Shown here: positions 1 to 64,000 of the stretch, one piece after another
Layout: the number at the start of each line of letters is the position of its first letter
Position numbering within the stretch: position 1 is the first letter of the stretch
IMG/VR virus record: IMGVR_UViG_3300045988_120282
Location: 70,940-134,939 of that record
Direction: 5' to 3' (one strand)
Source: a virus
Length of the DNA: 64,000 nucleotides
The notes under the pieces: generated by a model
Seen by the model: only the letters and a program-made list of their open reading frames with translations
Told to the model about the DNA's origin: nothing
Databases searched by the model: none
Program-made: the position numbers and the translations under genes

Positions 1-2
1 TT

Positions 3-254
3 ATGACAAAATATAAAGTGATTTTTGGTTATTTCAGCGAACTTGTAACAGTTGACGAACCTACAACGAATTATGGTGCAATCTTAGATCTTGCGATCGA
101 TCAACTAGAATCTAATGGAAATATGGGCGTATTTGTTTCAGATGAAGATATAGAACGTGATGGGATCACTGATGATATGTATATCACTGGTGGAAATCAC
201 GGACTGAACTTATATCACGGTGGTAATTTTATGATAGAAAGAGTTGACGAGTAG
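3..254 (+). CDS. hypothetical protein (may be 5'-truncated at window edge)
   Basis: ORF track; first ATG at window start so true start unknown; acidic small protein typical of phage early genes. Confidence 0.4.
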   Translation: MTKYKVIFGYFSELVTVDEPTTNYGAILDLAIDQLESNGNMGVFVSDEDIERDGITDDMYITGGNHGLNLYHGGNFMIERVDE

Positions 255-269
255 GAGGAGGAAAGAACA

Positions 270-461
270 ATGGAAAAAATACAATTACATAAACCACAAC
301 CGATAGATATAGCCGTTGCGATTGTAGGAATTGCAATGGCTATTATTGCGTTTATAAAGATCCCGCAAGCCTTTATATTAGAAGCGTTGTTGGTAATGAT
401 TACCGCTGTCTATATGCTTGCTTGCGTTGGATTTTTTGATGATGATACAGATACAGAATAA
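270..461 (+). CDS. small membrane protein (two hydrophobic helices)
   Basis: ORF with strong RBS GGAGGAGG upstream; hydrophobic segments IAVAIVGIAMAIIAFI and ALLVMITAVYMLACVGF. Confidence 0.5.
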   Translation: MEKIQLHKPQPIDIAVAIVGIAMAIIAFIKIPQAFILEALLVMITAVYMLACVGFFDDDTDTE

Positions 462-473
462 GAAAGAAGGTAA

Positions 474-875
474 ATGATTATGAATTTTGAAAAATATAGA
501 GAACTTGACACAATTAAATTGCATGGGATTTCTGCCGACATATTTCAAGAGAATGAACATGGAGAACTTATTGATCCTTTACGTGGAAAAGATGCAGACT
601 GGTTAACGGGAAAATCCACATTAGCAAAAGCGGAAAATTTCAATTTTGAACAATTCGTTCTTAATGAAATCAATCAGCATTTTATTAACAATTTAGAAGC
701 AAAAGATATTTGTATTTGTGGTAGTTGCTTTTCTTTTTGGAAACAAGAAGATGATGATGGTTTAGAAGATGATAATGGAAAATATTTTGTATCCTATGCC
801 GTTAGTATCACAATTAATGGAAAATACATAGATGAAGAAGATTTATACGAACTATTTCCGAATTTTGAATATTAA
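474..875 (+). CDS. hypothetical acidic protein
   Basis: ORF after RBS AAGAAGGTAA; start could be 480. Confidence 0.5.
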   Translation: MIMNFEKYRELDTIKLHGISADIFQENEHGELIDPLRGKDADWLTGKSTLAKAENFNFEQFVLNEINQHFINNLEAKDICICGSCFSFWKQEDDDGLEDDNGKYFVSYAVSITINGKYIDEEDLYELFPNFEY

Positions 876-894
876 GAAAGAAGGTAAACACACA

Positions 895-1503
895 ATGAGA
901 ACAAAACAGAACAAAACAATCAAGATCCTATTAGCTGTAGCACTCATGTTTACGGCTTTTTTAATCTTTGGAAATACTGTACACGCAAAGACAAAAAGAA
1001 GCACGTACAGAACGATAAACGGCATTTATAACAGTGACGGTACAATTGATACGGCAGATGGTTATTGCTGGAAAGTTCGCAAGGAATCATATGCCTATCC
1101 AGGGACTACCGTTGTCATTGTAAAATTTAACACTCATAGAACAAAAAACAAGCTCGATGATTCTATTGTAAAGATCAATGCAAAGAATAAAAACATCCAG
1201 CTTGTAAACGATTATATACGCCACGAGTACGACTTAAAAGCCTATAGAGTAAAGTATATCAGCACTGGAAAATTAACCGATAAAATGATTCGTGAACGTG
1301 CTGTAAAGCATACGATTTATGTGGAAATTATTAAAAGTGTTTCTGCCGGAGGTAAACATGGAACGTATGGAAAAGGTTACTACCTTGCGTATAACAAACG
1401 TGTAAGAAAAGGAAAGCACGTAACAAGCTATTGTGTATGGAATCCTTGTAATAGTTACTGTGATGACGTAGAAGCGATCGCAGATAATGGAAAAATCAGA
1501 TAG
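895..1503 (+). CDS. secreted protein with N-terminal signal peptide
   Basis: Start re-placed to ATG at 895 behind RBS AAGAAGGTAA; N-term MRTKQNKTIKILLAVALMFTAFLIFGNTVHA is a classic signal peptide; the upstream part of the track ORF overlaps the previous gene. Confidence 0.55.
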   Translation: MRTKQNKTIKILLAVALMFTAFLIFGNTVHAKTKRSTYRTINGIYNSDGTIDTADGYCWKVRKESYAYPGTTVVIVKFNTHRTKNKLDDSIVKINAKNKNIQLVNDYIRHEYDLKAYRVKYISTGKLTDKMIRERAVKHTIYVEIIKSVSAGGKHGTYGKGYYLAYNKRVRKGKHVTSYCVWNPCNSYCDDVEAIADNGKIR

Positions 1504-1519
1504 AAAGAAGGTTAGAACT

Positions 1520-1804
1520 ATGAGAAAAGAAAATACAATGTACACTGGATTTTATGATATTCCTTGTCTTACTGGAAGAAAGAGTTTTTACGGTAAAGCA
1601 AAAGAAAGAGTTATCGACAATGGTTACGAGCTTAAATCATATGAAACTATTGTCTGTAAGTTAGTCAACGGAAAACTTATCCGATTGTGGAACGATTACA
1701 GCCCAACAACTATGAACCATGTAAACGGCTTCTTAGTGTTCCACGGTATGGAAAAGATCAAGAAAGCTGATTGGATGGCAATGGAAGTTAAGGAAGGAGT
1801 GTAA
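1520..1804 (+). CDS. hypothetical protein
   Basis: ORF; internal ATG behind RBS AGAAAGAAGG chosen as start. Confidence 0.5.
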   Translation: MRKENTMYTGFYDIPCLTGRKSFYGKAKERVIDNGYELKSYETIVCKLVNGKLIRLWNDYSPTTMNHVNGFLVFHGMEKIKKADWMAMEVKEGV

Positions 1805-1808
1805 AACT

Positions 1809-2042
1809 ATGACAACGATTACTATATACAGAAACAAAAGGAATGAGAACAAATACATAGAAGTCCACAACGATGGACATTATCACAATTCAGTTAAACA
1901 ATTTATGCAATGGAAGAAAGATCACAATGGGAATCAGCTTGCCAAACCGATTAGAAATGAAACGGGTGATCGAGTGTTGCATAGATGGAAAAAAGCAAAC
2001 CTGATGGAGCTACTGGAAGATTATGAACTGATTACGGCATAG
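1809..2042 (+). CDS. hypothetical protein
   Basis: ORF with RBS GGAAGGAG. Confidence 0.5.
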   Translation: MTTITIYRNKRNENKYIEVHNDGHYHNSVKQFMQWKKDHNGNQLAKPIRNETGDRVLHRWKKANLMELLEDYELITA

Positions 2043-2056
2043 GAGGATGGAAGATT

Positions 2057-2272
2057 ATGAATCATCGTGCAACGTATCTTATCTATTATGAAGATAAGAA
2101 TGGGTATAGGGATAGCTATGAAGTTTACGGGTATGAACAACTTAGAGAAACTATGAAGTGGTTACATAGTGATGAGATTAAAGCAACTGATATATCAATC
2201 TATAAGCATGGAAAAGATTTTGAAAATAATTCTGATGACATTATAGAAGTATATAAAAATTGGTGGAAATAA
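2057..2272 (+). CDS. hypothetical protein
   Basis: ORF with RBS TAGGAGGATGGA. Confidence 0.5.
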   Translation: MNHRATYLIYYEDKNGYRDSYEVYGYEQLRETMKWLHSDEIKATDISIYKHGKDFENNSDDIIEVYKNWWK

Positions 2273-2289
2273 CCAGGAGGAACGATAGA

Positions 2290-2595
2290 ATGGAAAAGAA
2301 CTTAAAAGATTTATACTTTGTATCTGTTTATTACAGTTTTGATTGTGATTCACCGCTTTATGTTTTTAGTACAGAAGAAGAAGCGGTTGCATTTATTAGA
2401 AAACAATATCAGGATGAATTGAACATAGAATGTAGAGAATTGGAAATTGATATGAGTGTTTCTGAAAAGGATTATAGTGATTATGGATTATTTGTCGATA
2501 TATCCGATGATGGAAGTTTTGCACGTATTGAACAAGTAAACGATGATTCGTCATTTATTGAATGGAATTTAACAACATTAAGAAATGATTTATAA
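2290..2595 (+). CDS. hypothetical acidic protein
   Basis: ORF; start moved to ATG behind RBS CAGGAGGAAC. Confidence 0.5.
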   Translation: MEKNLKDLYFVSVYYSFDCDSPLYVFSTEEEAVAFIRKQYQDELNIECRELEIDMSVSEKDYSDYGLFVDISDDGSFARIEQVNDDSSFIEWNLTTLRNDL

Positions 2596-2612
2596 AAAGG
2601 AAGGTACACAAA

Positions 2613-2849
2613 ATGGAAATTTCAAAGAAACAAACTTATGAACAGTATCAGTTACAATGGATGATTGATCACGGTTTTTCATTAAAAGATTTAATGGAAT
2701 CTATGGACAGATATTTTATGAACGATGGAGATTCTATCCAGGAATTGTTTGAGGATTGGGAGTGTAACTGTGGATTTGGCGGTATATTGTATGCTTGTAA
2801 AGATGAAGCAATAGATTGTGGCGAATGTATAGAAGATGAGGAAGAATAG
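2613..2849 (+). CDS. hypothetical acidic Cys-containing protein
   Basis: ORF with RBS AAAGGAAGG; C-terminal CNCGFGG...CGEC and acidic tail. Confidence 0.5.
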   Translation: MEISKKQTYEQYQLQWMIDHGFSLKDLMESMDRYFMNDGDSIQELFEDWECNCGFGGILYACKDEAIDCGECIEDEEE

Positions 2850-2859
2850 GAGAATAATT

Positions 2860-3132
2860 ATGGAAATTTTAAAGATGACAAGAACAAACATGGTAGTGAT
2901 TCAGACAGTGGAAAAGGAAGAACGTAACACTTTTGACATTGGAAAAATCAGAGTCGCAGCCTTGCCACCGATCGCAAAGAAAGATCTTATCGCAGAACTT
3001 AAAAGCAAGGGCTTCTGCGATGGAATGATCCATACGGTATTACAATGCAAGCTGGAAGATCTAAACGGATATGTGAACGTATGGAAGTATGTAGCGTATA
3101 TCTTAGCCGTAGAACTGATGGAAAGATTATAG
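2860..3132 (+). CDS. hypothetical protein
   Basis: ORF; start at ATG behind RBS AGGAGAATAATT. Confidence 0.5.
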   Translation: MEILKMTRTNMVVIQTVEKEERNTFDIGKIRVAALPPIAKKDLIAELKSKGFCDGMIHTVLQCKLEDLNGYVNVWKYVAYILAVELMERL

Positions 3133-3147
3133 AAGGGCGGTGGAAAC

Positions 3148-3606
3148 ATGGAAAATACAAATACATTAACAGTAAAATTCGTCGGTTTTGGTGGTGGATT
3201 TATGGAATATCCATGCTATAAAGATGAAAACGAAAAGCTATATTTTGACATAAACGATGGGAAAAATGGACTTGACTTATACACTGGTGCTTACATGGAT
3301 GAACTTGGAGATATTTGTGGTGAACCAAATCAGTCAGTAATGCAAGAAATCAAATGCGATAAACCATTTTCAAGGAATCTTAGAGAACGTGATTATCAGT
3401 TTCTAAGTAGATTAAAAGCAGATTGCGAATACTTCTTAAGAAATGGAAACGGTTGTAAGAAATACTTATATAAAGAAAGCATTGAAAAACATTGCGATGA
3501 GATGGAAAAAATATGGAATTCATTTACAGACGAACAAAAACCTAAATGGTTAACGATGGAACAAATAAAAGATTTTAGAAAGAAAATGTTAAATACAAGA
3601 AAGTAG
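3148..3606 (+). CDS. hypothetical Cys-rich protein
   Basis: ORF after GGCGGTGGAAAC. Confidence 0.55.
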   Translation: MENTNTLTVKFVGFGGGFMEYPCYKDENEKLYFDINDGKNGLDLYTGAYMDELGDICGEPNQSVMQEIKCDKPFSRNLRERDYQFLSRLKADCEYFLRNGNGCKKYLYKESIEKHCDEMEKIWNSFTDEQKPKWLTMEQIKDFRKKMLNTRK

Positions 3607-3615
3607 GTGGAAATT

Positions 3616-3804
3616 ATGATCGTAAGAAACACTTATACAGATGGTAGAACAGAAATTTTTTGTAATACGCCCGATGAATACAATGACTTATGTTGTGAGT
3701 ACGATTTAGAAGATTGTGGTATGAGTGGAAAATACGTTGGATCTAGTTGGAGCCACGATGATAAGAACAATGTAGACGTTTATTTTAAATATAAAGAAGA
3801 TTAG
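3616..3804 (+). CDS. hypothetical small acidic protein
   Basis: ORF; start placed at ATG after conserved AGGTGGAAATT RBS context. Confidence 0.5.
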   Translation: MIVRNTYTDGRTEIFCNTPDEYNDLCCEYDLEDCGMSGKYVGSSWSHDDKNNVDVYFKYKED

Positions 3805-3820
3805 AAAGTAGGTGGAAAGA

Positions 3821-4069
3821 ATGAGTCGCAGAACAACTATGGAATCATTAGCGTGTCACGTAGAACGCAAGTATCACACGTTATACTTTACGGAAAATCC
3901 TCCGAACGCTGGAATTGATGATAGCTTACATGGTTACAAATACTTCTTATTATTCAAGAACACGTTCGGAATTTTTCGGAAATACAGAACGCAAGAAGAA
4001 GCAATTAACGGCATGACGGAAATTTTAAAAGAAGATCCGTCAGAATTATTTAGTTACATAGCCAATTAA
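3821..4069 (+). CDS. hypothetical protein
   Basis: ORF; start at ATG after GTAGGTGGAAAGA. Confidence 0.5.
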   Translation: MSRRTTMESLACHVERKYHTLYFTENPPNAGIDDSLHGYKYFLLFKNTFGIFRKYRTQEEAINGMTEILKEDPSELFSYIAN

Positions 4070-4079
4070 AGGCTTTTAC

Positions 4080-4264
4080 TACTCATGATGATATGAGTAT
4101 ACACCATAACGGAAAGACTCGACTATTGAAGCTAATAGTTACTTTATATGAACGGAAAGACTGTACTACTGGTTGATGGTAGTGACGTATTGGAACGGAA
4201 AAACGGTGGCGTATGGTAGATAAAAGAGTGCTTTTATCGGTGGGTTCGATTCCTATCCCGTCAC
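4080..4264. repeat. non-coding region with palindrome, three 43-bp-spaced AACGGAAA(GACT) iterons and a tRNA T-arm-like fragment
   Basis: TACTCAT-N6-ATGAGTA palindrome 4080-4099; AACGGAAAGACT at 4108 and 4151, AACGGAAAAACGG at 4194 (exact 43-nt phasing); GGTGGGTTCGATTCC at 4239-4253 shares the 11-mer GGTTCGATTCC with the T-arm of the tRNA at 33740. Confidence 0.5.
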
Positions 4265-4344
4265 TTTTCACGATGGAAATTATCGTGTATAATAAAGGAA
4301 AACTATTAATATTTAAAGTCCTGATAGGCAGAAAGAAGGAAATT

Positions 4345-4824
4345 ATGTACGAGTTCAAAGAACTGATCTTGCCTGAACATTTTAGACACGCCTCTTACGG
4401 TGGATTTTGTGTAAAACCGGGAATGTTTTATGGCGTAGAAAAAGAAACTGGAAAATTAGTAGCTACAACGGGATTGAATGTAAACGGATTAACAAACATT
4501 TATATCCAGCACGAACCAAAGATCCAATGGAATAATGATTTGTGGGAAGATCTTTACGATGATTATGGAAAACCTTTAATCACGATTGAAGAGAACGACT
4601 TGCAACGGATTAGTGATAAGGTTAAAGATTTTCAGAAAACGGCAATGGATTTTGAAACGTGGGCAGACGAAAACGGATATAATGAAGAATATTGTGAAGA
4701 TCTTACTAGAGAAGAACTAGATCAGATAGAAGAATCTTATGAATGGTATTACTTTATGGGATATCCTGAGTTTGTGATCCAGCTTTTAAAAGAACATTGG
4801 GATTTAGAAAATTATGAAGAATAG
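4345..4824 (+). CDS. hypothetical strongly acidic protein (DNA-mimic-like composition)
   Basis: Start placed at ATG 4345 behind RBS AGAAAGAAGGAAATT; C-terminal half rich in D/E/Y/W; the track's upstream extension overlaps the non-coding repeat region. Confidence 0.55.
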   Translation: MYEFKELILPEHFRHASYGGFCVKPGMFYGVEKETGKLVATTGLNVNGLTNIYIQHEPKIQWNNDLWEDLYDDYGKPLITIEENDLQRISDKVKDFQKTAMDFETWADENGYNEEYCEDLTREELDQIEESYEWYYFMGYPEFVIQLLKEHWDLENYEE

Positions 4825-4837
4825 GAAGGTGGAAATT

Positions 4838-5176
4838 ATGAAATCATATAAAGAATACGATAGAGAATTTATTGGGGATAGTGATATTGCGGCTTTAATT
4901 TTTGTAGGCACAACAAAAGACGGATTGAAGGCGAATATCTTAAATTTTGGTTGTGATGGAAGATATAATGCTTATATTGTGGATGAGAACGCAAAGATCG
5001 GAGATCACTATACCTTAGAGATGGAATTTGAAACATCATCAGGATTCAGGGCATGGCTCAAAATCTATGACGATGTAGGATTGATGGCAGATTATAAGGC
5101 AGACAAAATTAGAGTATATCGTGCTGGAGATTTTGGTTGCATTATTCAGCTTATCGGAAAGAAAGAATGTGAATAA
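4838..5176 (+). CDS. hypothetical protein
   Basis: ORF; start after AGGTGGAAATT context. Confidence 0.5.
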   Translation: MKSYKEYDREFIGDSDIAALIFVGTTKDGLKANILNFGCDGRYNAYIVDENAKIGDHYTLEMEFETSSGFRAWLKIYDDVGLMADYKADKIRVYRAGDFGCIIQLIGKKECE

Positions 5177-5190
5177 GGATGGTGGAAAAT

Positions 5191-5634
5191 ATGCTTAGAT
5201 ATAAAGATTATTACCATGCAATTACAAAAACAGATCACGGATTAGATATTGACGTAAACAAATGTAATAATACTTGCAATCATCATTCTTATATAGATTG
5301 TAGTAGTTGCGATTGCAAAGATGGATGCTTTGGAAAATCGTTTGCCAAAGACACTTTAAATGAATTCAAGAAACATCATTTTACATGGAAAGATATCGTA
5401 CAAGTCAATGGAAAATTATATGAAGAAGAGTTCATGATTAGTGGTTTGATGGATGATAAAAATACATATCAGATTGATGATTTTTTAGAAGCTGTAGCAA
5501 AGAAGTATGATGTTAGTCCGAAGGATATTAAGACATATACAATGGATAATATACCATTAAATCCAACGGAAATTATTCTTGCCGGAGATTGTGGTTGCTA
5601 TATTGACGGAACGCCTGAATGGTGTATAGACTAG
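5191..5634 (+). CDS. hypothetical Cys-rich protein (paralog of 6049-6693)
   Basis: Shares KDYYHAITKT-GLDIDV, NEFKKHHFTW-DIV, K-YTMDNI-NPTE and DCGCYIDG-PEW blocks with the gene at 6049. Confidence 0.55.
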   Translation: MLRYKDYYHAITKTDHGLDIDVNKCNNTCNHHSYIDCSSCDCKDGCFGKSFAKDTLNEFKKHHFTWKDIVQVNGKLYEEEFMISGLMDDKNTYQIDDFLEAVAKKYDVSPKDIKTYTMDNIPLNPTEIILAGDCGCYIDGTPEWCID

Positions 5635-5663
5635 CGGAAAATTAAATAAGAACAAAGTAATCT

Positions 5664-5696
5664 AGGAAGATGCAGAAATGTATCTTCCTTTTTTTA
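5664..5696 (+). terminator. rho-independent terminator
   Basis: AGGAAGAT-N10-ATCTTCCT stem followed by TTTTTTT. Confidence 0.6.
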
Positions 5697-5721
5697 ATGG
5701 AAAGAAACGAGGTAAGAACGA

Positions 5722-6009
5722 ATGAAAGTTAGCAGAGAAGAGTATGAAAGATTAGACTTTGAAGATTTTGTGGAAAAATTAAAACCACAATACAGCACAT
5801 TATGTAGTTTAGAAGATATGAAGAACGCTTGCGTTCAGGCGGTAAACGTAATGGAAGTTAGTCTTGCGATCCATATATTGGAACCGATTGAAGAATACAG
5901 TGTATGGTATTACGACTACGATCGAGAAAAGGGTATGCAGTATGTACCGCAGCCATTATCACAAAAAGAGGATCTTGTGAAGGCTGGATACTTAGAATTA
6001 GTCGGATAA
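5722..6009 (+). CDS. hypothetical protein
   Basis: ORF with RBS ACGAGGTAAGAACGA. Confidence 0.5.
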   Translation: MKVSREEYERLDFEDFVEKLKPQYSTLCSLEDMKNACVQAVNVMEVSLAIHILEPIEEYSVWYYDYDREKGMQYVPQPLSQKEDLVKAGYLELVG

Positions 6010-6048
6010 TAAAATGCAGATTTGGAAGAAAGATATGAGGTGGAAATT

Positions 6049-6693
6049 ATGAACAAATATAGAGATTATTATAGTGCAATCGTAAAAACAGAGAACGGAC
6101 TGGATATTGATGTATTGGAATTAGTTAACTGCGAGCTAGAACGACAGCAATGCGGAAAACAGCCGATTATTGGAATGATTGCAAGTGACATTATTAATGA
6201 ATTTAAGGAACACAAATTCACATGGCGTGACATCGTAGAAATCAACGGAAAATATTATGCAGAAGAATTTAGTATTAGCGGTATCATGGAAAACCCTGAT
6301 GCGTATATACTTGATGATTTTTACACAGCGGTTGCAGAAAAATACAATGTAGATCTTACAAAAAATGAAATTAAAACATACATGATGGATAATATCACTT
6401 TTAACCCTACTGAATTAGAGTTTGGGGCAGAAGATTGCGGATGTTACATTGATGGAGAACCAGAATGGATTGACGTAGAAGAACAGGATGGAAGAATTAT
6501 GAATGCAGAAACAAAACAGGAAATTATCGGAATCGTTATGTGTCACGGAGAGAATGATTATGGATATTGGGGAGGATTTTCTCTAACAGAGGAAGAGGAG
6601 GAACAGATTTACGAGATCCTGATGCGACATGATACAGAAGGATGCTCTATCAGAGGAACAAGAAACGACATTGCAAACGAGATTAAAGAATAG
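6049..6693 (+). CDS. hypothetical protein (paralog of 5191-5634 with C-terminal extension)
   Basis: Start at ATG after GAGGTGGAAATT; shared sequence blocks with 5191-5634. Confidence 0.55.
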   Translation: MNKYRDYYSAIVKTENGLDIDVLELVNCELERQQCGKQPIIGMIASDIINEFKEHKFTWRDIVEINGKYYAEEFSISGIMENPDAYILDDFYTAVAEKYNVDLTKNEIKTYMMDNITFNPTELEFGAEDCGCYIDGEPEWIDVEEQDGRIMNAETKQEIIGIVMCHGENDYGYWGGFSLTEEEEEQIYEILMRHDTEGCSIRGTRNDIANEIKE

Positions 6694-6707
6694 GAGAGTG
6701 ATTAGTT

Positions 6708-6941
6708 ATGGAAAACAAAGAAGCAAAAAGAATCGCAAACATCTTATTTAATATGTCTTTAGGAATGGACTATGACACGTTTGTAGATGATTATAAAGAA
6801 GATATGGAAATGTTAACCGAAAGCGTTGGAAAATTGTCTAAAAAAGATGATCTGCTGTATTATGTGTTACACAATATTGCAGACAACAACGCAGAAATGG
6901 AAAATAAGCTTGTCAATGCAGATGGATCTATTTGCAGATAG
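6708..6941 (+). CDS. hypothetical protein
   Basis: ORF with RBS AGGAGAGTGA. Confidence 0.5.
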   Translation: MENKEAKRIANILFNMSLGMDYDTFVDDYKEDMEMLTESVGKLSKKDDLLYYVLHNIADNNAEMENKLVNADGSICR

Positions 6942-6953
6942 GAGATGGAAATT

Positions 6954-7235
6954 ATGAATGATAAAAAATATGATACAGAAATGATGGTGGCAATATGTCA
7001 AGAGTATGAAGATGCTTCTCAAACTTTATCTAGCCTGACGAAAACATTAGCAATTGTTCATATGAAGTTGGTTCAGGCAGAAAGCTATACGCAAGAAATC
7101 TCACTCAAACAGTATAAAAGACTGAAAGAAGAGGTAAAAGAATTAACAACAGCAGTACATGATGCAACTATTATGCTCAATGTTTGGGATAAAGCACGAG
7201 AAGTTTGTATGGAAGTTATAGATGATGAAAATTAA
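6954..7235 (+). CDS. hypothetical protein
   Basis: ORF; start after AGGAGATGGAAATT. Confidence 0.5.
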   Translation: MNDKKYDTEMMVAICQEYEDASQTLSSLTKTLAIVHMKLVQAESYTQEISLKQYKRLKEEVKELTTAVHDATIMLNVWDKAREVCMEVIDDEN

Positions 7236-7270
7236 ATGTCAATTTTATCGTAGGAAGGATGGAAATAATC

Positions 7271-7612
7271 ATGAGAGTTTTAGTAGAATCAAATTATGGA
7301 ACAACGACCAAACCAGATGGTCTTGGTGTAGTATGTAAATTGGTATGCAGCCCAGACTCAAAAAGAAATTTCTATTGGTATGGAAATGATATGGAATTAA
7401 ATAGTAGCTTAGGTCCCGACATCCGACAATGTGGAACACGAGAAGAATTGTTGGAAAAATTAAATAGACGAAAGAAAAATTATGAAATACGATTACAAAA
7501 TCTTTCTTCTGATTTATTTCTTAATCAAAAAGGCAAAGTGGTCTTTGAGAACTGTCTTAAGCAAGATATTCTTATGTATAAGACTTTTATTGAAGCACTA
7601 GAAAAACAATAG
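7271..7612 (+). CDS. hypothetical protein
   Basis: ORF; start after GGAAGGATGGAAATAATC. Confidence 0.5.
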   Translation: MRVLVESNYGTTTKPDGLGVVCKLVCSPDSKRNFYWYGNDMELNSSLGPDIRQCGTREELLEKLNRRKKNYEIRLQNLSSDLFLNQKGKVVFENCLKQDILMYKTFIEALEKQ

Positions 7613-7629
7613 GAAGGATGGAAATTTAC

Positions 7630-7824
7630 ATGAAAAAATATATAATAGATGTTGTAGAAACATATAAGAGATCAGTTGAAATCAAAGCAGAAACAGAGGA
7701 CGAAGCAAGAAATATTGTAGCGGAAAAGATTAATACAGGAGATATTGATATACCTTGTGATGGCGGTGGTTACGACTATGAGTACAAGTTATTCGCAAGT
7801 GAGGTAGAGGAAAGTGAAGTGTAA
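7630..7824 (+). CDS. hypothetical small protein
   Basis: ORF; start after GGAAGGATGGAAATTTAC. Confidence 0.5.
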   Translation: MKKYIIDVVETYKRSVEIKAETEDEARNIVAEKINTGDIDIPCDGGGYDYEYKLFASEVEESEV

Positions 7825-7932
7825 TTTCTACGGACTGTTTACGATGGTTGAAGAAAATGATAATATATACATATTGGTTGAGATACCAGATGATCAGAGA
7901 AACTTCAAGAACAAAGCAAAGGAGAATAAATT

Positions 7933-8103
7933 ATGCCGTTGGTTTTATTATTAATAATTATATTTATCGTTCCAGAGGATAGTTTGGAATATATGTTAGG
8001 AGCTATCTTAGGTGGTGGCTATGGAATTTTAATGGTTATAGCATTTGTTGCTATTCTGTATGGGATTTATAAGTTTTTTTCCGATCTTTGGAACGGAAGA
8101 TAG
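7933..8103 (+). CDS. small hydrophobic membrane protein (56 aa, below ORF-track cut-off)
   Basis: ATG at 7933 behind RBS AAGGAGAATAAATT; translation MPLVLLLIIIFIVPEDSLEYMLGAILGGGYGILMVIAFVAILYGIYKFFSDLWNGR has two hydrophobic helices; fills an otherwise empty 300-nt gap. Confidence 0.4.
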   Translation: MPLVLLLIIIFIVPEDSLEYMLGAILGGGYGILMVIAFVAILYGIYKFFSDLWNGR

Positions 8104-8155
8104 AATGGAAAATATTATTTGATAAAGCAGATTATATATGGAAGGAGTTATGAAT

Positions 8156-8677
8156 ATGAATAAATTCAAGCATTATGGAAAAGATGTGTGGAGACAAGCA
8201 TCTTCTATAAGAAATTGGGTAAAGGAACTAAAAGAAAGCGGATTAGAATATACGGCACTTCCAGACCTAGAACATGAAGTATACAAATACATTAAGGATG
8301 GAAACGAAAGATATGCTTTAGTTTATTATCCTGATGTACCTGAAGAAGCTTTACAAGAAGTATACATAATAGAAAAGATTCCTGATGATCTTAGCTGGGA
8401 TAACATAATAGAAGATTATAGACAGCAAAGTAGAGGATATGATCCGATGAAGCTGCCAACACGAGCTAGACTACTATATGATGAAGCATTTCACAGAGCT
8501 TATGAATGGGAAAAAGAAGATAATCCAGACTTCGCTAAAAATTTTTGGCATAGACCTGCGGGATATGTTGATCCCGAACAATTCAAATTGGCTATTATGT
8601 CATTAGGAACTAGCATTGAAGAACTAAGGGAAATGGATCATTCCGATACGCCAGAAATTGATGAACTAGAATTATAG
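8156..8677 (+). CDS. hypothetical protein
   Basis: ORF; ATG at 8156 has best spacing to RBS AAGGAG. Confidence 0.5.
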   Translation: MNKFKHYGKDVWRQASSIRNWVKELKESGLEYTALPDLEHEVYKYIKDGNERYALVYYPDVPEEALQEVYIIEKIPDDLSWDNIIEDYRQQSRGYDPMKLPTRARLLYDEAFHRAYEWEKEDNPDFAKNFWHRPAGYVDPEQFKLAIMSLGTSIEELREMDHSDTPEIDELEL

Positions 8678-8773
8678 TGAATACAAATTAATATAGGTAA
8701 CTAGGATACTTATGGAAAATTCCAGAGTGTCTTTTTTTATACAAATTTTTACATAAGAAAGGTGGAATTAATT

Positions 8774-10126
8774 ATGAATCTAAACGAAATGGAAATCCCT
8801 TGCGATCCAATTTTGGATAAGGCAAAGAGAGATGAACTGGTGCAGAACACAGAACTTTTAAAACAAGTTACGATCAAGCCGATTCCGTGGCTCCCTGGAC
8901 GAGATTATATCACTACGGAACAGGTAGCACGATTTTTTGATGGAGATGTTGAGGAAGTCAAACGATTGTGTACGAAGTATCGTAAAGAATTTTTGGAAGA
9001 TGGGATGGAAGTTAAGACAGTGCAGGAGATTATTGATGGTCAGGATGCAACAACGGAAAAACAGAAGGGAAGAATCATGGTAACGTATCCGAACGGATTA
9101 AATATCTCATTCGGTTATAAGGGTGCTAAGGTGTTCACTCTTAAATGCTTAATCAGATTATCTTTACTGATGGAAACTTCAAACCTTGCTGAGAGCGTAA
9201 GATATTATGTTTTTATCAACGATTATATCACGATAGAAGAACAGAGAGAACAAGAACAGGTAGAGGCAGGTGTGCAGCTTGTTGACACAACGGAAATTTT
9301 AGGCAGACGAATTGATCTGTATAGAAGTATTGAAGATCCGTTATTCCTTGCGAGAGATGTTGCAGAATGGATTGATTACAGTAAGAGAGATAATGGAAAA
9401 TATAAGACAGACATGATGTTACAATCTGTTGATTCAGATGAAAAATTTAAGACTAAAATTTTGACTGCCAACAATCTTGGCACTCAGAATTTAGGTCAAT
9501 TAGACACTGATGGAAAAACTAAAGTTCCATTTTGGTTTCTCACAGAAGATGGACTCTATGAAGTGTGTATGCAATCACGTAAGCCGATTGCAAAGCAGAT
9601 GAAGAAACAGATTAAAGAATATCTTAAAAACATCCGTAAGACAGGCGGTGCAGTTGACTTTGGGAAAGAGTCACAGTTCATTGAACACTACTTCCCGTCA
9701 TTTTCTGAGGATGTCAAGCTTGCTATGGTAACCGATCTGCGAACACAAAATAAAGAACTTAAAGAAGAGAATCAGAAGTTGCAGAATGATAACAAGTTAT
9801 TAGCAGCGGAAATTTTAACATGGGATGATCGCAATAAGATGAACGCTGGGATTAGGAAGTTGGCTGCGGTAACAGGAACGCAATTCTCTGTTATGTGGAA
9901 TGAGCTTTATAAGAACTTACAGTATAAATATCAGATTGATGTTAAGAAACGTGGAAAGAAACCATTTCTTCAGTGGATTCAAGAACATGAATGGGATAAG
10001 GTATTGAAAGTCTTTTGTGCAATGTGCGAGGCTAGAAACCTATCTCCAACAGATATGTTCCAACAGACGGCACCTGTGGAAAATTTATATGATAATGAAG
10101 ATGAGGATGATGAAGTATGGAATTAG
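8774..10126 (+). CDS. phage antirepressor-like protein (ORF6N-like N-terminal domain plus KilAC/Ant-like region)
   Basis: N-term TTEQVARFFDGDVEEVKRLCTKYRKEFLEDG resembles ORF6N; middle DGLYEVCMQSRKPIAKQMKKQIKEYLKNIRKTG resembles Bro/KilA-type antirepressor core; start moved to ATG after AGGTGGAATTAATT. Confidence 0.6.
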   Translation: MNLNEMEIPCDPILDKAKRDELVQNTELLKQVTIKPIPWLPGRDYITTEQVARFFDGDVEEVKRLCTKYRKEFLEDGMEVKTVQEIIDGQDATTEKQKGRIMVTYPNGLNISFGYKGAKVFTLKCLIRLSLLMETSNLAESVRYYVFINDYITIEEQREQEQVEAGVQLVDTTEILGRRIDLYRSIEDPLFLARDVAEWIDYSKRDNGKYKTDMMLQSVDSDEKFKTKILTANNLGTQNLGQLDTDGKTKVPFWFLTEDGLYEVCMQSRKPIAKQMKKQIKEYLKNIRKTGGAVDFGKESQFIEHYFPSFSEDVKLAMVTDLRTQNKELKEENQKLQNDNKLLAAEILTWDDRNKMNAGIRKLAAVTGTQFSVMWNELYKNLQYKYQIDVKKRGKKPFLQWIQEHEWDKVLKVFCAMCEARNLSPTDMFQQTAPVENLYDNEDEDDEVWN

Positions 10127-10353
10127 AACAGATTATTCGGTATTCAGATGTATTTGTAGGAGTAATGATTACATTAGAGACTATTGTTTTTATTGTTAAT
10201 GCAGCTCTGAAATTAATTGATGAATATTACAATACAAACTTAAAGAAATATACTGACTTACTAGATGATACAATAGGAGTTATTGATAAACCAACTACTA
10301 TTATTTTATGGACTTGGTTTATTATAAAAATAGGAACGGCATTTATTAAATAA
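10117..10353 (+). CDS. small membrane protein
   Basis: ORF overlapping stop of previous gene; two hydrophobic helices (VFVGVMITLETIVFIV, TTIILWTWFIIKIGTAFI). Confidence 0.45.
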   Translation: MELEQIIRYSDVFVGVMITLETIVFIVNAALKLIDEYYNTNLKKYTDLLDDTIGVIDKPTTIILWTWFIIKIGTAFIK

Positions 10354-10375
10354 TTCCATATAATAATTTTGGCAA

Positions 10376-10404
10376 AGAACCGAACGGAAGGTTCTTTTTA
10401 TTTT
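10376..10404 (+). terminator. rho-independent terminator
   Basis: AGAACC-N8-GGTTCT stem followed by TTTTATTTT. Confidence 0.6.
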
Positions 10405-10420
10405 ACGGAAATATTTGGCA

Positions 10421-10448
10421 GGAACCGATTTGGCAGGTCGGTTCTTTG
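10421..10448 (+). terminator. second hairpin (terminator-like)
   Basis: GGAACCGA-N9-TCGGTTC stem then TTTG; weaker U-tract. Confidence 0.4.
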
Positions 10449-10525
10449 TCAAATTTATTATACACAAATTAATGATTAACTAAGCATAGAATTGTTAATA
10501 GGTAAGGTGTTGATTATATAGAGAA

Positions 10526-10605
10526 CTAATAGGAATAGAATAGGTTTCTATTAGGATTGGCACACTAATAGTTGGAATTAAATGTTGATTTTATTTCTAT
10601 TAGTT
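10526..10605. promoter_or_regulatory. two imperfect inverted repeats built from CTAATAG / CTATTAG half-sites
   Basis: CTAATAGG 10526, CTATTAGG 10548, CTAATAGT 10565, CTATTAGT 10598; arms CTAATAGGAA / TTTCTATTAG; lies upstream of the Bro-N gene. Confidence 0.35.
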
Positions 10606-10675
10606 TACGGAATACAGTTATACAAAAATAATGAGTGTAGAGAAAAATAAGACAGTTTAGAAAGGAAGATGAAGA

Positions 10676-11770
10676 ATGAACCTACAGTTAGTAAAAACGG
10701 AAAATTTTAACGATATAGCGTGTGATTTTTATAGTGCTGAGGATCAGTTGTGGATGAGCAGACAACAGATTGGGTTTGCATTAGAATATAAAGATCCTAG
10801 AGTCGCCATTGCAAAAATTCACGATGCTAATAAAGAAAGACTAGATAGAGATTCAGTTGTTACCAAATTGGAAACAACTGATGGAAAATCTTATTCTAGT
10901 TATATCTATAATGAACGTGGCATTTATGAAATTTGTAGAAGACGTAGACAACCCAAGGCTGATGCCTTTATGGATTGGGTATGGGATGTGATTGGAGCTT
11001 ATCGTCATGGAAATTTAAGAACAGGAACTCCCGTAACAACAGTGGAGCAATTTCTTACAGAACAGACAGAACTTATGAGGCAGATGGAAAGAAACAATGA
11101 ACGCCTATACAATGTTACTATCAAAGGTTTTAATCAGTTGGCGGACATTGTAAAAGAGATGAAAACCGAACGAAAAGAACTATATAAGCAGATCGGTAAA
11201 CCTACGAAAGATATTCCAGTAGTAGATACTGAAAGTGTTATTGCAGAATACAAACTTAACGAATGGAAATCCAACGTATATTCTATCATTAATGATATTC
11301 TAAAAGAATCTGATGAATTAGGAACTACTACGAGAGATATTCTTAAAGAAGTATACAGGTATCTCACTAACACATATGGAATTGTGTGGGAACAGGATCG
11401 GAAAGAATACAAAGAGAAGTATAATATTAGCGAAAGAGGCAATGTACCAACGATTGATCTTTGCTATGACAAGTATCCTGATCTGTTAGTCAATTCATTG
11501 GAAAAACTTCTGCGACAGTTCCGCAAAGAAAATGCACAGCCTGATTGGGAAGAAATGAAGATCAAGATTACCAATTATGCTAATCATATTGGAAATAGGT
11601 CTAAAGGTGGAACGTCTGTGTATCGGAAAATCTACACTAAGATGACAGAGAATGGTGTCAACTGGGATGAATATGCTCATGGATTGTCTAAATCTCAGCT
11701 TATTAAAACAAATACAACTTTGTACAACAGATTTTACGAAGCAGCGGTGGAAATTATTTCAGAAGAGTAG
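10676..11770 (+). CDS. Bro-N domain antirepressor-family protein
   Basis: N-terminal VKTENFNDIACDFYSAEDQLWMSRQQIGFALEY...GIYEICRRRRQPKADAFMDWVWDVIGAYRHGN matches the Bro-N fold signature. Confidence 0.75.
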   Translation: MNLQLVKTENFNDIACDFYSAEDQLWMSRQQIGFALEYKDPRVAIAKIHDANKERLDRDSVVTKLETTDGKSYSSYIYNERGIYEICRRRRQPKADAFMDWVWDVIGAYRHGNLRTGTPVTTVEQFLTEQTELMRQMERNNERLYNVTIKGFNQLADIVKEMKTERKELYKQIGKPTKDIPVVDTESVIAEYKLNEWKSNVYSIINDILKESDELGTTTRDILKEVYRYLTNTYGIVWEQDRKEYKEKYNISERGNVPTIDLCYDKYPDLLVNSLEKLLRQFRKENAQPDWEEMKIKITNYANHIGNRSKGGTSVYRKIYTKMTENGVNWDEYAHGLSKSQLIKTNTTLYNRFYEAAVEIISEE

Positions 11771-11787
11771 GAAGGTGTGATATAATT

Positions 11788-12000
11788 ATGAAAATATATA
11801 ATGTGGCAGATTTGCCAGATGAATTTGGAGCTTGTATTGAGTGTAGAAAATTTTCGGATAAAGATAAGAATATGAAAAAGATTGTGTTTCAATATAAAGA
11901 TGGAAACTATGTAGAGACGTATCCAGTCTTTTTGTGTTCAAAATGCTTTAAAAATCTGTGTCAATCCACAGTAACGGCATTAATAAACACATGTCAGTAA
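11788..12000 (+). CDS. small zinc-ribbon protein
   Basis: CIECRKF ... CSKCFKNLC; RBS GGAAGGTG. Confidence 0.5.
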   Translation: MKIYNVADLPDEFGACIECRKFSDKDKNMKKIVFQYKDGNYVETYPVFLCSKCFKNLCQSTVTALINTCQ

Positions 12001-12041
12001 ATAGTAATGAAACAAATATTTGATAAGAAGGAATGATAGAA

Positions 12042-12413
12042 ATGGAAATATTAACATTAAAGGGTATTGGAAAGTCCAAATTGTTAACACGATTATTAAA
12101 GCAATGCCCACCAGAAAATTGTTTGATTGTATTATATAAAGAAAAAGATCTTTTTGCGAATATGAACTGGATTCCAGAAAATTATTTTTTTACAGAAGTA
12201 GACAGTTTCGATCTGATGGAAAAGGACATTACACAATATATTCAGAAAATGAAGCAGCTTAAATATGAACTCATTGATTATATTGTTATTTATTCTAATG
12301 TAGAAACGGAAAAAGATATGATAAAAGATGGAGTGTACAGAAGGCTGGAATCTTTGTTTAAAAAAATGTATAATTACAATTATCCAACTTGCATTGTAGC
12401 TTGTAAAGAATAA
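12042..12413 (+). CDS. hypothetical protein
   Basis: ORF; start chosen for RBS spacing. Confidence 0.5.
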   Translation: MEILTLKGIGKSKLLTRLLKQCPPENCLIVLYKEKDLFANMNWIPENYFFTEVDSFDLMEKDITQYIQKMKQLKYELIDYIVIYSNVETEKDMIKDGVYRRLESLFKKMYNYNYPTCIVACKE

Positions 12414-12438
12414 TTATGTTAGAAAGGAATGGTATAAA

Positions 12439-12942
12439 ATGGGGATGACAAGAAGAGATGGTGCATCATGTGCTTATGAACCAGCAGAACCTTATATCTG
12501 CATATATGAAACAAAGGAAGGTGAAATTTGTTATGCTTCATTTGATAACGAACAGAGTTTATTAGAATTGTTAAATGAGTGCAGAGAAAACGGAGATAAG
12601 ATTTTAGATGCCTGCAAGGTTGAGGATCGTTATGAATTCAAAGATGGAAAATTTGAGTCTAAATATCAAAGAATGTATGGATATGCAATTATCAAAGCGC
12701 TTAAAGATAAGAATAAGGAATTAGGTAATAAACTAAGAAAAGTAATTGATGAAAGGATCGCCATAGAAGAAAAACTAGCAGATACAAATATGCCGTATCA
12801 AAAATATATGTATTTATTGCGTGATAAAGAGGATATTGAAAAAACAGAAGCAAAGTTAAGTCAAAGGAAACAAATCGTAAGAGATGTGTTAGATGTCTGC
12901 TATGAAGCGGTATGGGAATGTGACGATCATAAGATAAAATGA
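12439..12942 (+). CDS. hypothetical protein
   Basis: ORF with RBS AAAGGAATGG. Confidence 0.5.
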   Translation: MGMTRRDGASCAYEPAEPYICIYETKEGEICYASFDNEQSLLELLNECRENGDKILDACKVEDRYEFKDGKFESKYQRMYGYAIIKALKDKNKELGNKLRKVIDERIAIEEKLADTNMPYQKYMYLLRDKEDIEKTEAKLSQRKQIVRDVLDVCYEAVWECDDHKIK

Positions 12943-12971
12943 AACTTTGATAGAAAGGAAAGGGGGTAAGT

Positions 12972-13961
12972 ATGGCTAAATATGAAGGTACTTACGCTTG
13001 TGGGCATGATGGCGTAGTAAATGTGATCGGAAAAATGAGTGAAAGACAGAGAAAAGCTGACTATGCTTTTTCTCATTTATGTCCGAAATGTGCAAAAGAA
13101 GAAAAAGAAAGAAAAATTGCAGAAGAAAACAAAAAGTCTAAAGAACTATCAGAAGAATACGGATTTCCAAACCTAACAGGAACGGAAAAACAAGTAGCAT
13201 GGGGTAATACCATTCGATTGGGTTTTTACAATGAGTTTGAAAACGACAGAACGGCACAATCTATTATTGAGAATGAAACGACAGCTTCTTTTTGGTTAGA
13301 CTTAGACCGATTTATTAGTAAACAAGATTTTCTGCGAAAATATAAACGAACTAAGAGGGAGAAAGAACGTCGAGAAAGAATCATTAGTATTGATGCTGTG
13401 GCACCAGAAAGATTAGAACATGAAGGTGTTGTGGAAATTGTAAAAAAACTTGATAAAATATGCCTGTTTTACCCGAAAGATCATGACTTCATCAATTTGG
13501 TTAAATCAAAAGATTATAGATGGAATGAAGATGATTGTTGTTGGTGTCGTTGTTTGACCGAGAAAAGCGGAAATTATGCTGATAGAGTAGCAGAAATTGG
13601 GCATGGCTTATTACAGAATGGATTTGCAATTTGTATTCACGATAGCGAAATTACAGAAATGGCAATCAGTGGAAACTATAAAAAAGAAAACACTCGTTGG
13701 ATTAATTACGATTCAGAAGATAAAGTTCTAACGTTGCGTTGGAGCGCAATGAGTAATGAAATTTACAATGCTGCAAGGAAAATTATGAATAATCGGTATA
13801 GTCGGGATAAAGGGTGCGTGGAAGTACCTATAGCCAATTACAGGTCTGTAAATAACTTTGCGAAAAAGTATGATTTTTGTTATACTGAAAATGCACTTGA
13901 TGCTATCGCACAGTATAAAAAAGAAGTCAGAGAAATGAGAAGGGTTAAGGTGGACAAGTAA
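12972..13961 (+). CDS. hypothetical Cys-rich protein
   Basis: RBS AAAGGGGGTAAG; CGHDG...CPKC and CCWCRC motifs. Confidence 0.55.
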   Translation: MAKYEGTYACGHDGVVNVIGKMSERQRKADYAFSHLCPKCAKEEKERKIAEENKKSKELSEEYGFPNLTGTEKQVAWGNTIRLGFYNEFENDRTAQSIIENETTASFWLDLDRFISKQDFLRKYKRTKREKERRERIISIDAVAPERLEHEGVVEIVKKLDKICLFYPKDHDFINLVKSKDYRWNEDDCCWCRCLTEKSGNYADRVAEIGHGLLQNGFAICIHDSEITEMAISGNYKKENTRWINYDSEDKVLTLRWSAMSNEIYNAARKIMNNRYSRDKGCVEVPIANYRSVNNFAKKYDFCYTENALDAIAQYKKEVREMRRVKVDK

Positions 13962-14746
13962 TGGAATATATTAATCATTATACTCTGTTGACAGGGCATA
14001 TGAGAAAATCTTATTCAGAGGAAATCAGTAGTGAAATAAGAACTAGAATGAGAGAGCTTATTGAATTTGATAGGAATGTATCATCTAATTACACAGTACC
14101 GTTTATGGATGGAACTAAATTGCATATTACTGCGGATGGAGCTTTCTATTGTGCGGAAGTTATATTAGAGGCTGAAGGCGAAAATATTGTATTGCTGACA
14201 ACAGTAGGATGCAAAGATAGAAGCGGATTATCCCTTGCAATGAAATCAATAGAGTGCGCTTACAAAGATTTGTTTGGAAAATCCTTGGGTGAATATCATC
14301 CTGAATTGCCATTTATTGTGGATATTCCAACGCCATTTTGTACCATAATTTCAAACTGGTCAGGAGATTTTTGCAGAACCTTAGCATGGTCGGTTTTTGA
14401 TGACAAAGATGATCAGACAGCAGAGGAAGAAGTAGAAACAAATACAATTCGTAGAAGTGTAGCAGATCTTCATGGAGTAAAGAAAGATAATTACGAAGGG
14501 CTTCCAGAGGAATTAAAAGAGTTCAATTATTACTTTGCGGATTGTGGACATTCTATTCTTGCAATTCCAGAATGTAAGTTAGACGAAGCAATTAAAGATG
14601 GAGATTTGGATATGTTTGAATGTCCATTTCCTGTAAAATATGTTCTCGAAAAAGGATATAGAATGTATAAGAATCATGTAGTTTGCGAAGCAAAATATCA
14701 TCCTGCATTTGGGTTAGTAATTGATGAAGAATGGGATGAATTTTAG
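13961..14746 (+). CDS. hypothetical protein
   Basis: ORF, start overlaps previous stop, RBS AAGGTGGA. Confidence 0.55.
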   Translation: MEYINHYTLLTGHMRKSYSEEISSEIRTRMRELIEFDRNVSSNYTVPFMDGTKLHITADGAFYCAEVILEAEGENIVLLTTVGCKDRSGLSLAMKSIECAYKDLFGKSLGEYHPELPFIVDIPTPFCTIISNWSGDFCRTLAWSVFDDKDDQTAEEEVETNTIRRSVADLHGVKKDNYEGLPEELKEFNYYFADCGHSILAIPECKLDEAIKDGDLDMFECPFPVKYVLEKGYRMYKNHVVCEAKYHPAFGLVIDEEWDEF

Positions 14747-14837
14747 AGTAACTTAATAAAATAGAACAGATTAAAGCATATCATTTTTGGTATGCTTTAA
14801 AAATACAAATAAAAATATAGGAAGGAAACGGAAATAA

Positions 14838-15566
14838 ATGGAAGAAAATATCAAAAAAGAAGGAGATTATGAAATCTCAGAAAATGCACTTGGAACATCA
14901 TATAAACACCCATCATTTGGCATGTTGTCATTTAGGCGTACTCATGGTGGGCATAGTAATTTGTTTGGTAGTAGTATTCAACATAATGATACCATCCACA
15001 TGGTATTAAGAGAAGGAAAAGTTACTAGAGGATTAAATGAAGACTGGTATGTTGGTGGACATGAAATTATTGAAGTTGCAATGTCTCAGTCTCAATTTGC
15101 AGAAGTTATTACCTCAATGAATGTAGATGCTGGTGTACCTTGTACTATTAAATATATACAAGGCAAAGGACACATTGATGAAGCGGATTTTATTAATAAA
15201 AGACAGCAGATTACTAATGAATTTAAAGATTCTATGAATGATCATATGAACGACGCACAGGAATTTTATGATGAAGTAAAGGAGCTTTTTAGCACAAAGA
15301 AATCTATTAGTAAGGGTGACAAAGAAATGATTCTTAAAAAATTAGGAAGGATCACTAAATCAATGGAATCTGAATCAAAATTTATTTTCGATCAGTTTCA
15401 AGAACAAATGGATAAAACAATTACAGAAGCTAAAGGCGAAATAGAAGCTTTTGCACAGAATAAAATTAATGCGATTGCTCAACAGGCTTTAGTAGAACAG
15501 AAAGAAGATATTCTCAAATTAGAGAACCCTGTTGATGTAAATCATATGGAGATTAATGAAGAATAA
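14838..15566 (+). CDS. hypothetical protein
   Basis: ORF. Confidence 0.55.
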   Translation: MEENIKKEGDYEISENALGTSYKHPSFGMLSFRRTHGGHSNLFGSSIQHNDTIHMVLREGKVTRGLNEDWYVGGHEIIEVAMSQSQFAEVITSMNVDAGVPCTIKYIQGKGHIDEADFINKRQQITNEFKDSMNDHMNDAQEFYDEVKELFSTKKSISKGDKEMILKKLGRITKSMESESKFIFDQFQEQMDKTITEAKGEIEAFAQNKINAIAQQALVEQKEDILKLENPVDVNHMEINEE

Positions 15567-15728
15567 AACGAAAATTTGATAGGTGGTGGTACGAATGGTG
15601 GATTGGGATCAACATAAATGTATAAAAGAGCGTTCCCTGCACATTTGACTAGGTTGCTAGTGGAAATTTCTAATCGCTGGGTAGAATCTATGTCTGAAAA
15701 ATAATGTATATTATAGGAGATGATAAGA

Positions 15729-15908
15729 ATGGAAAGTATTTATAAAAGAAGGGCAGATAGTGACTTGATTGTGGAATACAAACAATTTGAAAATAAAATG
15801 AAAAATGGTAAATTAACTGTACACGAACAAAGAATGTATGTTACATTACTATCTGAAATTTCTGATCGTTGGATAAAACAGAATGAAATTGAAAGAGGTG
15901 CAAAATGA
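15729..15908 (+). CDS. hypothetical small protein
   Basis: ORF; start after TAGGAGATGATAAGA. Confidence 0.45.
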   Translation: MESIYKRRADSDLIVEYKQFENKMKNGKLTVHEQRMYVTLLSEISDRWIKQNEIERGAK

Positions 15909-16150
15909 AGACTCTAATAACAAAATGTCCGCACTGCGGAAGTGATCGTGGAATGGCTGTTAGGTTTAAAGCTACTGGAACCGATATATATAGTTTTGAT
16001 GGACATTTTCAAGATGAAGAAATTATTGAATGCTGTACATATAATAAATGTATGACATGCTGTGACTGTGGTAAACGTATAATGAGTTATGATGAATTTA
16101 TGACACATTATGCAATTGATGAATTAACAGGTAAGCATTTAAAACAGTGA
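15905..16150 (+). CDS. zinc-finger protein
   Basis: CPHCGS ... CMTCCDCGKR; start overlaps previous stop (ATGA). Confidence 0.5.
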   Translation: MKTLITKCPHCGSDRGMAVRFKATGTDIYSFDGHFQDEEIIECCTYNKCMTCCDCGKRIMSYDEFMTHYAIDELTGKHLKQ

Positions 16151-16190
16151 AAGGAGAATTTTATCTCCACATATAGAGGGGAGCGATGCC

Positions 16191-16910
16191 ATGAGTAACA
16201 CAGGATGGATCAAACTCCATCGGAAAATTACAGATCATTGGCTATGGGAAGACAAACCATTTGCCAGAGGACAAGCAATGATTGACTTACTTATTCTCGC
16301 AGGTTATAATAATCAACCTAAGTATGTTGATGGAAACTTAGAAACAGTCGAGCGAGGATCGATGGTTACTTCGATCAGAAGATTGTGTGATCGATGGGGG
16401 TGGAGTAATTCAAAGGTTATCAAATTTTTAAAGACACTGGAAAACGACAGTATCATACATGTAAAAAGCGACACTAAAAAGACGGTCATAACCATAGTAA
16501 ATTACAGTGTTTATCAAGGTTTTGTAGACGAACAAGCTACACAGAAACGACACCAAAACGACGCAGAAGCGACACATAAAAAGAAAGTAAAGAATAATAA
16601 TAAATATAATAATAATATAAAGCGATTCACACCGCCTGATTGCGAGCAAGTCTCCAGATATTGTCAACAAAGAAACAATGGGATTGATCCAGAAGAGTTT
16701 GTGGATTATTACACAGCCAAAGATTGGATGATGGGCAATAGCAAGATGCAAGACTGGAAGGCAGCAGTACGAAACTGGGAACGAAATCAGGCTAAGAAGA
16801 ACGCTAAACAAAAGCCAAAGGTAACGAACCTTGCACACTTGGAATGTGATCGTGATTATGATTTTGGTGCGTTGGAAAGACAGTTGTTTGAGAAGCAGAT
16901 GACAGGATAA
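16191..16910 (+). CDS. phage replisome organizer / DnaD-like replication protein
   Basis: N-term GWIKLHRKITDHWLWED (replisome-organizer N-domain hallmark); C-term IDPEEFVDYYTAKDWMMGNSKMQDWKAAVRNWERNQ (DnaD-like C-domain). Confidence 0.6.
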   Translation: MSNTGWIKLHRKITDHWLWEDKPFARGQAMIDLLILAGYNNQPKYVDGNLETVERGSMVTSIRRLCDRWGWSNSKVIKFLKTLENDSIIHVKSDTKKTVITIVNYSVYQGFVDEQATQKRHQNDAEATHKKKVKNNNKYNNNIKRFTPPDCEQVSRYCQQRNNGIDPEEFVDYYTAKDWMMGNSKMQDWKAAVRNWERNQAKKNAKQKPKVTNLAHLECDRDYDFGALERQLFEKQMTG

Positions 16911-16931
16911 GTTTGACGAAAGGATGGAAAA

Positions 16932-17396
16932 ATGTCAGAAAATATTTATATTCACTACGGAAGTGATAAGTTTGAGAAAGAGTTGTTTATGTCAATTGTG
17001 AACAGAAACATGATTAACAAACCATTTGGAGGTTTATGGGCATCGGATATAAAGGCGGATCAGCCGTGGGAGAAATGGTGTATTGATAATGATTTTAGAA
17101 TTGATAAACTAGACAAAAACTTTAAATTTACATTGGATGATTCGGCAAATATTGTTGAATGGACAGCGAAAGCCGATTTAAAGCAGGTTCCAACGCAAGA
17201 TCTATCGGGATATCTCCCAGAATATTTATTTGATACAATGGGCGTTGTGCCAGATTTTGAGAAGATGGTCGAAGATGGAGTTGATGCAATTAAGCTTAAT
17301 TTATCCAAAGGTGATTATGAGTTATATTATGAGCTTTACGGTTGGGATTGTGATAGTATTCTGATCATGAATCCTGATATTATTAGACCATTGTAG
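16932..17396 (+). CDS. hypothetical protein
   Basis: ORF with RBS AAAGGATGGAAAA. Confidence 0.5.
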   Translation: MSENIYIHYGSDKFEKELFMSIVNRNMINKPFGGLWASDIKADQPWEKWCIDNDFRIDKLDKNFKFTLDDSANIVEWTAKADLKQVPTQDLSGYLPEYLFDTMGVVPDFEKMVEDGVDAIKLNLSKGDYELYYELYGWDCDSILIMNPDIIRPL

Positions 17397-17420
17397 AAAT
17401 TGAATAACAGAATGAGATTG

Positions 17421-17446
17421 AGAAGCTTATGGCTTCTTTTTATTTT
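17421..17446 (+). terminator. rho-independent terminator
   Basis: AGAAGC-TTATG-GCTTCT followed by TTTTATTTT. Confidence 0.6.
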
Positions 17447-17549
17447 GCCTAAATTTAGAGAATAGGAGTAAGAATTATGGAATTAATCGAAGTAGAAATT
17501 AGACCAGAAGTACGTGAACAGTGCAATAATTAGAGAGGAGATTGGAACA

Positions 17550-17846
17550 ATGAAATTATACGGAACAGTGAATACAGAGGTTGATGTGAGTAAATATAAT
17601 ATATTAATAGCTGCGGCTCAAATACTATACGATGGACATCTATATGATAGTTGGGGAATTCATACAGAGTTATTGGAGTCAGATCATAGAGAAAATAACA
17701 CTGGTAAAAGAGCATTATTTAAGGTTGAAGATATATCATATCATGGTTCCCCAGTATGGAAATATACATTGATTACTGACGATGAAAATGCAATAAATGA
17801 TTTTCTGTTGGCACAGGAAATAGAAAAAGTAATTAAGAGAGTGTAA
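17550..17846 (+). CDS. hypothetical protein
   Basis: ORF; start at ATG behind RBS AGAGAGGAG. Confidence 0.5.
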   Translation: MKLYGTVNTEVDVSKYNILIAAAQILYDGHLYDSWGIHTELLESDHRENNTGKRALFKVEDISYHGSPVWKYTLITDDENAINDFLLAQEIEKVIKRV

Positions 17847-17872
17847 GAATAATTAAGAGAGGAGAGATTATC

Positions 17873-18823
17873 ATGGCAGCAACACAGTTTGAAGTTATTA
17901 AAACAGCAAACAATAATAACGCAGAAGAACCTGAAGCAAAGATCAAAAGACGTAAGGACGGAAATCCTAAATGGACTCGATCTAATAAACAAAAAGGCGT
18001 ATCATCTTTAGTGTATCCAATTAAGAACAAAGAAAAATTTGCAGCCTTTAATGCATATTTTAGAGACCAGATTGATAAATCGTACACAGAGTACAAACGA
18101 TATGTAGCTGCCAGAAACAATCTTTTGGTTGCAGTTGGAAACAATACAGCATATCGTATCTCTGATATCGTCAGACTCAAATGGGGCGATTTATTAAACG
18201 ATAAGACTCGTAAGCAGGAAAAGAAAACAAAGAAATTCAGAACTGTATACTTTAACGATTTGGTAACTGAAGCAGTGGATATTTTCTTTGAAGCTGTTGC
18301 AGGAACTAAATATGATGTCAAGATTGATGGCGAAGTGCCAATGGATGATTATGTTTTTGGAACATGTAAGTCTGGATCAGGACACATGACTGAAGCAAAT
18401 GCTTTGGATTTTGTTAAAAAAGGTGCTAAAGCAGTTGGAATTGAGGACAATATTGGTACGCATACATTACGAAAGAACTTTGTGTATTGGACACTTGTCG
18501 ATCATAAAGATGATCAGAACGTATTGTATACACTTATGAGATTATTGAATCATAGTAGCCCTGCAATGACATTTCTGTATGCAACAATCACAGAGGAAGA
18601 AACTCATGTATTGTTTGATGATATTGCGCAGACATACAAGGAAATTATCAGTGGGGCTTTTAACGGATTGAAGGAAAATGTTGTTAATGTGAGTTATGAT
18701 AGAGTTATGGAGATTATCAAGTTTGCTTATAAGACTGGCAAAGATGATGCAGATCAAGATGATAGAGTACATGAAGATAATATGCAGGCATTAGAAGAGT
18801 TATTGGAAGGAGTAATTGTATGA
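17873..18823 (+). CDS. tyrosine recombinase / phage integrase family protein
   Basis: Catalytic signature present: box I AYRISDIVRLKWGDL (Arg), GTHTLRKNF (His-x-x-Arg), LLNHSSPAMTFLYA (His ... Tyr). Confidence 0.8.
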   Translation: MAATQFEVIKTANNNNAEEPEAKIKRRKDGNPKWTRSNKQKGVSSLVYPIKNKEKFAAFNAYFRDQIDKSYTEYKRYVAARNNLLVAVGNNTAYRISDIVRLKWGDLLNDKTRKQEKKTKKFRTVYFNDLVTEAVDIFFEAVAGTKYDVKIDGEVPMDDYVFGTCKSGSGHMTEANALDFVKKGAKAVGIEDNIGTHTLRKNFVYWTLVDHKDDQNVLYTLMRLLNHSSPAMTFLYATITEEETHVLFDDIAQTYKEIISGAFNGLKENVVNVSYDRVMEIIKFAYKTGKDDADQDDRVHEDNMQALEELLEGVIV

Positions 18824-19566
18824 TATTTGTAACAGGAGATACACATGGGGATTGGATGACTCGATTAAACAGTCGTTCTTTCCCAGAGGGAGTTGAGTTA
18901 ACCAAAGATGATTATGTGATTATCTGCGGAGATTTTGGACTGTGGCATGACACAAAAGAAGAACGATATAATCTGGAATGGTTAGATAACAAGCCATTTA
19001 CTACATTGTTTGTATGTGGGAATCATGAAAATTACGACCGCTTATATCAATATCCTGTAGAGAAATGGTGTGGCGGAAAGATTCACAAGATCAAAGACTC
19101 TGTATTTCATCTTATGCGTGGACAGGTGTTTGAAATTCAAGGAAAGAAATTCTTTACATTTGGCGGTGCCAGTTCCCATGATGTGCAAGATGGAATTTTA
19201 GAGCCAGACGATCCAAGAATTAATGAATGGTACAGAGATTATGACAAAATGTTTAGGATTAATCATGTGAGCTGGTGGAAAGAAGAATTGCCATCTGATA
19301 AAGAGATGGCAGAAGGTGTGATGAATTTAGAGAAAAATGACTTCCAAGTAGATTACGTTATTACACATAGTCCATACACATCTGTTTTAAGACAAATGGA
19401 TCAAGGATCAGGAGTGTACAAATCTGACAAGTTAACGGATTATTTACAGCAAATAAAAGACAAAGTGATTTATCAAAAATGGTTCTTTGGGCATATGCAT
19501 GTGAACCAGAACTTTCCAGGAGATAATGCGATTGCAATTTACGAACAAATTATTAGGATTTTATAG
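18820..19566 (+). CDS. metallophosphoesterase (calcineurin-like phosphoesterase)
   Basis: Motifs GDTHGD, ICGDFGLW, CGNHEN in canonical order. Confidence 0.8.
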   Translation: MIFVTGDTHGDWMTRLNSRSFPEGVELTKDDYVIICGDFGLWHDTKEERYNLEWLDNKPFTTLFVCGNHENYDRLYQYPVEKWCGGKIHKIKDSVFHLMRGQVFEIQGKKFFTFGGASSHDVQDGILEPDDPRINEWYRDYDKMFRINHVSWWKEELPSDKEMAEGVMNLEKNDFQVDYVITHSPYTSVLRQMDQGSGVYKSDKLTDYLQQIKDKVIYQKWFFGHMHVNQNFPGDNAIAIYEQIIRIL

Positions 19567-19577
19567 GAGAATTTTGT

Positions 19578-19898
19578 ATGAAGATAAATACGATTAGACA
19601 AAATAAGGAAGAAAAGAAAGCAAACCAGAATCTTATGTGGATTTCAGCCGAGATTCCGCCACTAAAACCAGATAATGCATCACGTTATATGAGATATAAA
19701 ACATATCCCGTTATTGTGGATTACAAATATAATGATGGATGTGTGGACGAAGTGCTTGATTTTTGTGACTATGATTTTGAAGAAAAGAAATGGAAACTGG
19801 ATAAGCCTCATAAAGTTAGACAGTATTTCCCCCTTCCAAGTAAGCACAAAGTAAAGTGTTCGAACAAAAAGAGAACATCTGTTCGAAAAATATCTTGA
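19578..19898 (+). CDS. hypothetical basic protein
   Basis: ORF with RBS TAGGAGAATTTTGT. Confidence 0.5.
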   Translation: MKINTIRQNKEEKKANQNLMWISAEIPPLKPDNASRYMRYKTYPVIVDYKYNDGCVDEVLDFCDYDFEEKKWKLDKPHKVRQYFPLPSKHKVKCSNKKRTSVRKIS

Positions 19899-19969
19899 TT
19901 TTGTTCTATGGTAGCATTATAATAAGAAATGTAGAGATTCTTTGTTCACAATAAAAATTAACTTTCTTT

Positions 19970-20007
19970 CTTGCACCTATTGACAGGGTGCAAAAAGTAT
20001 GGTATAT
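19970..20007 (+). promoter_or_regulatory. promoter with palindromic operator (copy 1 of 3): TTGCACC-TATTGACAG-GGTGCAA ... TGgTATATT
   Basis: -35 TTGACA 19979-19984, 17-nt spacer, extended -10 TGgTATATT 19999-20007; inverted repeat TTGCACC / GGTGCAA brackets the -35; about 55 nt nearly identical to 62425-62480. Confidence 0.6.
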
Positions 20008-20057
20008 TTAATTCATGAAAATAAAAAATGCAACTGGGGAAAGTTGAGGGACGTAAA

Positions 20058-20507
20058 ATGAACGGATATACTAACAAAGAAAGAAAAGGAAACGATAACA
20101 GAAAAAGAAAAGAATATGTATATGGCAAATATCAAAATCCTCAAGTTTGGGGAATATATTTTGCAGATTTGCCGAAAATTGAAGGTAGTCACATCTTGCA
20201 TGGGAAAAGACCAGTCATCGTATATTCTAATAATATTTGTAATAATACAAGCACTGAGATTAACGTGTATCCAATTACAAAAAAATTAAGGAACTGGATA
20301 CCGACACATGTGACCATTTATCCAAATACCAGTAATGGATTAAAAATGGTATCACAGGTGTATTTAGAGCAAGGAAGAACAATTCCAAAGAATAATCTTT
20401 TAGAGTATTGGGGAAGAATATCTGATCTATCTTTAATGTTAAAAATAGGGCATGGCATTTTAATACAAAACGGCATGTTATCGTACATGAATGCAATGGC
20501 ATCCTAG
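20058..20507 (+). CDS. PemK/MazF-fold protein (putative toxin-like endoribonuclease fold)
   Basis: VWGIYFADLPKIEGSHILHGKRPVIVYSNNICNNTSTEINVYPITKK...HVTI...MVSQVYLEQGRTIPKNNL follows the PemK/MazF consensus (G-i-v-f-g-sE-gk-RP-lV-snd---tv-v-PiT); start placed at ATG 20058 behind RBS GAGGGA. Confidence 0.6.
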   Translation: MNGYTNKERKGNDNRKRKEYVYGKYQNPQVWGIYFADLPKIEGSHILHGKRPVIVYSNNICNNTSTEINVYPITKKLRNWIPTHVTIYPNTSNGLKMVSQVYLEQGRTIPKNNLLEYWGRISDLSLMLKIGHGILIQNGMLSYMNAMAS

Positions 20508-20521
20508 AAATGGAGAATGTT

Positions 20522-21538
20522 ATGAATAATAAAGAATTGATACAAAATTATATAGATTCTCACGTATCAGAATCACGTCGCCCAACATGGAATTGGTTAT
20601 TAGATTCTGATATTGCGGACGACAATGAATCTGGGTTAACGTATGCACCAGGCACAATCCAAAAGGCTATATTATCAGATACTAGAGGTAAAAAAACCAA
20701 AAGTATGAATTCTATTAAAAAAAGATATGACCAGCTTGTGAAATTGTATACTTATGCATATGAACAAAATTACATTAAATATAATCCATTTGTTAATGAT
20801 AAATTTATAAACTTGCAATTAGCAGTTGATATATATTTTTCAAATAGAGTTAATGTTAATTATGTTACGCCAGATAAAATAAATGCGTTTATTTCGAATC
20901 TGATGTCGTGCAATGCATCAGCCGATACCAAATTGAATACTAGATTTCACATTGTGAGTTTATATAATGGGATAAATGGAAAGGAGTTAAGAAATCTAAA
21001 ATTCTCGGATATTAATCAAAATGATTTAACAATTTTTGGGAAACCAGTCTCCAAAGATTTTATCGAGACATTGAATGAATATAAATTGAAAATGGGAGAT
21101 ACGAATATATATGATGATTTTGTATTAATACCACGAAAAAAATGTAATAATATAGAAGAATATAAAGCAGAGCAAAAGAGGATATATAATAATGTGCAGT
21201 CTCAATTAGAATTAACAGGCAATACTTTATCTTATGAAAAATTGACAACCATTGATGTTATTAATTCTGGTTTTATACAATATTTAAAATCTAAAATGGA
21301 TATCAAGGCAATTGCAGATTTATATTATATTAAATCAAAAGAAGGAATTGCACGATCTGTAATCGCACGTCAATTTAGTGATATTGCAATTGATTTTTAT
21401 TATAATTATTATATATCATATAGAATAAAGAAGAAACAATTTAGTGATCGTCAAACGGTAATCGGTAAAAGTATTGGTTACCTATATAAAGATGAGGACT
21501 ATAAGAATTATCGTGTACATCAAATCATGGCAGAATAA
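20522..21538 (+). CDS. hypothetical protein with tyrosine-recombinase-like N-terminal/core-binding features but degenerate catalytic motifs
   Basis: AYEQNYIKYNPFVN resembles the core-binding domain end and GINGKELRNLKFSDI resembles box I; no H-x-x-R or His/Tyr box recognisable, so functional call is weak. Confidence 0.3.
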   Translation: MNNKELIQNYIDSHVSESRRPTWNWLLDSDIADDNESGLTYAPGTIQKAILSDTRGKKTKSMNSIKKRYDQLVKLYTYAYEQNYIKYNPFVNDKFINLQLAVDIYFSNRVNVNYVTPDKINAFISNLMSCNASADTKLNTRFHIVSLYNGINGKELRNLKFSDINQNDLTIFGKPVSKDFIETLNEYKLKMGDTNIYDDFVLIPRKKCNNIEEYKAEQKRIYNNVQSQLELTGNTLSYEKLTTIDVINSGFIQYLKSKMDIKAIADLYYIKSKEGIARSVIARQFSDIAIDFYYNYYISYRIKKKQFSDRQTVIGKSIGYLYKDEDYKNYRVHQIMAE

Positions 21539-21552
21539 AGGAAGGTATATGT

Positions 21553-21918
21553 ATGGACAATCAAATATTAGAAATGTTAGCAGCGAATCAATCAAATCAA
21601 ATGCATATTGATGTACTTGATTTACACTCATCAGAAATGTCATCGTGGTTTCTGAGTGAATATAAGATTCGAGCAGATGATAGAAAGATGAAGATCTATG
21701 GCAAAGATAAAGATCTTTCATATCATTGGATCGAATTTATTCAAGATGAGAATTTGTTCTCTCATATTAGGCAGGACGACATATTTGACATAATCAAATG
21801 CCTGCAATTTACATACAAAGAGAGATACAATGTTGGAATAAAAATACAGACAATAAAAAAGAAAGCAGAAGTCTTTGGTAAAACTTCTACTTTCACACAA
21901 ACTAAAAATTTCAACTAA
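21553..21918 (+). CDS. hypothetical protein
   Basis: ORF with RBS AAGGAAGG. Confidence 0.5.
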   Translation: MDNQILEMLAANQSNQMHIDVLDLHSSEMSSWFLSEYKIRADDRKMKIYGKDKDLSYHWIEFIQDENLFSHIRQDDIFDIIKCLQFTYKERYNVGIKIQTIKKKAEVFGKTSTFTQTKNFN

Positions 21919-21994
21919 ACAAATCATAGATAACAAAAAAAGATTTTTTGAATCTACCGTGTTGGCAGCACGATAGAAAATCGAATTTGATATT

Positions 21995-22070
21995 TAGAAT
22001 TGTTTAATCTGAAAGGATAATAATATCCTTAAAATCATTATAACAATTCTAAACATGTTCGTCAACATGA
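21995..22070. repeat. cluster of nested palindromes
   Basis: TAGAATTGTT 21995-22004 and AACAATTCTA 22042-22051 (perfect 10-nt IR); inner AGGATA-ATAA-TATCCT 22014-22029; CATGTT-CGTC-AACATG 22053-22068. Confidence 0.45.
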
Positions 22071-22111
22071 AAATTTTTCCAAAAAACTACAATTAAATAC
22101 AGGAGTGATGT

Positions 22112-22762
22112 ATGAAATACATAATTACGAATGAAGAGTTCTATGTGAAAAGAGATCATGCAAGAAATAGATACGTTCGTGATAACCGTAAGTCTGAAGC
22201 TACTCAATTTACCTCCAAACAAGCAAAGCACATTTTAGGTTTGAAGCATAAATATACGTGGATGAAAGACGGATTTCATGCCAGAGAAATTGAGCTAGGT
22301 AAAGTTGGAAAACCTATGGAATCTAGTGAAATAATGCGTAAGGGTAATGGAAATTGCTTTATGGATTGGGAATGTGATAATACATTGATCGACAATATAG
22401 AGACTGAGGAAAGAGCTATAGTAGGACTTCTAGCATATGACTCAGATCAATTAGGAGAAAAGAAGTTTGAATTAGAGCAGGCATTATCATATGCCGATTC
22501 TGCCAGAAGTGATATTCTTCATGCGATTGAGTTTAAAAAGATTGATGCTGCGAAACGTGCAGTGATTGTTGGGTATCTTAAAACCTTACAAGAATTACAC
22601 AGAAAAATCAAGAATTGTATTCGATACATAGAAGTGATGCAGAATTGTATGGATAATCAGAAAGATATATGTACTTTGAAGAAAGAATTAAAAGATGCAG
22701 AACATAAGTCGTATGTCGGCAGGACAAAGTATTATGAGCTGATCCAGAATATAATTGGGTAG
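22112..22762 (+). CDS. hypothetical protein
   Basis: ORF with RBS ACAGGAGTGATG. Confidence 0.5.
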   Translation: MKYIITNEEFYVKRDHARNRYVRDNRKSEATQFTSKQAKHILGLKHKYTWMKDGFHAREIELGKVGKPMESSEIMRKGNGNCFMDWECDNTLIDNIETEERAIVGLLAYDSDQLGEKKFELEQALSYADSARSDILHAIEFKKIDAAKRAVIVGYLKTLQELHRKIKNCIRYIEVMQNCMDNQKDICTLKKELKDAEHKSYVGRTKYYELIQNIIG

Positions 22763-22845
22763 AGTTTCTTCCTTATTATATATGATGACTCGCACAGGCA
22801 TTTGTGCAAAATTAAAATGTAAATATTATGTTAGAAAGGAGAAAT

Positions 22846-23283
22846 ATGGGTATTTACATACAAAAGTTTGGGGAATTAGGACAAAGATATTTTAAACCAG
22901 ATGAAATAGAATATAGTCCACACTCAGGAGACTGCATTAAAGTATTAAATAAGCAAAATGGAAAAGAAAAAACATATGTAGTGATTAATGAAGATGTAGG
23001 TGATCTACGATTACACACAAGAGAGTTAATGCCAAGAGTTCATTATACAATCTGCGATGAAAAACATTTGGATAATATTTATATGTTTAGTGTTTCAGCT
23101 TTGCTTGATAAAGAAAGGTGGATATTGCGTATATATGATTCGTTTGGTATTGAAAGAAAACGAAATGGAATATATTCGTTTGTCGATACGTTAGATTCAG
23201 ATGTCATTATTACCATTTTGATAGGAAAATACAAGCGTGAAGATACATTTAATGTAAAAGTACCTTGTGAATTAAGAAATTAA
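22846..23283 (+). CDS. hypothetical protein
   Basis: ORF; start after AAAGGAGAAAT. Confidence 0.5.
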   Translation: MGIYIQKFGELGQRYFKPDEIEYSPHSGDCIKVLNKQNGKEKTYVVINEDVGDLRLHTRELMPRVHYTICDEKHLDNIYMFSVSALLDKERWILRIYDSFGIERKRNGIYSFVDTLDSDVIITILIGKYKREDTFNVKVPCELRN

Positions 23284-23297
23284 AAAAGGAGAATCGT

Positions 23298-24611
23298 ATG
23301 GAAGAAAATAAAACGGGCGTTTGGATACGCTGTATGAATGGCAAAGAAGTTAAATATAATCATAATCAGATTTCATCATTTAATGTAGGAGAGATTGTCG
23401 AAGTAGATAACGATGATGTGTATGTAAAGTTTAAAATTGAGACAGTTGAATTAAAGTTTGGTTCAGCGATAATAGCTACCTACACGATAAAACCTCAAGG
23501 TATAATTACTAAAACATTACATCCTTATCAATATAAGGCGTTTGATGATGCGGAGTCAATTGTAATGGATGTTTATAAAAATGATGTAGTAAATATTATT
23601 GTGCCATATTGGCACGAAAAACTGCGATATAGATTACAAAGTATAAATTCGACAGAAGCTGCTATTAGAATCACAAGACAAGAAACAATGAACGAGGATC
23701 TTGAGATTCATACAGGTACGATTTTAGCTGACGAAATAAAAATTGGAACATTAGCCCCACCACCACTTTCAGAAAGAAGAGTGTCTGCTCTGCCACACTA
23801 TCAGCAAAAACCAATTACTGCAACGTCAGAAGCAGAAAAGAATTGGTGGAAAGAATGTTATGGAGGATCCGAAACTGAACGTGGATTACGAGCAGACGCA
23901 CCAACACTTGATGATTGGAATGGTGAAATGAGTGCAACTTTAACATTTGCGTCAGAAAAATTGGATGAAATCATGAGTGAACTTACAGGAAACGAAGAGG
24001 AGAAAGATATGAATACGAAGAATTTAAAAGAAATGATCAAAAAACCAATCTATGTTGATAAGGAAATTACAGTAAAAGAACCAATGTTAGACAATAACGG
24101 TAAACAGATTGAAAAAGATGGCGAACCAGTGTTTAAAGTCAAACATTATCATGGAATGGTTAAAATCTTATGGACTTCTGGAGCGGAAACTGTTGCGTAT
24201 GTAGAAGGAAATGATGTGTATGACAGAGAAAATGGCTTCAAAACCTGTGTATTAAAATACCTTTGCGGCAACGCAGGGGCTTATGATGCAGTTGACTTCT
24301 GGACAAACAAATATGTGAAATATCCAAGCAGCTGTATTGAAGTAACAGAAAATTTATGCAAATTAGAAAAAATTCTTGAGAATGACAAGCAGAGAGAAGA
24401 AGAAAGAAAAGGTTTGCCTCATGCAAAATTCTTTGTCGTAAAGAAAGAAGAATTAATGTTTGATCCACTTAAAGAATCATATGAGGACGAGAATGGTCAA
24501 AAGATTAAGGAATTTAAGAAACTTGCTAAGAAGTATTTCCCAGAACTCAAGGGCAAAGAAATTTATATCAATGACAATAAGAGTTATGAAATCTTCGTAG
24601 CAATTAAATAA
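23298..24611 (+). CDS. hypothetical protein
   Basis: ORF with RBS AAAAGGAGAATCGT. Confidence 0.55.
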   Translation: MEENKTGVWIRCMNGKEVKYNHNQISSFNVGEIVEVDNDDVYVKFKIETVELKFGSAIIATYTIKPQGIITKTLHPYQYKAFDDAESIVMDVYKNDVVNIIVPYWHEKLRYRLQSINSTEAAIRITRQETMNEDLEIHTGTILADEIKIGTLAPPPLSERRVSALPHYQQKPITATSEAEKNWWKECYGGSETERGLRADAPTLDDWNGEMSATLTFASEKLDEIMSELTGNEEEKDMNTKNLKEMIKKPIYVDKEITVKEPMLDNNGKQIEKDGEPVFKVKHYHGMVKILWTSGAETVAYVEGNDVYDRENGFKTCVLKYLCGNAGAYDAVDFWTNKYVKYPSSCIEVTENLCKLEKILENDKQREEERKGLPHAKFFVVKKEELMFDPLKESYEDENGQKIKEFKKLAKKYFPELKGKEIYINDNKSYEIFVAIK

Positions 24612-24632
24612 TACATGAAAAGGAGATAAATT

Positions 24633-26702
24633 ATGTGTACGCCAATGAATGAAAACTGGAGCAATTTTTTAAACAAATTGTCAGAGCGTTTAAATAAAAT
24701 GCTCGACTATGTAGAGAAAAACAATTCTACATTGTATGAAACTGATATTGATAAAGATGTGCTGTGGGAAGTATATCTGAGTAGTTTTCCTGAAGGAACA
24801 AACAAAATGTATCGCAAACGACGAGAATATGACTGTGGTCATTGCCGAAACTTTATTAAAACAATCGGTGGAGCTGTGGCAATTGTTGACGGCAAGATTC
24901 ATACAATCTGGGAGATCGACACAGATGATGTAGTATTTCAGCCAGTAGTTGATGCCTTAAGAACATATGTCGAATCAAAGCCGATCAAAGATATTTGGAG
25001 ACATTTTACAAATACAATTGGTACAAAAACCACAAATGAGTATACAGAAGATAAGCAGATTATCAAATGGACTCATATGTATACACCGATTCCAGAGAGG
25101 TTATTGGAAAGGAAATCTGATATTCCTACAATTAAAGCAAAAGTGAGAGATCGAAAGAATGTGTTTAAAAGATCACTTGATGAAATTACAGAAGAAGCTG
25201 TTGATACAGTATTAGAACTGATTGCTTCAAATACTCTTTATAGAGGACAGGAATGGGAAAGAGTATTAAAAGATTTTAGAAAATATCAGCGAGAATACAA
25301 CGGTTTGTCAGATGAAGAAAAAGATACATACACATGGACAAAAGCCATGACGATCGGAGATGTAATTGGTCGTATTAGAAACCATAGTATCGGTACATTA
25401 CTTGTGAATATCAGCGAAGGTATGGATTTAGATAATGCAGTAAAAGCTTATGAAAATGTTGTAGCTCCTGCGAATTACAAACGACCAAAGGCAATTTTTA
25501 CGAAGAAAATGCTTGAGGATGCAAAGAAAACTGTAACCGATTTAGGATATATGGATTCATTGCAGCGTAGATTTGCAAGACTTGACGATATTACGGTAAA
25601 CAATATTCTGTTTTGTAATCGTGATGCAGCACCACGTATCCAGGGCGGCTTAGATATTTTTGATGAGATGAGTAAGGAAGTCGCTGTAAATCCTAAGAAA
25701 TTCTCTAAAGTAGAAGAGATCAGTGCAGAGAAATTTGTATCAGATGTTCTTCCAACCGCAAAAGAATTAGAAGTCTTGTTTGAAAATCGACATAAGAAGA
25801 ACATGGTTTCACTGATCGCACCTGTAAACAAAGATGCCAAGAACATGATGAAGTGGAGCAATCCTTTCAGTTGGGCGTACTCAGGAAATATGACAGATAG
25901 CGAGATGAAAGAAAGAGTTAAGAACGCAGGCGGAGCAGTTGATGGTGTCCTAAGATTTTCAATTCAGTGGAACGCAGGAAAAGATTGGAATAGAGATGAT
26001 TTTGATGCACATTGTAAAACACCTTGTCAGCATATTTTCTTTAACCATATGGTTGATCATAAAACACGAGGTAGACTTGATGTTGATGTGATTAATCCAG
26101 TAAAAGGCGAACCTGCCGTAGAGAATATCACATGGGCAGATAAATCCAAGATGGTTGATGGAGATTATGAATTTTTCGTACACAATTATTGTCATAGCAA
26201 CGGTACATCAGGATTTACAGCAGAGATTGAATTTGATGGTCAGATTTATGAATTTGAATACGATCAACCTTTAAGACAGGGGCAGAACGTGCCAGTGGCT
26301 ACAGTTACATTAAAAGATGGAGTATTCACAATCAAAGAGAAACTTCCATCAACAACATCTTCAAGAGAAATCTGGGGAATCAATACAAATCAGTTTGTGT
26401 CAGTCACAGTAATGTGTTATTCACCTAACTATTGGGATGAACAGACAGGTATTGGACACAAACATTATCTGTTCATGTTAAACGGATGTGTAAATGAAGA
26501 TACTCCAAATGGATTCTTCAATGAGTTCTTGAAACAGGAATTGGTACAGCACAAGAGAGTATTCGAGGCTTTAGGAAGTAAGATGCATGTCGCAGATGAT
26601 CCGAACCAGTTATCAGGAATTGGTTTCAGTTCTACAAAGCGAGATGATGTGATCATCAAAGTTAAGGGTGCAACTGAAAGAGTTCTTAAAATTAAATTTT
26701 AA
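24633..26702 (+). CDS. large hypothetical protein (689 aa) immediately upstream of NAD cluster
   Basis: RBS AAAAGGAGATAAATT; no motif I can confidently assign. Confidence 0.6.
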   Translation: MCTPMNENWSNFLNKLSERLNKMLDYVEKNNSTLYETDIDKDVLWEVYLSSFPEGTNKMYRKRREYDCGHCRNFIKTIGGAVAIVDGKIHTIWEIDTDDVVFQPVVDALRTYVESKPIKDIWRHFTNTIGTKTTNEYTEDKQIIKWTHMYTPIPERLLERKSDIPTIKAKVRDRKNVFKRSLDEITEEAVDTVLELIASNTLYRGQEWERVLKDFRKYQREYNGLSDEEKDTYTWTKAMTIGDVIGRIRNHSIGTLLVNISEGMDLDNAVKAYENVVAPANYKRPKAIFTKKMLEDAKKTVTDLGYMDSLQRRFARLDDITVNNILFCNRDAAPRIQGGLDIFDEMSKEVAVNPKKFSKVEEISAEKFVSDVLPTAKELEVLFENRHKKNMVSLIAPVNKDAKNMMKWSNPFSWAYSGNMTDSEMKERVKNAGGAVDGVLRFSIQWNAGKDWNRDDFDAHCKTPCQHIFFNHMVDHKTRGRLDVDVINPVKGEPAVENITWADKSKMVDGDYEFFVHNYCHSNGTSGFTAEIEFDGQIYEFEYDQPLRQGQNVPVATVTLKDGVFTIKEKLPSTTSSREIWGINTNQFVSVTVMCYSPNYWDEQTGIGHKHYLFMLNGCVNEDTPNGFFNEFLKQELVQHKRVFEALGSKMHVADDPNQLSGIGFSSTKRDDVIIKVKGATERVLKIKF

Positions 26703-26720
26703 TATAAAGGAGATTGAATT

Positions 26721-27110
26721 ATGACAACAGAAAATTTATTCGAAATGGCAACAAGAAGCAAATTGAGATTCCCATCAACAAAGGGAGAATTATCCGTAGA
26801 AGATTTATGGGATTTATCTGATAAAGATTTAGACGTGGTTTATAAAAATCTGAAAGATCAGGAAGTTAAATCGTCAGAAGAAAGCCTGTTGGATGATGCA
26901 AATGTTGATCCAAAATTAACGGCTGCAATTGGTATTGTAAGATACATCTTTACAACAAAACGTAAAGAGAAACTTGCCGAGAAGGAACGTATTAATAAGA
27001 AATTGAAACAGAAAAAGTATATTGATGCTCTTTCCAAGAAACAGGATGAGGCTATTGAGAAGATGTCAGAAGCGGAATTACGTGCAATGATTGATTCTTT
27101 CGAAGATTAA
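26721..27110 (+). CDS. hypothetical protein
   Basis: ORF with RBS AAAGGAGATTGAATT. Confidence 0.5.
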   Translation: MTTENLFEMATRSKLRFPSTKGELSVEDLWDLSDKDLDVVYKNLKDQEVKSSEESLLDDANVDPKLTAAIGIVRYIFTTKRKEKLAEKERINKKLKQKKYIDALSKKQDEAIEKMSEAELRAMIDSFED

Positions 27111-27183
27111 GATGATATGCCTACTCGTCATATTTGACGGGTGGGTGTTACATAAAACAGTAATTTAATGGAAGGAGAAAACA

Positions 27184-27780
27184 ATGGACGTTAATAAATT
27201 ATTGGTTGTCGTCGATATGCAGAATGATTTCATCGACGGAAGCCTTGGAACCAAAGAAGCACAGGAAATTGTTCCCAAAGTAATTGAGAAAATTAAAAAT
27301 TTTGATGGCATTATTGTAGCAACAATAGATACACATCACGAAGATTATTTTTCTACACAGGAAGGAAAGAAACTTCCAGTAAAACATTGCATTAAAGGAG
27401 AAGATGGTTGGCGATTCAATAAAAAAATTGCAAAGGAGTTATTATCATCTGAAATGTTTACAGAATATCATAAGCAAGAAAAAGGAATATATCTTTTAGA
27501 CACATATCGTAAAGAAACATTTGGGTCATTAGATCTTGCATGTGATTGTGAAGCTGAGTTTGGAGAAGGTAATAGATCTCACCCAGAAGATGTTGAAATT
27601 ACACTCATTGGTCTTTGTACAGATATTTGTGTAATCTCCAACGCAATGTTGTTAAAAACAACGTTACCAGAGGCAAAGCTTATTGTAGATGCATCGTGTT
27701 GCGCAGGTGTAACGCCAGAGAGTCACAAGAACGCACTTGAAGCTATGAAAATGTGCCAGATTGAAGTAATCAATGAGTAA
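27184..27780 (+). CDS. isochorismatase-family hydrolase, nicotinamidase (PncA)-like
   Basis: LLVVVDMQNDFIDG (catalytic Asp region) and LIGLCTDICVISNA (catalytic Cys) typical of PncA/isochorismatase fold. Confidence 0.75.
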   Translation: MDVNKLLVVVDMQNDFIDGSLGTKEAQEIVPKVIEKIKNFDGIIVATIDTHHEDYFSTQEGKKLPVKHCIKGEDGWRFNKKIAKELLSSEMFTEYHKQEKGIYLLDTYRKETFGSLDLACDCEAEFGEGNRSHPEDVEITLIGLCTDICVISNAMLLKTTLPEAKLIVDASCCAGVTPESHKNALEAMKMCQIEVINE

Positions 27781-27794
27781 AGGAGTGATGAAGG

Positions 27795-28631
27795 ATGATT
27801 ACTATTGGTGGAGTACCAGTTGTTCCAGAATCTTTTCCAGATGGAACACAGAAAATTGATTTACCGTTAGGAGCAATGAGATCACGGATTGCAGTAAATA
27901 AATTTGTATCAATTGAATGGCTGTATGAATCAGATAAAGAATTATTTTCGCTATATTGTATTTCAAAAAGTATTCGAGAATATTTCCCACATTTATCACA
28001 GTGTTTAGTGATGCCGTATATTCCGAATGCAAGATTTGACAGGGTTAAAGATCATAACGAATGTTTTACATTAAAATATTTTGCAGAAATCATCAATGAA
28101 TTAAATTTCAGAAAGGTCATCGTAGCAGATCCTCACTCAGATGTTTCTAAAGCATTGATTGATCACCTACAATATATACCAATTAAACTATATATTTCTA
28201 AGGTTTGCAATAAAGTCCTTAAAGCAGAACCATCAAGAAATCTTGTAATCTATTTCCCAGATAGCGGATCACTAAAAAGATATTCTGAATTTGTATCAGA
28301 TGATTATCCGATTGTCTATGGAATTAAAAATCGTGATTGGAAGACAGGCAAAATTCTTGGTATTGAGATTCATGGAGATACAGATAAATTAGATGAGAAT
28401 ACAGCAATTTTAATGATTGATGATATTTGTAGTAAGGGTGGCACATTCTACTACGGATCAAAAGAATTAAACAAATACGGTTGTAAAGATATGTATTTAT
28501 ATGTTAGTCACTGTGAAAATACAATTCTTGATGGAGAATTATTAAAGGAAGATAGTTTGTTTAAAAAAGTGTATACGACACGTAGTATTTTTACAAAAGA
28601 GCATGAGAAGGTTGAGGTGTTAGATTTATGA
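27795..28631 (+). CDS. ribose-phosphate pyrophosphokinase (Prs) homolog; candidate ADP-ribose pyrophosphokinase (Adps-like)
   Basis: Prs-family blocks VMPYIPNARFDR (vs PYYGYARQDR), VIVADPHS (vs IALDLHA), AILMIDDICSKGGT (vs AILIDDIIDTAGT); shorter and divergent relative to housekeeping Prs. Confidence 0.75.
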   Translation: MITIGGVPVVPESFPDGTQKIDLPLGAMRSRIAVNKFVSIEWLYESDKELFSLYCISKSIREYFPHLSQCLVMPYIPNARFDRVKDHNECFTLKYFAEIINELNFRKVIVADPHSDVSKALIDHLQYIPIKLYISKVCNKVLKAEPSRNLVIYFPDSGSLKRYSEFVSDDYPIVYGIKNRDWKTGKILGIEIHGDTDKLDENTAILMIDDICSKGGTFYYGSKELNKYGCKDMYLYVSHCENTILDGELLKEDSLFKKVYTTRSIFTKEHEKVEVLDL

Positions 28632-30097
28632 AACAGACAAATCCAATGTTATTAATTGATTTTTACAAAGCAGTCCATGCTGAAATGTTACCAAAAGGTA
28701 TTACAAAATCTGTTTCTTATTTTACTCCACGTATGAGCAGAGTAAAACGATGGAATGAAGTAGCCATGTTTGGATTACAAGGATTCATTAAAGAGTATTT
28801 GGTCGATTATTTTAATGAGTATTTTTTCTTTGAATATAGAAACAAAGCAATTGGTACTTATAAGACAGTAATGGATGCAGCTCTTGGAGAAGGTACATAT
28901 GGATTACAGAAAATCGAAGATTTATATGATCTTGGCTATCTTCCAATTGAGATTAAGGCTCTTCCTGAAGGAACTTTAGTACCAATGCATGTGCCGATGT
29001 TTAGTATTGAGAATACTCACAAAGATTTTGCATGGTTACCACAGGCATTAGAAAGTTTAATTTCAGCAGAAATGTGGCATCCGATGATAGCTGCGACTGT
29101 CGGGCATACATATAGACAGATCGTTAATAAGTTTTATGAAATGACTTGCGATGATGATATCCCAAAATCTAAGGCATTAGGGGCTTTCGATTTTCGTGGC
29201 GAAGAATGTTTACAGTCTGCGGTTAAAGCAGGGGCAGGATGGTGTTTATCATTCTTGAATACAGCAACAGTTCCAACAATTCCGTATTTAGAGAGAAATT
29301 ATAACTGTGATTGTACGAAAGAGCCAGTTGCTTTTGGTAGTCCGTCTACTGAGCATTCGGTTATGTGTAGTAATTATGCGATTGACGGAGATGAAGAGAC
29401 ACTGATTAAAAGATTGCTAACAGAGATTTACCCAAATACAAGCTTCTCCGCAGTGTTAGATTCTTATGATTATTGGAATGTTGTAGAGAATATTCTTCCA
29501 AAACTCAAGAATGAGATCATGAATCACAATGGATGTTTTCTTGTAAGAGGGGATTCAGGAGATTGTGTAGATGTAGTAACCAGAACAGTATTCAAGTTAT
29601 GGGAAGAATTTGGCGGAACTACGAATAGTAAAGGATACAAAGTATTAGATCCTCATGTAAAAGCAATTTATGGAGATTCAATTACAGTGCAGAGATGTGA
29701 GCAGATTTATGACATCTTAGAGAAAAATGGATTCGCAGCAAGCAATGTTGCACTTGGCGTTGGATCATTCTCATTTCAGTGTATCGAAGAAGATGGAGTT
29801 TTGAAACCATTTACAAGAGATACGTTTAGTAGTTGCATCAAAGCAACATATTGTGAGATTGATGGCAGACCATATCCGATTTTTAAGAATCCAAAAGATG
29901 GCGGATTTAAGAAATCTCAGAGAGGTTTATGTCATGTCTATAAAGGATCAGACGGCAAACTGACATTTAAAGATGAATATACTTCAGAAAATCTTCCAAT
30001 GAATAATTTGCTTGAGACGGTATTTAGAGACGGTAAATTGGTCAAAGAACAGTCATTACAGGAGATTAGAAGAGTGTTAAACGAAGGAGAATTTTAA
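28628..30097 (+). CDS. NAMPT-family phosphoribosyltransferase (NadV / Namat-like)
   Basis: Collinear with NAMPT over full length: LLIDFYKAVH, LPIEIKALPEG, FDFRGEE, PSTEHSV, VLDSYD, VRGDSGD, NSKGYKVLDPHVKAIYGDSI. Confidence 0.85.
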   Translation: MKQTNPMLLIDFYKAVHAEMLPKGITKSVSYFTPRMSRVKRWNEVAMFGLQGFIKEYLVDYFNEYFFFEYRNKAIGTYKTVMDAALGEGTYGLQKIEDLYDLGYLPIEIKALPEGTLVPMHVPMFSIENTHKDFAWLPQALESLISAEMWHPMIAATVGHTYRQIVNKFYEMTCDDDIPKSKALGAFDFRGEECLQSAVKAGAGWCLSFLNTATVPTIPYLERNYNCDCTKEPVAFGSPSTEHSVMCSNYAIDGDEETLIKRLLTEIYPNTSFSAVLDSYDYWNVVENILPKLKNEIMNHNGCFLVRGDSGDCVDVVTRTVFKLWEEFGGTTNSKGYKVLDPHVKAIYGDSITVQRCEQIYDILEKNGFAASNVALGVGSFSFQCIEEDGVLKPFTRDTFSSCIKATYCEIDGRPYPIFKNPKDGGFKKSQRGLCHVYKGSDGKLTFKDEYTSENLPMNNLLETVFRDGKLVKEQSLQEIRRVLNEGEF

Positions 30098-30114
30098 GAG
30101 AGGAGATATAAAAC

Positions 30115-30885
30115 ATGAGTTTTAATGCAGCAGAAACCAAAGACAGATTAGTACAGTGGATTAGAGATTGGTTTAAAGTTAATGGAAGATGGTGTAATGC
30201 CGTTGTAGGAATTTCAGGCGGTAAAGATTCATCAGTTGTCGCTGCCTTATGTGTCGAAGCACTAGGTAAAGATCGAGTTATTGGAATTATGATGCCACAG
30301 GGTGTGCAGAGTGATATTGAGTATTCTCAGATGCTATGTGATCATCTAGGAATTGAACATTACACAGTTAATATTTTTAATGCTTGCAGAGATATTAAAC
30401 ATGAAATCAGAGATGAATTAGGCGGTAAATGGAGTAAACAGAGTGCCACAAATTTACCTGCTCGTATCCGAATGGCTACATTGTATGCTTTTGCACAGAG
30501 TATGAATGGAAGAGTAGCAAATACATGTAATTTATCTGAAGATTGGGTCGGATATGCAACAAGATATGGAGATTCAGCCGGAGATTTTAGTCCATTAAGT
30601 GATCTGACTGTGACAGAAGTTAAAGCAATTGGTAGAGTTCTGGGACTTCCAACAGAGTTAATCGAAAAAACACCTACTGATGGATTATGCGGTAAGACAG
30701 ATGAAGATAATCTTGGATTTACATATGATATGTTAGACGAATATCTGAGAACTGGAGTATGTAAAGATGAAGCAGTGAGACAGATCATTGACGAGATGCA
30801 TGAGAAGAATGTATTTAAACTTGCTCCAATGCCTAAATTTATATCTGGCATGTGGATCGAGGCAGGAATGGAGTTGGATGATTAA
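30115..30885 (+). CDS. nadE: NH3-dependent NAD+ synthetase
   Basis: PP-loop VVGISGGKDSSVVAALC and overall NadE length/architecture. Confidence 0.85.
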   Translation: MSFNAAETKDRLVQWIRDWFKVNGRWCNAVVGISGGKDSSVVAALCVEALGKDRVIGIMMPQGVQSDIEYSQMLCDHLGIEHYTVNIFNACRDIKHEIRDELGGKWSKQSATNLPARIRMATLYAFAQSMNGRVANTCNLSEDWVGYATRYGDSAGDFSPLSDLTVTEVKAIGRVLGLPTELIEKTPTDGLCGKTDEDNLGFTYDMLDEYLRTGVCKDEAVRQIIDEMHEKNVFKLAPMPKFISGMWIEAGMELDD

Positions 30886-30887
30886 AT

Positions 30888-31220
30888 ATGGAAGTTAAAG
30901 CAAAATGGACAGGTCGTGGTTTTGCACTCTGTATTGGAGAATGGAAGCTTGATGTTGATGGCAAAGATGTTACCGATAAGATTCCAGAAGACTTACGCAC
31001 AGAACCTATGAATACATATAAAAGATATGAGCGATGGTATTTTAAGGACTGGGTTGAAGAATGGGAATCATATTATGACGGACTGAAACAAGATGAGTGG
31101 ATTGAGGCTAATAAGTATTGGTTAGATAAAATTACAAAAGATATTGATGTTCAGCGCCAGATCTTCAAAGCAATCAATGAAGAGGATTTTCGCACTAATT
31201 CTTGTGGCGGATGTATTTAG
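30888..31220 (+). CDS. hypothetical protein
   Basis: ORF. Confidence 0.5.
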   Translation: MEVKAKWTGRGFALCIGEWKLDVDGKDVTDKIPEDLRTEPMNTYKRYERWYFKDWVEEWESYYDGLKQDEWIEANKYWLDKITKDIDVQRQIFKAINEEDFRTNSCGGCI

Positions 31221-31285
31221 TAACAAGATTATGACATCTATATATGGTGTTGTGATAAATAAATTTTATAACAAAGGAGATATTT

Positions 31286-32746
31286 ATGATTGAAGTAATT
31301 GGAACAGTGGTACCAGTGGTTATTGCGGTAGGTGGCGTAGGAGCTATTATCGGTAGCGGTTATGTCAAAGCAAGTCCAGATAAAGCTTATATTATTTCTG
31401 GACTTAGAAAGACACCTAAGACATTAATTGGTAAGGCAGGGTTAAAAATCCCATTCTTTGAAAAAGCAGATCATCTTAATCTTGAGTTAATTCCAATTGA
31501 TGTTAAGACATCAAGTTCTGTGCCTACAGCAGATTATATCAATATCAATGTAGATGCAGCGGTCAATGTAAAGGTTAGCAGTAATCCAGAAAGATTAAAA
31601 CTTGCAGCAGAAAACTTCTTAAATAAGCCAGTAGGCGATATTGGACAGGTCGCAAGAGAAGTCCTTGAAGGTAATATGCGAGAGATCGTTGGAAAGATGA
31701 GCCTCGAAGAAATGGTTTCTGATCGTCAGAAATTTGCACAGCTTGTTACAGAAAATGCGAAGCCAGACCTTGCTGCAATGGGATTAGATATCATCAGTTT
31801 TAATGTGCAGAATTTTATGGATGATAATGATGTTATTGAAAATCTTGGTGTAGATAATGTTGTTAAAATTCAGAAGAAGGCTGCAATTTCCAGAGCTGAA
31901 AGCGAAAGAGATATTGAAAAAGCAAAAGCAATGGCTGAAAAAGAAGCGAATGATGCAAGGGTTGAGTCAGAAACAGCGATCGCAGAAAAGAATAACAATC
32001 TGGAAATTAAAAAATCTGAACTTGAGAAGATTTCAAAAGCAAAGAAGGCTGAGGCAGATGCAGCATACAAGATTCAGGAAGAAAAATCACGTAAAGAAAT
32101 TGAAATTGTAACTGCGGATGCTAATATTATGCGTCAGGAAAAAGAAATTGAACTGAAACGTAAAGACGTTGAGGTAACAGAGCAGACATTAGATGCACAG
32201 ATCAAGAAACAGGCAGAGGCTGAAAGATATGCCTCTCAGCAGAAAGCAGATGCAGATTTATATAAGAGACAGAAAGAGTCAGAAGCTAATAAATATGCTA
32301 AAGAAAAAGAAGCTGAATCTACAAAATATGCTATGGAACAGGAAGCTGAAGGTATCCGTGCGAAAGGTGTAGCAGAAGCTGAGGCGATTAAAGCAAAAGG
32401 TATTGCTGAAGCAGAAGCGATCGAAAAGAAAGCCGAAGCTATGAAGCAGATGGGTAAAGCTTCTATCGTCGAAATGATGTGCCAGATGTTCCCAGAAGCA
32501 GTTAAAAATGCAGCTGCGCCATTAGGAAACGTAGGAAGTATCACTATGTATGGAGAAGGCAATACAACAAAATTAACAAAAGATATTATGAATGTTGTGA
32601 ATCAGGTATCAGATGGTGTTAAAGGATCTACAGGTGTTGATCTTGCAAAGATGTTGAAAGATTTTGTTTCTGAAGATAAAGAAGTAGAGTTTACAGATAA
32701 TGAAAATCTTGGAACACCAGAGCCAGCAGATTACCGTGAGTTCTAA
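31286..32746 (+). CDS. floT: flotillin (SPFH/band-7 domain, FloT/YuaG-like)
   Basis: N-terminal TM helix, SPFH core (REVLEGNMREIVGKMSLEEMVSDRQKFAQLV...MGLDIISFNV), Glu/Ala-repeat coiled coil (AEAEAIKAKGIAEAEAIEKKAEAM), C-term IVEMMCQMFPEAVKNAAAPLGNV as in B. subtilis FloT. Confidence 0.9.
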   Translation: MIEVIGTVVPVVIAVGGVGAIIGSGYVKASPDKAYIISGLRKTPKTLIGKAGLKIPFFEKADHLNLELIPIDVKTSSSVPTADYININVDAAVNVKVSSNPERLKLAAENFLNKPVGDIGQVAREVLEGNMREIVGKMSLEEMVSDRQKFAQLVTENAKPDLAAMGLDIISFNVQNFMDDNDVIENLGVDNVVKIQKKAAISRAESERDIEKAKAMAEKEANDARVESETAIAEKNNNLEIKKSELEKISKAKKAEADAAYKIQEEKSRKEIEIVTADANIMRQEKEIELKRKDVEVTEQTLDAQIKKQAEAERYASQQKADADLYKRQKESEANKYAKEKEAESTKYAMEQEAEGIRAKGVAEAEAIKAKGIAEAEAIEKKAEAMKQMGKASIVEMMCQMFPEAVKNAAAPLGNVGSITMYGEGNTTKLTKDIMNVVNQVSDGVKGSTGVDLAKMLKDFVSEDKEVEFTDNENLGTPEPADYREF

Positions 32747-32760
32747 TAGGAGAAATTATT

Positions 32761-33495
32761 ATGGCAATTATTATTATTTGTGTAATTGTAGCAATTATCG
32801 CATATTTACAATTTACTAAAAACGGAAAGCAGATTAAAAATGTGGCATCTGGAACAGTTGCAGAAAAGATCAAAGAAAATGCAATGACTCCAGAGGGAGC
32901 AAGAGCCAGATATAATACTGCAATTAAAGAGAAACAGGACTTTTATAAGAAAACAATGGGTACATACACAACGGTAGCTGGTAGATTGGCAACAATGGAA
33001 GATGATCTCAAAGAAACAAAAGAAGAAATTTCTAAAACCGAGGCAATGATCAACCAGTACATTGATAATCATGATGATAAAAAAGCAATGTATTATGCTC
33101 AAAAATTAGCCACGCTAAAGGCACAGAAATCAGTGTACGAAAAGAAAATCCCAGAGTTGCAATCCACAAAAGATAAACAAGAAGAAATTAAAAACCAAGC
33201 GTATGATCAGCTCATTAAGCTAAAAAGCGAAAAAGATACTGTGGTTCTTCAGATGGAGGCAGATCAGCAGATTGCAGAATTGCAGAAAAATTTAGATCAA
33301 TACAATAGTTCAAATGCTGCTCAGGAAGGTTTGGAAGAGGTTCGAGAAGGAGCAAAGAAACTTAGCGAACAAGCCAAAGGCGTTGCTATTGCGTATGAAT
33401 CTAGTGCAGAAACATTGGATTATCATATGGAGCAAGAAGAGCGACAGCAAGAAGCTAAAGCCATATTAGATCAGATGAAAAATGCTCGCAAATAA
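32761..33495 (+). CDS. membrane-anchored coiled-coil protein, PspA/IM30-like
   Basis: N-terminal TM helix then long heptad-repeat region; MEDDLKETKEEISKTEAMI and later segments resemble PspA helices; assignment is tentative. Confidence 0.4.
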   Translation: MAIIIICVIVAIIAYLQFTKNGKQIKNVASGTVAEKIKENAMTPEGARARYNTAIKEKQDFYKKTMGTYTTVAGRLATMEDDLKETKEEISKTEAMINQYIDNHDDKKAMYYAQKLATLKAQKSVYEKKIPELQSTKDKQEEIKNQAYDQLIKLKSEKDTVVLQMEADQQIAELQKNLDQYNSSNAAQEGLEEVREGAKKLSEQAKGVAIAYESSAETLDYHMEQEERQQEAKAILDQMKNARK

Positions 33496-33536
33496 CGAAT
33501 AAATTCATCTACAAAAATTAATTTCACAAACATAAA

Positions 33537-33630
33537 ACTGGCATTTTATGACTCTATAAAACACAATATATAGTGATTATCCAATTATTGAACCACTATA
33601 TATAGTTGTATAAAGTGCCAGTCATGGAAA
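33537..33630. repeat. large nested inverted repeat upstream of tRNA
   Basis: Outer arms AACTGGCATTTTATGAC / ATAAAGTGCCAGTCAT; inner arms CACAATATATAGTG / CACTATATATAGTTGT. Confidence 0.45.
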
Positions 33631-33763
33631 CATAGCTCAGTTGGTAGAGCAGGCAATACATAAACATTCATTTTTCTACCTCCATATAAGTATTTTTATT
33701 TATTTACATTTAATTTTCATCACATATAAATTGCCGACACAGGTTCGATTCCTGTTGTTTCCA
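33626..33763 (+). tRNA. tRNA gene interrupted by an ~67-nt AT-rich insertion in the anticodon loop (anticodon region CAT?)
   Basis: 5' half GGAAACA-TA-GCTC-AGTTGGTA-GAGC-A-GGCAA (33626-33656) and 3' half TTGCC-GAC-ACAGG-TTCGATT-CCTGT-TGTTTCC-A (33731-33763) form perfect acceptor, D, anticodon and T stems; loop begins TACATAA; no encoded CCA. Confidence 0.5.
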
Positions 33764-33765
33764 CT

Positions 33766-33802
33766 AAAAAAGACCTCAACCTAAATGGTTAAAGTCTTTT
33801 TG
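33766..33802. terminator. bidirectional rho-independent terminator
   Basis: AAAAAAGAC ... GTCTTTTTT two-segment hairpin with U-tracts on both strands, between convergent tRNA and repressor gene. Confidence 0.55.
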
Positions 33803-33803
33803 G

Positions 33804-34007
33804 TTAATCGTTTGGTATGACCTCGATAACATCTTCAACTTTGCAATCAAGATATAAGCAAATTTTGTCAATGTTTTCGAGACTGATATACTGATTCTTT
33901 GCCATCTTGGCAATTGTACCAGACCCCATATTTAAAGCGGTTCGTAAATCAGATTTTGTCATACCCTTTTTCGCTAAAGTTACGAAAAGCGGTTTATAAC
34001 TTATCAT
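33804..34007 (-). CDS. XRE-family helix-turn-helix transcriptional repressor (Cro/CI-like)
   Basis: MTKSDLRTALNMGSGTIAKMAKNQYISLENIDKICLYLDCKVEDVIEV is a canonical XRE HTH; RBS GGAGGT 7 nt before ATG 34007; only minus-strand gene, divergent from an operator-bearing promoter. Confidence 0.8.
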   Translation of the reverse strand: MISYKPLFVTLAKKGMTKSDLRTALNMGSGTIAKMAKNQYISLENIDKICLYLDCKVEDVIEVIPND

Positions 34008-34083
34008 ATGATATACCTCCACATCTATATTGTAACATATTATATACAGGATGTAAAATAAAATATTCAAGAAGTTGAAGATT

Positions 34084-34117
34084 TTGCATTGACACTATGT
34101 GCAAGAAGTGGTATATT
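34084..34117 (+). promoter_or_regulatory. promoter/operator copy 3: TTGCA-TTGACA-ctatg-TGCAA ... TGgTATATT
   Basis: -35 TTGACA 34089-34094, 17-nt spacer, extended -10 TGgTATATT; TTGCA / TGCAA inverted repeat around the -35; divergent to the XRE gene. Confidence 0.55.
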
Positions 34118-34173
34118 ATATTCAACAAATGAAAGGTAAACTTCAAGAAAATGAAATATGAAGGAGTGAGAAA

Positions 34174-34581
34174 ATGTCAAATAAAATTTACAGATATTAT
34201 CAACCAAACGATAAAGATACAAAAGACAATCATTCAGATTGCGTGATCAGAGCATTAACAAAAGTGCTTGATAAAGAATGGTTAACAACATTTGATGATT
34301 TGTTACCATACGCAAGGGATATGCAGTGTATGCCATCAGAGCGAAAATGTTACGAAGAATATTTATTCGATAATGGGTTTGCTTATCAAGGTATTAGCAA
34401 CCGAAAAGGATCTAAACGACCAACAGTTGAAAGTTTTGCAAAAGATCATAAACAAGGCAATTACTTGGTAAATGTTGCGAATCATGTAGTTGCAATTTCA
34501 GACGGTTGTTATTACGACACATGGGATTCTGGAGATTGTTGCTTGTATGGATATTACTATAAGGAAGAAGGAGAGAAATAA
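34174..34581 (+). CDS. papain-like (C39-like) cysteine peptidase candidate
   Basis: Cys in NHSDCVIRAL, His in NHVVAISDG and Asp in YYDTWDSGD in the order expected for C39-type triad. Confidence 0.45.
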   Translation: MSNKIYRYYQPNDKDTKDNHSDCVIRALTKVLDKEWLTTFDDLLPYARDMQCMPSERKCYEEYLFDNGFAYQGISNRKGSKRPTVESFAKDHKQGNYLVNVANHVVAISDGCYYDTWDSGDCCLYGYYYKEEGEK

Positions 34582-34869
34582 ATGAGAAAGAAAATTTTGG
34601 CAACGGTTCTAGGAACAACGATTTGCTTAGGATCAATGACAGGATGTACCGCAGGATTCAAAAGAGGAGTTGTTGATATGAAAAGCAATTGGAATGGTGG
34701 TATGAATAGAGTCATTACAGTATACACGGCAGACGGTAAGAAGATTGCTGAATATAAAGGAAAAATTGATATTGATACAAATGATGGTGGATATGTCAAG
34801 TTTGACTACAAAGGTAAGAGATATATTTATTATAACTGTTTTGTAGAGAGTATCGCAGATATTGATTAG
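34582..34869 (+). CDS. lipoprotein
   Basis: MRKKILATVLGTTICLGSMTGC signal peptide with lipobox Cys. Confidence 0.6.
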   Translation: MRKKILATVLGTTICLGSMTGCTAGFKRGVVDMKSNWNGGMNRVITVYTADGKKIAEYKGKIDIDTNDGGYVKFDYKGKRYIYYNCFVESIADID

Positions 34870-34884
34870 AGAGGAGAGAAACAA

Positions 34885-35169
34885 ATGAATTTAGAAGAAA
34901 CTATCAAATGCGCAAATGATATGGCAACAAAGAAATACACAGAAGCCATGTTGTGTCATGCGAATCCAGACGATGAAGAACTTGATGGATTGATTGACTG
35001 TGCCTTAAATCATGAGCAACTTGCGAAGTGGCTGGGAGAATTGAAAGAGTTAAAAGAATATAAAGAAAAGTATAGATGGCATGACTTAAGAAAGAATCCT
35101 GATGATCTGCCAGAAGATATTAAGTACGTTTGGGTTTTTATAAAAGGTGAATGCACTCATAGGTCATAG
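34885..35169 (+). CDS. hypothetical protein
   Basis: ORF with RBS GAGAGGAGAGAAAC. Confidence 0.5.
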   Translation: MNLEETIKCANDMATKKYTEAMLCHANPDDEELDGLIDCALNHEQLAKWLGELKELKEYKEKYRWHDLRKNPDDLPEDIKYVWVFIKGECTHRS

Positions 35170-35277
35170 CACGATTCTCATGGATGGAGAAGGCGTAACA
35201 GTAACATTTTATACTATAACGACGAAAGTGTTTTGGCGTGGAGAGAGATTGAAGAGTTTAAAAGTGAGGGGAAATAA

Positions 35278-35790
35278 ATGAGTACAACAAAAACAATTGA
35301 TATTTCAGTGCTGCCAGAGGCAGAACAGGATCTAATAAAAGCATTATTTGATAAATGTTGTGAAAGAGCGAAACCAAAAGAAAAAACTAATTCAGGGTCT
35401 AAAGTTTGGAAACCAAAATACGGTGAAAGATATCATTACATTGATGGTAGCGGATCTATTTATAGTGCAATATGGTTTAATAGCATTGTCGATAACGGTA
35501 GATGGGTATTAGGCAACGTATTTAAAACACAAGAAGAAGCAGTATTTGCAAGAAAGAAAAGAAAAGTAGAAGTTGAACTTGAGCGGTATGCAAAGGAACA
35601 CAATGGCACAGAATTTGCCAATCGTTGTTATTGTATTCGATGTGAAGAAGACGGAAAAAGACTTCTTTGCGATACATGGGCTACAACAAAAATACAGGGT
35701 ACAGTTATGTTTACATCAAAAGATGTTTTAGTTGATGCAATTGAAGCAATCGGAAGAGACAGAATCATTAAATACATCTTTGGAGCATAA
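35278..35790 (+). CDS. hypothetical protein (tandem paralog 1)
   Basis: Shares TIDIS-L-EA-Q-L-K-LF---CER and GNVFKT blocks with 35807-36340. Confidence 0.55.
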   Translation: MSTTKTIDISVLPEAEQDLIKALFDKCCERAKPKEKTNSGSKVWKPKYGERYHYIDGSGSIYSAIWFNSIVDNGRWVLGNVFKTQEEAVFARKKRKVEVELERYAKEHNGTEFANRCYCIRCEEDGKRLLCDTWATTKIQGTVMFTSKDVLVDAIEAIGRDRIIKYIFGA

Positions 35791-35806
35791 AGTGAGGTGA
35801 AAGAAA

Positions 35807-36340
35807 ATGGGTACAGAAAAGACAATTGATATTTCAAAATTATCTGAAGCACAACAGAATTTATTCAAATCATTATTTGAGCAATTTTGTGAAAGATCAG
35901 AAAAAGAAGAAAAAGCTAATTCATGTGGTTTAAAGAATGGGGATACGTATTATTTCATCACTGATGATGGGCATATCTGTATGGCAAAATGGCAAGGTAG
36001 AGCATCAGATTTTAGAAGATTAGCTTTAGGTAATGTATTTAAGACTGAAAAGGATACAGAGTTTGCTATTGAAAAGCAGAAGGTTAGGGTTGAATTGCAA
36101 ATATATGCTGATGAACATAATGATCCTGATCAAGAAGAATGGGATGGAGCGAATTTTCATTATTATATTGGATATGATGTGACTGAGGATGATTTGGCAA
36201 AAATCCCTGCCGTACAACTTAGACGCCTAAATGAGGTATATTTTTCTTCTAAAGAAATCGCTGAGGATGCCGCCAACAAGGTTGGAGCAAAACGCATCAT
36301 AAAATATCTATTTGATGTTGATTGTGAGTTGGATGAATAG
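35807..36340 (+). CDS. hypothetical protein (tandem paralog 2)
   Basis: See 35278-35790. Confidence 0.55.
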   Translation: MGTEKTIDISKLSEAQQNLFKSLFEQFCERSEKEEKANSCGLKNGDTYYFITDDGHICMAKWQGRASDFRRLALGNVFKTEKDTEFAIEKQKVRVELQIYADEHNDPDQEEWDGANFHYYIGYDVTEDDLAKIPAVQLRRLNEVYFSSKEIAEDAANKVGAKRIIKYLFDVDCELDE

Positions 36341-36341
36341 T

Positions 36342-36536
36342 ATGAAAGTTTTATATAAAGGTAAGCCATACAAAGTGTATGGAGTAAGCCCTAGCCCATA
36401 CACACAAGGTTATTACTATGAAAAGGGTGCAGATTTCTTAATCTATATAAAAAATAGTTGGGTATGGGTATCTTCTGATTATTGTGTACCATACAAAAAG
36501 AAAAAACATAAGAAGGAAGAGGGTAAACGATATTAG
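36342..36536 (+). CDS. hypothetical small basic protein
   Basis: ORF; start moved to ATG 36342; weak RBS. Confidence 0.4.
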   Translation: MKVLYKGKPYKVYGVSPSPYTQGYYYEKGADFLIYIKNSWVWVSSDYCVPYKKKKHKKEEGKRY

Positions 36537-36636
36537 ATACAGATACGCACTTAGAGATGTTTCGCTATTTGCACTTACTGACGATACAACCGATGAAGAA
36601 AAAATAATATTTACAATTCAAGGGAGCAAGGCTGAT

Positions 36637-36957
36637 ATGAATTACAATCTAACATTTCCTGTCGTAGTTCTAAAAGATGAGAATGACTCGGTTCCATATA
36701 TGGCATATATCCCATATTTTGACGTAATGACACAGGGATATGATGAAGAAGAATTGCAGATGATGGTCAAAGATTTGTTGAATCTTTGCTTAGAAGATAA
36801 GGAATCTTACACAATTCCTGCATGGGCATATAGTTATTTTAATGAAGACGATGTTAAGGAACGAGGCAGAAAATATTTCACAGAACTTGATGACGGAGAC
36901 GATACATATTTTCAGAAGAATTTTTACACAGTATGGTGGTTTGATTTTAGGAGATAG
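36637..36957 (+). CDS. HicB-like (UPF0150) antitoxin-fold protein
   Basis: MNYNLTFPVVVLKDENDSVPYMAYIPYFDVMTQGYDEEELQMMVKDLL fits the HicB N-domain pattern (Y-y-v-e-dedg-y-a-vP-l-gc-t-G-t-eEa); RBS GGGAGCAAGG; no HicA partner seen. Confidence 0.45.
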   Translation: MNYNLTFPVVVLKDENDSVPYMAYIPYFDVMTQGYDEEELQMMVKDLLNLCLEDKESYTIPAWAYSYFNEDDVKERGRKYFTELDDGDDTYFQKNFYTVWWFDFRR

Positions 36958-36982
36958 TAGTAGACAGAAAGGAGTTGTTGAT

Positions 36983-37249
36983 ATGCAGATTTTAAATCTT
37001 TCCAAAGAAGATAGTGAGGCGATCATTAGATTGGATGCAACAGAGCTAACAACATTATGTAACGCATTGTATTATTGCAGAAAAGAAATGGTCAAAAACG
37101 AAACATATCATAAGATTTATGGAGATTTGACAATGGCACGAAACTTTGCATCGTATGGACACATAGATGATTTTGCATTTAATGTGGTCGAAAAACAAAG
37201 AAGGTATCTCAGAAAAATAGAAAGAGATCGAAGAAAAGGAGAAAGATAA
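36983..37249 (+). CDS. hypothetical protein
   Basis: Start at ATG behind RBS AAAGGAG. Confidence 0.45.
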   Translation: MQILNLSKEDSEAIIRLDATELTTLCNALYYCRKEMVKNETYHKIYGDLTMARNFASYGHIDDFAFNVVEKQRRYLRKIERDRRKGER

Positions 37250-37250
37250 A

Positions 37251-37433
37251 ATGGACGTTTTATTTTACATAATTTGGATATTGGCGTTTATGGTGATCAT
37301 AGCAATTGGTGTTGGAGTACCATATATGACCTATTACAATTACAAAAGAATTAAGGCAATGGACAAGAAACTTACTGGAATGTGTACGGGTCTTGGTATT
37401 ATGTTAAGACCAGAAGAGGATGATAATGAATGA
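37251..37433 (+). CDS. small membrane protein
   Basis: FYIIWILAFMVIIAIGVGVPYMTYY hydrophobic helix. Confidence 0.45.
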   Translation: MDVLFYIIWILAFMVIIAIGVGVPYMTYYNYKRIKAMDKKLTGMCTGLGIMLRPEEDDNE

Positions 37434-37597
37434 GAAAATTAATTTGGTATATAAGATCTTGTTTCTGCAAACATGAGTGGGAACAGATATTTGATTCAGA
37501 TATATATTGGAGCAATAAATCAACTAAGCCTTATAAGTGTGAAAAAGTTTATCGCTGCAAGAAATGTGGTTGTGAGAAAAGATATGTAATAGAGTAA
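37430..37597 (+). CDS. small zinc-ribbon protein (55 aa, below track cut-off)
   Basis: ATG overlapping previous stop, RBS AGAGGATGATA; CFCKHEW ... CEKVYRCKKCGCEK. Confidence 0.4.
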   Translation: MRKLIWYIRSCFCKHEWEQIFDSDIYWSNKSTKPYKCEKVYRCKKCGCEKRYVIE

Positions 37598-37632
37598 AAT
37601 CTGAGTTTTATGTAAAGAGAGGATGATGAGAA

Positions 37633-38217
37633 ATGAGTTGGTGGACATATGTAAAGGGATTTGTTGAAGTTATACCATTTGGAAGAACACAGGCAGAGGA
37701 AAGATACATACTTGAAACTGCATTGAATCATTTGCCTAGAGTAACAGGGTCTGAAAGCGATATGAATATACATATAGTTCAAAAAGCAGGATATGATATG
37801 AGCGATTCATGTAATGAATTTGAACAACGAACTTATTTGGGAAATGGTAGAAGAGGAAATTTCGAAACACAGGGAACATATTATTTGTTAGTCGAAGGCA
37901 GTTTGCGAGACAGAGAATTTCAAGAAACATATAGAGAATTACAAAAATGGCTATGTCGGCTTGCTAAAAGAGTTAGTGTCCAAGATGTAATGATTGAGGT
38001 CAAAGCATGGAACAGAAATAAACTTATTAGAAATGATAAAGGAATTTATACTCAAATGCTCGAAGATGTTAGTTGGATAAACAAGAATAGCATTAATTGG
38101 TGCGAATATCTAATGTGGAAACCTTATGGAACACATAGAATGGTTGGTTATCCTGAGAAGCTTGTAGAAAAATATTATCCAGAGATATACAAGAAAGAAA
38201 AGGAGTATGAGGAATGA
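37633..38217 (+). CDS. hypothetical protein
   Basis: ORF with RBS AGAGAGGATGATGAG. Confidence 0.5.
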   Translation: MSWWTYVKGFVEVIPFGRTQAEERYILETALNHLPRVTGSESDMNIHIVQKAGYDMSDSCNEFEQRTYLGNGRRGNFETQGTYYLLVEGSLRDREFQETYRELQKWLCRLAKRVSVQDVMIEVKAWNRNKLIRNDKGIYTQMLEDVSWINKNSINWCEYLMWKPYGTHRMVGYPEKLVEKYYPEIYKKEKEYEE

Positions 38218-38552
38218 TAAATATAGTTGCGATTATATTGGGAACGATTGTTGGTAACATTATTGGTAACGAAATATTTGATAGTTTGTGTCGAAAAGAT
38301 AAACGTGTTAGTGATTTTCACAAGGATAATGATGTATCACTGCGTACTCGGACAGAAAATGATATGAAGCAATTAGATATGATGTTTGATGATCAGGTTA
38401 TTAGGATATTAAGAGATATTCAAAACCATTGGTTACCTGAAAGACCAATAATATACGGAGATGATCGTATGTATACAGAGTCACAATACCAGGCAGAAAA
38501 GATGCATCAGGCTATTGACGATGCCGTTACTGTGTTATTAGAAAAAATGTAA
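38214..38552 (+). CDS. hypothetical protein
   Basis: ORF overlapping previous stop, RBS AAGGAGTATGAGG. Confidence 0.5.
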   Translation: MINIVAIILGTIVGNIIGNEIFDSLCRKDKRVSDFHKDNDVSLRTRTENDMKQLDMMFDDQVIRILRDIQNHWLPERPIIYGDDRMYTESQYQAEKMHQAIDDAVTVLLEKM

Positions 38553-38567
38553 AGTGAGGTAATTAAT

Positions 38568-38888
38568 ATGGGAGCCAATATTGAGTTTGCCATTGGCTAT
38601 GCGATCGGGTTTTGTATCGTTGGAGCGATTGTATTCCTGAGATACGAAAGAAAGATGGATCGGATGAGGCAGACAAATGTAAGTTTGATCTTAGATAAGA
38701 TGTCATTCATGGCTGATGCGAACGACAAAGAAAATGGTACATATAATAAGGAAGAAACTCGTTCAGATGTTAAGGACGCAGTGAAGTATGCAATGAAGAA
38801 AAGTCATCCAGATAATGGTGGCAGTGCAGATGATTTTAGAAAATTTAGAGAGCTTTATGAAGAAATGGAAGGTAAGACTCATGAGTAA
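38568..38888 (+). CDS. membrane-anchored J-domain-like protein (HPD motif)
   Basis: N-terminal TM helix IEFAIGYAIGFCIVGAIVFL; C-terminal AVKYAMKKSHPDNGGSADDFRKFRELYEEM resembles J-domain helix II-III with the invariant HPD tripeptide. Confidence 0.45.
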   Translation: MGANIEFAIGYAIGFCIVGAIVFLRYERKMDRMRQTNVSLILDKMSFMADANDKENGTYNKEETRSDVKDAVKYAMKKSHPDNGGSADDFRKFRELYEEMEGKTHE

Positions 38889-38957
38889 GCAAGACTCATT
38901 AAAGTTCCTGCAAGGTTTGATTGACGAAGTAGAAAATTGGACAAAAGAATTTGAGGC

Positions 38958-39239
38958 TTGATGCCTATTGAATTTTACATAGGTACAAAACCTGAACATG
39001 GCTATATGATTTATGAAGATAGTTTGGTAACTATAAAAATAACAAAATCAAAAGGAATTGAAATAAAAATGAAAACAAGACAAGAACGTAAACAGGAAAT
39101 AAAACGATTCTTTGATCAGTTGAGCCCAGACGAATTGGACAGGCTATTAGAAAGAAATGGAATTAATGACAAAGAGTCTGATGAGGCTCTTGCATATAGA
39201 ATTATTAAAGAAGAAATTGAGAAAGGAGAGATAACATGA
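38958..39239 (+). CDS. hypothetical protein
   Basis: ORF. Confidence 0.45.
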   Translation: MMPIEFYIGTKPEHGYMIYEDSLVTIKITKSKGIEIKMKTRQERKQEIKRFFDQLSPDELDRLLERNGINDKESDEALAYRIIKEEIEKGEIT

Positions 39240-39547
39240 ACCACTTTTTATATATTGAATCACGAGAAGAAGAGGATTCATCGCTTGACTCTAAGCGTGT
39301 TTTATTGAATGAAGAAAACTACAAACATATTATTGCATCATTAGATCATTATCCACCGACAGCACAAGAAGTTAAGAAAGCAATTTGTATTTTGGTAGGA
39401 AGATTGATTTACAGAAGTGTTTGGAATATGGAAACTGATATTGATAGTTTGAATATGAGTTATTCTCCGCCAAAAGAAATGACGATTGAAGAAATTGAAA
39501 AGGAACTTGGTTATAAAGTTAAGCTTGTAAAGGAGGAAAAAGAATAA
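39236..39547 (+). CDS. hypothetical protein
   Basis: ORF overlapping previous stop, RBS AAAGGAGAG. Confidence 0.5.
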   Translation: MNHFLYIESREEEDSSLDSKRVLLNEENYKHIIASLDHYPPTAQEVKKAICILVGRLIYRSVWNMETDIDSLNMSYSPPKEMTIEEIEKELGYKVKLVKEEKE

Positions 39548-39621
39548 AAACTAAGAAGGGCTATGAAAACAACAGTATTGAAAACTGTCTAAATCATTAT
39601 AAATCAGCACAACAATTATTT

Positions 39622-40251
39622 ATGGAACTGTATAATACAGGGGATCTTTACTTGATAGGCGGAGCCCCAAGAGAATTTTTAGAAACAGGCAACATTAAAG
39701 ATGCAAAAGATATTGACGTTGTGATTGATACAAAAGAAACAGATAAGTTTGATGCAGTTTGTAAAAAATATCATGCCAGAAAGAACTTTTTTGATGGATA
39801 TAAAATTACCTACCATGACATTGTTGTTGATGTATGGAGAATAGAGCAAACATGGGCATATAGAGAGAATATCATTAACTGTTCTGAAGAAGATTATCTA
39901 AAGAATTTACCTTTTACTGTATTTTTCAACTTAGATTCTTTAGTGTACGACATAAAAAGAAACGTATGGTATGATGAGCTTTATATAAAGGCAAAGGAAA
40001 GCAATACATTAGATATTGTATTAGAAGAAAATCCACATATTGATCTAAATATTTTGAGGGGAATGATTTTTCAAAACAGATATCATATGAAATATTCTAT
40101 TCGTCTTAAAGAGTTGATCTTGGATCACTATAAGAAAGAGAGAGAATATGAAAAGATACTGCATGACATTCAATTTAAACGATATAAGAAAGAAATTTTG
40201 TCTTTGAATGATATTAAAAATCAATTGGATTATATCTTTTCAAAAAGATAG
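39622..40251 (+). CDS. nucleotidyltransferase with polyA-polymerase/CCA-enzyme head-domain motif
   Basis: YLIGGAPREFLETGNIKDAKDIDVVIDT aligns with the GGaVRD...DiD head motif of CCA-adding/polyA polymerases; only ~209 aa; no obvious RBS so start uncertain. Confidence 0.6.
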   Translation: MELYNTGDLYLIGGAPREFLETGNIKDAKDIDVVIDTKETDKFDAVCKKYHARKNFFDGYKITYHDIVVDVWRIEQTWAYRENIINCSEEDYLKNLPFTVFFNLDSLVYDIKRNVWYDELYIKAKESNTLDIVLEENPHIDLNILRGMIFQNRYHMKYSIRLKELILDHYKKEREYEKILHDIQFKRYKKEILSLNDIKNQLDYIFSKR

Positions 40252-40301
40252 ATTAGTAGATGTTTGTATATAAACAGAGAAATGAGAAGGAGGACTAAAG
40301 A

Positions 40302-41255
40302 ATGAAATGTTTTTATCATGTGGATCAAGACGGAATCGTGTCTGGATTCTACGTCAGAAAAGCTTGCGAACAGCGAGGCTTGGCATTTGAACCAGAGGAC
40401 TTTCGAAAAATTAATTACGGTATGAAATTCCCGTTTCATGACATTGAGCAGGATGAATTTGTGTTTATTGTAGACTACAGTATTGAGCCAGAAGAGATGT
40501 GGCAGTTGCTCAGTATTACAAAGAATGTATTTTGGATCGACCATCATCAGTCTACGATTGAAGCGTATAAAGATTTCAAGTGTGATGTAAAAGGAATCAG
40601 AATTACTGGAGCGGGTATTTCAGGAGCGAATTTGACATGGTTATATTTTAAATATATGTGTGATGAAAATTGGGAGCAAATTGAGAGGACGGATGAGAAA
40701 AATGTAAAAAGATTACTCAATATATATAAATATAAAGCAGATTATCCAAAACTGGTAGAATATACAGCCATGTGGGATACATTTTATTTTGGTGAAACGT
40801 CAAAACAATTCGTAAAAGCATTTCACTATGCATTTGAATCGTATGATTTTGATGCGTTAAGTCCTTTGCTAAACACGTTAAATAAAGATCAAGGAATTTA
40901 TGAAGCAGCAAAAATTATTGGTGATATGATAGCAGATGGCTTATCAATTATTGAGTATTTAGCAGCAAATGCAGAACAATATCTTAGAGCATATGGTTTT
41001 GAAACCATATTTGAAGGGCATAAAGTCTATGCAATCAATCGAGCATTAATCAATTCTGATTTCTTCGAATCTATTGACGCTTCTAAATACGATATGTTCA
41101 TCGGTTTTTCATTCAATGGAAGTATGTGGGAATACCAGCTACGATCCGCAGAACAGGATAAAGTAAATGTGTATGAGCTTGCTGTGAAATATGGTGGTGG
41201 CGGTCATCCAAATGCAGCTGGGTTCAGAAGTGATAAATATGTGTTAGGAGTGTGA
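40302..41255 (+). CDS. DHH/DHHA1 phosphoesterase (NrnA-like nanoRNase / pAp / cyclic-oligonucleotide phosphodiesterase family)
   Basis: HVDQDGIVSG (H-x-D-x-DG-x-S), IDHHQS (DHH) and C-terminal GGGGHPNAAGF (DHHA1 GGGH). Confidence 0.8.
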   Translation: MKCFYHVDQDGIVSGFYVRKACEQRGLAFEPEDFRKINYGMKFPFHDIEQDEFVFIVDYSIEPEEMWQLLSITKNVFWIDHHQSTIEAYKDFKCDVKGIRITGAGISGANLTWLYFKYMCDENWEQIERTDEKNVKRLLNIYKYKADYPKLVEYTAMWDTFYFGETSKQFVKAFHYAFESYDFDALSPLLNTLNKDQGIYEAAKIIGDMIADGLSIIEYLAANAEQYLRAYGFETIFEGHKVYAINRALINSDFFESIDASKYDMFIGFSFNGSMWEYQLRSAEQDKVNVYELAVKYGGGGHPNAAGFRSDKYVLGV

Positions 41256-41258
41256 TGT

Positions 41259-42044
41259 ATGTCAAGGAAAAATACAAGAGAAATTGAACTTGCTTTTAGT
41301 AAACACAGAGATCCAGATTGGGAAGCCGATGTTGAAATTTATGGTAAAAGAGTTTTAAAAACAGTTCGTGGTATTTGTCTTGGAGATGAATGGACGGAAA
41401 TTGATTCATTGAAAAATAAAGATTGGATTGAGCTGTCAGATATGTTTGGTAATTTTGACAATCATAATCCCTATTTCAATCATAACCCACAATATGTTTT
41501 ATTGGATAAATTCTCTATAACATCTCCTGCGATATTGTGTAGCAATGAAATAGTTATGAAAAATGGCAAAGTTTTGAGTGTTAATAATATATCAGCAAAT
41601 CTATCAGGCGAAAAGGAGGTATACAAGATTTATTCAAATACGAAATATGATGATTATACATATTATGATGAATCAAAAAATTTAGTATTTGAATTAGCAT
41701 CAAAAGATGTTGATAAGATAATCCGATTTATGAGAGATTTTATGGATGTATTGCGTGACAGTAAGTTAACAAAGTATAGAAATAGTAGTTTTTTATGGAG
41801 ACTATTTAACACTCTTGATATGCCATATTTTAAACAAACATATTCCATGAATGATTTGAAAAAATATACAAACACATTTAGATCCGAGGTTTGTGGTCAA
41901 CTAAAAGAAACTATTCCTAATTTTAAATATACTGGAGTTCCAATGGGCGGGTATATTGAAAGATATTTTGAATTAAGCTATGTAGAGGAAGTACAAAAAT
42001 TCATTAAAGAACAGGAGGATAAAAAATGTGAAGAAATTAAATGA
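41259..42044 (+). CDS. hypothetical protein
   Basis: ORF with RBS TAGGAGTG. Confidence 0.5.
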   Translation: MSRKNTREIELAFSKHRDPDWEADVEIYGKRVLKTVRGICLGDEWTEIDSLKNKDWIELSDMFGNFDNHNPYFNHNPQYVLLDKFSITSPAILCSNEIVMKNGKVLSVNNISANLSGEKEVYKIYSNTKYDDYTYYDESKNLVFELASKDVDKIIRFMRDFMDVLRDSKLTKYRNSSFLWRLFNTLDMPYFKQTYSMNDLKKYTNTFRSEVCGQLKETIPNFKYTGVPMGGYIERYFELSYVEEVQKFIKEQEDKKCEEIK

Positions 42045-42561
42045 TGAACAGCGAAAGCTGATTGAAGATAATTATTCTTTAATTTGGCATTTACATGAAA
42101 AATATTTTACAAAGTTTACAGATTTTGATACATATATGGATCTTGGTCGTATGGCAATTTGTAAAGCAGCATTAAAATGGGACGAGTCTAAAGGAACTTT
42201 TGGTACATATCTCTTCTGGGTATTACGTTCAGAAGTGAATCAATATTATACAAAATGGCACAGACCAACAGAAAAAATGAATAGGAATGCTGAATCGTTA
42301 GATACGCCATTGGCAGGATATGAACCAGAAGATGATATTACAATCGGAACAACACTGATGAGTGGGGATAACGTAGAAGATGAGGTGCTTACAAAGGTAC
42401 ATTTTCAAAATGAGTTTGATAAATTGGCACCGAGAAATAAAAAGATTATCACGTTAAAGCAGAAAGGTTTAACACAAAGACAAATTGCAAGTCAGCTTGG
42501 AATCACTCATCAGTGGGTTAGTCAAAATATTGTACAGTTTAAGAAAGCATTATGTGGATAA
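42028..42561 (+). CDS. sigma-70-family RNA polymerase sigma factor (region 2 + region 4)
   Basis: GTG start behind AGGAGG; LIWHLHEKYF..YMDLGRMAICKAALKWDESKGTFGTYLFWVLRSEV (region 2) and LTQRQIASQLGITHQWVSQNIVQFKKAL (region 4 HTH). Confidence 0.8.
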   Translation: MKKLNDEQRKLIEDNYSLIWHLHEKYFTKFTDFDTYMDLGRMAICKAALKWDESKGTFGTYLFWVLRSEVNQYYTKWHRPTEKMNRNAESLDTPLAGYEPEDDITIGTTLMSGDNVEDEVLTKVHFQNEFDKLAPRNKKIITLKQKGLTQRQIASQLGITHQWVSQNIVQFKKALCG

Positions 42562-42574
42562 AAGAGGTGAGACC

Positions 42575-43408
42575 ATGACAATTGAAGAAGTAAAGAATTA
42601 CATAAACTCGTCTACAGAGTATGACTTTTTGCGAGATTATCCGCACAAAATCGCTTTTCTCACGTTAGGTGGAAGTTATGCCTACGGAACAAACACAGAG
42701 GATTCTGACATTGATTTACGTGGTGTTTTTCTTAGTGATAAAAGAGAGATTTTGTTGAATAATAACCAGAACAATCTTGAGAAGACCGATAATCATAAAG
42801 ACATTGATACCGTGTTACATTCGCATATTAAGATGATTAATATGCTTGCCAAGGGCAATCCTACATTTTTAGAGTTGCTATACTTTGCGCCAGACCGCTA
42901 TTTGTATGTATCCGATATTGGTATGGAGTTGATCAAAAATAGAGACATGTTCTTATCTAAGAGAGTTTATCATGCATATAAAGGATATATATGCGATTGT
43001 CTGACTCGAACGAGTTTTAAGTATTATAAAAATAAAGATTCAGAGAAAGAAAAGCAAAAGGCAGAACGATACGCTAATAAATCAATGATGCATGCAGTTC
43101 GATTATTGTTGCAGGGCATTGAATTATTACATAACGGAACAATGTTTGGGTCTATGGACGACATAGGAAAAGATCTTGTAAAGATCAAAGAAGGGTATAA
43201 TAGTACGCATAAAACATATAGATTTAGCAAACACAATGAGCATACAGAATATTTCCCAAATCAGTCATACGATGTTTTTATTGAAGGATTACTTTATCAA
43301 TTTGATTATGATTATATGAATACTGATTTGCCAGACGAACCAGACTGGGATCGTATCAATAACTTCTTGATGACAACAAATGAACGAATTGTGAGAGGAA
43401 TGGTGTAA
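42575..43408 (+). CDS. predicted nucleotidyltransferase (minimal NTase-fold, GS-x-D-x-D)
   Basis: LTLGGSYAYGTNTEDSDIDLRGVF is the NTase-fold G[SG]...D.D signature; start at ATG 42575 behind RBS AAGAGGTGA. Confidence 0.55.
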   Translation: MTIEEVKNYINSSTEYDFLRDYPHKIAFLTLGGSYAYGTNTEDSDIDLRGVFLSDKREILLNNNQNNLEKTDNHKDIDTVLHSHIKMINMLAKGNPTFLELLYFAPDRYLYVSDIGMELIKNRDMFLSKRVYHAYKGYICDCLTRTSFKYYKNKDSEKEKQKAERYANKSMMHAVRLLLQGIELLHNGTMFGSMDDIGKDLVKIKEGYNSTHKTYRFSKHNEHTEYFPNQSYDVFIEGLLYQFDYDYMNTDLPDEPDWDRINNFLMTTNERIVRGMV

Positions 43409-43410
43409 AA

Positions 43411-43680
43411 ATGTATGTAAAGATTGGAGACGAAATTGCTTTTCATCCTGGCGAATGCTTAGAAGAATTTGTTGAATCTTGCAGGATGACTCCTTATCAG
43501 CTTGCGAGTAAAATTGGCATGGATGTTGATTATGTTCAAGGGTTGATTGACGGATCACAAAGTGTTACAAAAGAATTTGCGAAAACAATGGCAGACCATT
43601 ATGGGTTTGCTGATGATGGGCAGTTCTGGTTAAATTTGCAAGAAACATTTGATAAGAAAGTAGGTGATAGGGATGTTTAA
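43411..43680 (+). CDS. HigA-family HTH antitoxin-like protein
   Basis: HPGECLEEFVESCRMTPYQLASKIGMDVDYVQGLIDGSQSVTKEFAKTMADHYGFADDGQFWLNLQETFD matches the HigA/antidote consensus (HPGE-L-E ... WlNLQ--yD). Confidence 0.65.
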   Translation: MYVKIGDEIAFHPGECLEEFVESCRMTPYQLASKIGMDVDYVQGLIDGSQSVTKEFAKTMADHYGFADDGQFWLNLQETFDKKVGDRDV

Positions 43681-44209
43681 ATTAATAAAACGCCCACGTT
43701 CTGATAACGATAAATATACTAAATATGATGTTGTGCTTGATAAAGAATATACTGTAGAAGAATTTATTGATGCGATTGCAGATGGAAGAAATGGAACGCA
43801 TGGTCAAATTACAATAAAAAATGATAAAGAAGCCATTGAATCACTTGTCTATAATATCGAGAGTATTGATTATAGACATTGTGTACTTCAAAATGCTGAA
43901 GAAAAAATTAAACAAGTATGGGCATATGGTAGCTGGTTAAAAATCAATTATACTATTTTACTTGAAAATAAAAAGGAAACACAAAAAGGTGCGCTCAGAT
44001 TTATTGTTAAGAAACCAGATGGAGAAGAATCAGTGGTTGTTATTTTTAGGAACAAGTCAGATGGCACATATTCATTTGTTAATTTGACCAAAGAGCATAT
44101 TTGTTCATGTAAATTTAAGACAATTGAGGAAGCGATTCAGGATATGAATGATCGACTAAGAAAAGGATTGATTGAGTCCTATGTTGTGAAAGGAGAAATG
44201 AAACAGTGA
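43673..44209 (+). CDS. hypothetical protein
   Basis: ORF; start at ATG behind GTAGGTGA. Confidence 0.5.
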   Translation: MFKLIKRPRSDNDKYTKYDVVLDKEYTVEEFIDAIADGRNGTHGQITIKNDKEAIESLVYNIESIDYRHCVLQNAEEKIKQVWAYGSWLKINYTILLENKKETQKGALRFIVKKPDGEESVVVIFRNKSDGTYSFVNLTKEHICSCKFKTIEEAIQDMNDRLRKGLIESYVVKGEMKQ

Positions 44210-44676
44210 GTAATGTATTTCAGATTTATTTAGCAGGCGGTATGCAGGATTTATCGTTTGAAGAGCAGAATGCTTGGAGAGAAAGAATTTGCAATCAAAT
44301 TATTGCTATGCGTAGGATTCTTAATGTTAATATGAAAGAAGTTAATATTATTAACCCTGTTGATTATTACAATTTTCAAACAGAGTTGCATGATACAGAA
44401 AAAGAAGTAATGAGATTTGATACAAATTTTGTTAGAAATAGTGATCTTGTTGTAGTAAATGCGAATGATCCGAAAAGCATTGGTACATCTATGGAGATTG
44501 CAATTGCATATGAACGTCATATTCCTGTACTGGTTTTGAATACAGAAAAGAAAAGATTACATGCTTGGTGGGTGCAAATGTCTGACAAGATATTTGACGA
44601 TGAGAAAAAATTATGTACATATATATATGATTTTTATCTTAAGATGGGTCATTGTAGTATTCGAGCATGGGTGTAA
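44206..44676 (+). CDS. nucleoside 2-deoxyribosyltransferase / Rcl (DNPH1)-like protein
   Basis: N-terminal IYLAGGMQDL and later acidic MEIAIAYERHIPVLVL fit the Rossmann-like deoxyribosyltransferase/Rcl pattern (YLAGp ... E..A); tentative. Confidence 0.5.
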   Translation: MSNVFQIYLAGGMQDLSFEEQNAWRERICNQIIAMRRILNVNMKEVNIINPVDYYNFQTELHDTEKEVMRFDTNFVRNSDLVVVNANDPKSIGTSMEIAIAYERHIPVLVLNTEKKRLHAWWVQMSDKIFDDEKKLCTYIYDFYLKMGHCSIRAWV

Positions 44677-44837
44677 ATGCAATGATATAAAATAGGAATT
44701 TGAGGCAAAATGAAAGGAGTTGAAGCACTATCACAGCAGAAAAACAAGGCAAGTTTATTATTTTCCATCTGGATGATGGTAAAACTTGCAAATATGATTT
44801 ATCAAATGGTGATTGTTATGGCAAAAGTGGTAAGAAA

Positions 44838-45869
44838 GTGAAAGCTTTAAATAATATTCTGTCTGGACATTCAGCTGATGAATTGGATAAATTGTTTGTG
44901 TCCGATCCACATTATGCAGAGTTTCTAAAATATGTAAATTGGCGAAGAAATTGTGAAATGGGAAGAACTACATGTGGCTTCATTGATTATAATTTGGGAA
45001 CTTTGTTTGAATATGCAAGTCAATATTCAGTATGTGAGCAGTTCTTCGCTATAGGGTTTACGCACAAACAAATTGCAGAAGATTTCAGATATTCAATTAA
45101 TGAAGTACCAAAATGGTTAAGAAATTATTGTATTGGTGTGAAGATGAACCGCTTATTAAATAACAAGTTTGTTGATTTTTACAAAAAATATCCAGATTAT
45201 GTTCAAACAATTCTTCAAACACAATATATGACAGTGACTCAATCCGACTTAATGTTCTTTTTTGCTAATCGTAGCACAGATTATTATATGGAAATATTAA
45301 CGTCTTTAAATAAGGATTATGGATATAATCTCGCAGATGTATTTGTTTATATGGATAAGATAATGACGTTTGAAGCAATTGTTGCTATAAATTGGTTGCT
45401 CAGAGAATTGCGTGATTATGCCCGTATGATGGACGCAATCAGTCATAAATTTGATAGATATCCAAGACATTTCAAAACAACAATGGATATTGTCACAAGA
45501 AATTACAAAAGATTACAAAAAGAATTTTCGGAAGAAGTCTTTAAGAGCCGTATTAATAAAGAATACGAATTTACATATAAAGGACTGAGATTCTTTTATC
45601 CAGACTCCACTCAAGACATTAAAGACGAAGCGGTACAGCAGAATAATTGTGTGGCAAGTTACATAGATCGAGTCATTGATGGCGAATGCCATATTATGTT
45701 CTTGAGAAGAGTAAAAGAACCAGAAAAATCGTTAGTGACGATTGAAATACAAAATGGACGAATCGTACAAGCACTGCAAAGATTCAATGATCCTCTAACC
45801 GCTGATCAGCAAGAAGCGGTCGATGCATGGAATGAACATTTTAGCAAGAAAGGTAAGGTGGCAGTATGA
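44838..45869 (+). CDS. PcfJ-like protein (tentative)
   Basis: GTG start; C-terminal QQNNCVASYIDRVIDGECHIMFLRRVKEPEKSLVTIEIQNGRIVQALQRFND resembles the PcfJ-like domain end. Confidence 0.45.
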   Translation: MKALNNILSGHSADELDKLFVSDPHYAEFLKYVNWRRNCEMGRTTCGFIDYNLGTLFEYASQYSVCEQFFAIGFTHKQIAEDFRYSINEVPKWLRNYCIGVKMNRLLNNKFVDFYKKYPDYVQTILQTQYMTVTQSDLMFFFANRSTDYYMEILTSLNKDYGYNLADVFVYMDKIMTFEAIVAINWLLRELRDYARMMDAISHKFDRYPRHFKTTMDIVTRNYKRLQKEFSEEVFKSRINKEYEFTYKGLRFFYPDSTQDIKDEAVQQNNCVASYIDRVIDGECHIMFLRRVKEPEKSLVTIEIQNGRIVQALQRFNDPLTADQQEAVDAWNEHFSKKGKVAV

Positions 45870-46405
45870 TTAATATTAATGAATTGACAACAGACCATAA
45901 GATTAAATTAAAGAAACCAATGGGATGCTTCGATAATCTTGGCGAGGTATGCGAGATTGTTAAGATTGATACAGATGAAAATGTTATCAATTTTAGATTT
46001 GGTGCGAATGGAGTGCATCTTGGTGTGATGTCTGGAGATGAATTAGAGAAATATTTTGATGTTATTGAACCAACTGTTATTCCTGATGATTATGAGTGGC
46101 ATCCATATGGGTTTATTGAAGATAATCAGGTTATGTATCATGCTCTTAAGAATGGTAGTATTTCGATGGAGACTACATATGATGGAGATGGAACAATTTC
46201 TGTTGTGTATGAGCACCCTGAAAATCCTTATCGGCAAATTAAAAATGGGCAAAGAGGTAGGTTTTATTGTGAAGATTTGAAAGTAGCATTTTTTAAATTA
46301 AAGAAAACATACTATGACAAATTATATGAAGATATACAAGAAGAAGTCATGTTGGATTTTGTTAAAAATAAAGACACATTAGAGCCAGTTGAAGTCAATG
46401 AATAG
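45866..46405 (+). CDS. hypothetical protein
   Basis: ORF overlapping previous stop. Confidence 0.5.
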   Translation: MININELTTDHKIKLKKPMGCFDNLGEVCEIVKIDTDENVINFRFGANGVHLGVMSGDELEKYFDVIEPTVIPDDYEWHPYGFIEDNQVMYHALKNGSISMETTYDGDGTISVVYEHPENPYRQIKNGQRGRFYCEDLKVAFFKLKKTYYDKLYEDIQEEVMLDFVKNKDTLEPVEVNE

Positions 46406-46414
46406 TAGGATGCA

Positions 46415-46618
46415 ATGATAGATAATGTTAAATTAACAATCAGAATATTTTCAATTGCTGTGTGCGTATTGTTGTATGTAGCTGCTTGGGTTTGGTTCAT
46501 AATTACTGGTTGTGATGATTCATATAATTGGGATTTAACTGAATGTAGGATATTTTTCTTATGGGTTATGTTCCATGTATCATGCTTAATTGGAGTAATT
46601 TTGTGGGCTTGGTGTTAG
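46415..46618 (+). CDS. small membrane protein
   Basis: Two hydrophobic helices, Trp-rich. Confidence 0.45.
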   Translation: MIDNVKLTIRIFSIAVCVLLYVAAWVWFIITGCDDSYNWDLTECRIFFLWVMFHVSCLIGVILWAWC

Positions 46619-46633
46619 AAAGAGGTGATAAAG

Positions 46634-47020
46634 ATGGGCGATTTCAAAGTTGGAAACGAAGTGTATTTTGCTTGGTACGATGAACCATATACTGTTAAGT
46701 CTGGAATCATTACGGAGATTAAATGTCTTGGCGATCTAATATATGTAATGATACAAGACAGTATAACGCATGGTTTATATATGGTTCTTTTAGAAGAGAT
46801 ATATCGCACTGAATCAGAAATAAAAGCGGTTCTAAAACGAGAGTTTTATGCCAAGGTAAATGAAGTCAAAAAAGATATTCATACCTTAGAAGAGTTACTA
46901 AAATTCATGTACAATAATGATCTTACAATTGATGAAGATGATGGATATTGTGTTTGTGAAGAACGTGTTGCGGTAAGAGAACTGGCGAAAGAAATTTGTG
47001 GGATTGAGTTAGGAGAGTAA
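46634..47020 (+). CDS. hypothetical protein
   Basis: Start after AAGAGGTGATAAAG. Confidence 0.5.
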   Translation: MGDFKVGNEVYFAWYDEPYTVKSGIITEIKCLGDLIYVMIQDSITHGLYMVLLEEIYRTESEIKAVLKREFYAKVNEVKKDIHTLEELLKFMYNNDLTIDEDDGYCVCEERVAVRELAKEICGIELGE

Positions 47021-47025
47021 TGTAG

Positions 47026-47667
47026 ATGGAGAAGAAACTTTTGTGCGCATATTGTCGAAAGCTAGTTGATTATGAACTTGAAACAAGGTTTACAATTGTT
47101 CCAATGATAGGTGAAAGAATTTCGTTTGCAGAGACATATGGTATTTGTAAGATTTGTGGAAGGGAAATTTTTATTCCAGAGGTACATGATCATAACATGG
47201 AAGCTATGGACAGAGTATATCGGATTACAAAAGAGCGAAAGGGGAATTTAGCAATGAATCAAACCTATCAAAATTGTGGTATATACTGCAAGGCACAGAA
47301 TTATGATACTAATAAGTGGATTACTGGGACATACATCGGTAAAGGATGGTTATTATTCCCAAGATGTGAACCAGCAGACCATAGTGGTATGTATGGGTGT
47401 CAAGTAAAAGAAGATACCATTTGTCAATCAACTGGCAGAGAAAATGAATTCGAATATGATGTTGTACAATTGGTTGATGATGACGAAGACGTATATTTGA
47501 TTATTTATAATGATGAAGATTTGGCGTGGCAGATGTTATCTGTTTATGGTTCTGATATGATTGATTTAGGAGAAATTAAACCAGATCAATATGTGAAACT
47601 TGGCAATATCAAAGAAGATGATTATTGGAGAAAGGAATGGGAAAGACAGAGTGAAAAAAGAAAATAA
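47026..47667 (+). CDS. zinc-ribbon protein
   Basis: CAYCRK ... CKICGRE. Confidence 0.5.
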   Translation: MEKKLLCAYCRKLVDYELETRFTIVPMIGERISFAETYGICKICGREIFIPEVHDHNMEAMDRVYRITKERKGNLAMNQTYQNCGIYCKAQNYDTNKWITGTYIGKGWLLFPRCEPADHSGMYGCQVKEDTICQSTGRENEFEYDVVQLVDDDEDVYLIIYNDEDLAWQMLSVYGSDMIDLGEIKPDQYVKLGNIKEDDYWRKEWERQSEKRK

Positions 47668-48109
47668 TAAAGTATTTACATACGGGCAGTTAGAAGAATT
47701 AAGAAATAGTTTAGCACTTTCAATAGGCGAGGTTGAATCATCAAATAAGCAAGATCATATACTTCGAAAATATTATAATATATGTAGTTTTCTTGATACG
47801 TTTCAACTGACGAAACCGCTAGTTGATGAACTAAAACGTCATCCGATTGCAGCGAGATATTTTGTTTTGTCGTTATGGAACGAATTGGTGGATTCGTGTC
47901 TTAATGCGTGCGATACATTGACTGTGAATGATATAGAGAATCGAGATTCCGAAAAGCTACTATCTACTAAAACCAATGCGGCACAGTACATCCATGTATT
48001 AAATGATATGATTTCCATAAATGATTATACAACAATTCAAGATGAGGCGTTGCAGTTTGCAATTGATACAATTAAGGAGAAATATAATGGAGAAAGAAAA
48101 GAAAAGTAA
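47618..48109 (+). CDS. hypothetical protein
   Basis: ORF; overlaps previous gene by ~50 nt, start uncertain. Confidence 0.45.
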   Translation: MIIGERNGKDRVKKENNKVFTYGQLEELRNSLALSIGEVESSNKQDHILRKYYNICSFLDTFQLTKPLVDELKRHPIAARYFVLSLWNELVDSCLNACDTLTVNDIENRDSEKLLSTKTNAAQYIHVLNDMISINDYTTIQDEALQFAIDTIKEKYNGERKEK

Positions 48110-48320
48110 ATTACATACGCCAAAAGAAATTTTAAATGCACTGCATGTGATTCAGGATACGTGCGAATACCATCTTGATGGAGCAGACGAAGATTGTAAA
48201 GCCTGTCCTTTATGCACGATGATGGGCGAAGCCCCGACTTGTACACCTAGAGACCTTGACCCTTGTAATTGGGAAATTGATGATGATCCAGATACTATAT
48301 GGCGAGCATTCAAGAAGTAG
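48087..48320 (+). CDS. small Cys-rich protein (tandem paralog 1)
   Basis: Start at ATG behind AGGAGAAATATA; PKEILNALHVIQDTCE...CKACPLC. Confidence 0.45.
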   Translation: MEKEKKSKLHTPKEILNALHVIQDTCEYHLDGADEDCKACPLCTMMGEAPTCTPRDLDPCNWEIDDDPDTIWRAFKK

Positions 48321-48331
48321 GAGGTGATATT

Positions 48332-48574
48332 GTGAGCGAGAAAAATTATAAAGAGTATACACCTGATGAGATATATGATGCTTTAAGCGTAGTTCAAAAT
48401 ATCTGTAAGGCAAACAGAGTTCATGATATGGGAAGTAGAAGTGTCGATTATGAGAATTGCTTAAATTGTGATTTTTATAATGTAGTTAGAGGTTGCAGGG
48501 TAAGAGTTTCATTACCGAAATATTGGAAGCTAAATGCTCCACCCAGAGAATGGGAACCATTTGTTCATGATTAA
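48332..48574 (+). CDS. small Cys-rich protein (tandem paralog 2)
   Basis: GTG behind GGAGGTGATATT; PDEIYDALSVVQNICK...CLNCDFY parallels the previous gene. Confidence 0.45.
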   Translation: MSEKNYKEYTPDEIYDALSVVQNICKANRVHDMGSRSVDYENCLNCDFYNVVRGCRVRVSLPKYWKLNAPPREWEPFVHD

Positions 48575-48603
48575 CACATAAACACAAGTAAATAAAGGAG
48601 AAA

Positions 48604-49143
48604 ATGTCGTTGAAATTAAATGACGAACAGAGAAAATTGGTAGAACAAAATCATAATTTGATTTACTCTGCTATGACAAAATGCGGTATCCGCAGACAAG
48701 ATTTTGATGACTATTATGGATTCGCTGCTATTGGGTTGTGTAAGGCAGCAATTGATTATGATGAATCCAAAGCTAAATCATTCTCTACATATGCATATAA
48801 ATGTATGCAAAAAGAAATTATAGCATATACTCGATGGAGATTTGCAGATAAAAGAGATGAACGACTTACCTTATCGTACAATCAGTTAATGAATGATTTA
48901 GATGAAGACGAAAAAGAATATTCTTTTTTGCTAGCTGATAAAAAAAATAATGAAAAAAAATTAATTTTCTTTTTGTGTTTTGATGAGCAAATGCGAATAC
49001 TAAATAATAAGGACAGGTTAATTATTAATTTAAAGGCAAAAGGGTATACGAACGAAGAAATAGGAAATACCCTTGGTGTTACATATCAAGCAATTCAATA
49101 TCAATTGAAAAAAATTAAAAATAAATTAATCCCATCCTTATAA
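48604..49143 (+). CDS. sigma-70-family sigma factor (paralog of 42028-42561)
   Basis: N-term MSLKLNDEQRKLVEQNHNLIY parallels MKKLNDEQRKLIEDNYSLIW; region 4 HTH YTNEEIGNTLGVTYQAIQYQLKKIKNKL. Confidence 0.75.
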   Translation: MSLKLNDEQRKLVEQNHNLIYSAMTKCGIRRQDFDDYYGFAAIGLCKAAIDYDESKAKSFSTYAYKCMQKEIIAYTRWRFADKRDERLTLSYNQLMNDLDEDEKEYSFLLADKKNNEKKLIFFLCFDEQMRILNNKDRLIINLKAKGYTNEEIGNTLGVTYQAIQYQLKKIKNKLIPSL

Positions 49144-49148
49144 TTTCA

Positions 49149-49178
49149 AAAAAGCTTTTTGCTTTTATTATTTTTTTT
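49149..49178 (+). terminator. rho-independent terminator (AT-rich stem)
   Basis: AAAAGC-TTTTT-GCTTTT then ATTATTTTTTTT. Confidence 0.45.
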
Positions 49179-49351
49179 GACGCATTTGTTATAAACGTAA
49201 TAGAACGATTATAACAATATAAGCCGATCAGATAAAATTATTTTTTGTTCCTGTTGACTTTGGCAGAGTTGACAGTGGATATAAATTGATGACTTATTTA
49301 CAAACTAAAAACTAACTAAACAAATTTAATAACAGAAAGAGGTAAATTTAT

Positions 49352-50473
49352 TTGGCAGAAAACACAAAATCTAAAAGACTTTTCAACTTACCAGAAACTA
49401 AAGGTACATTTCAGTTAGAAGGATTAATCACTGATTGTGCAAAAGACGACTTTTATAAGGAAGGTAAAACGCAGAAAGGCAAAGGTAAACGAACGTTATC
49501 TTTCGGAGTTAAAGTAGAACCTGACGTAAAAGTTAGATGTAAAATCCAGGCATTTGAAAAACCAAAAGTTTATTTCCTTAAAAGAGAAAAGAACGGTAAA
49601 AAAACTACATACAAAACTAAGGATATTCCTTGGGCTGACCGTTTTAAATCTGTTAAGGAGCTTGGGCTTGGAGATGATTGGTCATTGATTGGTTCAAGGG
49701 TTGGTCTTGAGAAAGAGACTAATGATAAAGGACAGGTCGTTAACAAAAAACTGGTATTAGATCCATTTGATTTAACAAAATATGCTTCAGAACACATGGC
49801 AGATAACCAGAGTGTATTCATTAAAGGAGATATTGAATATGGAAGTTTTACTGGGGAAAACGGAACTAAACGCCAGTGGTCAAGAATGTCTCCAACACAA
49901 ATTAGTTTAACAAGTAAAGAAATTGATCTTGATAATGAGGAGCATAAGGTAAGATCTGATTTTAAACAGACAATGGTTTTTACAAATATTGAACAGGAAA
50001 AAGAAGATGATGTGCCAACAGGACGTTTTATCGTTTATGGAAAGATTATTGGTTATTCATCTGTTGATGATGCTGAATTCTATATGACAAATAAGAAATT
50101 AGCAAAAACTTTTAAGAAGAATGTTAAGCCATATTCATCTATCGAAGTTTGGGGACATATTAAGACAGAAATTCAGACAGAAGAAGTTGAAGTAGAAGAT
50201 GATGGATGGGGAGAAGCAGATCCTACAAAGAGAGTCGTAGATTCTGCAAGAAAAGAACTTATTATCACTGGCGCAAGCAAAGATAGTATTGATTCAGAAA
50301 CATACACCAGAGAAGCAATTGATGCAGCGATTGAAGCTATTAAAAAGGCAGAAGCAGCAAGAAGTGATTTCGGTGAGTCTGATGACGAACAGACAAGTAG
50401 CTCTTCTACAGATGATGAATGGGGATCTGGTTTTGATGATTCTTCAGATGATACTGAAGGCGATGTTTGGTAA
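49352..50473 (+). CDS. hypothetical protein with acidic C-terminal tail ending in W (SSB-like candidate)
   Basis: TTG start behind AAAGAGGTAAATTTA; tail SDDEQTSSSSTDDEWGSGFDDSSDDTEGDVW resembles SSB-type acidic tails; sits at head of replication module; functional call speculative. Confidence 0.35.
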   Translation: MAENTKSKRLFNLPETKGTFQLEGLITDCAKDDFYKEGKTQKGKGKRTLSFGVKVEPDVKVRCKIQAFEKPKVYFLKREKNGKKTTYKTKDIPWADRFKSVKELGLGDDWSLIGSRVGLEKETNDKGQVVNKKLVLDPFDLTKYASEHMADNQSVFIKGDIEYGSFTGENGTKRQWSRMSPTQISLTSKEIDLDNEEHKVRSDFKQTMVFTNIEQEKEDDVPTGRFIVYGKIIGYSSVDDAEFYMTNKKLAKTFKKNVKPYSSIEVWGHIKTEIQTEEVEVEDDGWGEADPTKRVVDSARKELIITGASKDSIDSETYTREAIDAAIEAIKKAEAARSDFGESDDEQTSSSSTDDEWGSGFDDSSDDTEGDVW

Positions 50474-50537
50474 GAACAATTCTAAATCATTTCACAAATA
50501 AATAACAAAACAATATATACATAAAGGAGTTTTACAT

Positions 50538-51752
50538 TTGGCAAAAGCAAGAAAAGCAGCAAAAACACAGAGTAAATTGATGACTATTATTTATGGAGAA
50601 CCTTTTACTGGTAAAAGTACACTGGCAATGCAGTTAGCGTATTTTAAACGCCCAGATGGGAAGCCTTTCAGAGTCTTATACCTAGACTCTGAATCAGGAA
50701 GTATTGATGATTATTTACCAGAATTAGAGGAAAATGGTGTAAATCTCGAAAACATTTACATTGTTTACACTCAGAGCTTAGGAGAAGTAAGACATTATAT
50801 TGATACAGTTAAAACAAACGGTGACTTCTACGAGCTTGATGACGATGGAGAAGAAACTGATGATGTAGTTTTAGACGCAGATGGTCTTCCATTTAGAGCT
50901 GACGCAATTGTTGTGGATGGATCAACAATCTTAAATCTGACTACAAAACAGGGATTGATTGAGTTCTCTAAGAAAAGAAATCGTGTAAAAGCGGATGCTG
51001 CAAATATGACAGGTGAAGCCAGACTTGTCAAGATTGAAGGTGCAGGTATGGAATTAAAAGATTACCAGACTGTAAACTTTAAAGGTCAGGATTTAATCCT
51101 TGATTTATTAGCTTCTGGAGCACATTGTGTTGTAACAGCAAGAGAAAAAGATGAAACAGAATCTAAGATGATTGACGGTAAAAGAGAAACTGTTACGACA
51201 GGTCGTAAGATTATTGATGGATTTAAAGGTATGGATTATAACGCAAAAACAGTAATTCGTACATTCGTTGATAATGAAACTGACATGGTTTGTGCTCAGA
51301 TTGTAAAAGATAGAACGCATACATATAAAAAGAATGAGATTGTAGAAGATCCACAGATGTTAGCTTGGCAGAAAGTTATTGATAATTCTGTTGGAAACAA
51401 AGAGTTTACACTTGGTAATGCTCTTACAAAAGCAGTAGATGTTGAACAGAAAATCTATAAGAGAGAAATTCTTGGAGAAGCAGGTAAGCCAGTTTCCGAA
51501 GAGGAAGCAGAAAAAGAAGAATCTGGTGCGTCATCCAGTGAATCATCTAGTAAAAAAGATTCTGTTCAGGATGTAAAAAAACGAATTTCTGACAGAATCA
51601 AAAAATTAGCTCCTCCAAAACGACAGGAAATGAAAGATAAGCTCGCCAAAGAAGGATTACCTACCGCCTTTAGTCGTCTTAATGATCTTGATCAGCTAAA
51701 GAAGATTGAAGAAATCTTAGTGAAAAAAATCAAAGAAGATCAGGAAGGATAA
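50538..51752 (+). CDS. RecA-fold AAA ATPase, Sak4-like phage nucleotide-binding protein
   Basis: TTG start behind AAAGGAG; Walker A IIYGEPFTGKSTLAMQLA; Walker-B-like IVVDGSTILNL; long acidic/Ser-rich C-terminal extension. Confidence 0.65.
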   Translation: MAKARKAAKTQSKLMTIIYGEPFTGKSTLAMQLAYFKRPDGKPFRVLYLDSESGSIDDYLPELEENGVNLENIYIVYTQSLGEVRHYIDTVKTNGDFYELDDDGEETDDVVLDADGLPFRADAIVVDGSTILNLTTKQGLIEFSKKRNRVKADAANMTGEARLVKIEGAGMELKDYQTVNFKGQDLILDLLASGAHCVVTAREKDETESKMIDGKRETVTTGRKIIDGFKGMDYNAKTVIRTFVDNETDMVCAQIVKDRTHTYKKNEIVEDPQMLAWQKVIDNSVGNKEFTLGNALTKAVDVEQKIYKREILGEAGKPVSEEEAEKEESGASSSESSSKKDSVQDVKKRISDRIKKLAPPKRQEMKDKLAKEGLPTAFSRLNDLDQLKKIEEILVKKIKEDQEG

Positions 51753-51778
51753 GGTGAAATTACAAAAGGGTTTATGTG

Positions 51779-51796
51779 GTAGCCATTTTGGCTACC
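51779..51796 (+). terminator. GC-rich hairpin (weak terminator)
   Basis: GGTAGCC-ATTTT-GGCTACC perfect 7-bp stem; poor U-tract. Confidence 0.35.
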
Positions 51797-51831
51797 TAAT
51801 CCTTTGATATTGGACGAGGAGTAACTGTAGC

Positions 51832-52527
51832 ATGGCAGATGTTTTAACAGTAAAATGCGCTTATTGTAAAGAAGTAATTGAACTTGATTTAGATAAAGTG
51901 CAAGAGATTGTTAAATATGACAATAGTTATTATCACAAAGAATGTTTCCGCAAAATGTGTAAAGCAAAATTATTATCCAAAAATACTAAACATGACAAAT
52001 GGTTATCTGCATTGTCTAAGATTGATGAATATAATCAGAAAGCACGAGTGTTACTTGAACCAAGATTGTTAGAAGACAAAGTATATCGGTTTATTCTTGA
52101 TAATTATAACTACATTGGTTCTGTACCAGCATATGTTTTTACAAAATTGAAAAGTATTTATAAAGGTACATATCGTGGTCTGGCGAAACCAATTCCACCA
52201 AGTGATCTTTTAGATATGTGGAAGCGTCAAATGAAATATCTTAAGAAAAATCGAACATTTTTGATACAAAAAGGAACGATGGATAAAGATAATCCAACGC
52301 ACCAGGTTAATTATGATTTGGCAGTTTTAGTAGGAAAGTATGATAGTTATTTACGATGGAAAGAGAAACAGAAATTAAATGAAGTAGACAAAAAGAATAA
52401 TGAAAAATTTGCAAAATCTTTTGTTGAAACAAATAATATCACAACTCAGAAAACTGTAGTAACAGCCACACAAGACGATAACATGGACGACATTTTAAGT
52501 GATATTTTTGGTGAGGGACTTGATTGA
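51832..52527 (+). CDS. hypothetical protein (zinc-ribbon N-terminus)
   Basis: CAYCKE...YYHKECFRKMC. Confidence 0.5.
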   Translation: MADVLTVKCAYCKEVIELDLDKVQEIVKYDNSYYHKECFRKMCKAKLLSKNTKHDKWLSALSKIDEYNQKARVLLEPRLLEDKVYRFILDNYNYIGSVPAYVFTKLKSIYKGTYRGLAKPIPPSDLLDMWKRQMKYLKKNRTFLIQKGTMDKDNPTHQVNYDLAVLVGKYDSYLRWKEKQKLNEVDKKNNEKFAKSFVETNNITTQKTVVTATQDDNMDDILSDIFGEGLD

Positions 52528-54077
52528 CAGAAGAAGCAGTAGAACGTAAAAGTGTAACTAACATTCAGAGTGAAATGATGTTTATCGGTGCTTTGTATAA
52601 ACAGCCAGATTTATATGTTTCTTATGGTGGATATATGAGAAGTCAGTATGATTTCAGCGATGAGGCATGTAAATTCTTCTATGATATGTTTGAGATTATG
52701 TATAAAACATTTACTCAGACGATTGAGGAGGATAAGGTAAATATGTTCATGAGTCAATCAGATGAAAGACTTAGGACATACAAAAGATACAAAGGGTGGA
52801 AGACGATTTCATCATGGATGCAGGTTGCAGATTGTGATGATTTTAAAAAATATTATAATCTCGTTAAGAAATATTCTCTTGTAAGAGAGTATGACAGAAA
52901 TGGATATCCTGTTCAACGAATTTTAAACCATAGGTTATTTGAAAAATGGGAAGCAAAAGATATTTATAGAGTGATTCGATCTCAGGCAGACAAAATTAAT
53001 ACTGTTATTAGCGCAGGCGAAGATTCTGTCTTATTGAATAGTGGTGTTGAATCACAGGTTGAATCATTTTTATCAAAACCAGATTTAGGGATTCCGTTAC
53101 CTTGGGGGATTCTCAATAAGATGTTCAGAGGGTGTCGACTTGGAAAGGTAATTTTTAATGGATTCTTAAGTAATGAAGGAAAATCAAGAAATATGATGTT
53201 GTTGATCGCATATATCGTATTGGCAATGGATGAGAAATTTTTATTACTCAGTAACGAAATGGATGAAGACGATTTGCGAAATTGCTTAGTCGTTACAGTG
53301 ATCAACAACAAATGTTTTAAAGAGCTTCATGGGGTTGATATTGAAAAGCCAGAAGAAGAAATAGTTCTTGGTATTTACAGAGACAACAATGGCAATGTGA
53401 TTGAAAGAAAAACAAATGAAAATGGCGACTTTATTGAAACAGAAGAGGAGTACAGACATAGAGTAGCTACGACGTCAGATGAGTTTCAAAAAGTTATGCA
53501 AGTTGCAAAATGGGTAGATCAGAAACGTCAAGGAAAATTATATTTCAAAGATGTTGGCTCTGATTACTCAGATTCGGCATTAGAGTTTGAATTTAGAAAA
53601 CATCGTATGTTATATGATGTGAAATATTGTGGTTATGACACGTTAAAAGGTTATCGTATTGATGATTGGCAAACGGTGAAACAGACAGCCACAAAAATTA
53701 AAGAGCTTATGAAAGAGATCCATATGTTTTGTTTTTCTGTATTCCAGTTAACAGATGACACAGTGTATACAGATATATTCCAACTAAGTAGTAATAATAT
53801 TGCCAATGCAAAACAGATTAAGCACGTTGCTGATATCTTAATGCTTGGTAAAAGATTACATCCTGACGAATATTACAAATATCAGTATATATCAATTAGT
53901 GATTGGGGAGAGCCACAGGCGCACGATCTAAAAAAGGACAAGACATATTTCTGTATTAAGGTTGATAAAAACCGAGGCGGTAACAAAAATGTTATTCCAA
54001 TTTTTGAAATCAATTTGGATTTAAATACTTGGGACGAAATAGGATATGTCATAAAACGAGAGAAAAACGGAGCGTAG
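52524..54077 (+). CDS. DnaB-like replicative helicase
   Basis: TTG start; N-domain IQSEMMFIGALYKQPDLY as DnaB; degenerate Walker A GFLSNEGKS. Confidence 0.6.
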   Translation: MTEEAVERKSVTNIQSEMMFIGALYKQPDLYVSYGGYMRSQYDFSDEACKFFYDMFEIMYKTFTQTIEEDKVNMFMSQSDERLRTYKRYKGWKTISSWMQVADCDDFKKYYNLVKKYSLVREYDRNGYPVQRILNHRLFEKWEAKDIYRVIRSQADKINTVISAGEDSVLLNSGVESQVESFLSKPDLGIPLPWGILNKMFRGCRLGKVIFNGFLSNEGKSRNMMLLIAYIVLAMDEKFLLLSNEMDEDDLRNCLVVTVINNKCFKELHGVDIEKPEEEIVLGIYRDNNGNVIERKTNENGDFIETEEEYRHRVATTSDEFQKVMQVAKWVDQKRQGKLYFKDVGSDYSDSALEFEFRKHRMLYDVKYCGYDTLKGYRIDDWQTVKQTATKIKELMKEIHMFCFSVFQLTDDTVYTDIFQLSSNNIANAKQIKHVADILMLGKRLHPDEYYKYQYISISDWGEPQAHDLKKDKTYFCIKVDKNRGGNKNVIPIFEINLDLNTWDEIGYVIKREKNGA

Positions 54078-54080
54078 GTT

Positions 54081-55109
54081 ATGGATGTAGCACAGCTAAA
54101 AGAATATATATACGACAATAATTATGTAGAAAATATTCTGAAAGATATAGGCTGTCATCATATTAAATATCATTCGTCTGGATATTGGAGCTGTGCAAAT
54201 AAAGATGGGGATAATGAATCCGCAGTTATTACATATAACAACGAAAACCTAAATTGCACAAATTATACAAGAAAAATGACAGCAAAAGAAAGACAGACAG
54301 ATTTAATTGACTTGGTATGCTTTACAAAAAGTCTGTCTTTCCCAGACGGTTTAAAATATCTAGCCAATTTGATCGGCATAGATTATTATCATGATTTTAA
54401 TGAGCAACTGCCAGAAAGTTTGCAGATCACTCAATTGATTCATGATATGAAAGAAAATATAGAAACCGAAGAAGATAAACCAGTCAAACCAATTTCAAAA
54501 CGAATTCTTTCTTATTATAAGGACTATGTTAATGATCTGTTTTATGAAGATCATATTACTTATTTAACACAGAAAGAATTTAATATTGGCTATGACGAAG
54601 ATACAAACAGAATTACAATACCTATTTTTTCTGAAATTGGTGATTTGGTAGGTGTTAAAGGACGATTGTTCAAGAAAGAGTTAGATAAACATGATTTGAA
54701 ATATTTATATATTGAGCCATGCGCTAGACAAAGAATCTTATACGGATTGAATAAAACTCTACCTTATATAGAAAGGGTTGGAAGAGTATATGTTGCAGAA
54801 GCAGAAAAAGCTGTCATGCAGCTATGGTCATATGGATATCAAAATGTTGTAGCAACTGGCGGCAAGCAAGTTTCAAGACAGCAAATTGATATGTTAACAA
54901 GACTCGGAGTTGAAGTAGTATTTATTTTTGACAAAGATGTTGAGTTAGAAGAGATTCAAAAGCTTGGCGATCGTTTTATTGATGGAGTTCCGATTTCATA
55001 CATCATGGATAACTCAAAAGAAGGAATCCTTGATGAAAAAGAATCACCTACTGATGATCCTAAAAAATGGGAACTATTGTTAAATAACTATTTGTATACA
55101 CTTAAATAA
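54081..55109 (+). CDS. DnaG-like primase (zinc-binding + TOPRIM)
   Basis: Cys/His-rich N-domain; TOPRIM-like VYVAEAEKAVMQLWSYGYQNVVATGG ... VVFIFDKD. Confidence 0.6.
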   Translation: MDVAQLKEYIYDNNYVENILKDIGCHHIKYHSSGYWSCANKDGDNESAVITYNNENLNCTNYTRKMTAKERQTDLIDLVCFTKSLSFPDGLKYLANLIGIDYYHDFNEQLPESLQITQLIHDMKENIETEEDKPVKPISKRILSYYKDYVNDLFYEDHITYLTQKEFNIGYDEDTNRITIPIFSEIGDLVGVKGRLFKKELDKHDLKYLYIEPCARQRILYGLNKTLPYIERVGRVYVAEAEKAVMQLWSYGYQNVVATGGKQVSRQQIDMLTRLGVEVVFIFDKDVELEEIQKLGDRFIDGVPISYIMDNSKEGILDEKESPTDDPKKWELLLNNYLYTLK

Positions 55110-55176
55110 GAACAGGCAGGTTATACATATAAAATACAAATTATATGAAGGTGGCACAAATGATACCTCTAATGTT

Positions 55177-56925
55177 GTGCCAGAAATTTTAAGAAATAGA
55201 GGGATTGATGATTATGAAACGTATTTGAACCTCGATGATAGCGTAATTCAAGATTATGCTGATTTAGAGGGTATCAAAAATGCAGTAAATACAACGATTT
55301 TTGCACTTGAAAATGGACATAAAATCGGTATTTTAATTGACGAGGACGTAGACGGATTTTGCTCGGCTTCGATGGCATATATGTACTTAAATCGCATTAA
55401 TAATGAACTTTATGATGGTAAGAGTAACATTTGTTACTTATTACATAAAAAAGCAAAAGCTCATGGATTAAGTGAAGATATTACTATACCTGAAGACGTG
55501 AAACTTCTAATAATTCCAGATGCAGGCACCAATGATGTAGCACAATGTACAGAACTTGTAAATCGTGGCGTACAGATTGTAATTCTTGATCACCATGAAA
55601 AAGAAGAATCTGAAATTAAAATGCCAGAGGAAGTTGTAATTGTAAATAACCAGTGCAGTCCACGCTATAAGAACAAAGACTTATGTGGGGCAGGCGTTGT
55701 TTATAGATTTTTGCAAGCAATGGATGACGAATTATGGATCAATTATGCTGATGATTATTTAGATTTATGTGCATTAGCGAATATCGGTGATGTCATGGAT
55801 ATGAGATCATTTGAGACACGTCGATTAGTGGATAAAGGGCTTCAGAATATTCAGAATAAATGCTTTAAAGCACTAATTCAGGCACAAGATTATTCAATGC
55901 ATAGTATTGTTAATATCCATAATGTTCAGTGGTATATCGTTCCAATTATCAATGGTATGGTACGATTTGGTTCTTTGAAAGATAAAGAATTAGTTTTTAG
56001 AGCATTTATTGAAGACTATGAGGTATTTGACTATAAGAAAAGAGCAACAAAAAACAACCCTGCGGAAGTAATCAAAGAGAATATTTACGATCGTGCCGCT
56101 CGATTATGCAAAAATGCTAAAGGCAAACAGGATCGTCAAAAGAAAAAGATGGTTCCGATTATTATGAAAGAGGCAGAAAAAGATAAAGATAGTAAGATTA
56201 CTATTCTTGATGTTACAGAAACATTAGATAGCAGTTTGACAGGATTGGTTGCTATTAAGATTGCTGAAGATATGAACAGACCATGTTTGTTATTACGAAA
56301 ACATATTAATCCAGAAACAGGATTAGTAGAAATGAGTGGTAGTGCAAGAAATGTAGACCATAGCCCGATTGATAGTTTGAAAGATGTGATATCCGAAACA
56401 AATTCATTTTTATGGGCAAAAGGTCACGCCAATGCATTTGGATGTTCGACAGATAATATCTCTGGAGCACTCACAGAATTAAACGACAAGCTGAAAGATA
56501 TTAAATATGATTCAACTTATAGAGTTGATTTCATTGTAGATGCTTGTAGATTAGATTTTGAACTACTACAGGAAATGTCTAAATTGGATGATATTCGCGG
56601 GCAGGGCATTGATGATCCGATGATTGCTGTCGAGAATATCACATTAAATAAGGAAGAAATTAATGTTGTTGGTAAGAAAATGGATACAATGCAATTCAAG
56701 ATTAATGATATTCCATGCGTGATGTTTAGATGTAATGAAAAAAATAAGATTTATGATTGGATTATGAATGATTTTTCTGACGAAGGCACAGTTACATTTG
56801 AATTAGTAGGAACTGCACAGACTAATATCTTTAACGGAATTAGACAATATCAAATTGCGGTTGATGATATTAATGTTCTGAGCATCACAACAGATGAAGA
56901 ATTAGACGAAGATATTTGGGATTGA
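55177..56925 (+). CDS. RecJ-like DHH-family ssDNA exonuclease
   Basis: IGILIDEDVDGFCS (DxD) and VILDHHEKE (DHH); start is GTG without RBS, while a strong RBS+ATG at 55160 opens a 10-codon ORF in another frame. Confidence 0.7.
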   Translation: MPEILRNRGIDDYETYLNLDDSVIQDYADLEGIKNAVNTTIFALENGHKIGILIDEDVDGFCSASMAYMYLNRINNELYDGKSNICYLLHKKAKAHGLSEDITIPEDVKLLIIPDAGTNDVAQCTELVNRGVQIVILDHHEKEESEIKMPEEVVIVNNQCSPRYKNKDLCGAGVVYRFLQAMDDELWINYADDYLDLCALANIGDVMDMRSFETRRLVDKGLQNIQNKCFKALIQAQDYSMHSIVNIHNVQWYIVPIINGMVRFGSLKDKELVFRAFIEDYEVFDYKKRATKNNPAEVIKENIYDRAARLCKNAKGKQDRQKKKMVPIIMKEAEKDKDSKITILDVTETLDSSLTGLVAIKIAEDMNRPCLLLRKHINPETGLVEMSGSARNVDHSPIDSLKDVISETNSFLWAKGHANAFGCSTDNISGALTELNDKLKDIKYDSTYRVDFIVDACRLDFELLQEMSKLDDIRGQGIDDPMIAVENITLNKEEINVVGKKMDTMQFKINDIPCVMFRCNEKNKIYDWIMNDFSDEGTVTFELVGTAQTNIFNGIRQYQIAVDDINVLSITTDEELDEDIWD

Positions 56926-56936
56926 GGTGAAAGTTA

Positions 56937-59900
56937 GTGAGCAGTTCATTACATACACATTCGCATTATTCATTGTTAGATGGATATGCATTACCTGAAG
57001 AAAACTTACAAAGAGCAGAAGAGATAGGACTAAAAGCCCTGGCTATCACAGAACATGGCAATGAGTATAGTTGGTGCTATTATGATAAGCTTCATGAGAA
57101 ATATCCAAGTGTTAAATTGATTTTTGGAGTTGAATTTTATGAATGCTTTGATATGACAGAACAGAATAAGGATAGCAAATATTTCCATTTAATTGTATTA
57201 GCAAAGAATGAGAATGGTAGAAAAGCAATTAATCAATTGGTAACTGATTCAAATTTTCATGGATTTTACTATAAGCCACGAATTGATCTGAATGCGTTGA
57301 AACCATATGCTAAGGATCTGGTTGTGAGTAGTGCTTGTTTAGCATCTAAACTTGCCAGAGAGCCAGATTATCAGAAATGTGTTAAATATGTTCGTGAATA
57401 CAAAGAGATTTTTCCACATTTTTATTTAGAAATGCAGTCACATTCACATCAGGATCAAATGGTATATAATCAGAAAATCTTACAGCTTTCAGTAGACACT
57501 AATACACCATACATTATCACAACTGATAGTCACGCTGCTAGAAAAGAAGATCTGTATTATCAGAACTGGCATGTAAAGCTTGCTCACGATACTGAAACCG
57601 CAGCAGAAATTTATGAAGGATGTTATTTACAATCTGACGATGAAATTCATGCAATTATGGATAACCAAATTGGAGAAGACGCAGTAACTAAAGGACTTGA
57701 AGAAACTGATAGGATTGCAGATTTAATTGATGAAATTCACATGCCATTTCAGGCACCTCAGTTACCATCTTTCCCATTACCAGAAGGATTTGAAGATAAT
57801 TATTCTTATTTAAAGTATCTGATTGATACAGGGTGGGTAAAACGAGGATTCGATAAATTACCAGAAGATGAGCAGAAACTCAGAAAAGAAAGAATTGATT
57901 ATGAGTTAGATATTATTCATTCAATGGGATTCGATGGATACTTCTTGATTGTTTGGGATTTTATCAATTTTGCAAGAGAAAATGGTATTCCAATTGGTGC
58001 TGGTCGAGGTAGTTGTGCAGGTAGTTTGGTGTGTTACACGATTACAATTACAGACTTAGATCCTATCAAATATGGACTGATTTTTGAAAGATTTTTAAAT
58101 CCAGAACGAATTTCAATGCCAGATACAGATACAGATGTTGGTACACGAGATGAGATTATCCAATATTTGATCGATAAGTATGGCGAAAACAGAGTATGCC
58201 AGATTATCAATTTCAGTTTTATTACTCCAATTGTGGCAATCAAAGATGTTGGCAAGGTTTTAGGGTTCAATTATCACGAGATGGACAAACTAAGTAAAAA
58301 ATTTGTATATGACACGATTGAAGAATCTTTATGGAATAACAGAGATTTAGCAGAGAATCCAAGATATGAAGAGCTTTTTGACGTTGCATCTCATCTTGCA
58401 GGTAGAGTAAAAACAGTATCTTCTCATGCAGGTGGTGTTGGAATTGTAGATACAGATATTAGCGATTATATGGCAATGAAACTTGGAACTGATGGAGAAC
58501 ACGTCATCCAAGTAGATAAACGTATCGTTGAAGAGATTGGGATTATTAAATTTGATATTTTGGGTGTTGCTACATTGAACACTGTAAAAGAAGCCGAAAT
58601 TGACGCAGGGTTAACTGAGTTTGATGTAAATATTAACAATCCAAAGTTTGAAATGGATAAAGGATCATATGAATTATTGCGTAGTGCAATGACGAATGGT
58701 GTTTTCCAGGTCGAAAGTGCTGGTATGAAGGATTTGCTGGTTAGGTTACAAGTCTCAAACATGGAAGAGTTGGCAGCTGTATTAGCACTGTATAGACCAG
58801 ATGCAATGGATGTTTTAGAAGAATTCATTGAGTATAAACATCATCCAGAGAAAATTGCATATATCCATCCAGATATGGAGCCAATCTTAAAGGAAACGTA
58901 TGGATGTATGATTTATCAGGAGCAATTACTTGATATTGTTCGTAAATTTGGTGGTCGAAGTTATGGAGGAGCTGACTTATTCCGTAAGGCGATTGGTAAG
59001 AAGAATATTGAACTTGTAAAGTCTGAATCTAAAAAGCTTTATTACGAGATTATTGAGAATGGATACCCCGAAGAAATTGCAAAACAGATTAGCGAGACAT
59101 TATCCCAAAAAGGGGGATACTTATTCAACAAAAGTCATGCGTACTCCTACGCTGTATTATGCTTACAAACAGCGTTTTTAAAGAAACATTATGCGTTGTG
59201 TTTTTTTAAGGCATTATTGAATCGCAATAAAGATAAGGCAGGAATGGTAAATAAATATATTCTTGATGCTAAGGCGTTTAAGATTCAAGTGTTACCACCA
59301 AACTTAAACAAATCAATGATGAATTTCAGTATTGACGATGTGTATATATTGTTTGGATTATCGGCTATCAGTGGCATTGGAGAAAAAATTGCAAAGGTAA
59401 TTCTTGAAGACCGTGATAAAAATGGTAAATTCATAGGATTTGAAAACTTTTGCGAACGTATTAATCCAAGTAAATCACAGGTTATTCAGTTGATCAAAGC
59501 AGGTGCAATTCCAACAAAGAATAAGCGTAAAACTTTAATTCAGTATTTGAAATCTATGTATCAGCCAACAACATTCAAGCCAGTTGCAAAAGCACCGAGT
59601 TACAAACAATTACTTATTAAATGGGATATTGACGCTGAAGATTACCGTATAGGTGAGAAGAAATATGATTACGACAAAGATGCAATATTGAAAGTTTATA
59701 ACGATAAAAAGTATGAATTGTACAAAGATAAGGAAAAAGAACGATTTCAGAAATTTATCGCACAGAATCAAAAATATCTTGAGAATGAAGATTTTTGGGA
59801 ATTTGAAGCATTGCAAATCTTTATCAACGATAACCCATTTGATCAGGCATACAAGTATATGTCAAAACAATTTCAAGATGTTGAAAATGGAGATGATTGT

Positions 59901-60170
59901 ACTGTGGTTGCAGTGATCGCTAAAGTTGATAAAAAGAAAGACAAAAATAAAAAGACATTTGCGTATGTGAATTTATATTCTAGTTTTGGATTGACTGAGG
60001 CAATCGTCTGGCATTCGCAATTAAAAGAATATGAAGATATGATTACCAAAGGAAATCAGATTGCGATGTTATGCAGAAAAGATTCAGAAGAGAAGGTTAT
60101 CGCAAAGAAAATTAAACCATATAAACAATGGCTAGAAGATATTAAGAAAGTGAAGGGGGTTGTCGCCTAA
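56937..60170 (+). CDS. dnaE: DNA polymerase III alpha subunit (DnaE-type)
   Basis: PHP N-terminus LHTHSHYSLLDGYALPEE; length and collinear Pol III alpha architecture. Confidence 0.9.
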   Translation: MSSSLHTHSHYSLLDGYALPEENLQRAEEIGLKALAITEHGNEYSWCYYDKLHEKYPSVKLIFGVEFYECFDMTEQNKDSKYFHLIVLAKNENGRKAINQLVTDSNFHGFYYKPRIDLNALKPYAKDLVVSSACLASKLAREPDYQKCVKYVREYKEIFPHFYLEMQSHSHQDQMVYNQKILQLSVDTNTPYIITTDSHAARKEDLYYQNWHVKLAHDTETAAEIYEGCYLQSDDEIHAIMDNQIGEDAVTKGLEETDRIADLIDEIHMPFQAPQLPSFPLPEGFEDNYSYLKYLIDTGWVKRGFDKLPEDEQKLRKERIDYELDIIHSMGFDGYFLIVWDFINFARENGIPIGAGRGSCAGSLVCYTITITDLDPIKYGLIFERFLNPERISMPDTDTDVGTRDEIIQYLIDKYGENRVCQIINFSFITPIVAIKDVGKVLGFNYHEMDKLSKKFVYDTIEESLWNNRDLAENPRYEELFDVASHLAGRVKTVSSHAGGVGIVDTDISDYMAMKLGTDGEHVIQVDKRIVEEIGIIKFDILGVATLNTVKEAEIDAGLTEFDVNINNPKFEMDKGSYELLRSAMTNGVFQVESAGMKDLLVRLQVSNMEELAAVLALYRPDAMDVLEEFIEYKHHPEKIAYIHPDMEPILKETYGCMIYQEQLLDIVRKFGGRSYGGADLFRKAIGKKNIELVKSESKKLYYEIIENGYPEEIAKQISETLSQKGGYLFNKSHAYSYAVLCLQTAFLKKHYALCFFKALLNRNKDKAGMVNKYILDAKAFKIQVLPPNLNKSMMNFSIDDVYILFGLSAISGIGEKIAKVILEDRDKNGKFIGFENFCERINPSKSQVIQLIKAGAIPTKNKRKTLIQYLKSMYQPTTFKPVAKAPSYKQLLIKWDIDAEDYRIGEKKYDYDKDAILKVYNDKKYELYKDKEKERFQKFIAQNQKYLENEDFWEFEALQIFINDNPFDQAYKYMSKQFQDVENGDDCTVVAVIAKVDKKKDKNKKTFAYVNLYSSFGLTEAIVWHSQLKEYEDMITKGNQIAMLCRKDSEEKVIAKKIKPYKQWLEDIKKVKGVVA

Positions 60171-62433
60171 AGTGGTGGATAGTACAAAAGAATATGAGTT
60201 TGAGATTGTCCCATTATATCAGATTTATTATAATGAAGAATCTTTATTTGGGATTTACACATTCTGTACAGCAGAAGATTTACCAGAATGTAAACCATAT
60301 AATAATAATGATTTTGATGACTTATCCGATAAAAAAATGAATAAATGTGGCAAATTGGTTGGTAATATGCAGGAGTTGTATTTAGGAACGAAATATAAGG
60401 TTAAAGCCAATATGACATATTCTAAGAAATACAATGAATACCAATATAAACCACTTTCTATAGTTGCTGAAGTTCCTAAAACTTTTGAAGCACAAAAGGT
60501 ATTTTTAAAAACACAGACGAACGCAGTGATCGCAGATCAGTTAATTGCGAAATATCCTAATGTTGTTGAAGATGTAATGAATGGTCAGTTAGAGATGATT
60601 GACCATTCAGAAATCAAAGGACTAGGAGATAAAACTTGGAAGAAGCTTAGAGATAAAATTATTAAAAACTATGTGATTTCTGATATTGTTGTAATGTTGC
60701 AACCATATGGGGTTACGTTACCAACGATTGAAAGATTATTGAAATCCGAACCTAATCCAAGTGTTTTAAAAAAACAGATTGAACAAAATCCATATATACT
60801 AACTAGGGTAAAGGGCATGGGCTTTAAACGAGTTGATGATATTGCGCTCAAATTAAAACCAGAATTGCGATGCTCAAATCAACGGTTAAACGCATTTATT
60901 TCTTACGACTTGCATCAAGTTGGTGATAATGATGGACATACATATGTGTATATCAAAAATTTAAGAAGCAATATTAGTAATGCAGCGTCTGAATGCTTAC
61001 CTATATTTGACGAATGGTTTGATGAAGAATCAGATAAAAAATTACCAAATTATTTATATACATCTGGAGATAAAATTGGTCTGAAATCGTATTATAAAAT
61101 TGAAATGGATATTTACGAATTTATTAAAGATATGGAGAAATATTCATTTGGAAATACAACAGATTACGAACCAATAACAGATAGTGAGATTAGTCAGACG
61201 ATTTCTGAAGTTGAAGATGAAGAAGGGTTTATGTTTTCAGAAGAACAAATTACAGGAGTTAACAAAGCATTAAATTGCCAAGTTGTGTTTATTTCTGGAG
61301 AAGCTGGAACTGGTAAAACAACAATTCTGAAACCAATTATTAAATGCTACCAAAAAAGAAATAATAGCATTGTTGCGTGTGCTTTATCTGCAAAAGCAGC
61401 CCAAAGAATTAAAGAAGCAACAGGCTTAGACTCACGGACTATTCATAGGTTACTTGTAGCAGAAGGTATTGATAGTTTTTGTTATAACCAAGATAACCCA
61501 TTACCTGCTGATGTAGTAATCATGGATGAAAGTAGCATGACAAATGCGAGCCTTTTCTATAATTTTTTATTGGCAATTCGACCAGGAACACGATTAATTT
61601 TTTGTGGTGACTATATGCAGTTGCCACCGATTGGATTTGGTAATATTTTCTCGGATCTGTTGAAAAAGAAAGGTTTAAATAGTGTACAGCTTACCAAACC
61701 GATGAGACAAGCAGAAAAATCTGGTATTTTAACGGATGCAAGAAAGATTCGCAGAGGGATTAATCCATTGGATAGCCCACAATTAAAAATTGTTCATGGT
61801 GAACTAAATGATATGTTTTATTTGTTCAGGAAGAATAGAGAATCATTGTTCAATATGGCAGTAAAGCAGTATATCAAATCTGTCAAAGAGGAAGGGCTTG
61901 ACAATGTTGTGATTATTTCTCCACGAAGAAGTAATTGTACGAACAGCACAGATGAATTGAACAAAGCAGTACAGAAAGAATTATTTGCTAGTAGTAACAA
62001 ACCATTTGTTGAATTCAAAGATCGTAAATACTATTTAGGAGATAAGGTATTACAGACTTCAAATGATTACGAGCGAGATGTATTCAATGGTGATATTGGA
62101 TACATTACAGAGATTGACAAAGAAAAAGAAATATGTTTGGTGTCTATGAATGCAAATATTGAAGAAAAGCTGATTGAATATTCTTTCGCTCAGTTAGGAC
62201 AACTGCAATTAGCATATGCATTAACCACGCATAAACTTCAAGGATCAGCTGCGCAAACTGTGATCGGTATTATTGACAATACACATTACAAATTGCTTGA
62301 TAACTGTATGTTATATACAATGTTGACACGAGCTAAGAAAAGATTTGCACTCCTTGCAGAGCCAGAAGCGTTTAAGAGATGTATTATGACAAATCATAAT
62401 AAGAGGCGCACTTGGTTAAGCCTAAAAAATTAA
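60160..62433 (+). CDS. RecD-like (SF1) DNA helicase
   Basis: Walker A VFISGEAGTGKTT, Walker B VVIMDESSM, motif VI YALTTHKLQGSAAQ; start uncertain (TTG 60160 or GTG 60172). Confidence 0.8.
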   Translation: MSPKVVDSTKEYEFEIVPLYQIYYNEESLFGIYTFCTAEDLPECKPYNNNDFDDLSDKKMNKCGKLVGNMQELYLGTKYKVKANMTYSKKYNEYQYKPLSIVAEVPKTFEAQKVFLKTQTNAVIADQLIAKYPNVVEDVMNGQLEMIDHSEIKGLGDKTWKKLRDKIIKNYVISDIVVMLQPYGVTLPTIERLLKSEPNPSVLKKQIEQNPYILTRVKGMGFKRVDDIALKLKPELRCSNQRLNAFISYDLHQVGDNDGHTYVYIKNLRSNISNAASECLPIFDEWFDEESDKKLPNYLYTSGDKIGLKSYYKIEMDIYEFIKDMEKYSFGNTTDYEPITDSEISQTISEVEDEEGFMFSEEQITGVNKALNCQVVFISGEAGTGKTTILKPIIKCYQKRNNSIVACALSAKAAQRIKEATGLDSRTIHRLLVAEGIDSFCYNQDNPLPADVVIMDESSMTNASLFYNFLLAIRPGTRLIFCGDYMQLPPIGFGNIFSDLLKKKGLNSVQLTKPMRQAEKSGILTDARKIRRGINPLDSPQLKIVHGELNDMFYLFRKNRESLFNMAVKQYIKSVKEEGLDNVVIISPRRSNCTNSTDELNKAVQKELFASSNKPFVEFKDRKYYLGDKVLQTSNDYERDVFNGDIGYITEIDKEKEICLVSMNANIEEKLIEYSFAQLGQLQLAYALTTHKLQGSAAQTVIGIIDNTHYKLLDNCMLYTMLTRAKKRFALLAEPEAFKRCIMTNHNKRRTWLSLKN

Positions 62434-62442
62434 CTTTATTCT

Positions 62443-62480
62443 TTGCACCTATTGACAGGGTGCAAGAAGTATGATAAGAT
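62443..62480 (+). promoter_or_regulatory. promoter/operator copy 2: TTGCACC-TATTGACAG-GGTGCAA ... TGaTAAGAT
   Basis: Near-identical to 19960-20000 over ~55 nt; -35 TTGACA 62452-62457. Confidence 0.55.
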
Positions 62481-62510
62481 ACCAATATGCTAAGGAAAGG
62501 AAATGTGAAA

Positions 62511-63149
62511 ATGAGAAAAAGATTTTTAATGAAAGTTGTCTCGTTTAGTTTTTTAGCAATGTGTTCGGGCTTTATGACTCACACGGTTAAAGCAGAGGAG
62601 CGACCCTCGGTAGAGGCTTCAACCTTATCAACAGAGACAACTGTTGCAGAAAATAAGCAAGGCAATGTGATTTCAGACAATCCAATCAGCCAAAGCGTTG
62701 CATTAAAAGATGTTCATGAGCATTATCAGAAATGTAAGAAAGCTGATGAAGAGCAAGCAAGACAGATTCGATTAGAAAAACTTCGAAAGAAACGATTGCG
62801 AATTAAACGACAGCGGCTGAAGCGAAAGCGAGAACTTGAAAAGAGTTCACTTGGAACATTTTTGATCACGGCATATTGTCCATGTTATGAATGTTCTGAA
62901 GGATATGGATCTAAGATTGCTTGGAATCATGCAGGGCATAAATTTGCTCGACCATATCATACGATTGCGGTTGATAAAAACATTATCCCTTATGGAACAA
63001 GAGTTAAGATTGAGGGATACGGTGACACAATCTTTGTGGCAGAAGATTGCGGAGGCAAAGTAAAAGGAATGCATGTAGACGTGTTCAAATCAACACATTC
63101 CGAAACAATAAATGTGCAACAGCACAGAAAAATATATGTAGTGAAGTAA
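62511..63149 (+). CDS. secreted 3D-domain (MltA/YuiC-like) cell-wall-binding/hydrolase protein
   Basis: Signal peptide MRKRFLMKVVSFSFLAMCSGFMTHTVKA; C-terminal ITAYCPCYECSEGYG...IAVDKNIIPYGTRVKIEGYGDTIFVAEDCGGKVKGMHVDVF is the 3D-domain signature. Confidence 0.7.
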   Translation: MRKRFLMKVVSFSFLAMCSGFMTHTVKAEERPSVEASTLSTETTVAENKQGNVISDNPISQSVALKDVHEHYQKCKKADEEQARQIRLEKLRKKRLRIKRQRLKRKRELEKSSLGTFLITAYCPCYECSEGYGSKIAWNHAGHKFARPYHTIAVDKNIIPYGTRVKIEGYGDTIFVAEDCGGKVKGMHVDVFKSTHSETINVQQHRKIYVVK

Positions 63150-63233
63150 TTGGCAGTTACTGAAAGACATAGAAAACACAAATTAAAATAATTAACTAAA
63201 CAATATAAACAAGAAAAGGAAAATCCAAAAATT

Positions 63234-64000
63234 ATGAAAACTGAATATGTGAAAGAAATGAATGTCTTGATCGACAGAATCAATGATGCTTCATATGCGT
63301 ACTACGCAGAGGATAATCCGCTCATTTCAGATAAAGAATTTGACGATTTATGCGCTGCTTTAGAACGACTTGAGAGAGATTCTGGCGTTGTTTTGAATAA
63401 TTCACCCATCCACCACGTTCAAGGATTTATAATTGATTCTTTGGCTAAAGTAAAGCATACACGCCCAATGTTATCAGCTCAGAAGACGAAGGATGTCAAT
63501 GAGGTCAAAAAATTTCTTGCGGATAAAATTGGTGTTTTATCGTGGAAGGAAGACGGTCTCAGTATTGTTCTCAGATACGAAAACGGACGCTTAAAACAAG
63601 CAATTACAAGGGGAAATGGCGAAATCGGTGAGGATGTCACTCACACGATGAAAATGGTACGGAATGTTCCACAGTCAATCCCTGAAAAGCGTTATCTTGA
63701 AATTCGTGGTGAAGCAGTTATTGGATATGATGATTTTGCTAAGATTAATGAAAAATTACATGGCAAATACAAAAATGCAAGAAATTTAGCAGCAGGTACT
63801 GTTAGACAGTTAGACTCCAATGTGGCAAAAGAAAGGAAGTTGGCTTACAAAGTATTTGAATTAGTCAAACTTGGAGACACACCTGAATCAGAAATGCCAA
63901 GCATTGCAGATAGTTTTAAATATCTTGCAGAACAAGGGTTTGACGTAGTAGAGCATCAGGTCGTTAACCGAGATAATGTTGAAGAGTATATGGCAACATT
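63234..64000 (+). CDS. ligA: NAD+-dependent DNA ligase, 3'-truncated by window end
   Basis: Adenylation motif LSWKEDGLSI (KxDG) and ITRGNGEIGEDVT; N-terminal Ia-like segment SYAYYAEDNPLISDKEFD. Confidence 0.8.
   Translation, partial: MKTEYVKEMNVLIDRINDASYAYYAEDNPLISDKEFDDLCAALERLERDSGVVLNNSPIHHVQGFIIDSLAKVKHTRPMLSAQKTKDVNEVKKFLADKIGVLSWKEDGLSIVLRYENGRLKQAITRGNGEIGEDVTHTMKMVRNVPQSIPEKRYLEIRGEAVIGYDDFAKINEKLHGKYKNARNLAAGTVRQLDSNVAKERKLAYKVFELVKLGDTPESEMPSIADSFKYLAEQGFDVVEHQVVNRDNVEEYMAT

Follow-up and report, generated by a model that had tools for sequence, protein, structure and literature searches.

A phage-encoded CloB-like mini nucleotidyltransferase, a possible synthase of an inhibitory immune nucleotide, beside a DHH/DHHA1 phosphoesterase

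Genes at the locus and the fold of the nucleotidyltransferase

Two open reading frames, on the same strand and separated by a 50-nt gap, were found in a 64-kb stretch of phage DNA (the window, meaning the whole stretch analysed), with the coordinates and lengths that an earlier note on this DNA had given. They encode a nucleotidyltransferase (NTase) and a DHH/DHHA1 protein. The features of the locus are as follows.

39564..39593, + strand: former 5′ end of the NTase gene, now a remnant of ATG, 8 further codons and TAA (MKTTVLKTV-stop), from a reading of sequence and frame
39622..40251, + strand: CloB-like mini class II NTase, 209 aa, head and neck only; no CloA in the window
40287..40293, + strand: AAGGAGG ribosome-binding site (RBS), 8 nt upstream of the DHH start codon
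40302..41255, + strand: stand-alone DHH/DHHA1 phosphoesterase, 317 aa, with complete metal-binding and GGGH motifs

The NTase carries the head signature of CCA-adding enzymes and poly(A) polymerases (GGAPRE, residues 13-18; DIDVV, residues 30-34) in a half-size protein, in agreement with the earlier note. Motif A is G13-G14-x-x-R17. The three catalytic carboxylates, on which the note had made its proposal depend, are intact (D30, D32 and D70, the last aligned with the E of 'LEFAT' in 1VFG). R17, D30, D32, G59, D70 and W72 are invariant among 61 diverse family members, and the family motifs N55xF57xG59, T99-V-F-x-N103 and D131xxxE135xN137P138 are present. The AF2 model (pLDDT 91) ends after the neck helices. 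Its best PDB fold matches were all class II tRNA nucleotidyltransferases or poly(A) polymerase (E about 1e-7, TMq about 0.63, over the whole query; Foldseek TM-score of 0.3-0.4 when normalised to target length), and the head and neck fold is common to the NTase and these PF01743 enzymes, namely the A. aeolicus A-adding enzyme (1VFG/4WBZ), the T. maritima CCA-adding enzyme (3H39) and E. coli PcnB (3AQL). By sequence, the broader family profile (A2) matched the same class II enzymes (E 2e-4), while the narrower one (A1) returned only noise against the PDB. PF01743 was matched by 18 of the 61 family members (E<=0.01); the window NTase itself had no Pfam match at E<=0.1 and none in PHROGs, NCBIfam or PADLOC. 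The DHH protein and four NTase homologues likewise had no match in PADLOC-DB.

Motif A (GGxxR[DE]...DxD), the third carboxylate, the N of motif B and the LR-A/G helix of motif D are shared with the class II enzymes. Unlike them, the NTase is of half length (209 aa, against about 350-480 aa for full enzymes), lacks the tRNA/RNA-binding body and tail domains, falls below the Pfam threshold and has a DxxxExNP motif of its own. The RRD of motif B, which recognises the ribose 2′-OH, has become xxT: in profile alignments with 1VFG and 4WBY, P97-F98-T99 stands opposite R-R-D and N103 only is retained. The EDxxR of motif D, the template for CTP/ATP, has become x[D/E]LN: EDPVR stands opposite I140-D141-(gap)-L142-N143, with the near-invariant N143 in place of the R. 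The divergence of the CloB-like family from CCA-adding enzymes could be attributed to the loss of these ribose-2′-OH and C/A template motifs. The changes of D to T99 and of R to N143 would fit a dNTP/thymine substrate rather than CTP/ATP. The NTase was also considered as the missing NadD of a nearby NAD cluster and was ruled out, as it has a Pol-beta fold and NadD a HIGH-motif Rossmann fold.

The family comprises 1,553 representatives at 50% identity, nearly all of 225-260 aa; some 1,500 clusters of 230-aa proteins now called 'hypothetical' could be annotated as CloB-like. Homologues of the NTase and of the DHH protein (E 1e-132 and 1e-213) were found in many independent assemblies, so the locus is not a product of chance. 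Among 50,697 deposited phages, blastn with 7.5 kb around the locus found only an 84-nt match, and tblastn with an intact NTase homologue found nothing.

Linkage of the nucleotidyltransferase family to CloA-type dGTPases

Clover, reported in 2025, belongs to a set of three defences, all described recently, that an inhibitory nucleotide restrains. In this anti-phage system the high dTTP of phage replication activates the dGTPase CloA, and CloB makes p3diT (pppdTpdT; 5′-triphosphothymidyl-3′5′-thymidine), which holds CloA off (PMC12265719). Salmonella CloA has been solved as an octamer. On its own CloA is toxic, by more than 10^4-fold, and Clover protects E. coli more than 10^4-fold against phages such as T5 and Bas28.

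A dGTPase match was detected by tblastn directly upstream of the NTase gene in all 33 GTDB genome loci (L019-L051). The match was full length in 27 of them, partial (254-293 aa) in L044, L049 and L051, and reduced to remnants of 32-128 aa in L020, L030 and L040; the same linkage was seen in L004, L005/6, L015, L017/18, L057, L060, L061 and L063. On the PADLOC dGTPase model the partner dGTPases have E values from 1e-71 to 1e-74, and NCBIfam NF002205 gives them 425-467 bits. In the PDB they match best 9p8s, 9p8t, 9p8u and 9p8v (473 aa, eight chains each), the chains of which show T25, R29, R34, D37, R38 and F41 of Salmonella CloA at an offset of +2. These CloA structures were matched with E 7e-149 by L041 and 5e-73 by L005, whereas other dGTPases did no better than 1e-50. 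The phage-clade profile A1 in turn matches the CloA-linked NTases, with E from 1.8e-97 (Clostridia) to 5e-28 (Proteobacteria). The Pol-beta active site by which CloB is defined, [D/E]h[D/E]...h[D/E]h (PMC12265719), is found in invariant form as D30-I-D32 and V-D70-V.

Like CloB (Yamaguchi et al., bioRxiv 2025.07.09.663793 / PMC12265719), the window NTase is a small stand-alone protein of Pol-beta type. The genes of its bacterial homologues (25-45% identity) follow immediately after that of a dGTPase, which among solved structures matches Salmonella CloA best, and the homologues share with CloB a distribution over Clostridia, Bacilli and Proteobacteria. Judged from sequence and gene order, the dGTPase-NTase operon of the bacterial loci is Clover, and the NTase is identified as CloB by this operon linkage to CloA rather than by alignment to the characterised Salmonella/E. 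coli H5 CloB. The characterised E. coli Clover operon was sought by querying 5,426 E. coli genomes with the Morganella locus (blastn), which gave no match, and a proteobacterial CloB-like protein used as tblastn query on plasmids returned only unnamed hypothetical proteins. In the p3diT pocket of Clostridial CloA, R29, D37 and R38 are kept and T25, R34 and F41 have given way to I25, A34 and G41, so the signal there may differ.

The window NTase differs from CloB of Clover in being phage-encoded, in its N-terminal truncation by a frameshift and in the standing of its product, which is a prediction. It also differs in its lack of a partner, since tblastn of the 64-kb window with three CloA homologues gave nothing below E 0.4. 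CloA was likewise not found in L001, L011-14, L016, L052-56, L058/59 and L062. In a neighbour-joining (NJ) tree the window clade is nested inside the Clostridial CloA-linked CloBs, and the other phage orphans L001, L016 and L062 branch separately, which implies repeated capture. Like the window, three or more further phage lineages have CloB but no CloA. Orphan CloBs beside short CloA remnants occur in bacterial chromosomes as well (L020, L030), so orphan status can arise by neutral loss.

By homology the NTase is predicted to be a synthase of an inhibitory signal and not a degrader or sponge. The earlier note had sensed nucleotide-based immune signalling at this locus, an intuition that the homology to CloB bears out in general; the partner and the direction of action that it proposed are not supported. 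The best explanation, to which we give an even chance, is that two independent genes lie here, a phage-captured CloB-like NTase that silences Clover and a core DHH hydrolase. Encoding CloB alone, without CloA, the phage would make p3diT or a close relative of it from dTTP during infection. This inhibitory dinucleotide would raise the dTTP threshold for activation of a putative host CloA; with CloA held off, dGTP would stay available for phage DNA synthesis and Clover would be disarmed. The DHH protein would hydrolyse short oligonucleotides and dinucleotides to mononucleotides, for nucleotide salvage or clearance of nanoRNA, and the place of the NTase beside it would be a variable insertion slot directly upstream of the DHH gene. 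The wider proposal, of repeated capture of the CloB half of Clover by phages, which would forge an inhibitory 'all-clear' nucleotide (p3diT or a relative) that locks CloA off, is put forward tentatively, with the odds slightly against it.

A defence restrained by an inhibitor would have its weak point in an invader that makes the inhibitor itself. If the proposal is correct, a virus would here encode the enzyme that makes a negative immune signal, in mirror image to the known phage nucleases and sponges, which clear activating ones. Acb1, Apyc1, Acb2/Acb4 and Tad1/2 likewise interfere with nucleotide immune signalling, but they remove activating signals and the NTase would add an inhibitory one; no relationship to them was seen in sequence or fold. 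No report of an inhibitory signal made by a phage was found in the accessible literature, and the text of the Clover preprint (PMC12265719) does not mention a phage-encoded CloB.

State of the phage nucleotidyltransferase gene

The NTase gene of the window is truncated at its 5′ end. The remnant at 39564, whose ATG is preceded by a GAAGG RBS, is parted from the main ORF by a 1-nt frameshift. Upstream of 39622 the NTase frame reads ...CLNHYKSAQQLF-MELYN, and intact homologues, 228-235 aa in length, start with MKTTVLKYLNYHKLAQQLF-MELYD. The frameshift thus cost the window protein about 22 N-terminal residues, including the N-terminal helix, and no obvious RBS is seen upstream of ATG 39622. The same frameshift is present in the independent IMG/VR contigs L052 and L053, and in L011 a nonsense mutation of separate origin lies at the equivalent position.

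These lesions and the missing RBS could be signs of decay. The NTase might then be a non-functional fragment of a Clover operon, gained by recombination and being lost, and its absence from most relatives of the phage, together with the orphan CloBs beside CloA remnants in bacterial chromosomes, would agree with this. Against it, no invariant residue is missing from the uninterrupted 209-codon body, dN/dS is 0.10-0.31, full-length intact copies exist in the related phages L056, L064 and L065, and both lesions spare a conserved internal Met. Moreover, the NTase ORF differs by only 1-2 nt (of 630 nt) among four contigs in which the adjoining DHH gene differs at 13-41 codons, suggesting recent spread and not old junk. 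Decay is on these grounds considered unlikely.

Alternatively, the signal of the CloB-like NTase may serve another purpose in the phage, by regulating a different effector or an enzyme of dNTP metabolism, encoded by phage or host, or in the control of lysogeny or superinfection. In L065 a nucleoside 2-deoxyribosyltransferase-like gene stands immediately before the NTase, and the window has such a gene 4 kb downstream as well as an integrase and a PemK toxin. However, no neighbour is conserved among the phage NTase copies, and all the bacterial loci sampled are tied to CloA or its remnant; we regard this reading as rather improbable and favour the silencing of Clover.

The DHH phosphoesterase and its neighbourhood

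All the DHH/DHHA1 signatures reported earlier are present in the 317-aa protein. HVDQDG (6-11), D58, DHH (80-82), D159 and GGGGH (298-302) are invariant, some nearly so, in 33 homologues, and they supply the metal-binding and GGGH residues H6, D8, D10, D58, D80-H81-H82, D159 and G298-H302. The protein matches PHROG 4771 'DHH phosphoesterase' with E 5e-36, and its fold matches the stand-alone enzymes TM1595, NrnA and PggH (Foldseek E 2e-9). With the stand-alone group (NrnA/Pde2, TM1595, PggH, Rv2837c/CnpB, DhhP, NrnB/COG2404) it shares the two-domain fold, the four DHH motifs plus GGGH and a length of about 300-320 aa, but identity to the solved members is only 10-16% and no NCBIfam equivalog is reached. 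The Pfam scores lie below the gathering thresholds (DHH 20.6 against 28.1; DHHA1 21.5 against 25.9). The fold agrees with the label 'NrnA-like' given earlier, but the label is not specific: the score on the NrnA equivalog NF053633 is 15.9 bits against a cutoff of 350. Among PDB sequences, the best match to NrnA has E 0.06 and covers the GGGH region only, and the RCRLRSK of S. aureus NrnA corresponds to EYQLRSA here. The homologues P0043 and P0104 are labelled NrnB by JGI; the window protein ends 15 residues past GGGGH and thus is without the C-terminal extension of clade-A NrnB.

Synteny around the DHH gene is common to L007, L008 and L064, and the adjacency of DHH and sigma factor genes persists at 46% identity in L009. 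As far as gene order and motifs tell, the DHH gene belongs to the core set of the phage group and keeps together with a phage sigma factor gene, and its product is probably a hydrolase of short oligonucleotides. DHH proteins of jumbo phages (Pseudomonas phage EL, Caulobacter phage CcrColossus, Brevundimonas phages) also belong to PHROG 4771 and to large phage genomes; they are, however, only 22-28% identical to the window protein, whose clade comes from human-gut metagenomes and is sigma-linked.

The earlier note had taken the NTase and DHH genes for a functional pair. Their adjacency is confined to one sub-lineage (the window, L052-55 and L064). In the close relatives L007 and L008 the synteny of DHH, sigma factor, RlaP and PcfJ is kept and the NTase slot is a gap or holds TnpB. 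NTase homologues at 25-69% identity adjoin unrelated genes, in at least four other contexts, and the adjacency is absent from all more distant homologues of either protein. The AAGGAGG RBS gives the DHH gene a strong translation start of its own. The conserved partner of the NTase is the CloA-type dGTPase; the adjacency to DHH is incidental, two independent genes lying side by side, and we judge the DHH protein and the NTase to be functionally unconnected. A 317-aa gene adjoining the NTase in L011-14 and L065 was considered as a divergent DHH gene and rejected (hhalign probability 0.2%, no Pfam match).

The note had further proposed that the pair degrades or sponges the messengers of CBASS, Pycsar or type III CRISPR. 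An immune-signal role of jumbo-phage DHH proteins is an existing speculation in PMC7824862, which also cites cleavage of cyclic di- and oligonucleotides by DHH/DHHA1 enzymes; the common strand and the short gap would also suit a joint action. Nevertheless, nothing links the DHH protein to these systems, neither protein matches PADLOC, the two genes are seldom together, the NrnB-type enzymes tested do not cleave c-di-AMP (PMC12709177), and a dinucleotide-degrading DHH protein would, if anything, destroy a p3diT-like product. A joint degrader is therefore very unlikely.

The note's other alternative started from a tRNA without an encoded CCA, said to be nearby; the CCA is indeed missing, but the tRNA (33626-33763) lies 5.9 kb upstream. 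That the NTase is a minimal enzyme adding or repairing the CCA or A end of such phage tRNAs is scarcely credible: CCA- and A-adding enzymes are its nearest solved folds and an RlaP RNA-repair-type NTase lies 2.3 kb downstream, but the RRD and EDxxR motifs, the body and the tail are lost, the family is tied to dGTPase and not to tRNA/RNA-repair genes, the scanned ORFs of the window include no RNA ligase, and tRNAs of this kind are normally served by host CCA-adding enzymes. The tRNA scores 46 bits on the Rfam tRNA model and ends in ...UUUCC-A-CUA; its anticodon loop holds a 67-nt insertion, because of which it is missed by default ARAGORN.

Fold and motifs of the two proteins

At 33% GC the window is AT-rich, and its long ORFs lie nearly all on the + strand. 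ORF calling placed both genes where the earlier note had put them:

39622-40251, nucleotidyltransferase (NTase), 209 aa
40302-41255, DHH/DHHA1 phosphoesterase (DHH protein), 317 aa

LIGGAPRE...DIDVV is present in the NTase, which itself gave no match in Pfam, PHROG, NCBIfam or PADLOC. Significant PDB matches of a confident AlphaFold2 model from 16 homologues (pLDDT 91, pTM 0.85) were confined to E. coli poly(A) polymerase and class II tRNA nucleotidyltransferases (E about 1e-7, query-normalised TM about 0.63); they spanned the entire query and, in the targets, only head and neck. The same class II enzymes were reached by sequence with a 61-sequence family profile (E 2e-4), and 18 of these 61 members reached PF01743. 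All DHH/DHHA1 motifs are present in the 317-aa protein and invariant in 33 homologues, and it matches PHROG 4771 (E 5e-36). Motifs, profiles and models of both proteins thus confirm what had been observed from sequence. The DHH model (pLDDT 91.7) matched TM1595, NrnA/Pde2, PggH, GdpP and RecJ nearly equally; the motifs and fold stand, whereas the label 'NrnA-like' is non-specific.

A role of the NTase in tRNA repair had also been proposed. In a profile alignment with the A. aeolicus A-adding enzyme, motif A and D70, the third carboxylate, are conserved in the NTase, whereas motif B (RRDxTxNA) is replaced by P-F-T99-V-F-F-N103, with loss of the aspartate and arginines reading the ribose 2'-OH, and motif D (EDxxR) by I-D-L-N143, with loss of the base-templating arginine. 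The element D131xxxE135xN137P138, ahead of motif D, is specific to the NTase family, and the body and tail of CCA-adding enzymes are absent. These replacements and absences argue against tRNA repair. The changes would fit the joining of two dTTP rather than extension of tRNA with CTP or ATP, which could account for the family's resemblance to half a CCA enzyme.

Linkage to a dGTPase and assignment to Clover

A full HMMER scan of the NTase family gave 1,553 cluster representatives, nearly all of 225-260 aa, and a 450-530-aa HD protein recurs immediately upstream of the distant members. Loci were gathered from IMG/VR (12) and from GTDB genomes (33) of Lachnospiraceae, Oscillospiraceae, Robinsoniella, Hungatella, Acetivibrio, Desulfosporosinus, Brevibacillus, Oceanobacillus, Sphingobacterium, Saccharibacteria and many Proteobacteria. 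With three HD queries in tblastn, an HD-protein match was found directly upstream of the NTase in 33/33 GTDB loci. It is full-length in 27, partial in L044, L049 and L051 (254-293 aa aligned, those of L044 and L049 abutting the locus start) and a mere remnant in L020, L030 and L040 (32-128 aa). Profile matches identify the HD proteins as dGTP triphosphohydrolases (PADLOC dGTPase, E 1e-71 to 1e-74; NCBIfam NF002205, 425-467 bits).

Clover, a bacterial anti-phage system, consists of a dNTPase and an NTase encoded in one operon, which is present in > 650 genomes from Proteobacteria, Bacillus, Clostridia and Myxococcia (Yamaguchi et al., PMC12265719). CloA is an octameric, dTTP-activated dGTPase; CloB makes p3diT (pppdTpdT), which binds and suppresses CloA, and CloA without active CloB is toxic (PMC12265719). 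The top PDB matches of the HD partners were 9p8s, 9p8t, 9p8u and 9p8v ('dNTP triphosphohydrolase', 473 aa, eight chains each), at E 7e-149 for a Lysobacter partner (L041) and 5e-73 for a Clostridial one (L005), with other dGTPases in the PDB far behind for both. Since their chain, with a +2 offset, reproduces the residues T25, R29, R34, D37, R38 and F41 named in PMC12265719, these entries are taken to be Salmonella CloA.

A profile of the phage NTase clade recognised the CloA-linked NTases with E 1e-97 to 5e-28. The window NTase is therefore assigned to the CloB family, with the reservation that the assignment runs through NTases linked to CloA. The suggestion of nucleotide immune signalling holds as a theme, in another and more specific form than proposed; the idea that the locus is a sponge or degrader of second messengers is unsupported, and by homology the NTase would instead make a suppressive signal.

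Among housekeeping genes in two Lachnospiraceae/Hungatella genomes, the CloB homologues of L020 and L030 are preceded by no more of CloA than 32-49 aa of its C-terminus (3771-3902 and 3810-3905, respectively); CloA has been deleted here and CloB kept. A complete CloA-CloB operon (L017/L018, 3547-5693) lies inside a conjugative element, with a Phd/ParE toxin-antitoxin pair on one flank and DpnD-PcfM, relaxase and T4SS genes on the other. Clover is thus also carried by conjugative elements.

The CloB-like phage gene and its genomic slot

The window NTase is a phage-borne, orphan version of CloB, a kind described in 2025; no CloA was found in the 64-kb window. Neighbour joining of 45 NTases placed the window, L052, L011 and L056, all of them orphans, in one clade nested within the CloA-linked CloBs of Clostridia. 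The orphans L001, L016 and L062, on phage-like contigs, branch apart from it, indicating that CloB was captured more than once. The closest bacterial homologues are from Lachnospiraceae (45% identity), which suggests gut Clostridia as hosts. Every invariant residue is kept, and dN/dS is 0.10-0.31.

The earlier note had read the NTase and DHH genes as a pair, a reading that their genomic contexts do not support. Their adjacency is confined to one sub-lineage (window, L052-55, L064), and the DHH gene is preceded by its own AAGGAGG site. Homologues of the DHH gene number > 450, many 80-90% identical, on contigs of 80-316 kb; a word-index search gave only 33 NTase matches. In L007 and L008, both close relatives, the upstream neighbours (194-, 112- and 106-aa ORFs) persist, as do, downstream, the sigma factor, RlaP, 89-aa ORF, deoxyribosyltransferase-like gene and PcfJ of the window; their NTase slot is either a gap of 350 nt or holds a TnpB insertion. 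In the more distant L009 (DHH 46% identical), the NTase is likewise missing beside the DHH gene. Elsewhere, NTase homologues adjoin a non-DHH 317-aa gene, together with TnpB in L011-14 and with a deoxyribosyltransferase-like gene in L065; in L001-3 they adjoin RecD2 helicase and S26 peptidase, and in L016 two unknown genes, with TerD genes some 2 kb downstream. When four IMG/VR contigs (L052-L055) were compared with window 39622-41255, the NTase ORF differed by 1-2 nt in 630 and the adjacent DHH gene at 13-41 codons, which suggests that the NTase is an accessory cassette spread recently and horizontally in the phage population, beside an older core DHH gene.

The variable slot holds, or is bordered by, TnpB/Cas12f-like (OrfB_IS605) genes:

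L008 2386-3984, in place of the NTase, ahead of the DHH gene
L011 2710-4290, just upstream of the NTase in L011-14

Most likely, the phage produces the inhibitory signal to hold host CloA off. The phage-encoded NTase would make the signal itself during infection, and host CloA would be kept off while phage replication raises dTTP; 20 uM p3diT moves the dTTP needed for CloA activation from about 15 uM to > 200 uM (PMC12265719). Against this reading, orphan CloB also arises in bacteria through CloA loss, the p3diT pocket is kept only in part by Clostridial CloA, and some phage copies have lost the N-terminal helix. A 1-nt frameshift truncates the 5' end of the gene in the window (39564-39625), L052 and L053, and an independent TAA nonsense codon lies at the equivalent site in L011 (about 4950-5003). 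Both lesions remove the same ~22 N-terminal residues that form this helix, spare a conserved internal Met and leave a weak translation start; L056, L064 and L065 carry intact versions.

Nucleoside 2-deoxyribosyltransferase-like genes recur near the NTase and may have a part in dNTP-pool manipulation:

window 44206-44676, + strand, 4 kb downstream of the NTase
L065 3586-3990, immediately upstream of the NTase

The DHH protein and other genes of the window

As part of a known, uncharacterised phage family, the DHH protein is unremarkable; it is conserved across this phage group and co-localised with a sigma factor. Its relatives in deposited phages, mostly jumbo phages, are only 22-28% identical and annotated 'DHH phosphoesterase'. 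Jumbo-phage DHH proteins have been speculated to counter cyclic-nucleotide signalling (Iyer et al. 2021, PMC7824862); tested bacterial NrnB enzymes degrade short RNAs from the 3' end and leave c-di-AMP uncleaved (PMC12709177). Tentatively, the protein is a putative short-oligonucleotide or dinucleotide hydrolase in nucleotide recycling. Were it to hydrolyse dinucleotides without discrimination, it would work against the NTase, not for it.

Two sigma-70-family phage factors are encoded in the window (42028-42561 and 48604-49143, both +), the first keeping its synteny with the DHH gene as far as L009, where its homologue directly follows that gene. A 106-aa ORF (38568-38888, +), also conserved upstream of the DHH gene in L009, reads as having a J-domain-like 'HPD' motif (KKSHPDNGGSADDF).

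Further features are:

33626-33763, + strand (L064 786-922), tRNA-like gene, Rfam RF00005, 46 bits
42575-43408, + strand, RlaP-family ('RNA ligase-associated Pol-beta') nucleotidyltransferase, Pfam E 7e-25
55177-56925, + strand, probable RecJ-like DHH protein, DHH motif at residue 138 (Pfam DHH and RecJ_OB presumably map here)
56937-60170, + strand, 1077-aa ORF, by size probably Pol III alpha-like polymerase
60160-62433, + strand, 757-aa ORF, by size probably RecD2-like helicase
27184-27780, + strand, isochorismatase/nicotinamidase-like
27795-28631, + strand, ribose-phosphate diphosphokinase-like
28628-30097, + strand, NAMPT/NAPRTase-like, 4-nt overlap with the preceding gene
30115-30885, + strand, NAD synthase

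The tRNA described as nearby exists and encodes no CCA, but lies 5.9 kb from the NTase. Its acceptor, D and T arms are intact, and 67 nt of AU-rich sequence inserted into the anticodon loop explain why default ARAGORN finds nothing; intron mode alone detects it (anticodon AUA, insertion at position 32/33). A terminator-like hairpin follows. Over its full length, insertion and all, the element shares 94% identity between the window and the related phage L064, and the upstream flank diverges. The RlaP-family gene follows the NTase at a distance of 2.3 kb, and the scanned ORFs of the window gave no RNA ligase. Within the replication block (55177-62433, +), Pfam matches were assigned to ORFs by size, and replication is probably served by a RecJ-like DHH protein separate from the 317-aa one. 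The Prs-like and NAMPT-like pair of the NAD-related cluster (27184-30885, +) is similar to NARP1, a phage NAD+-reconstitution pathway directed against NAD-depleting defences.
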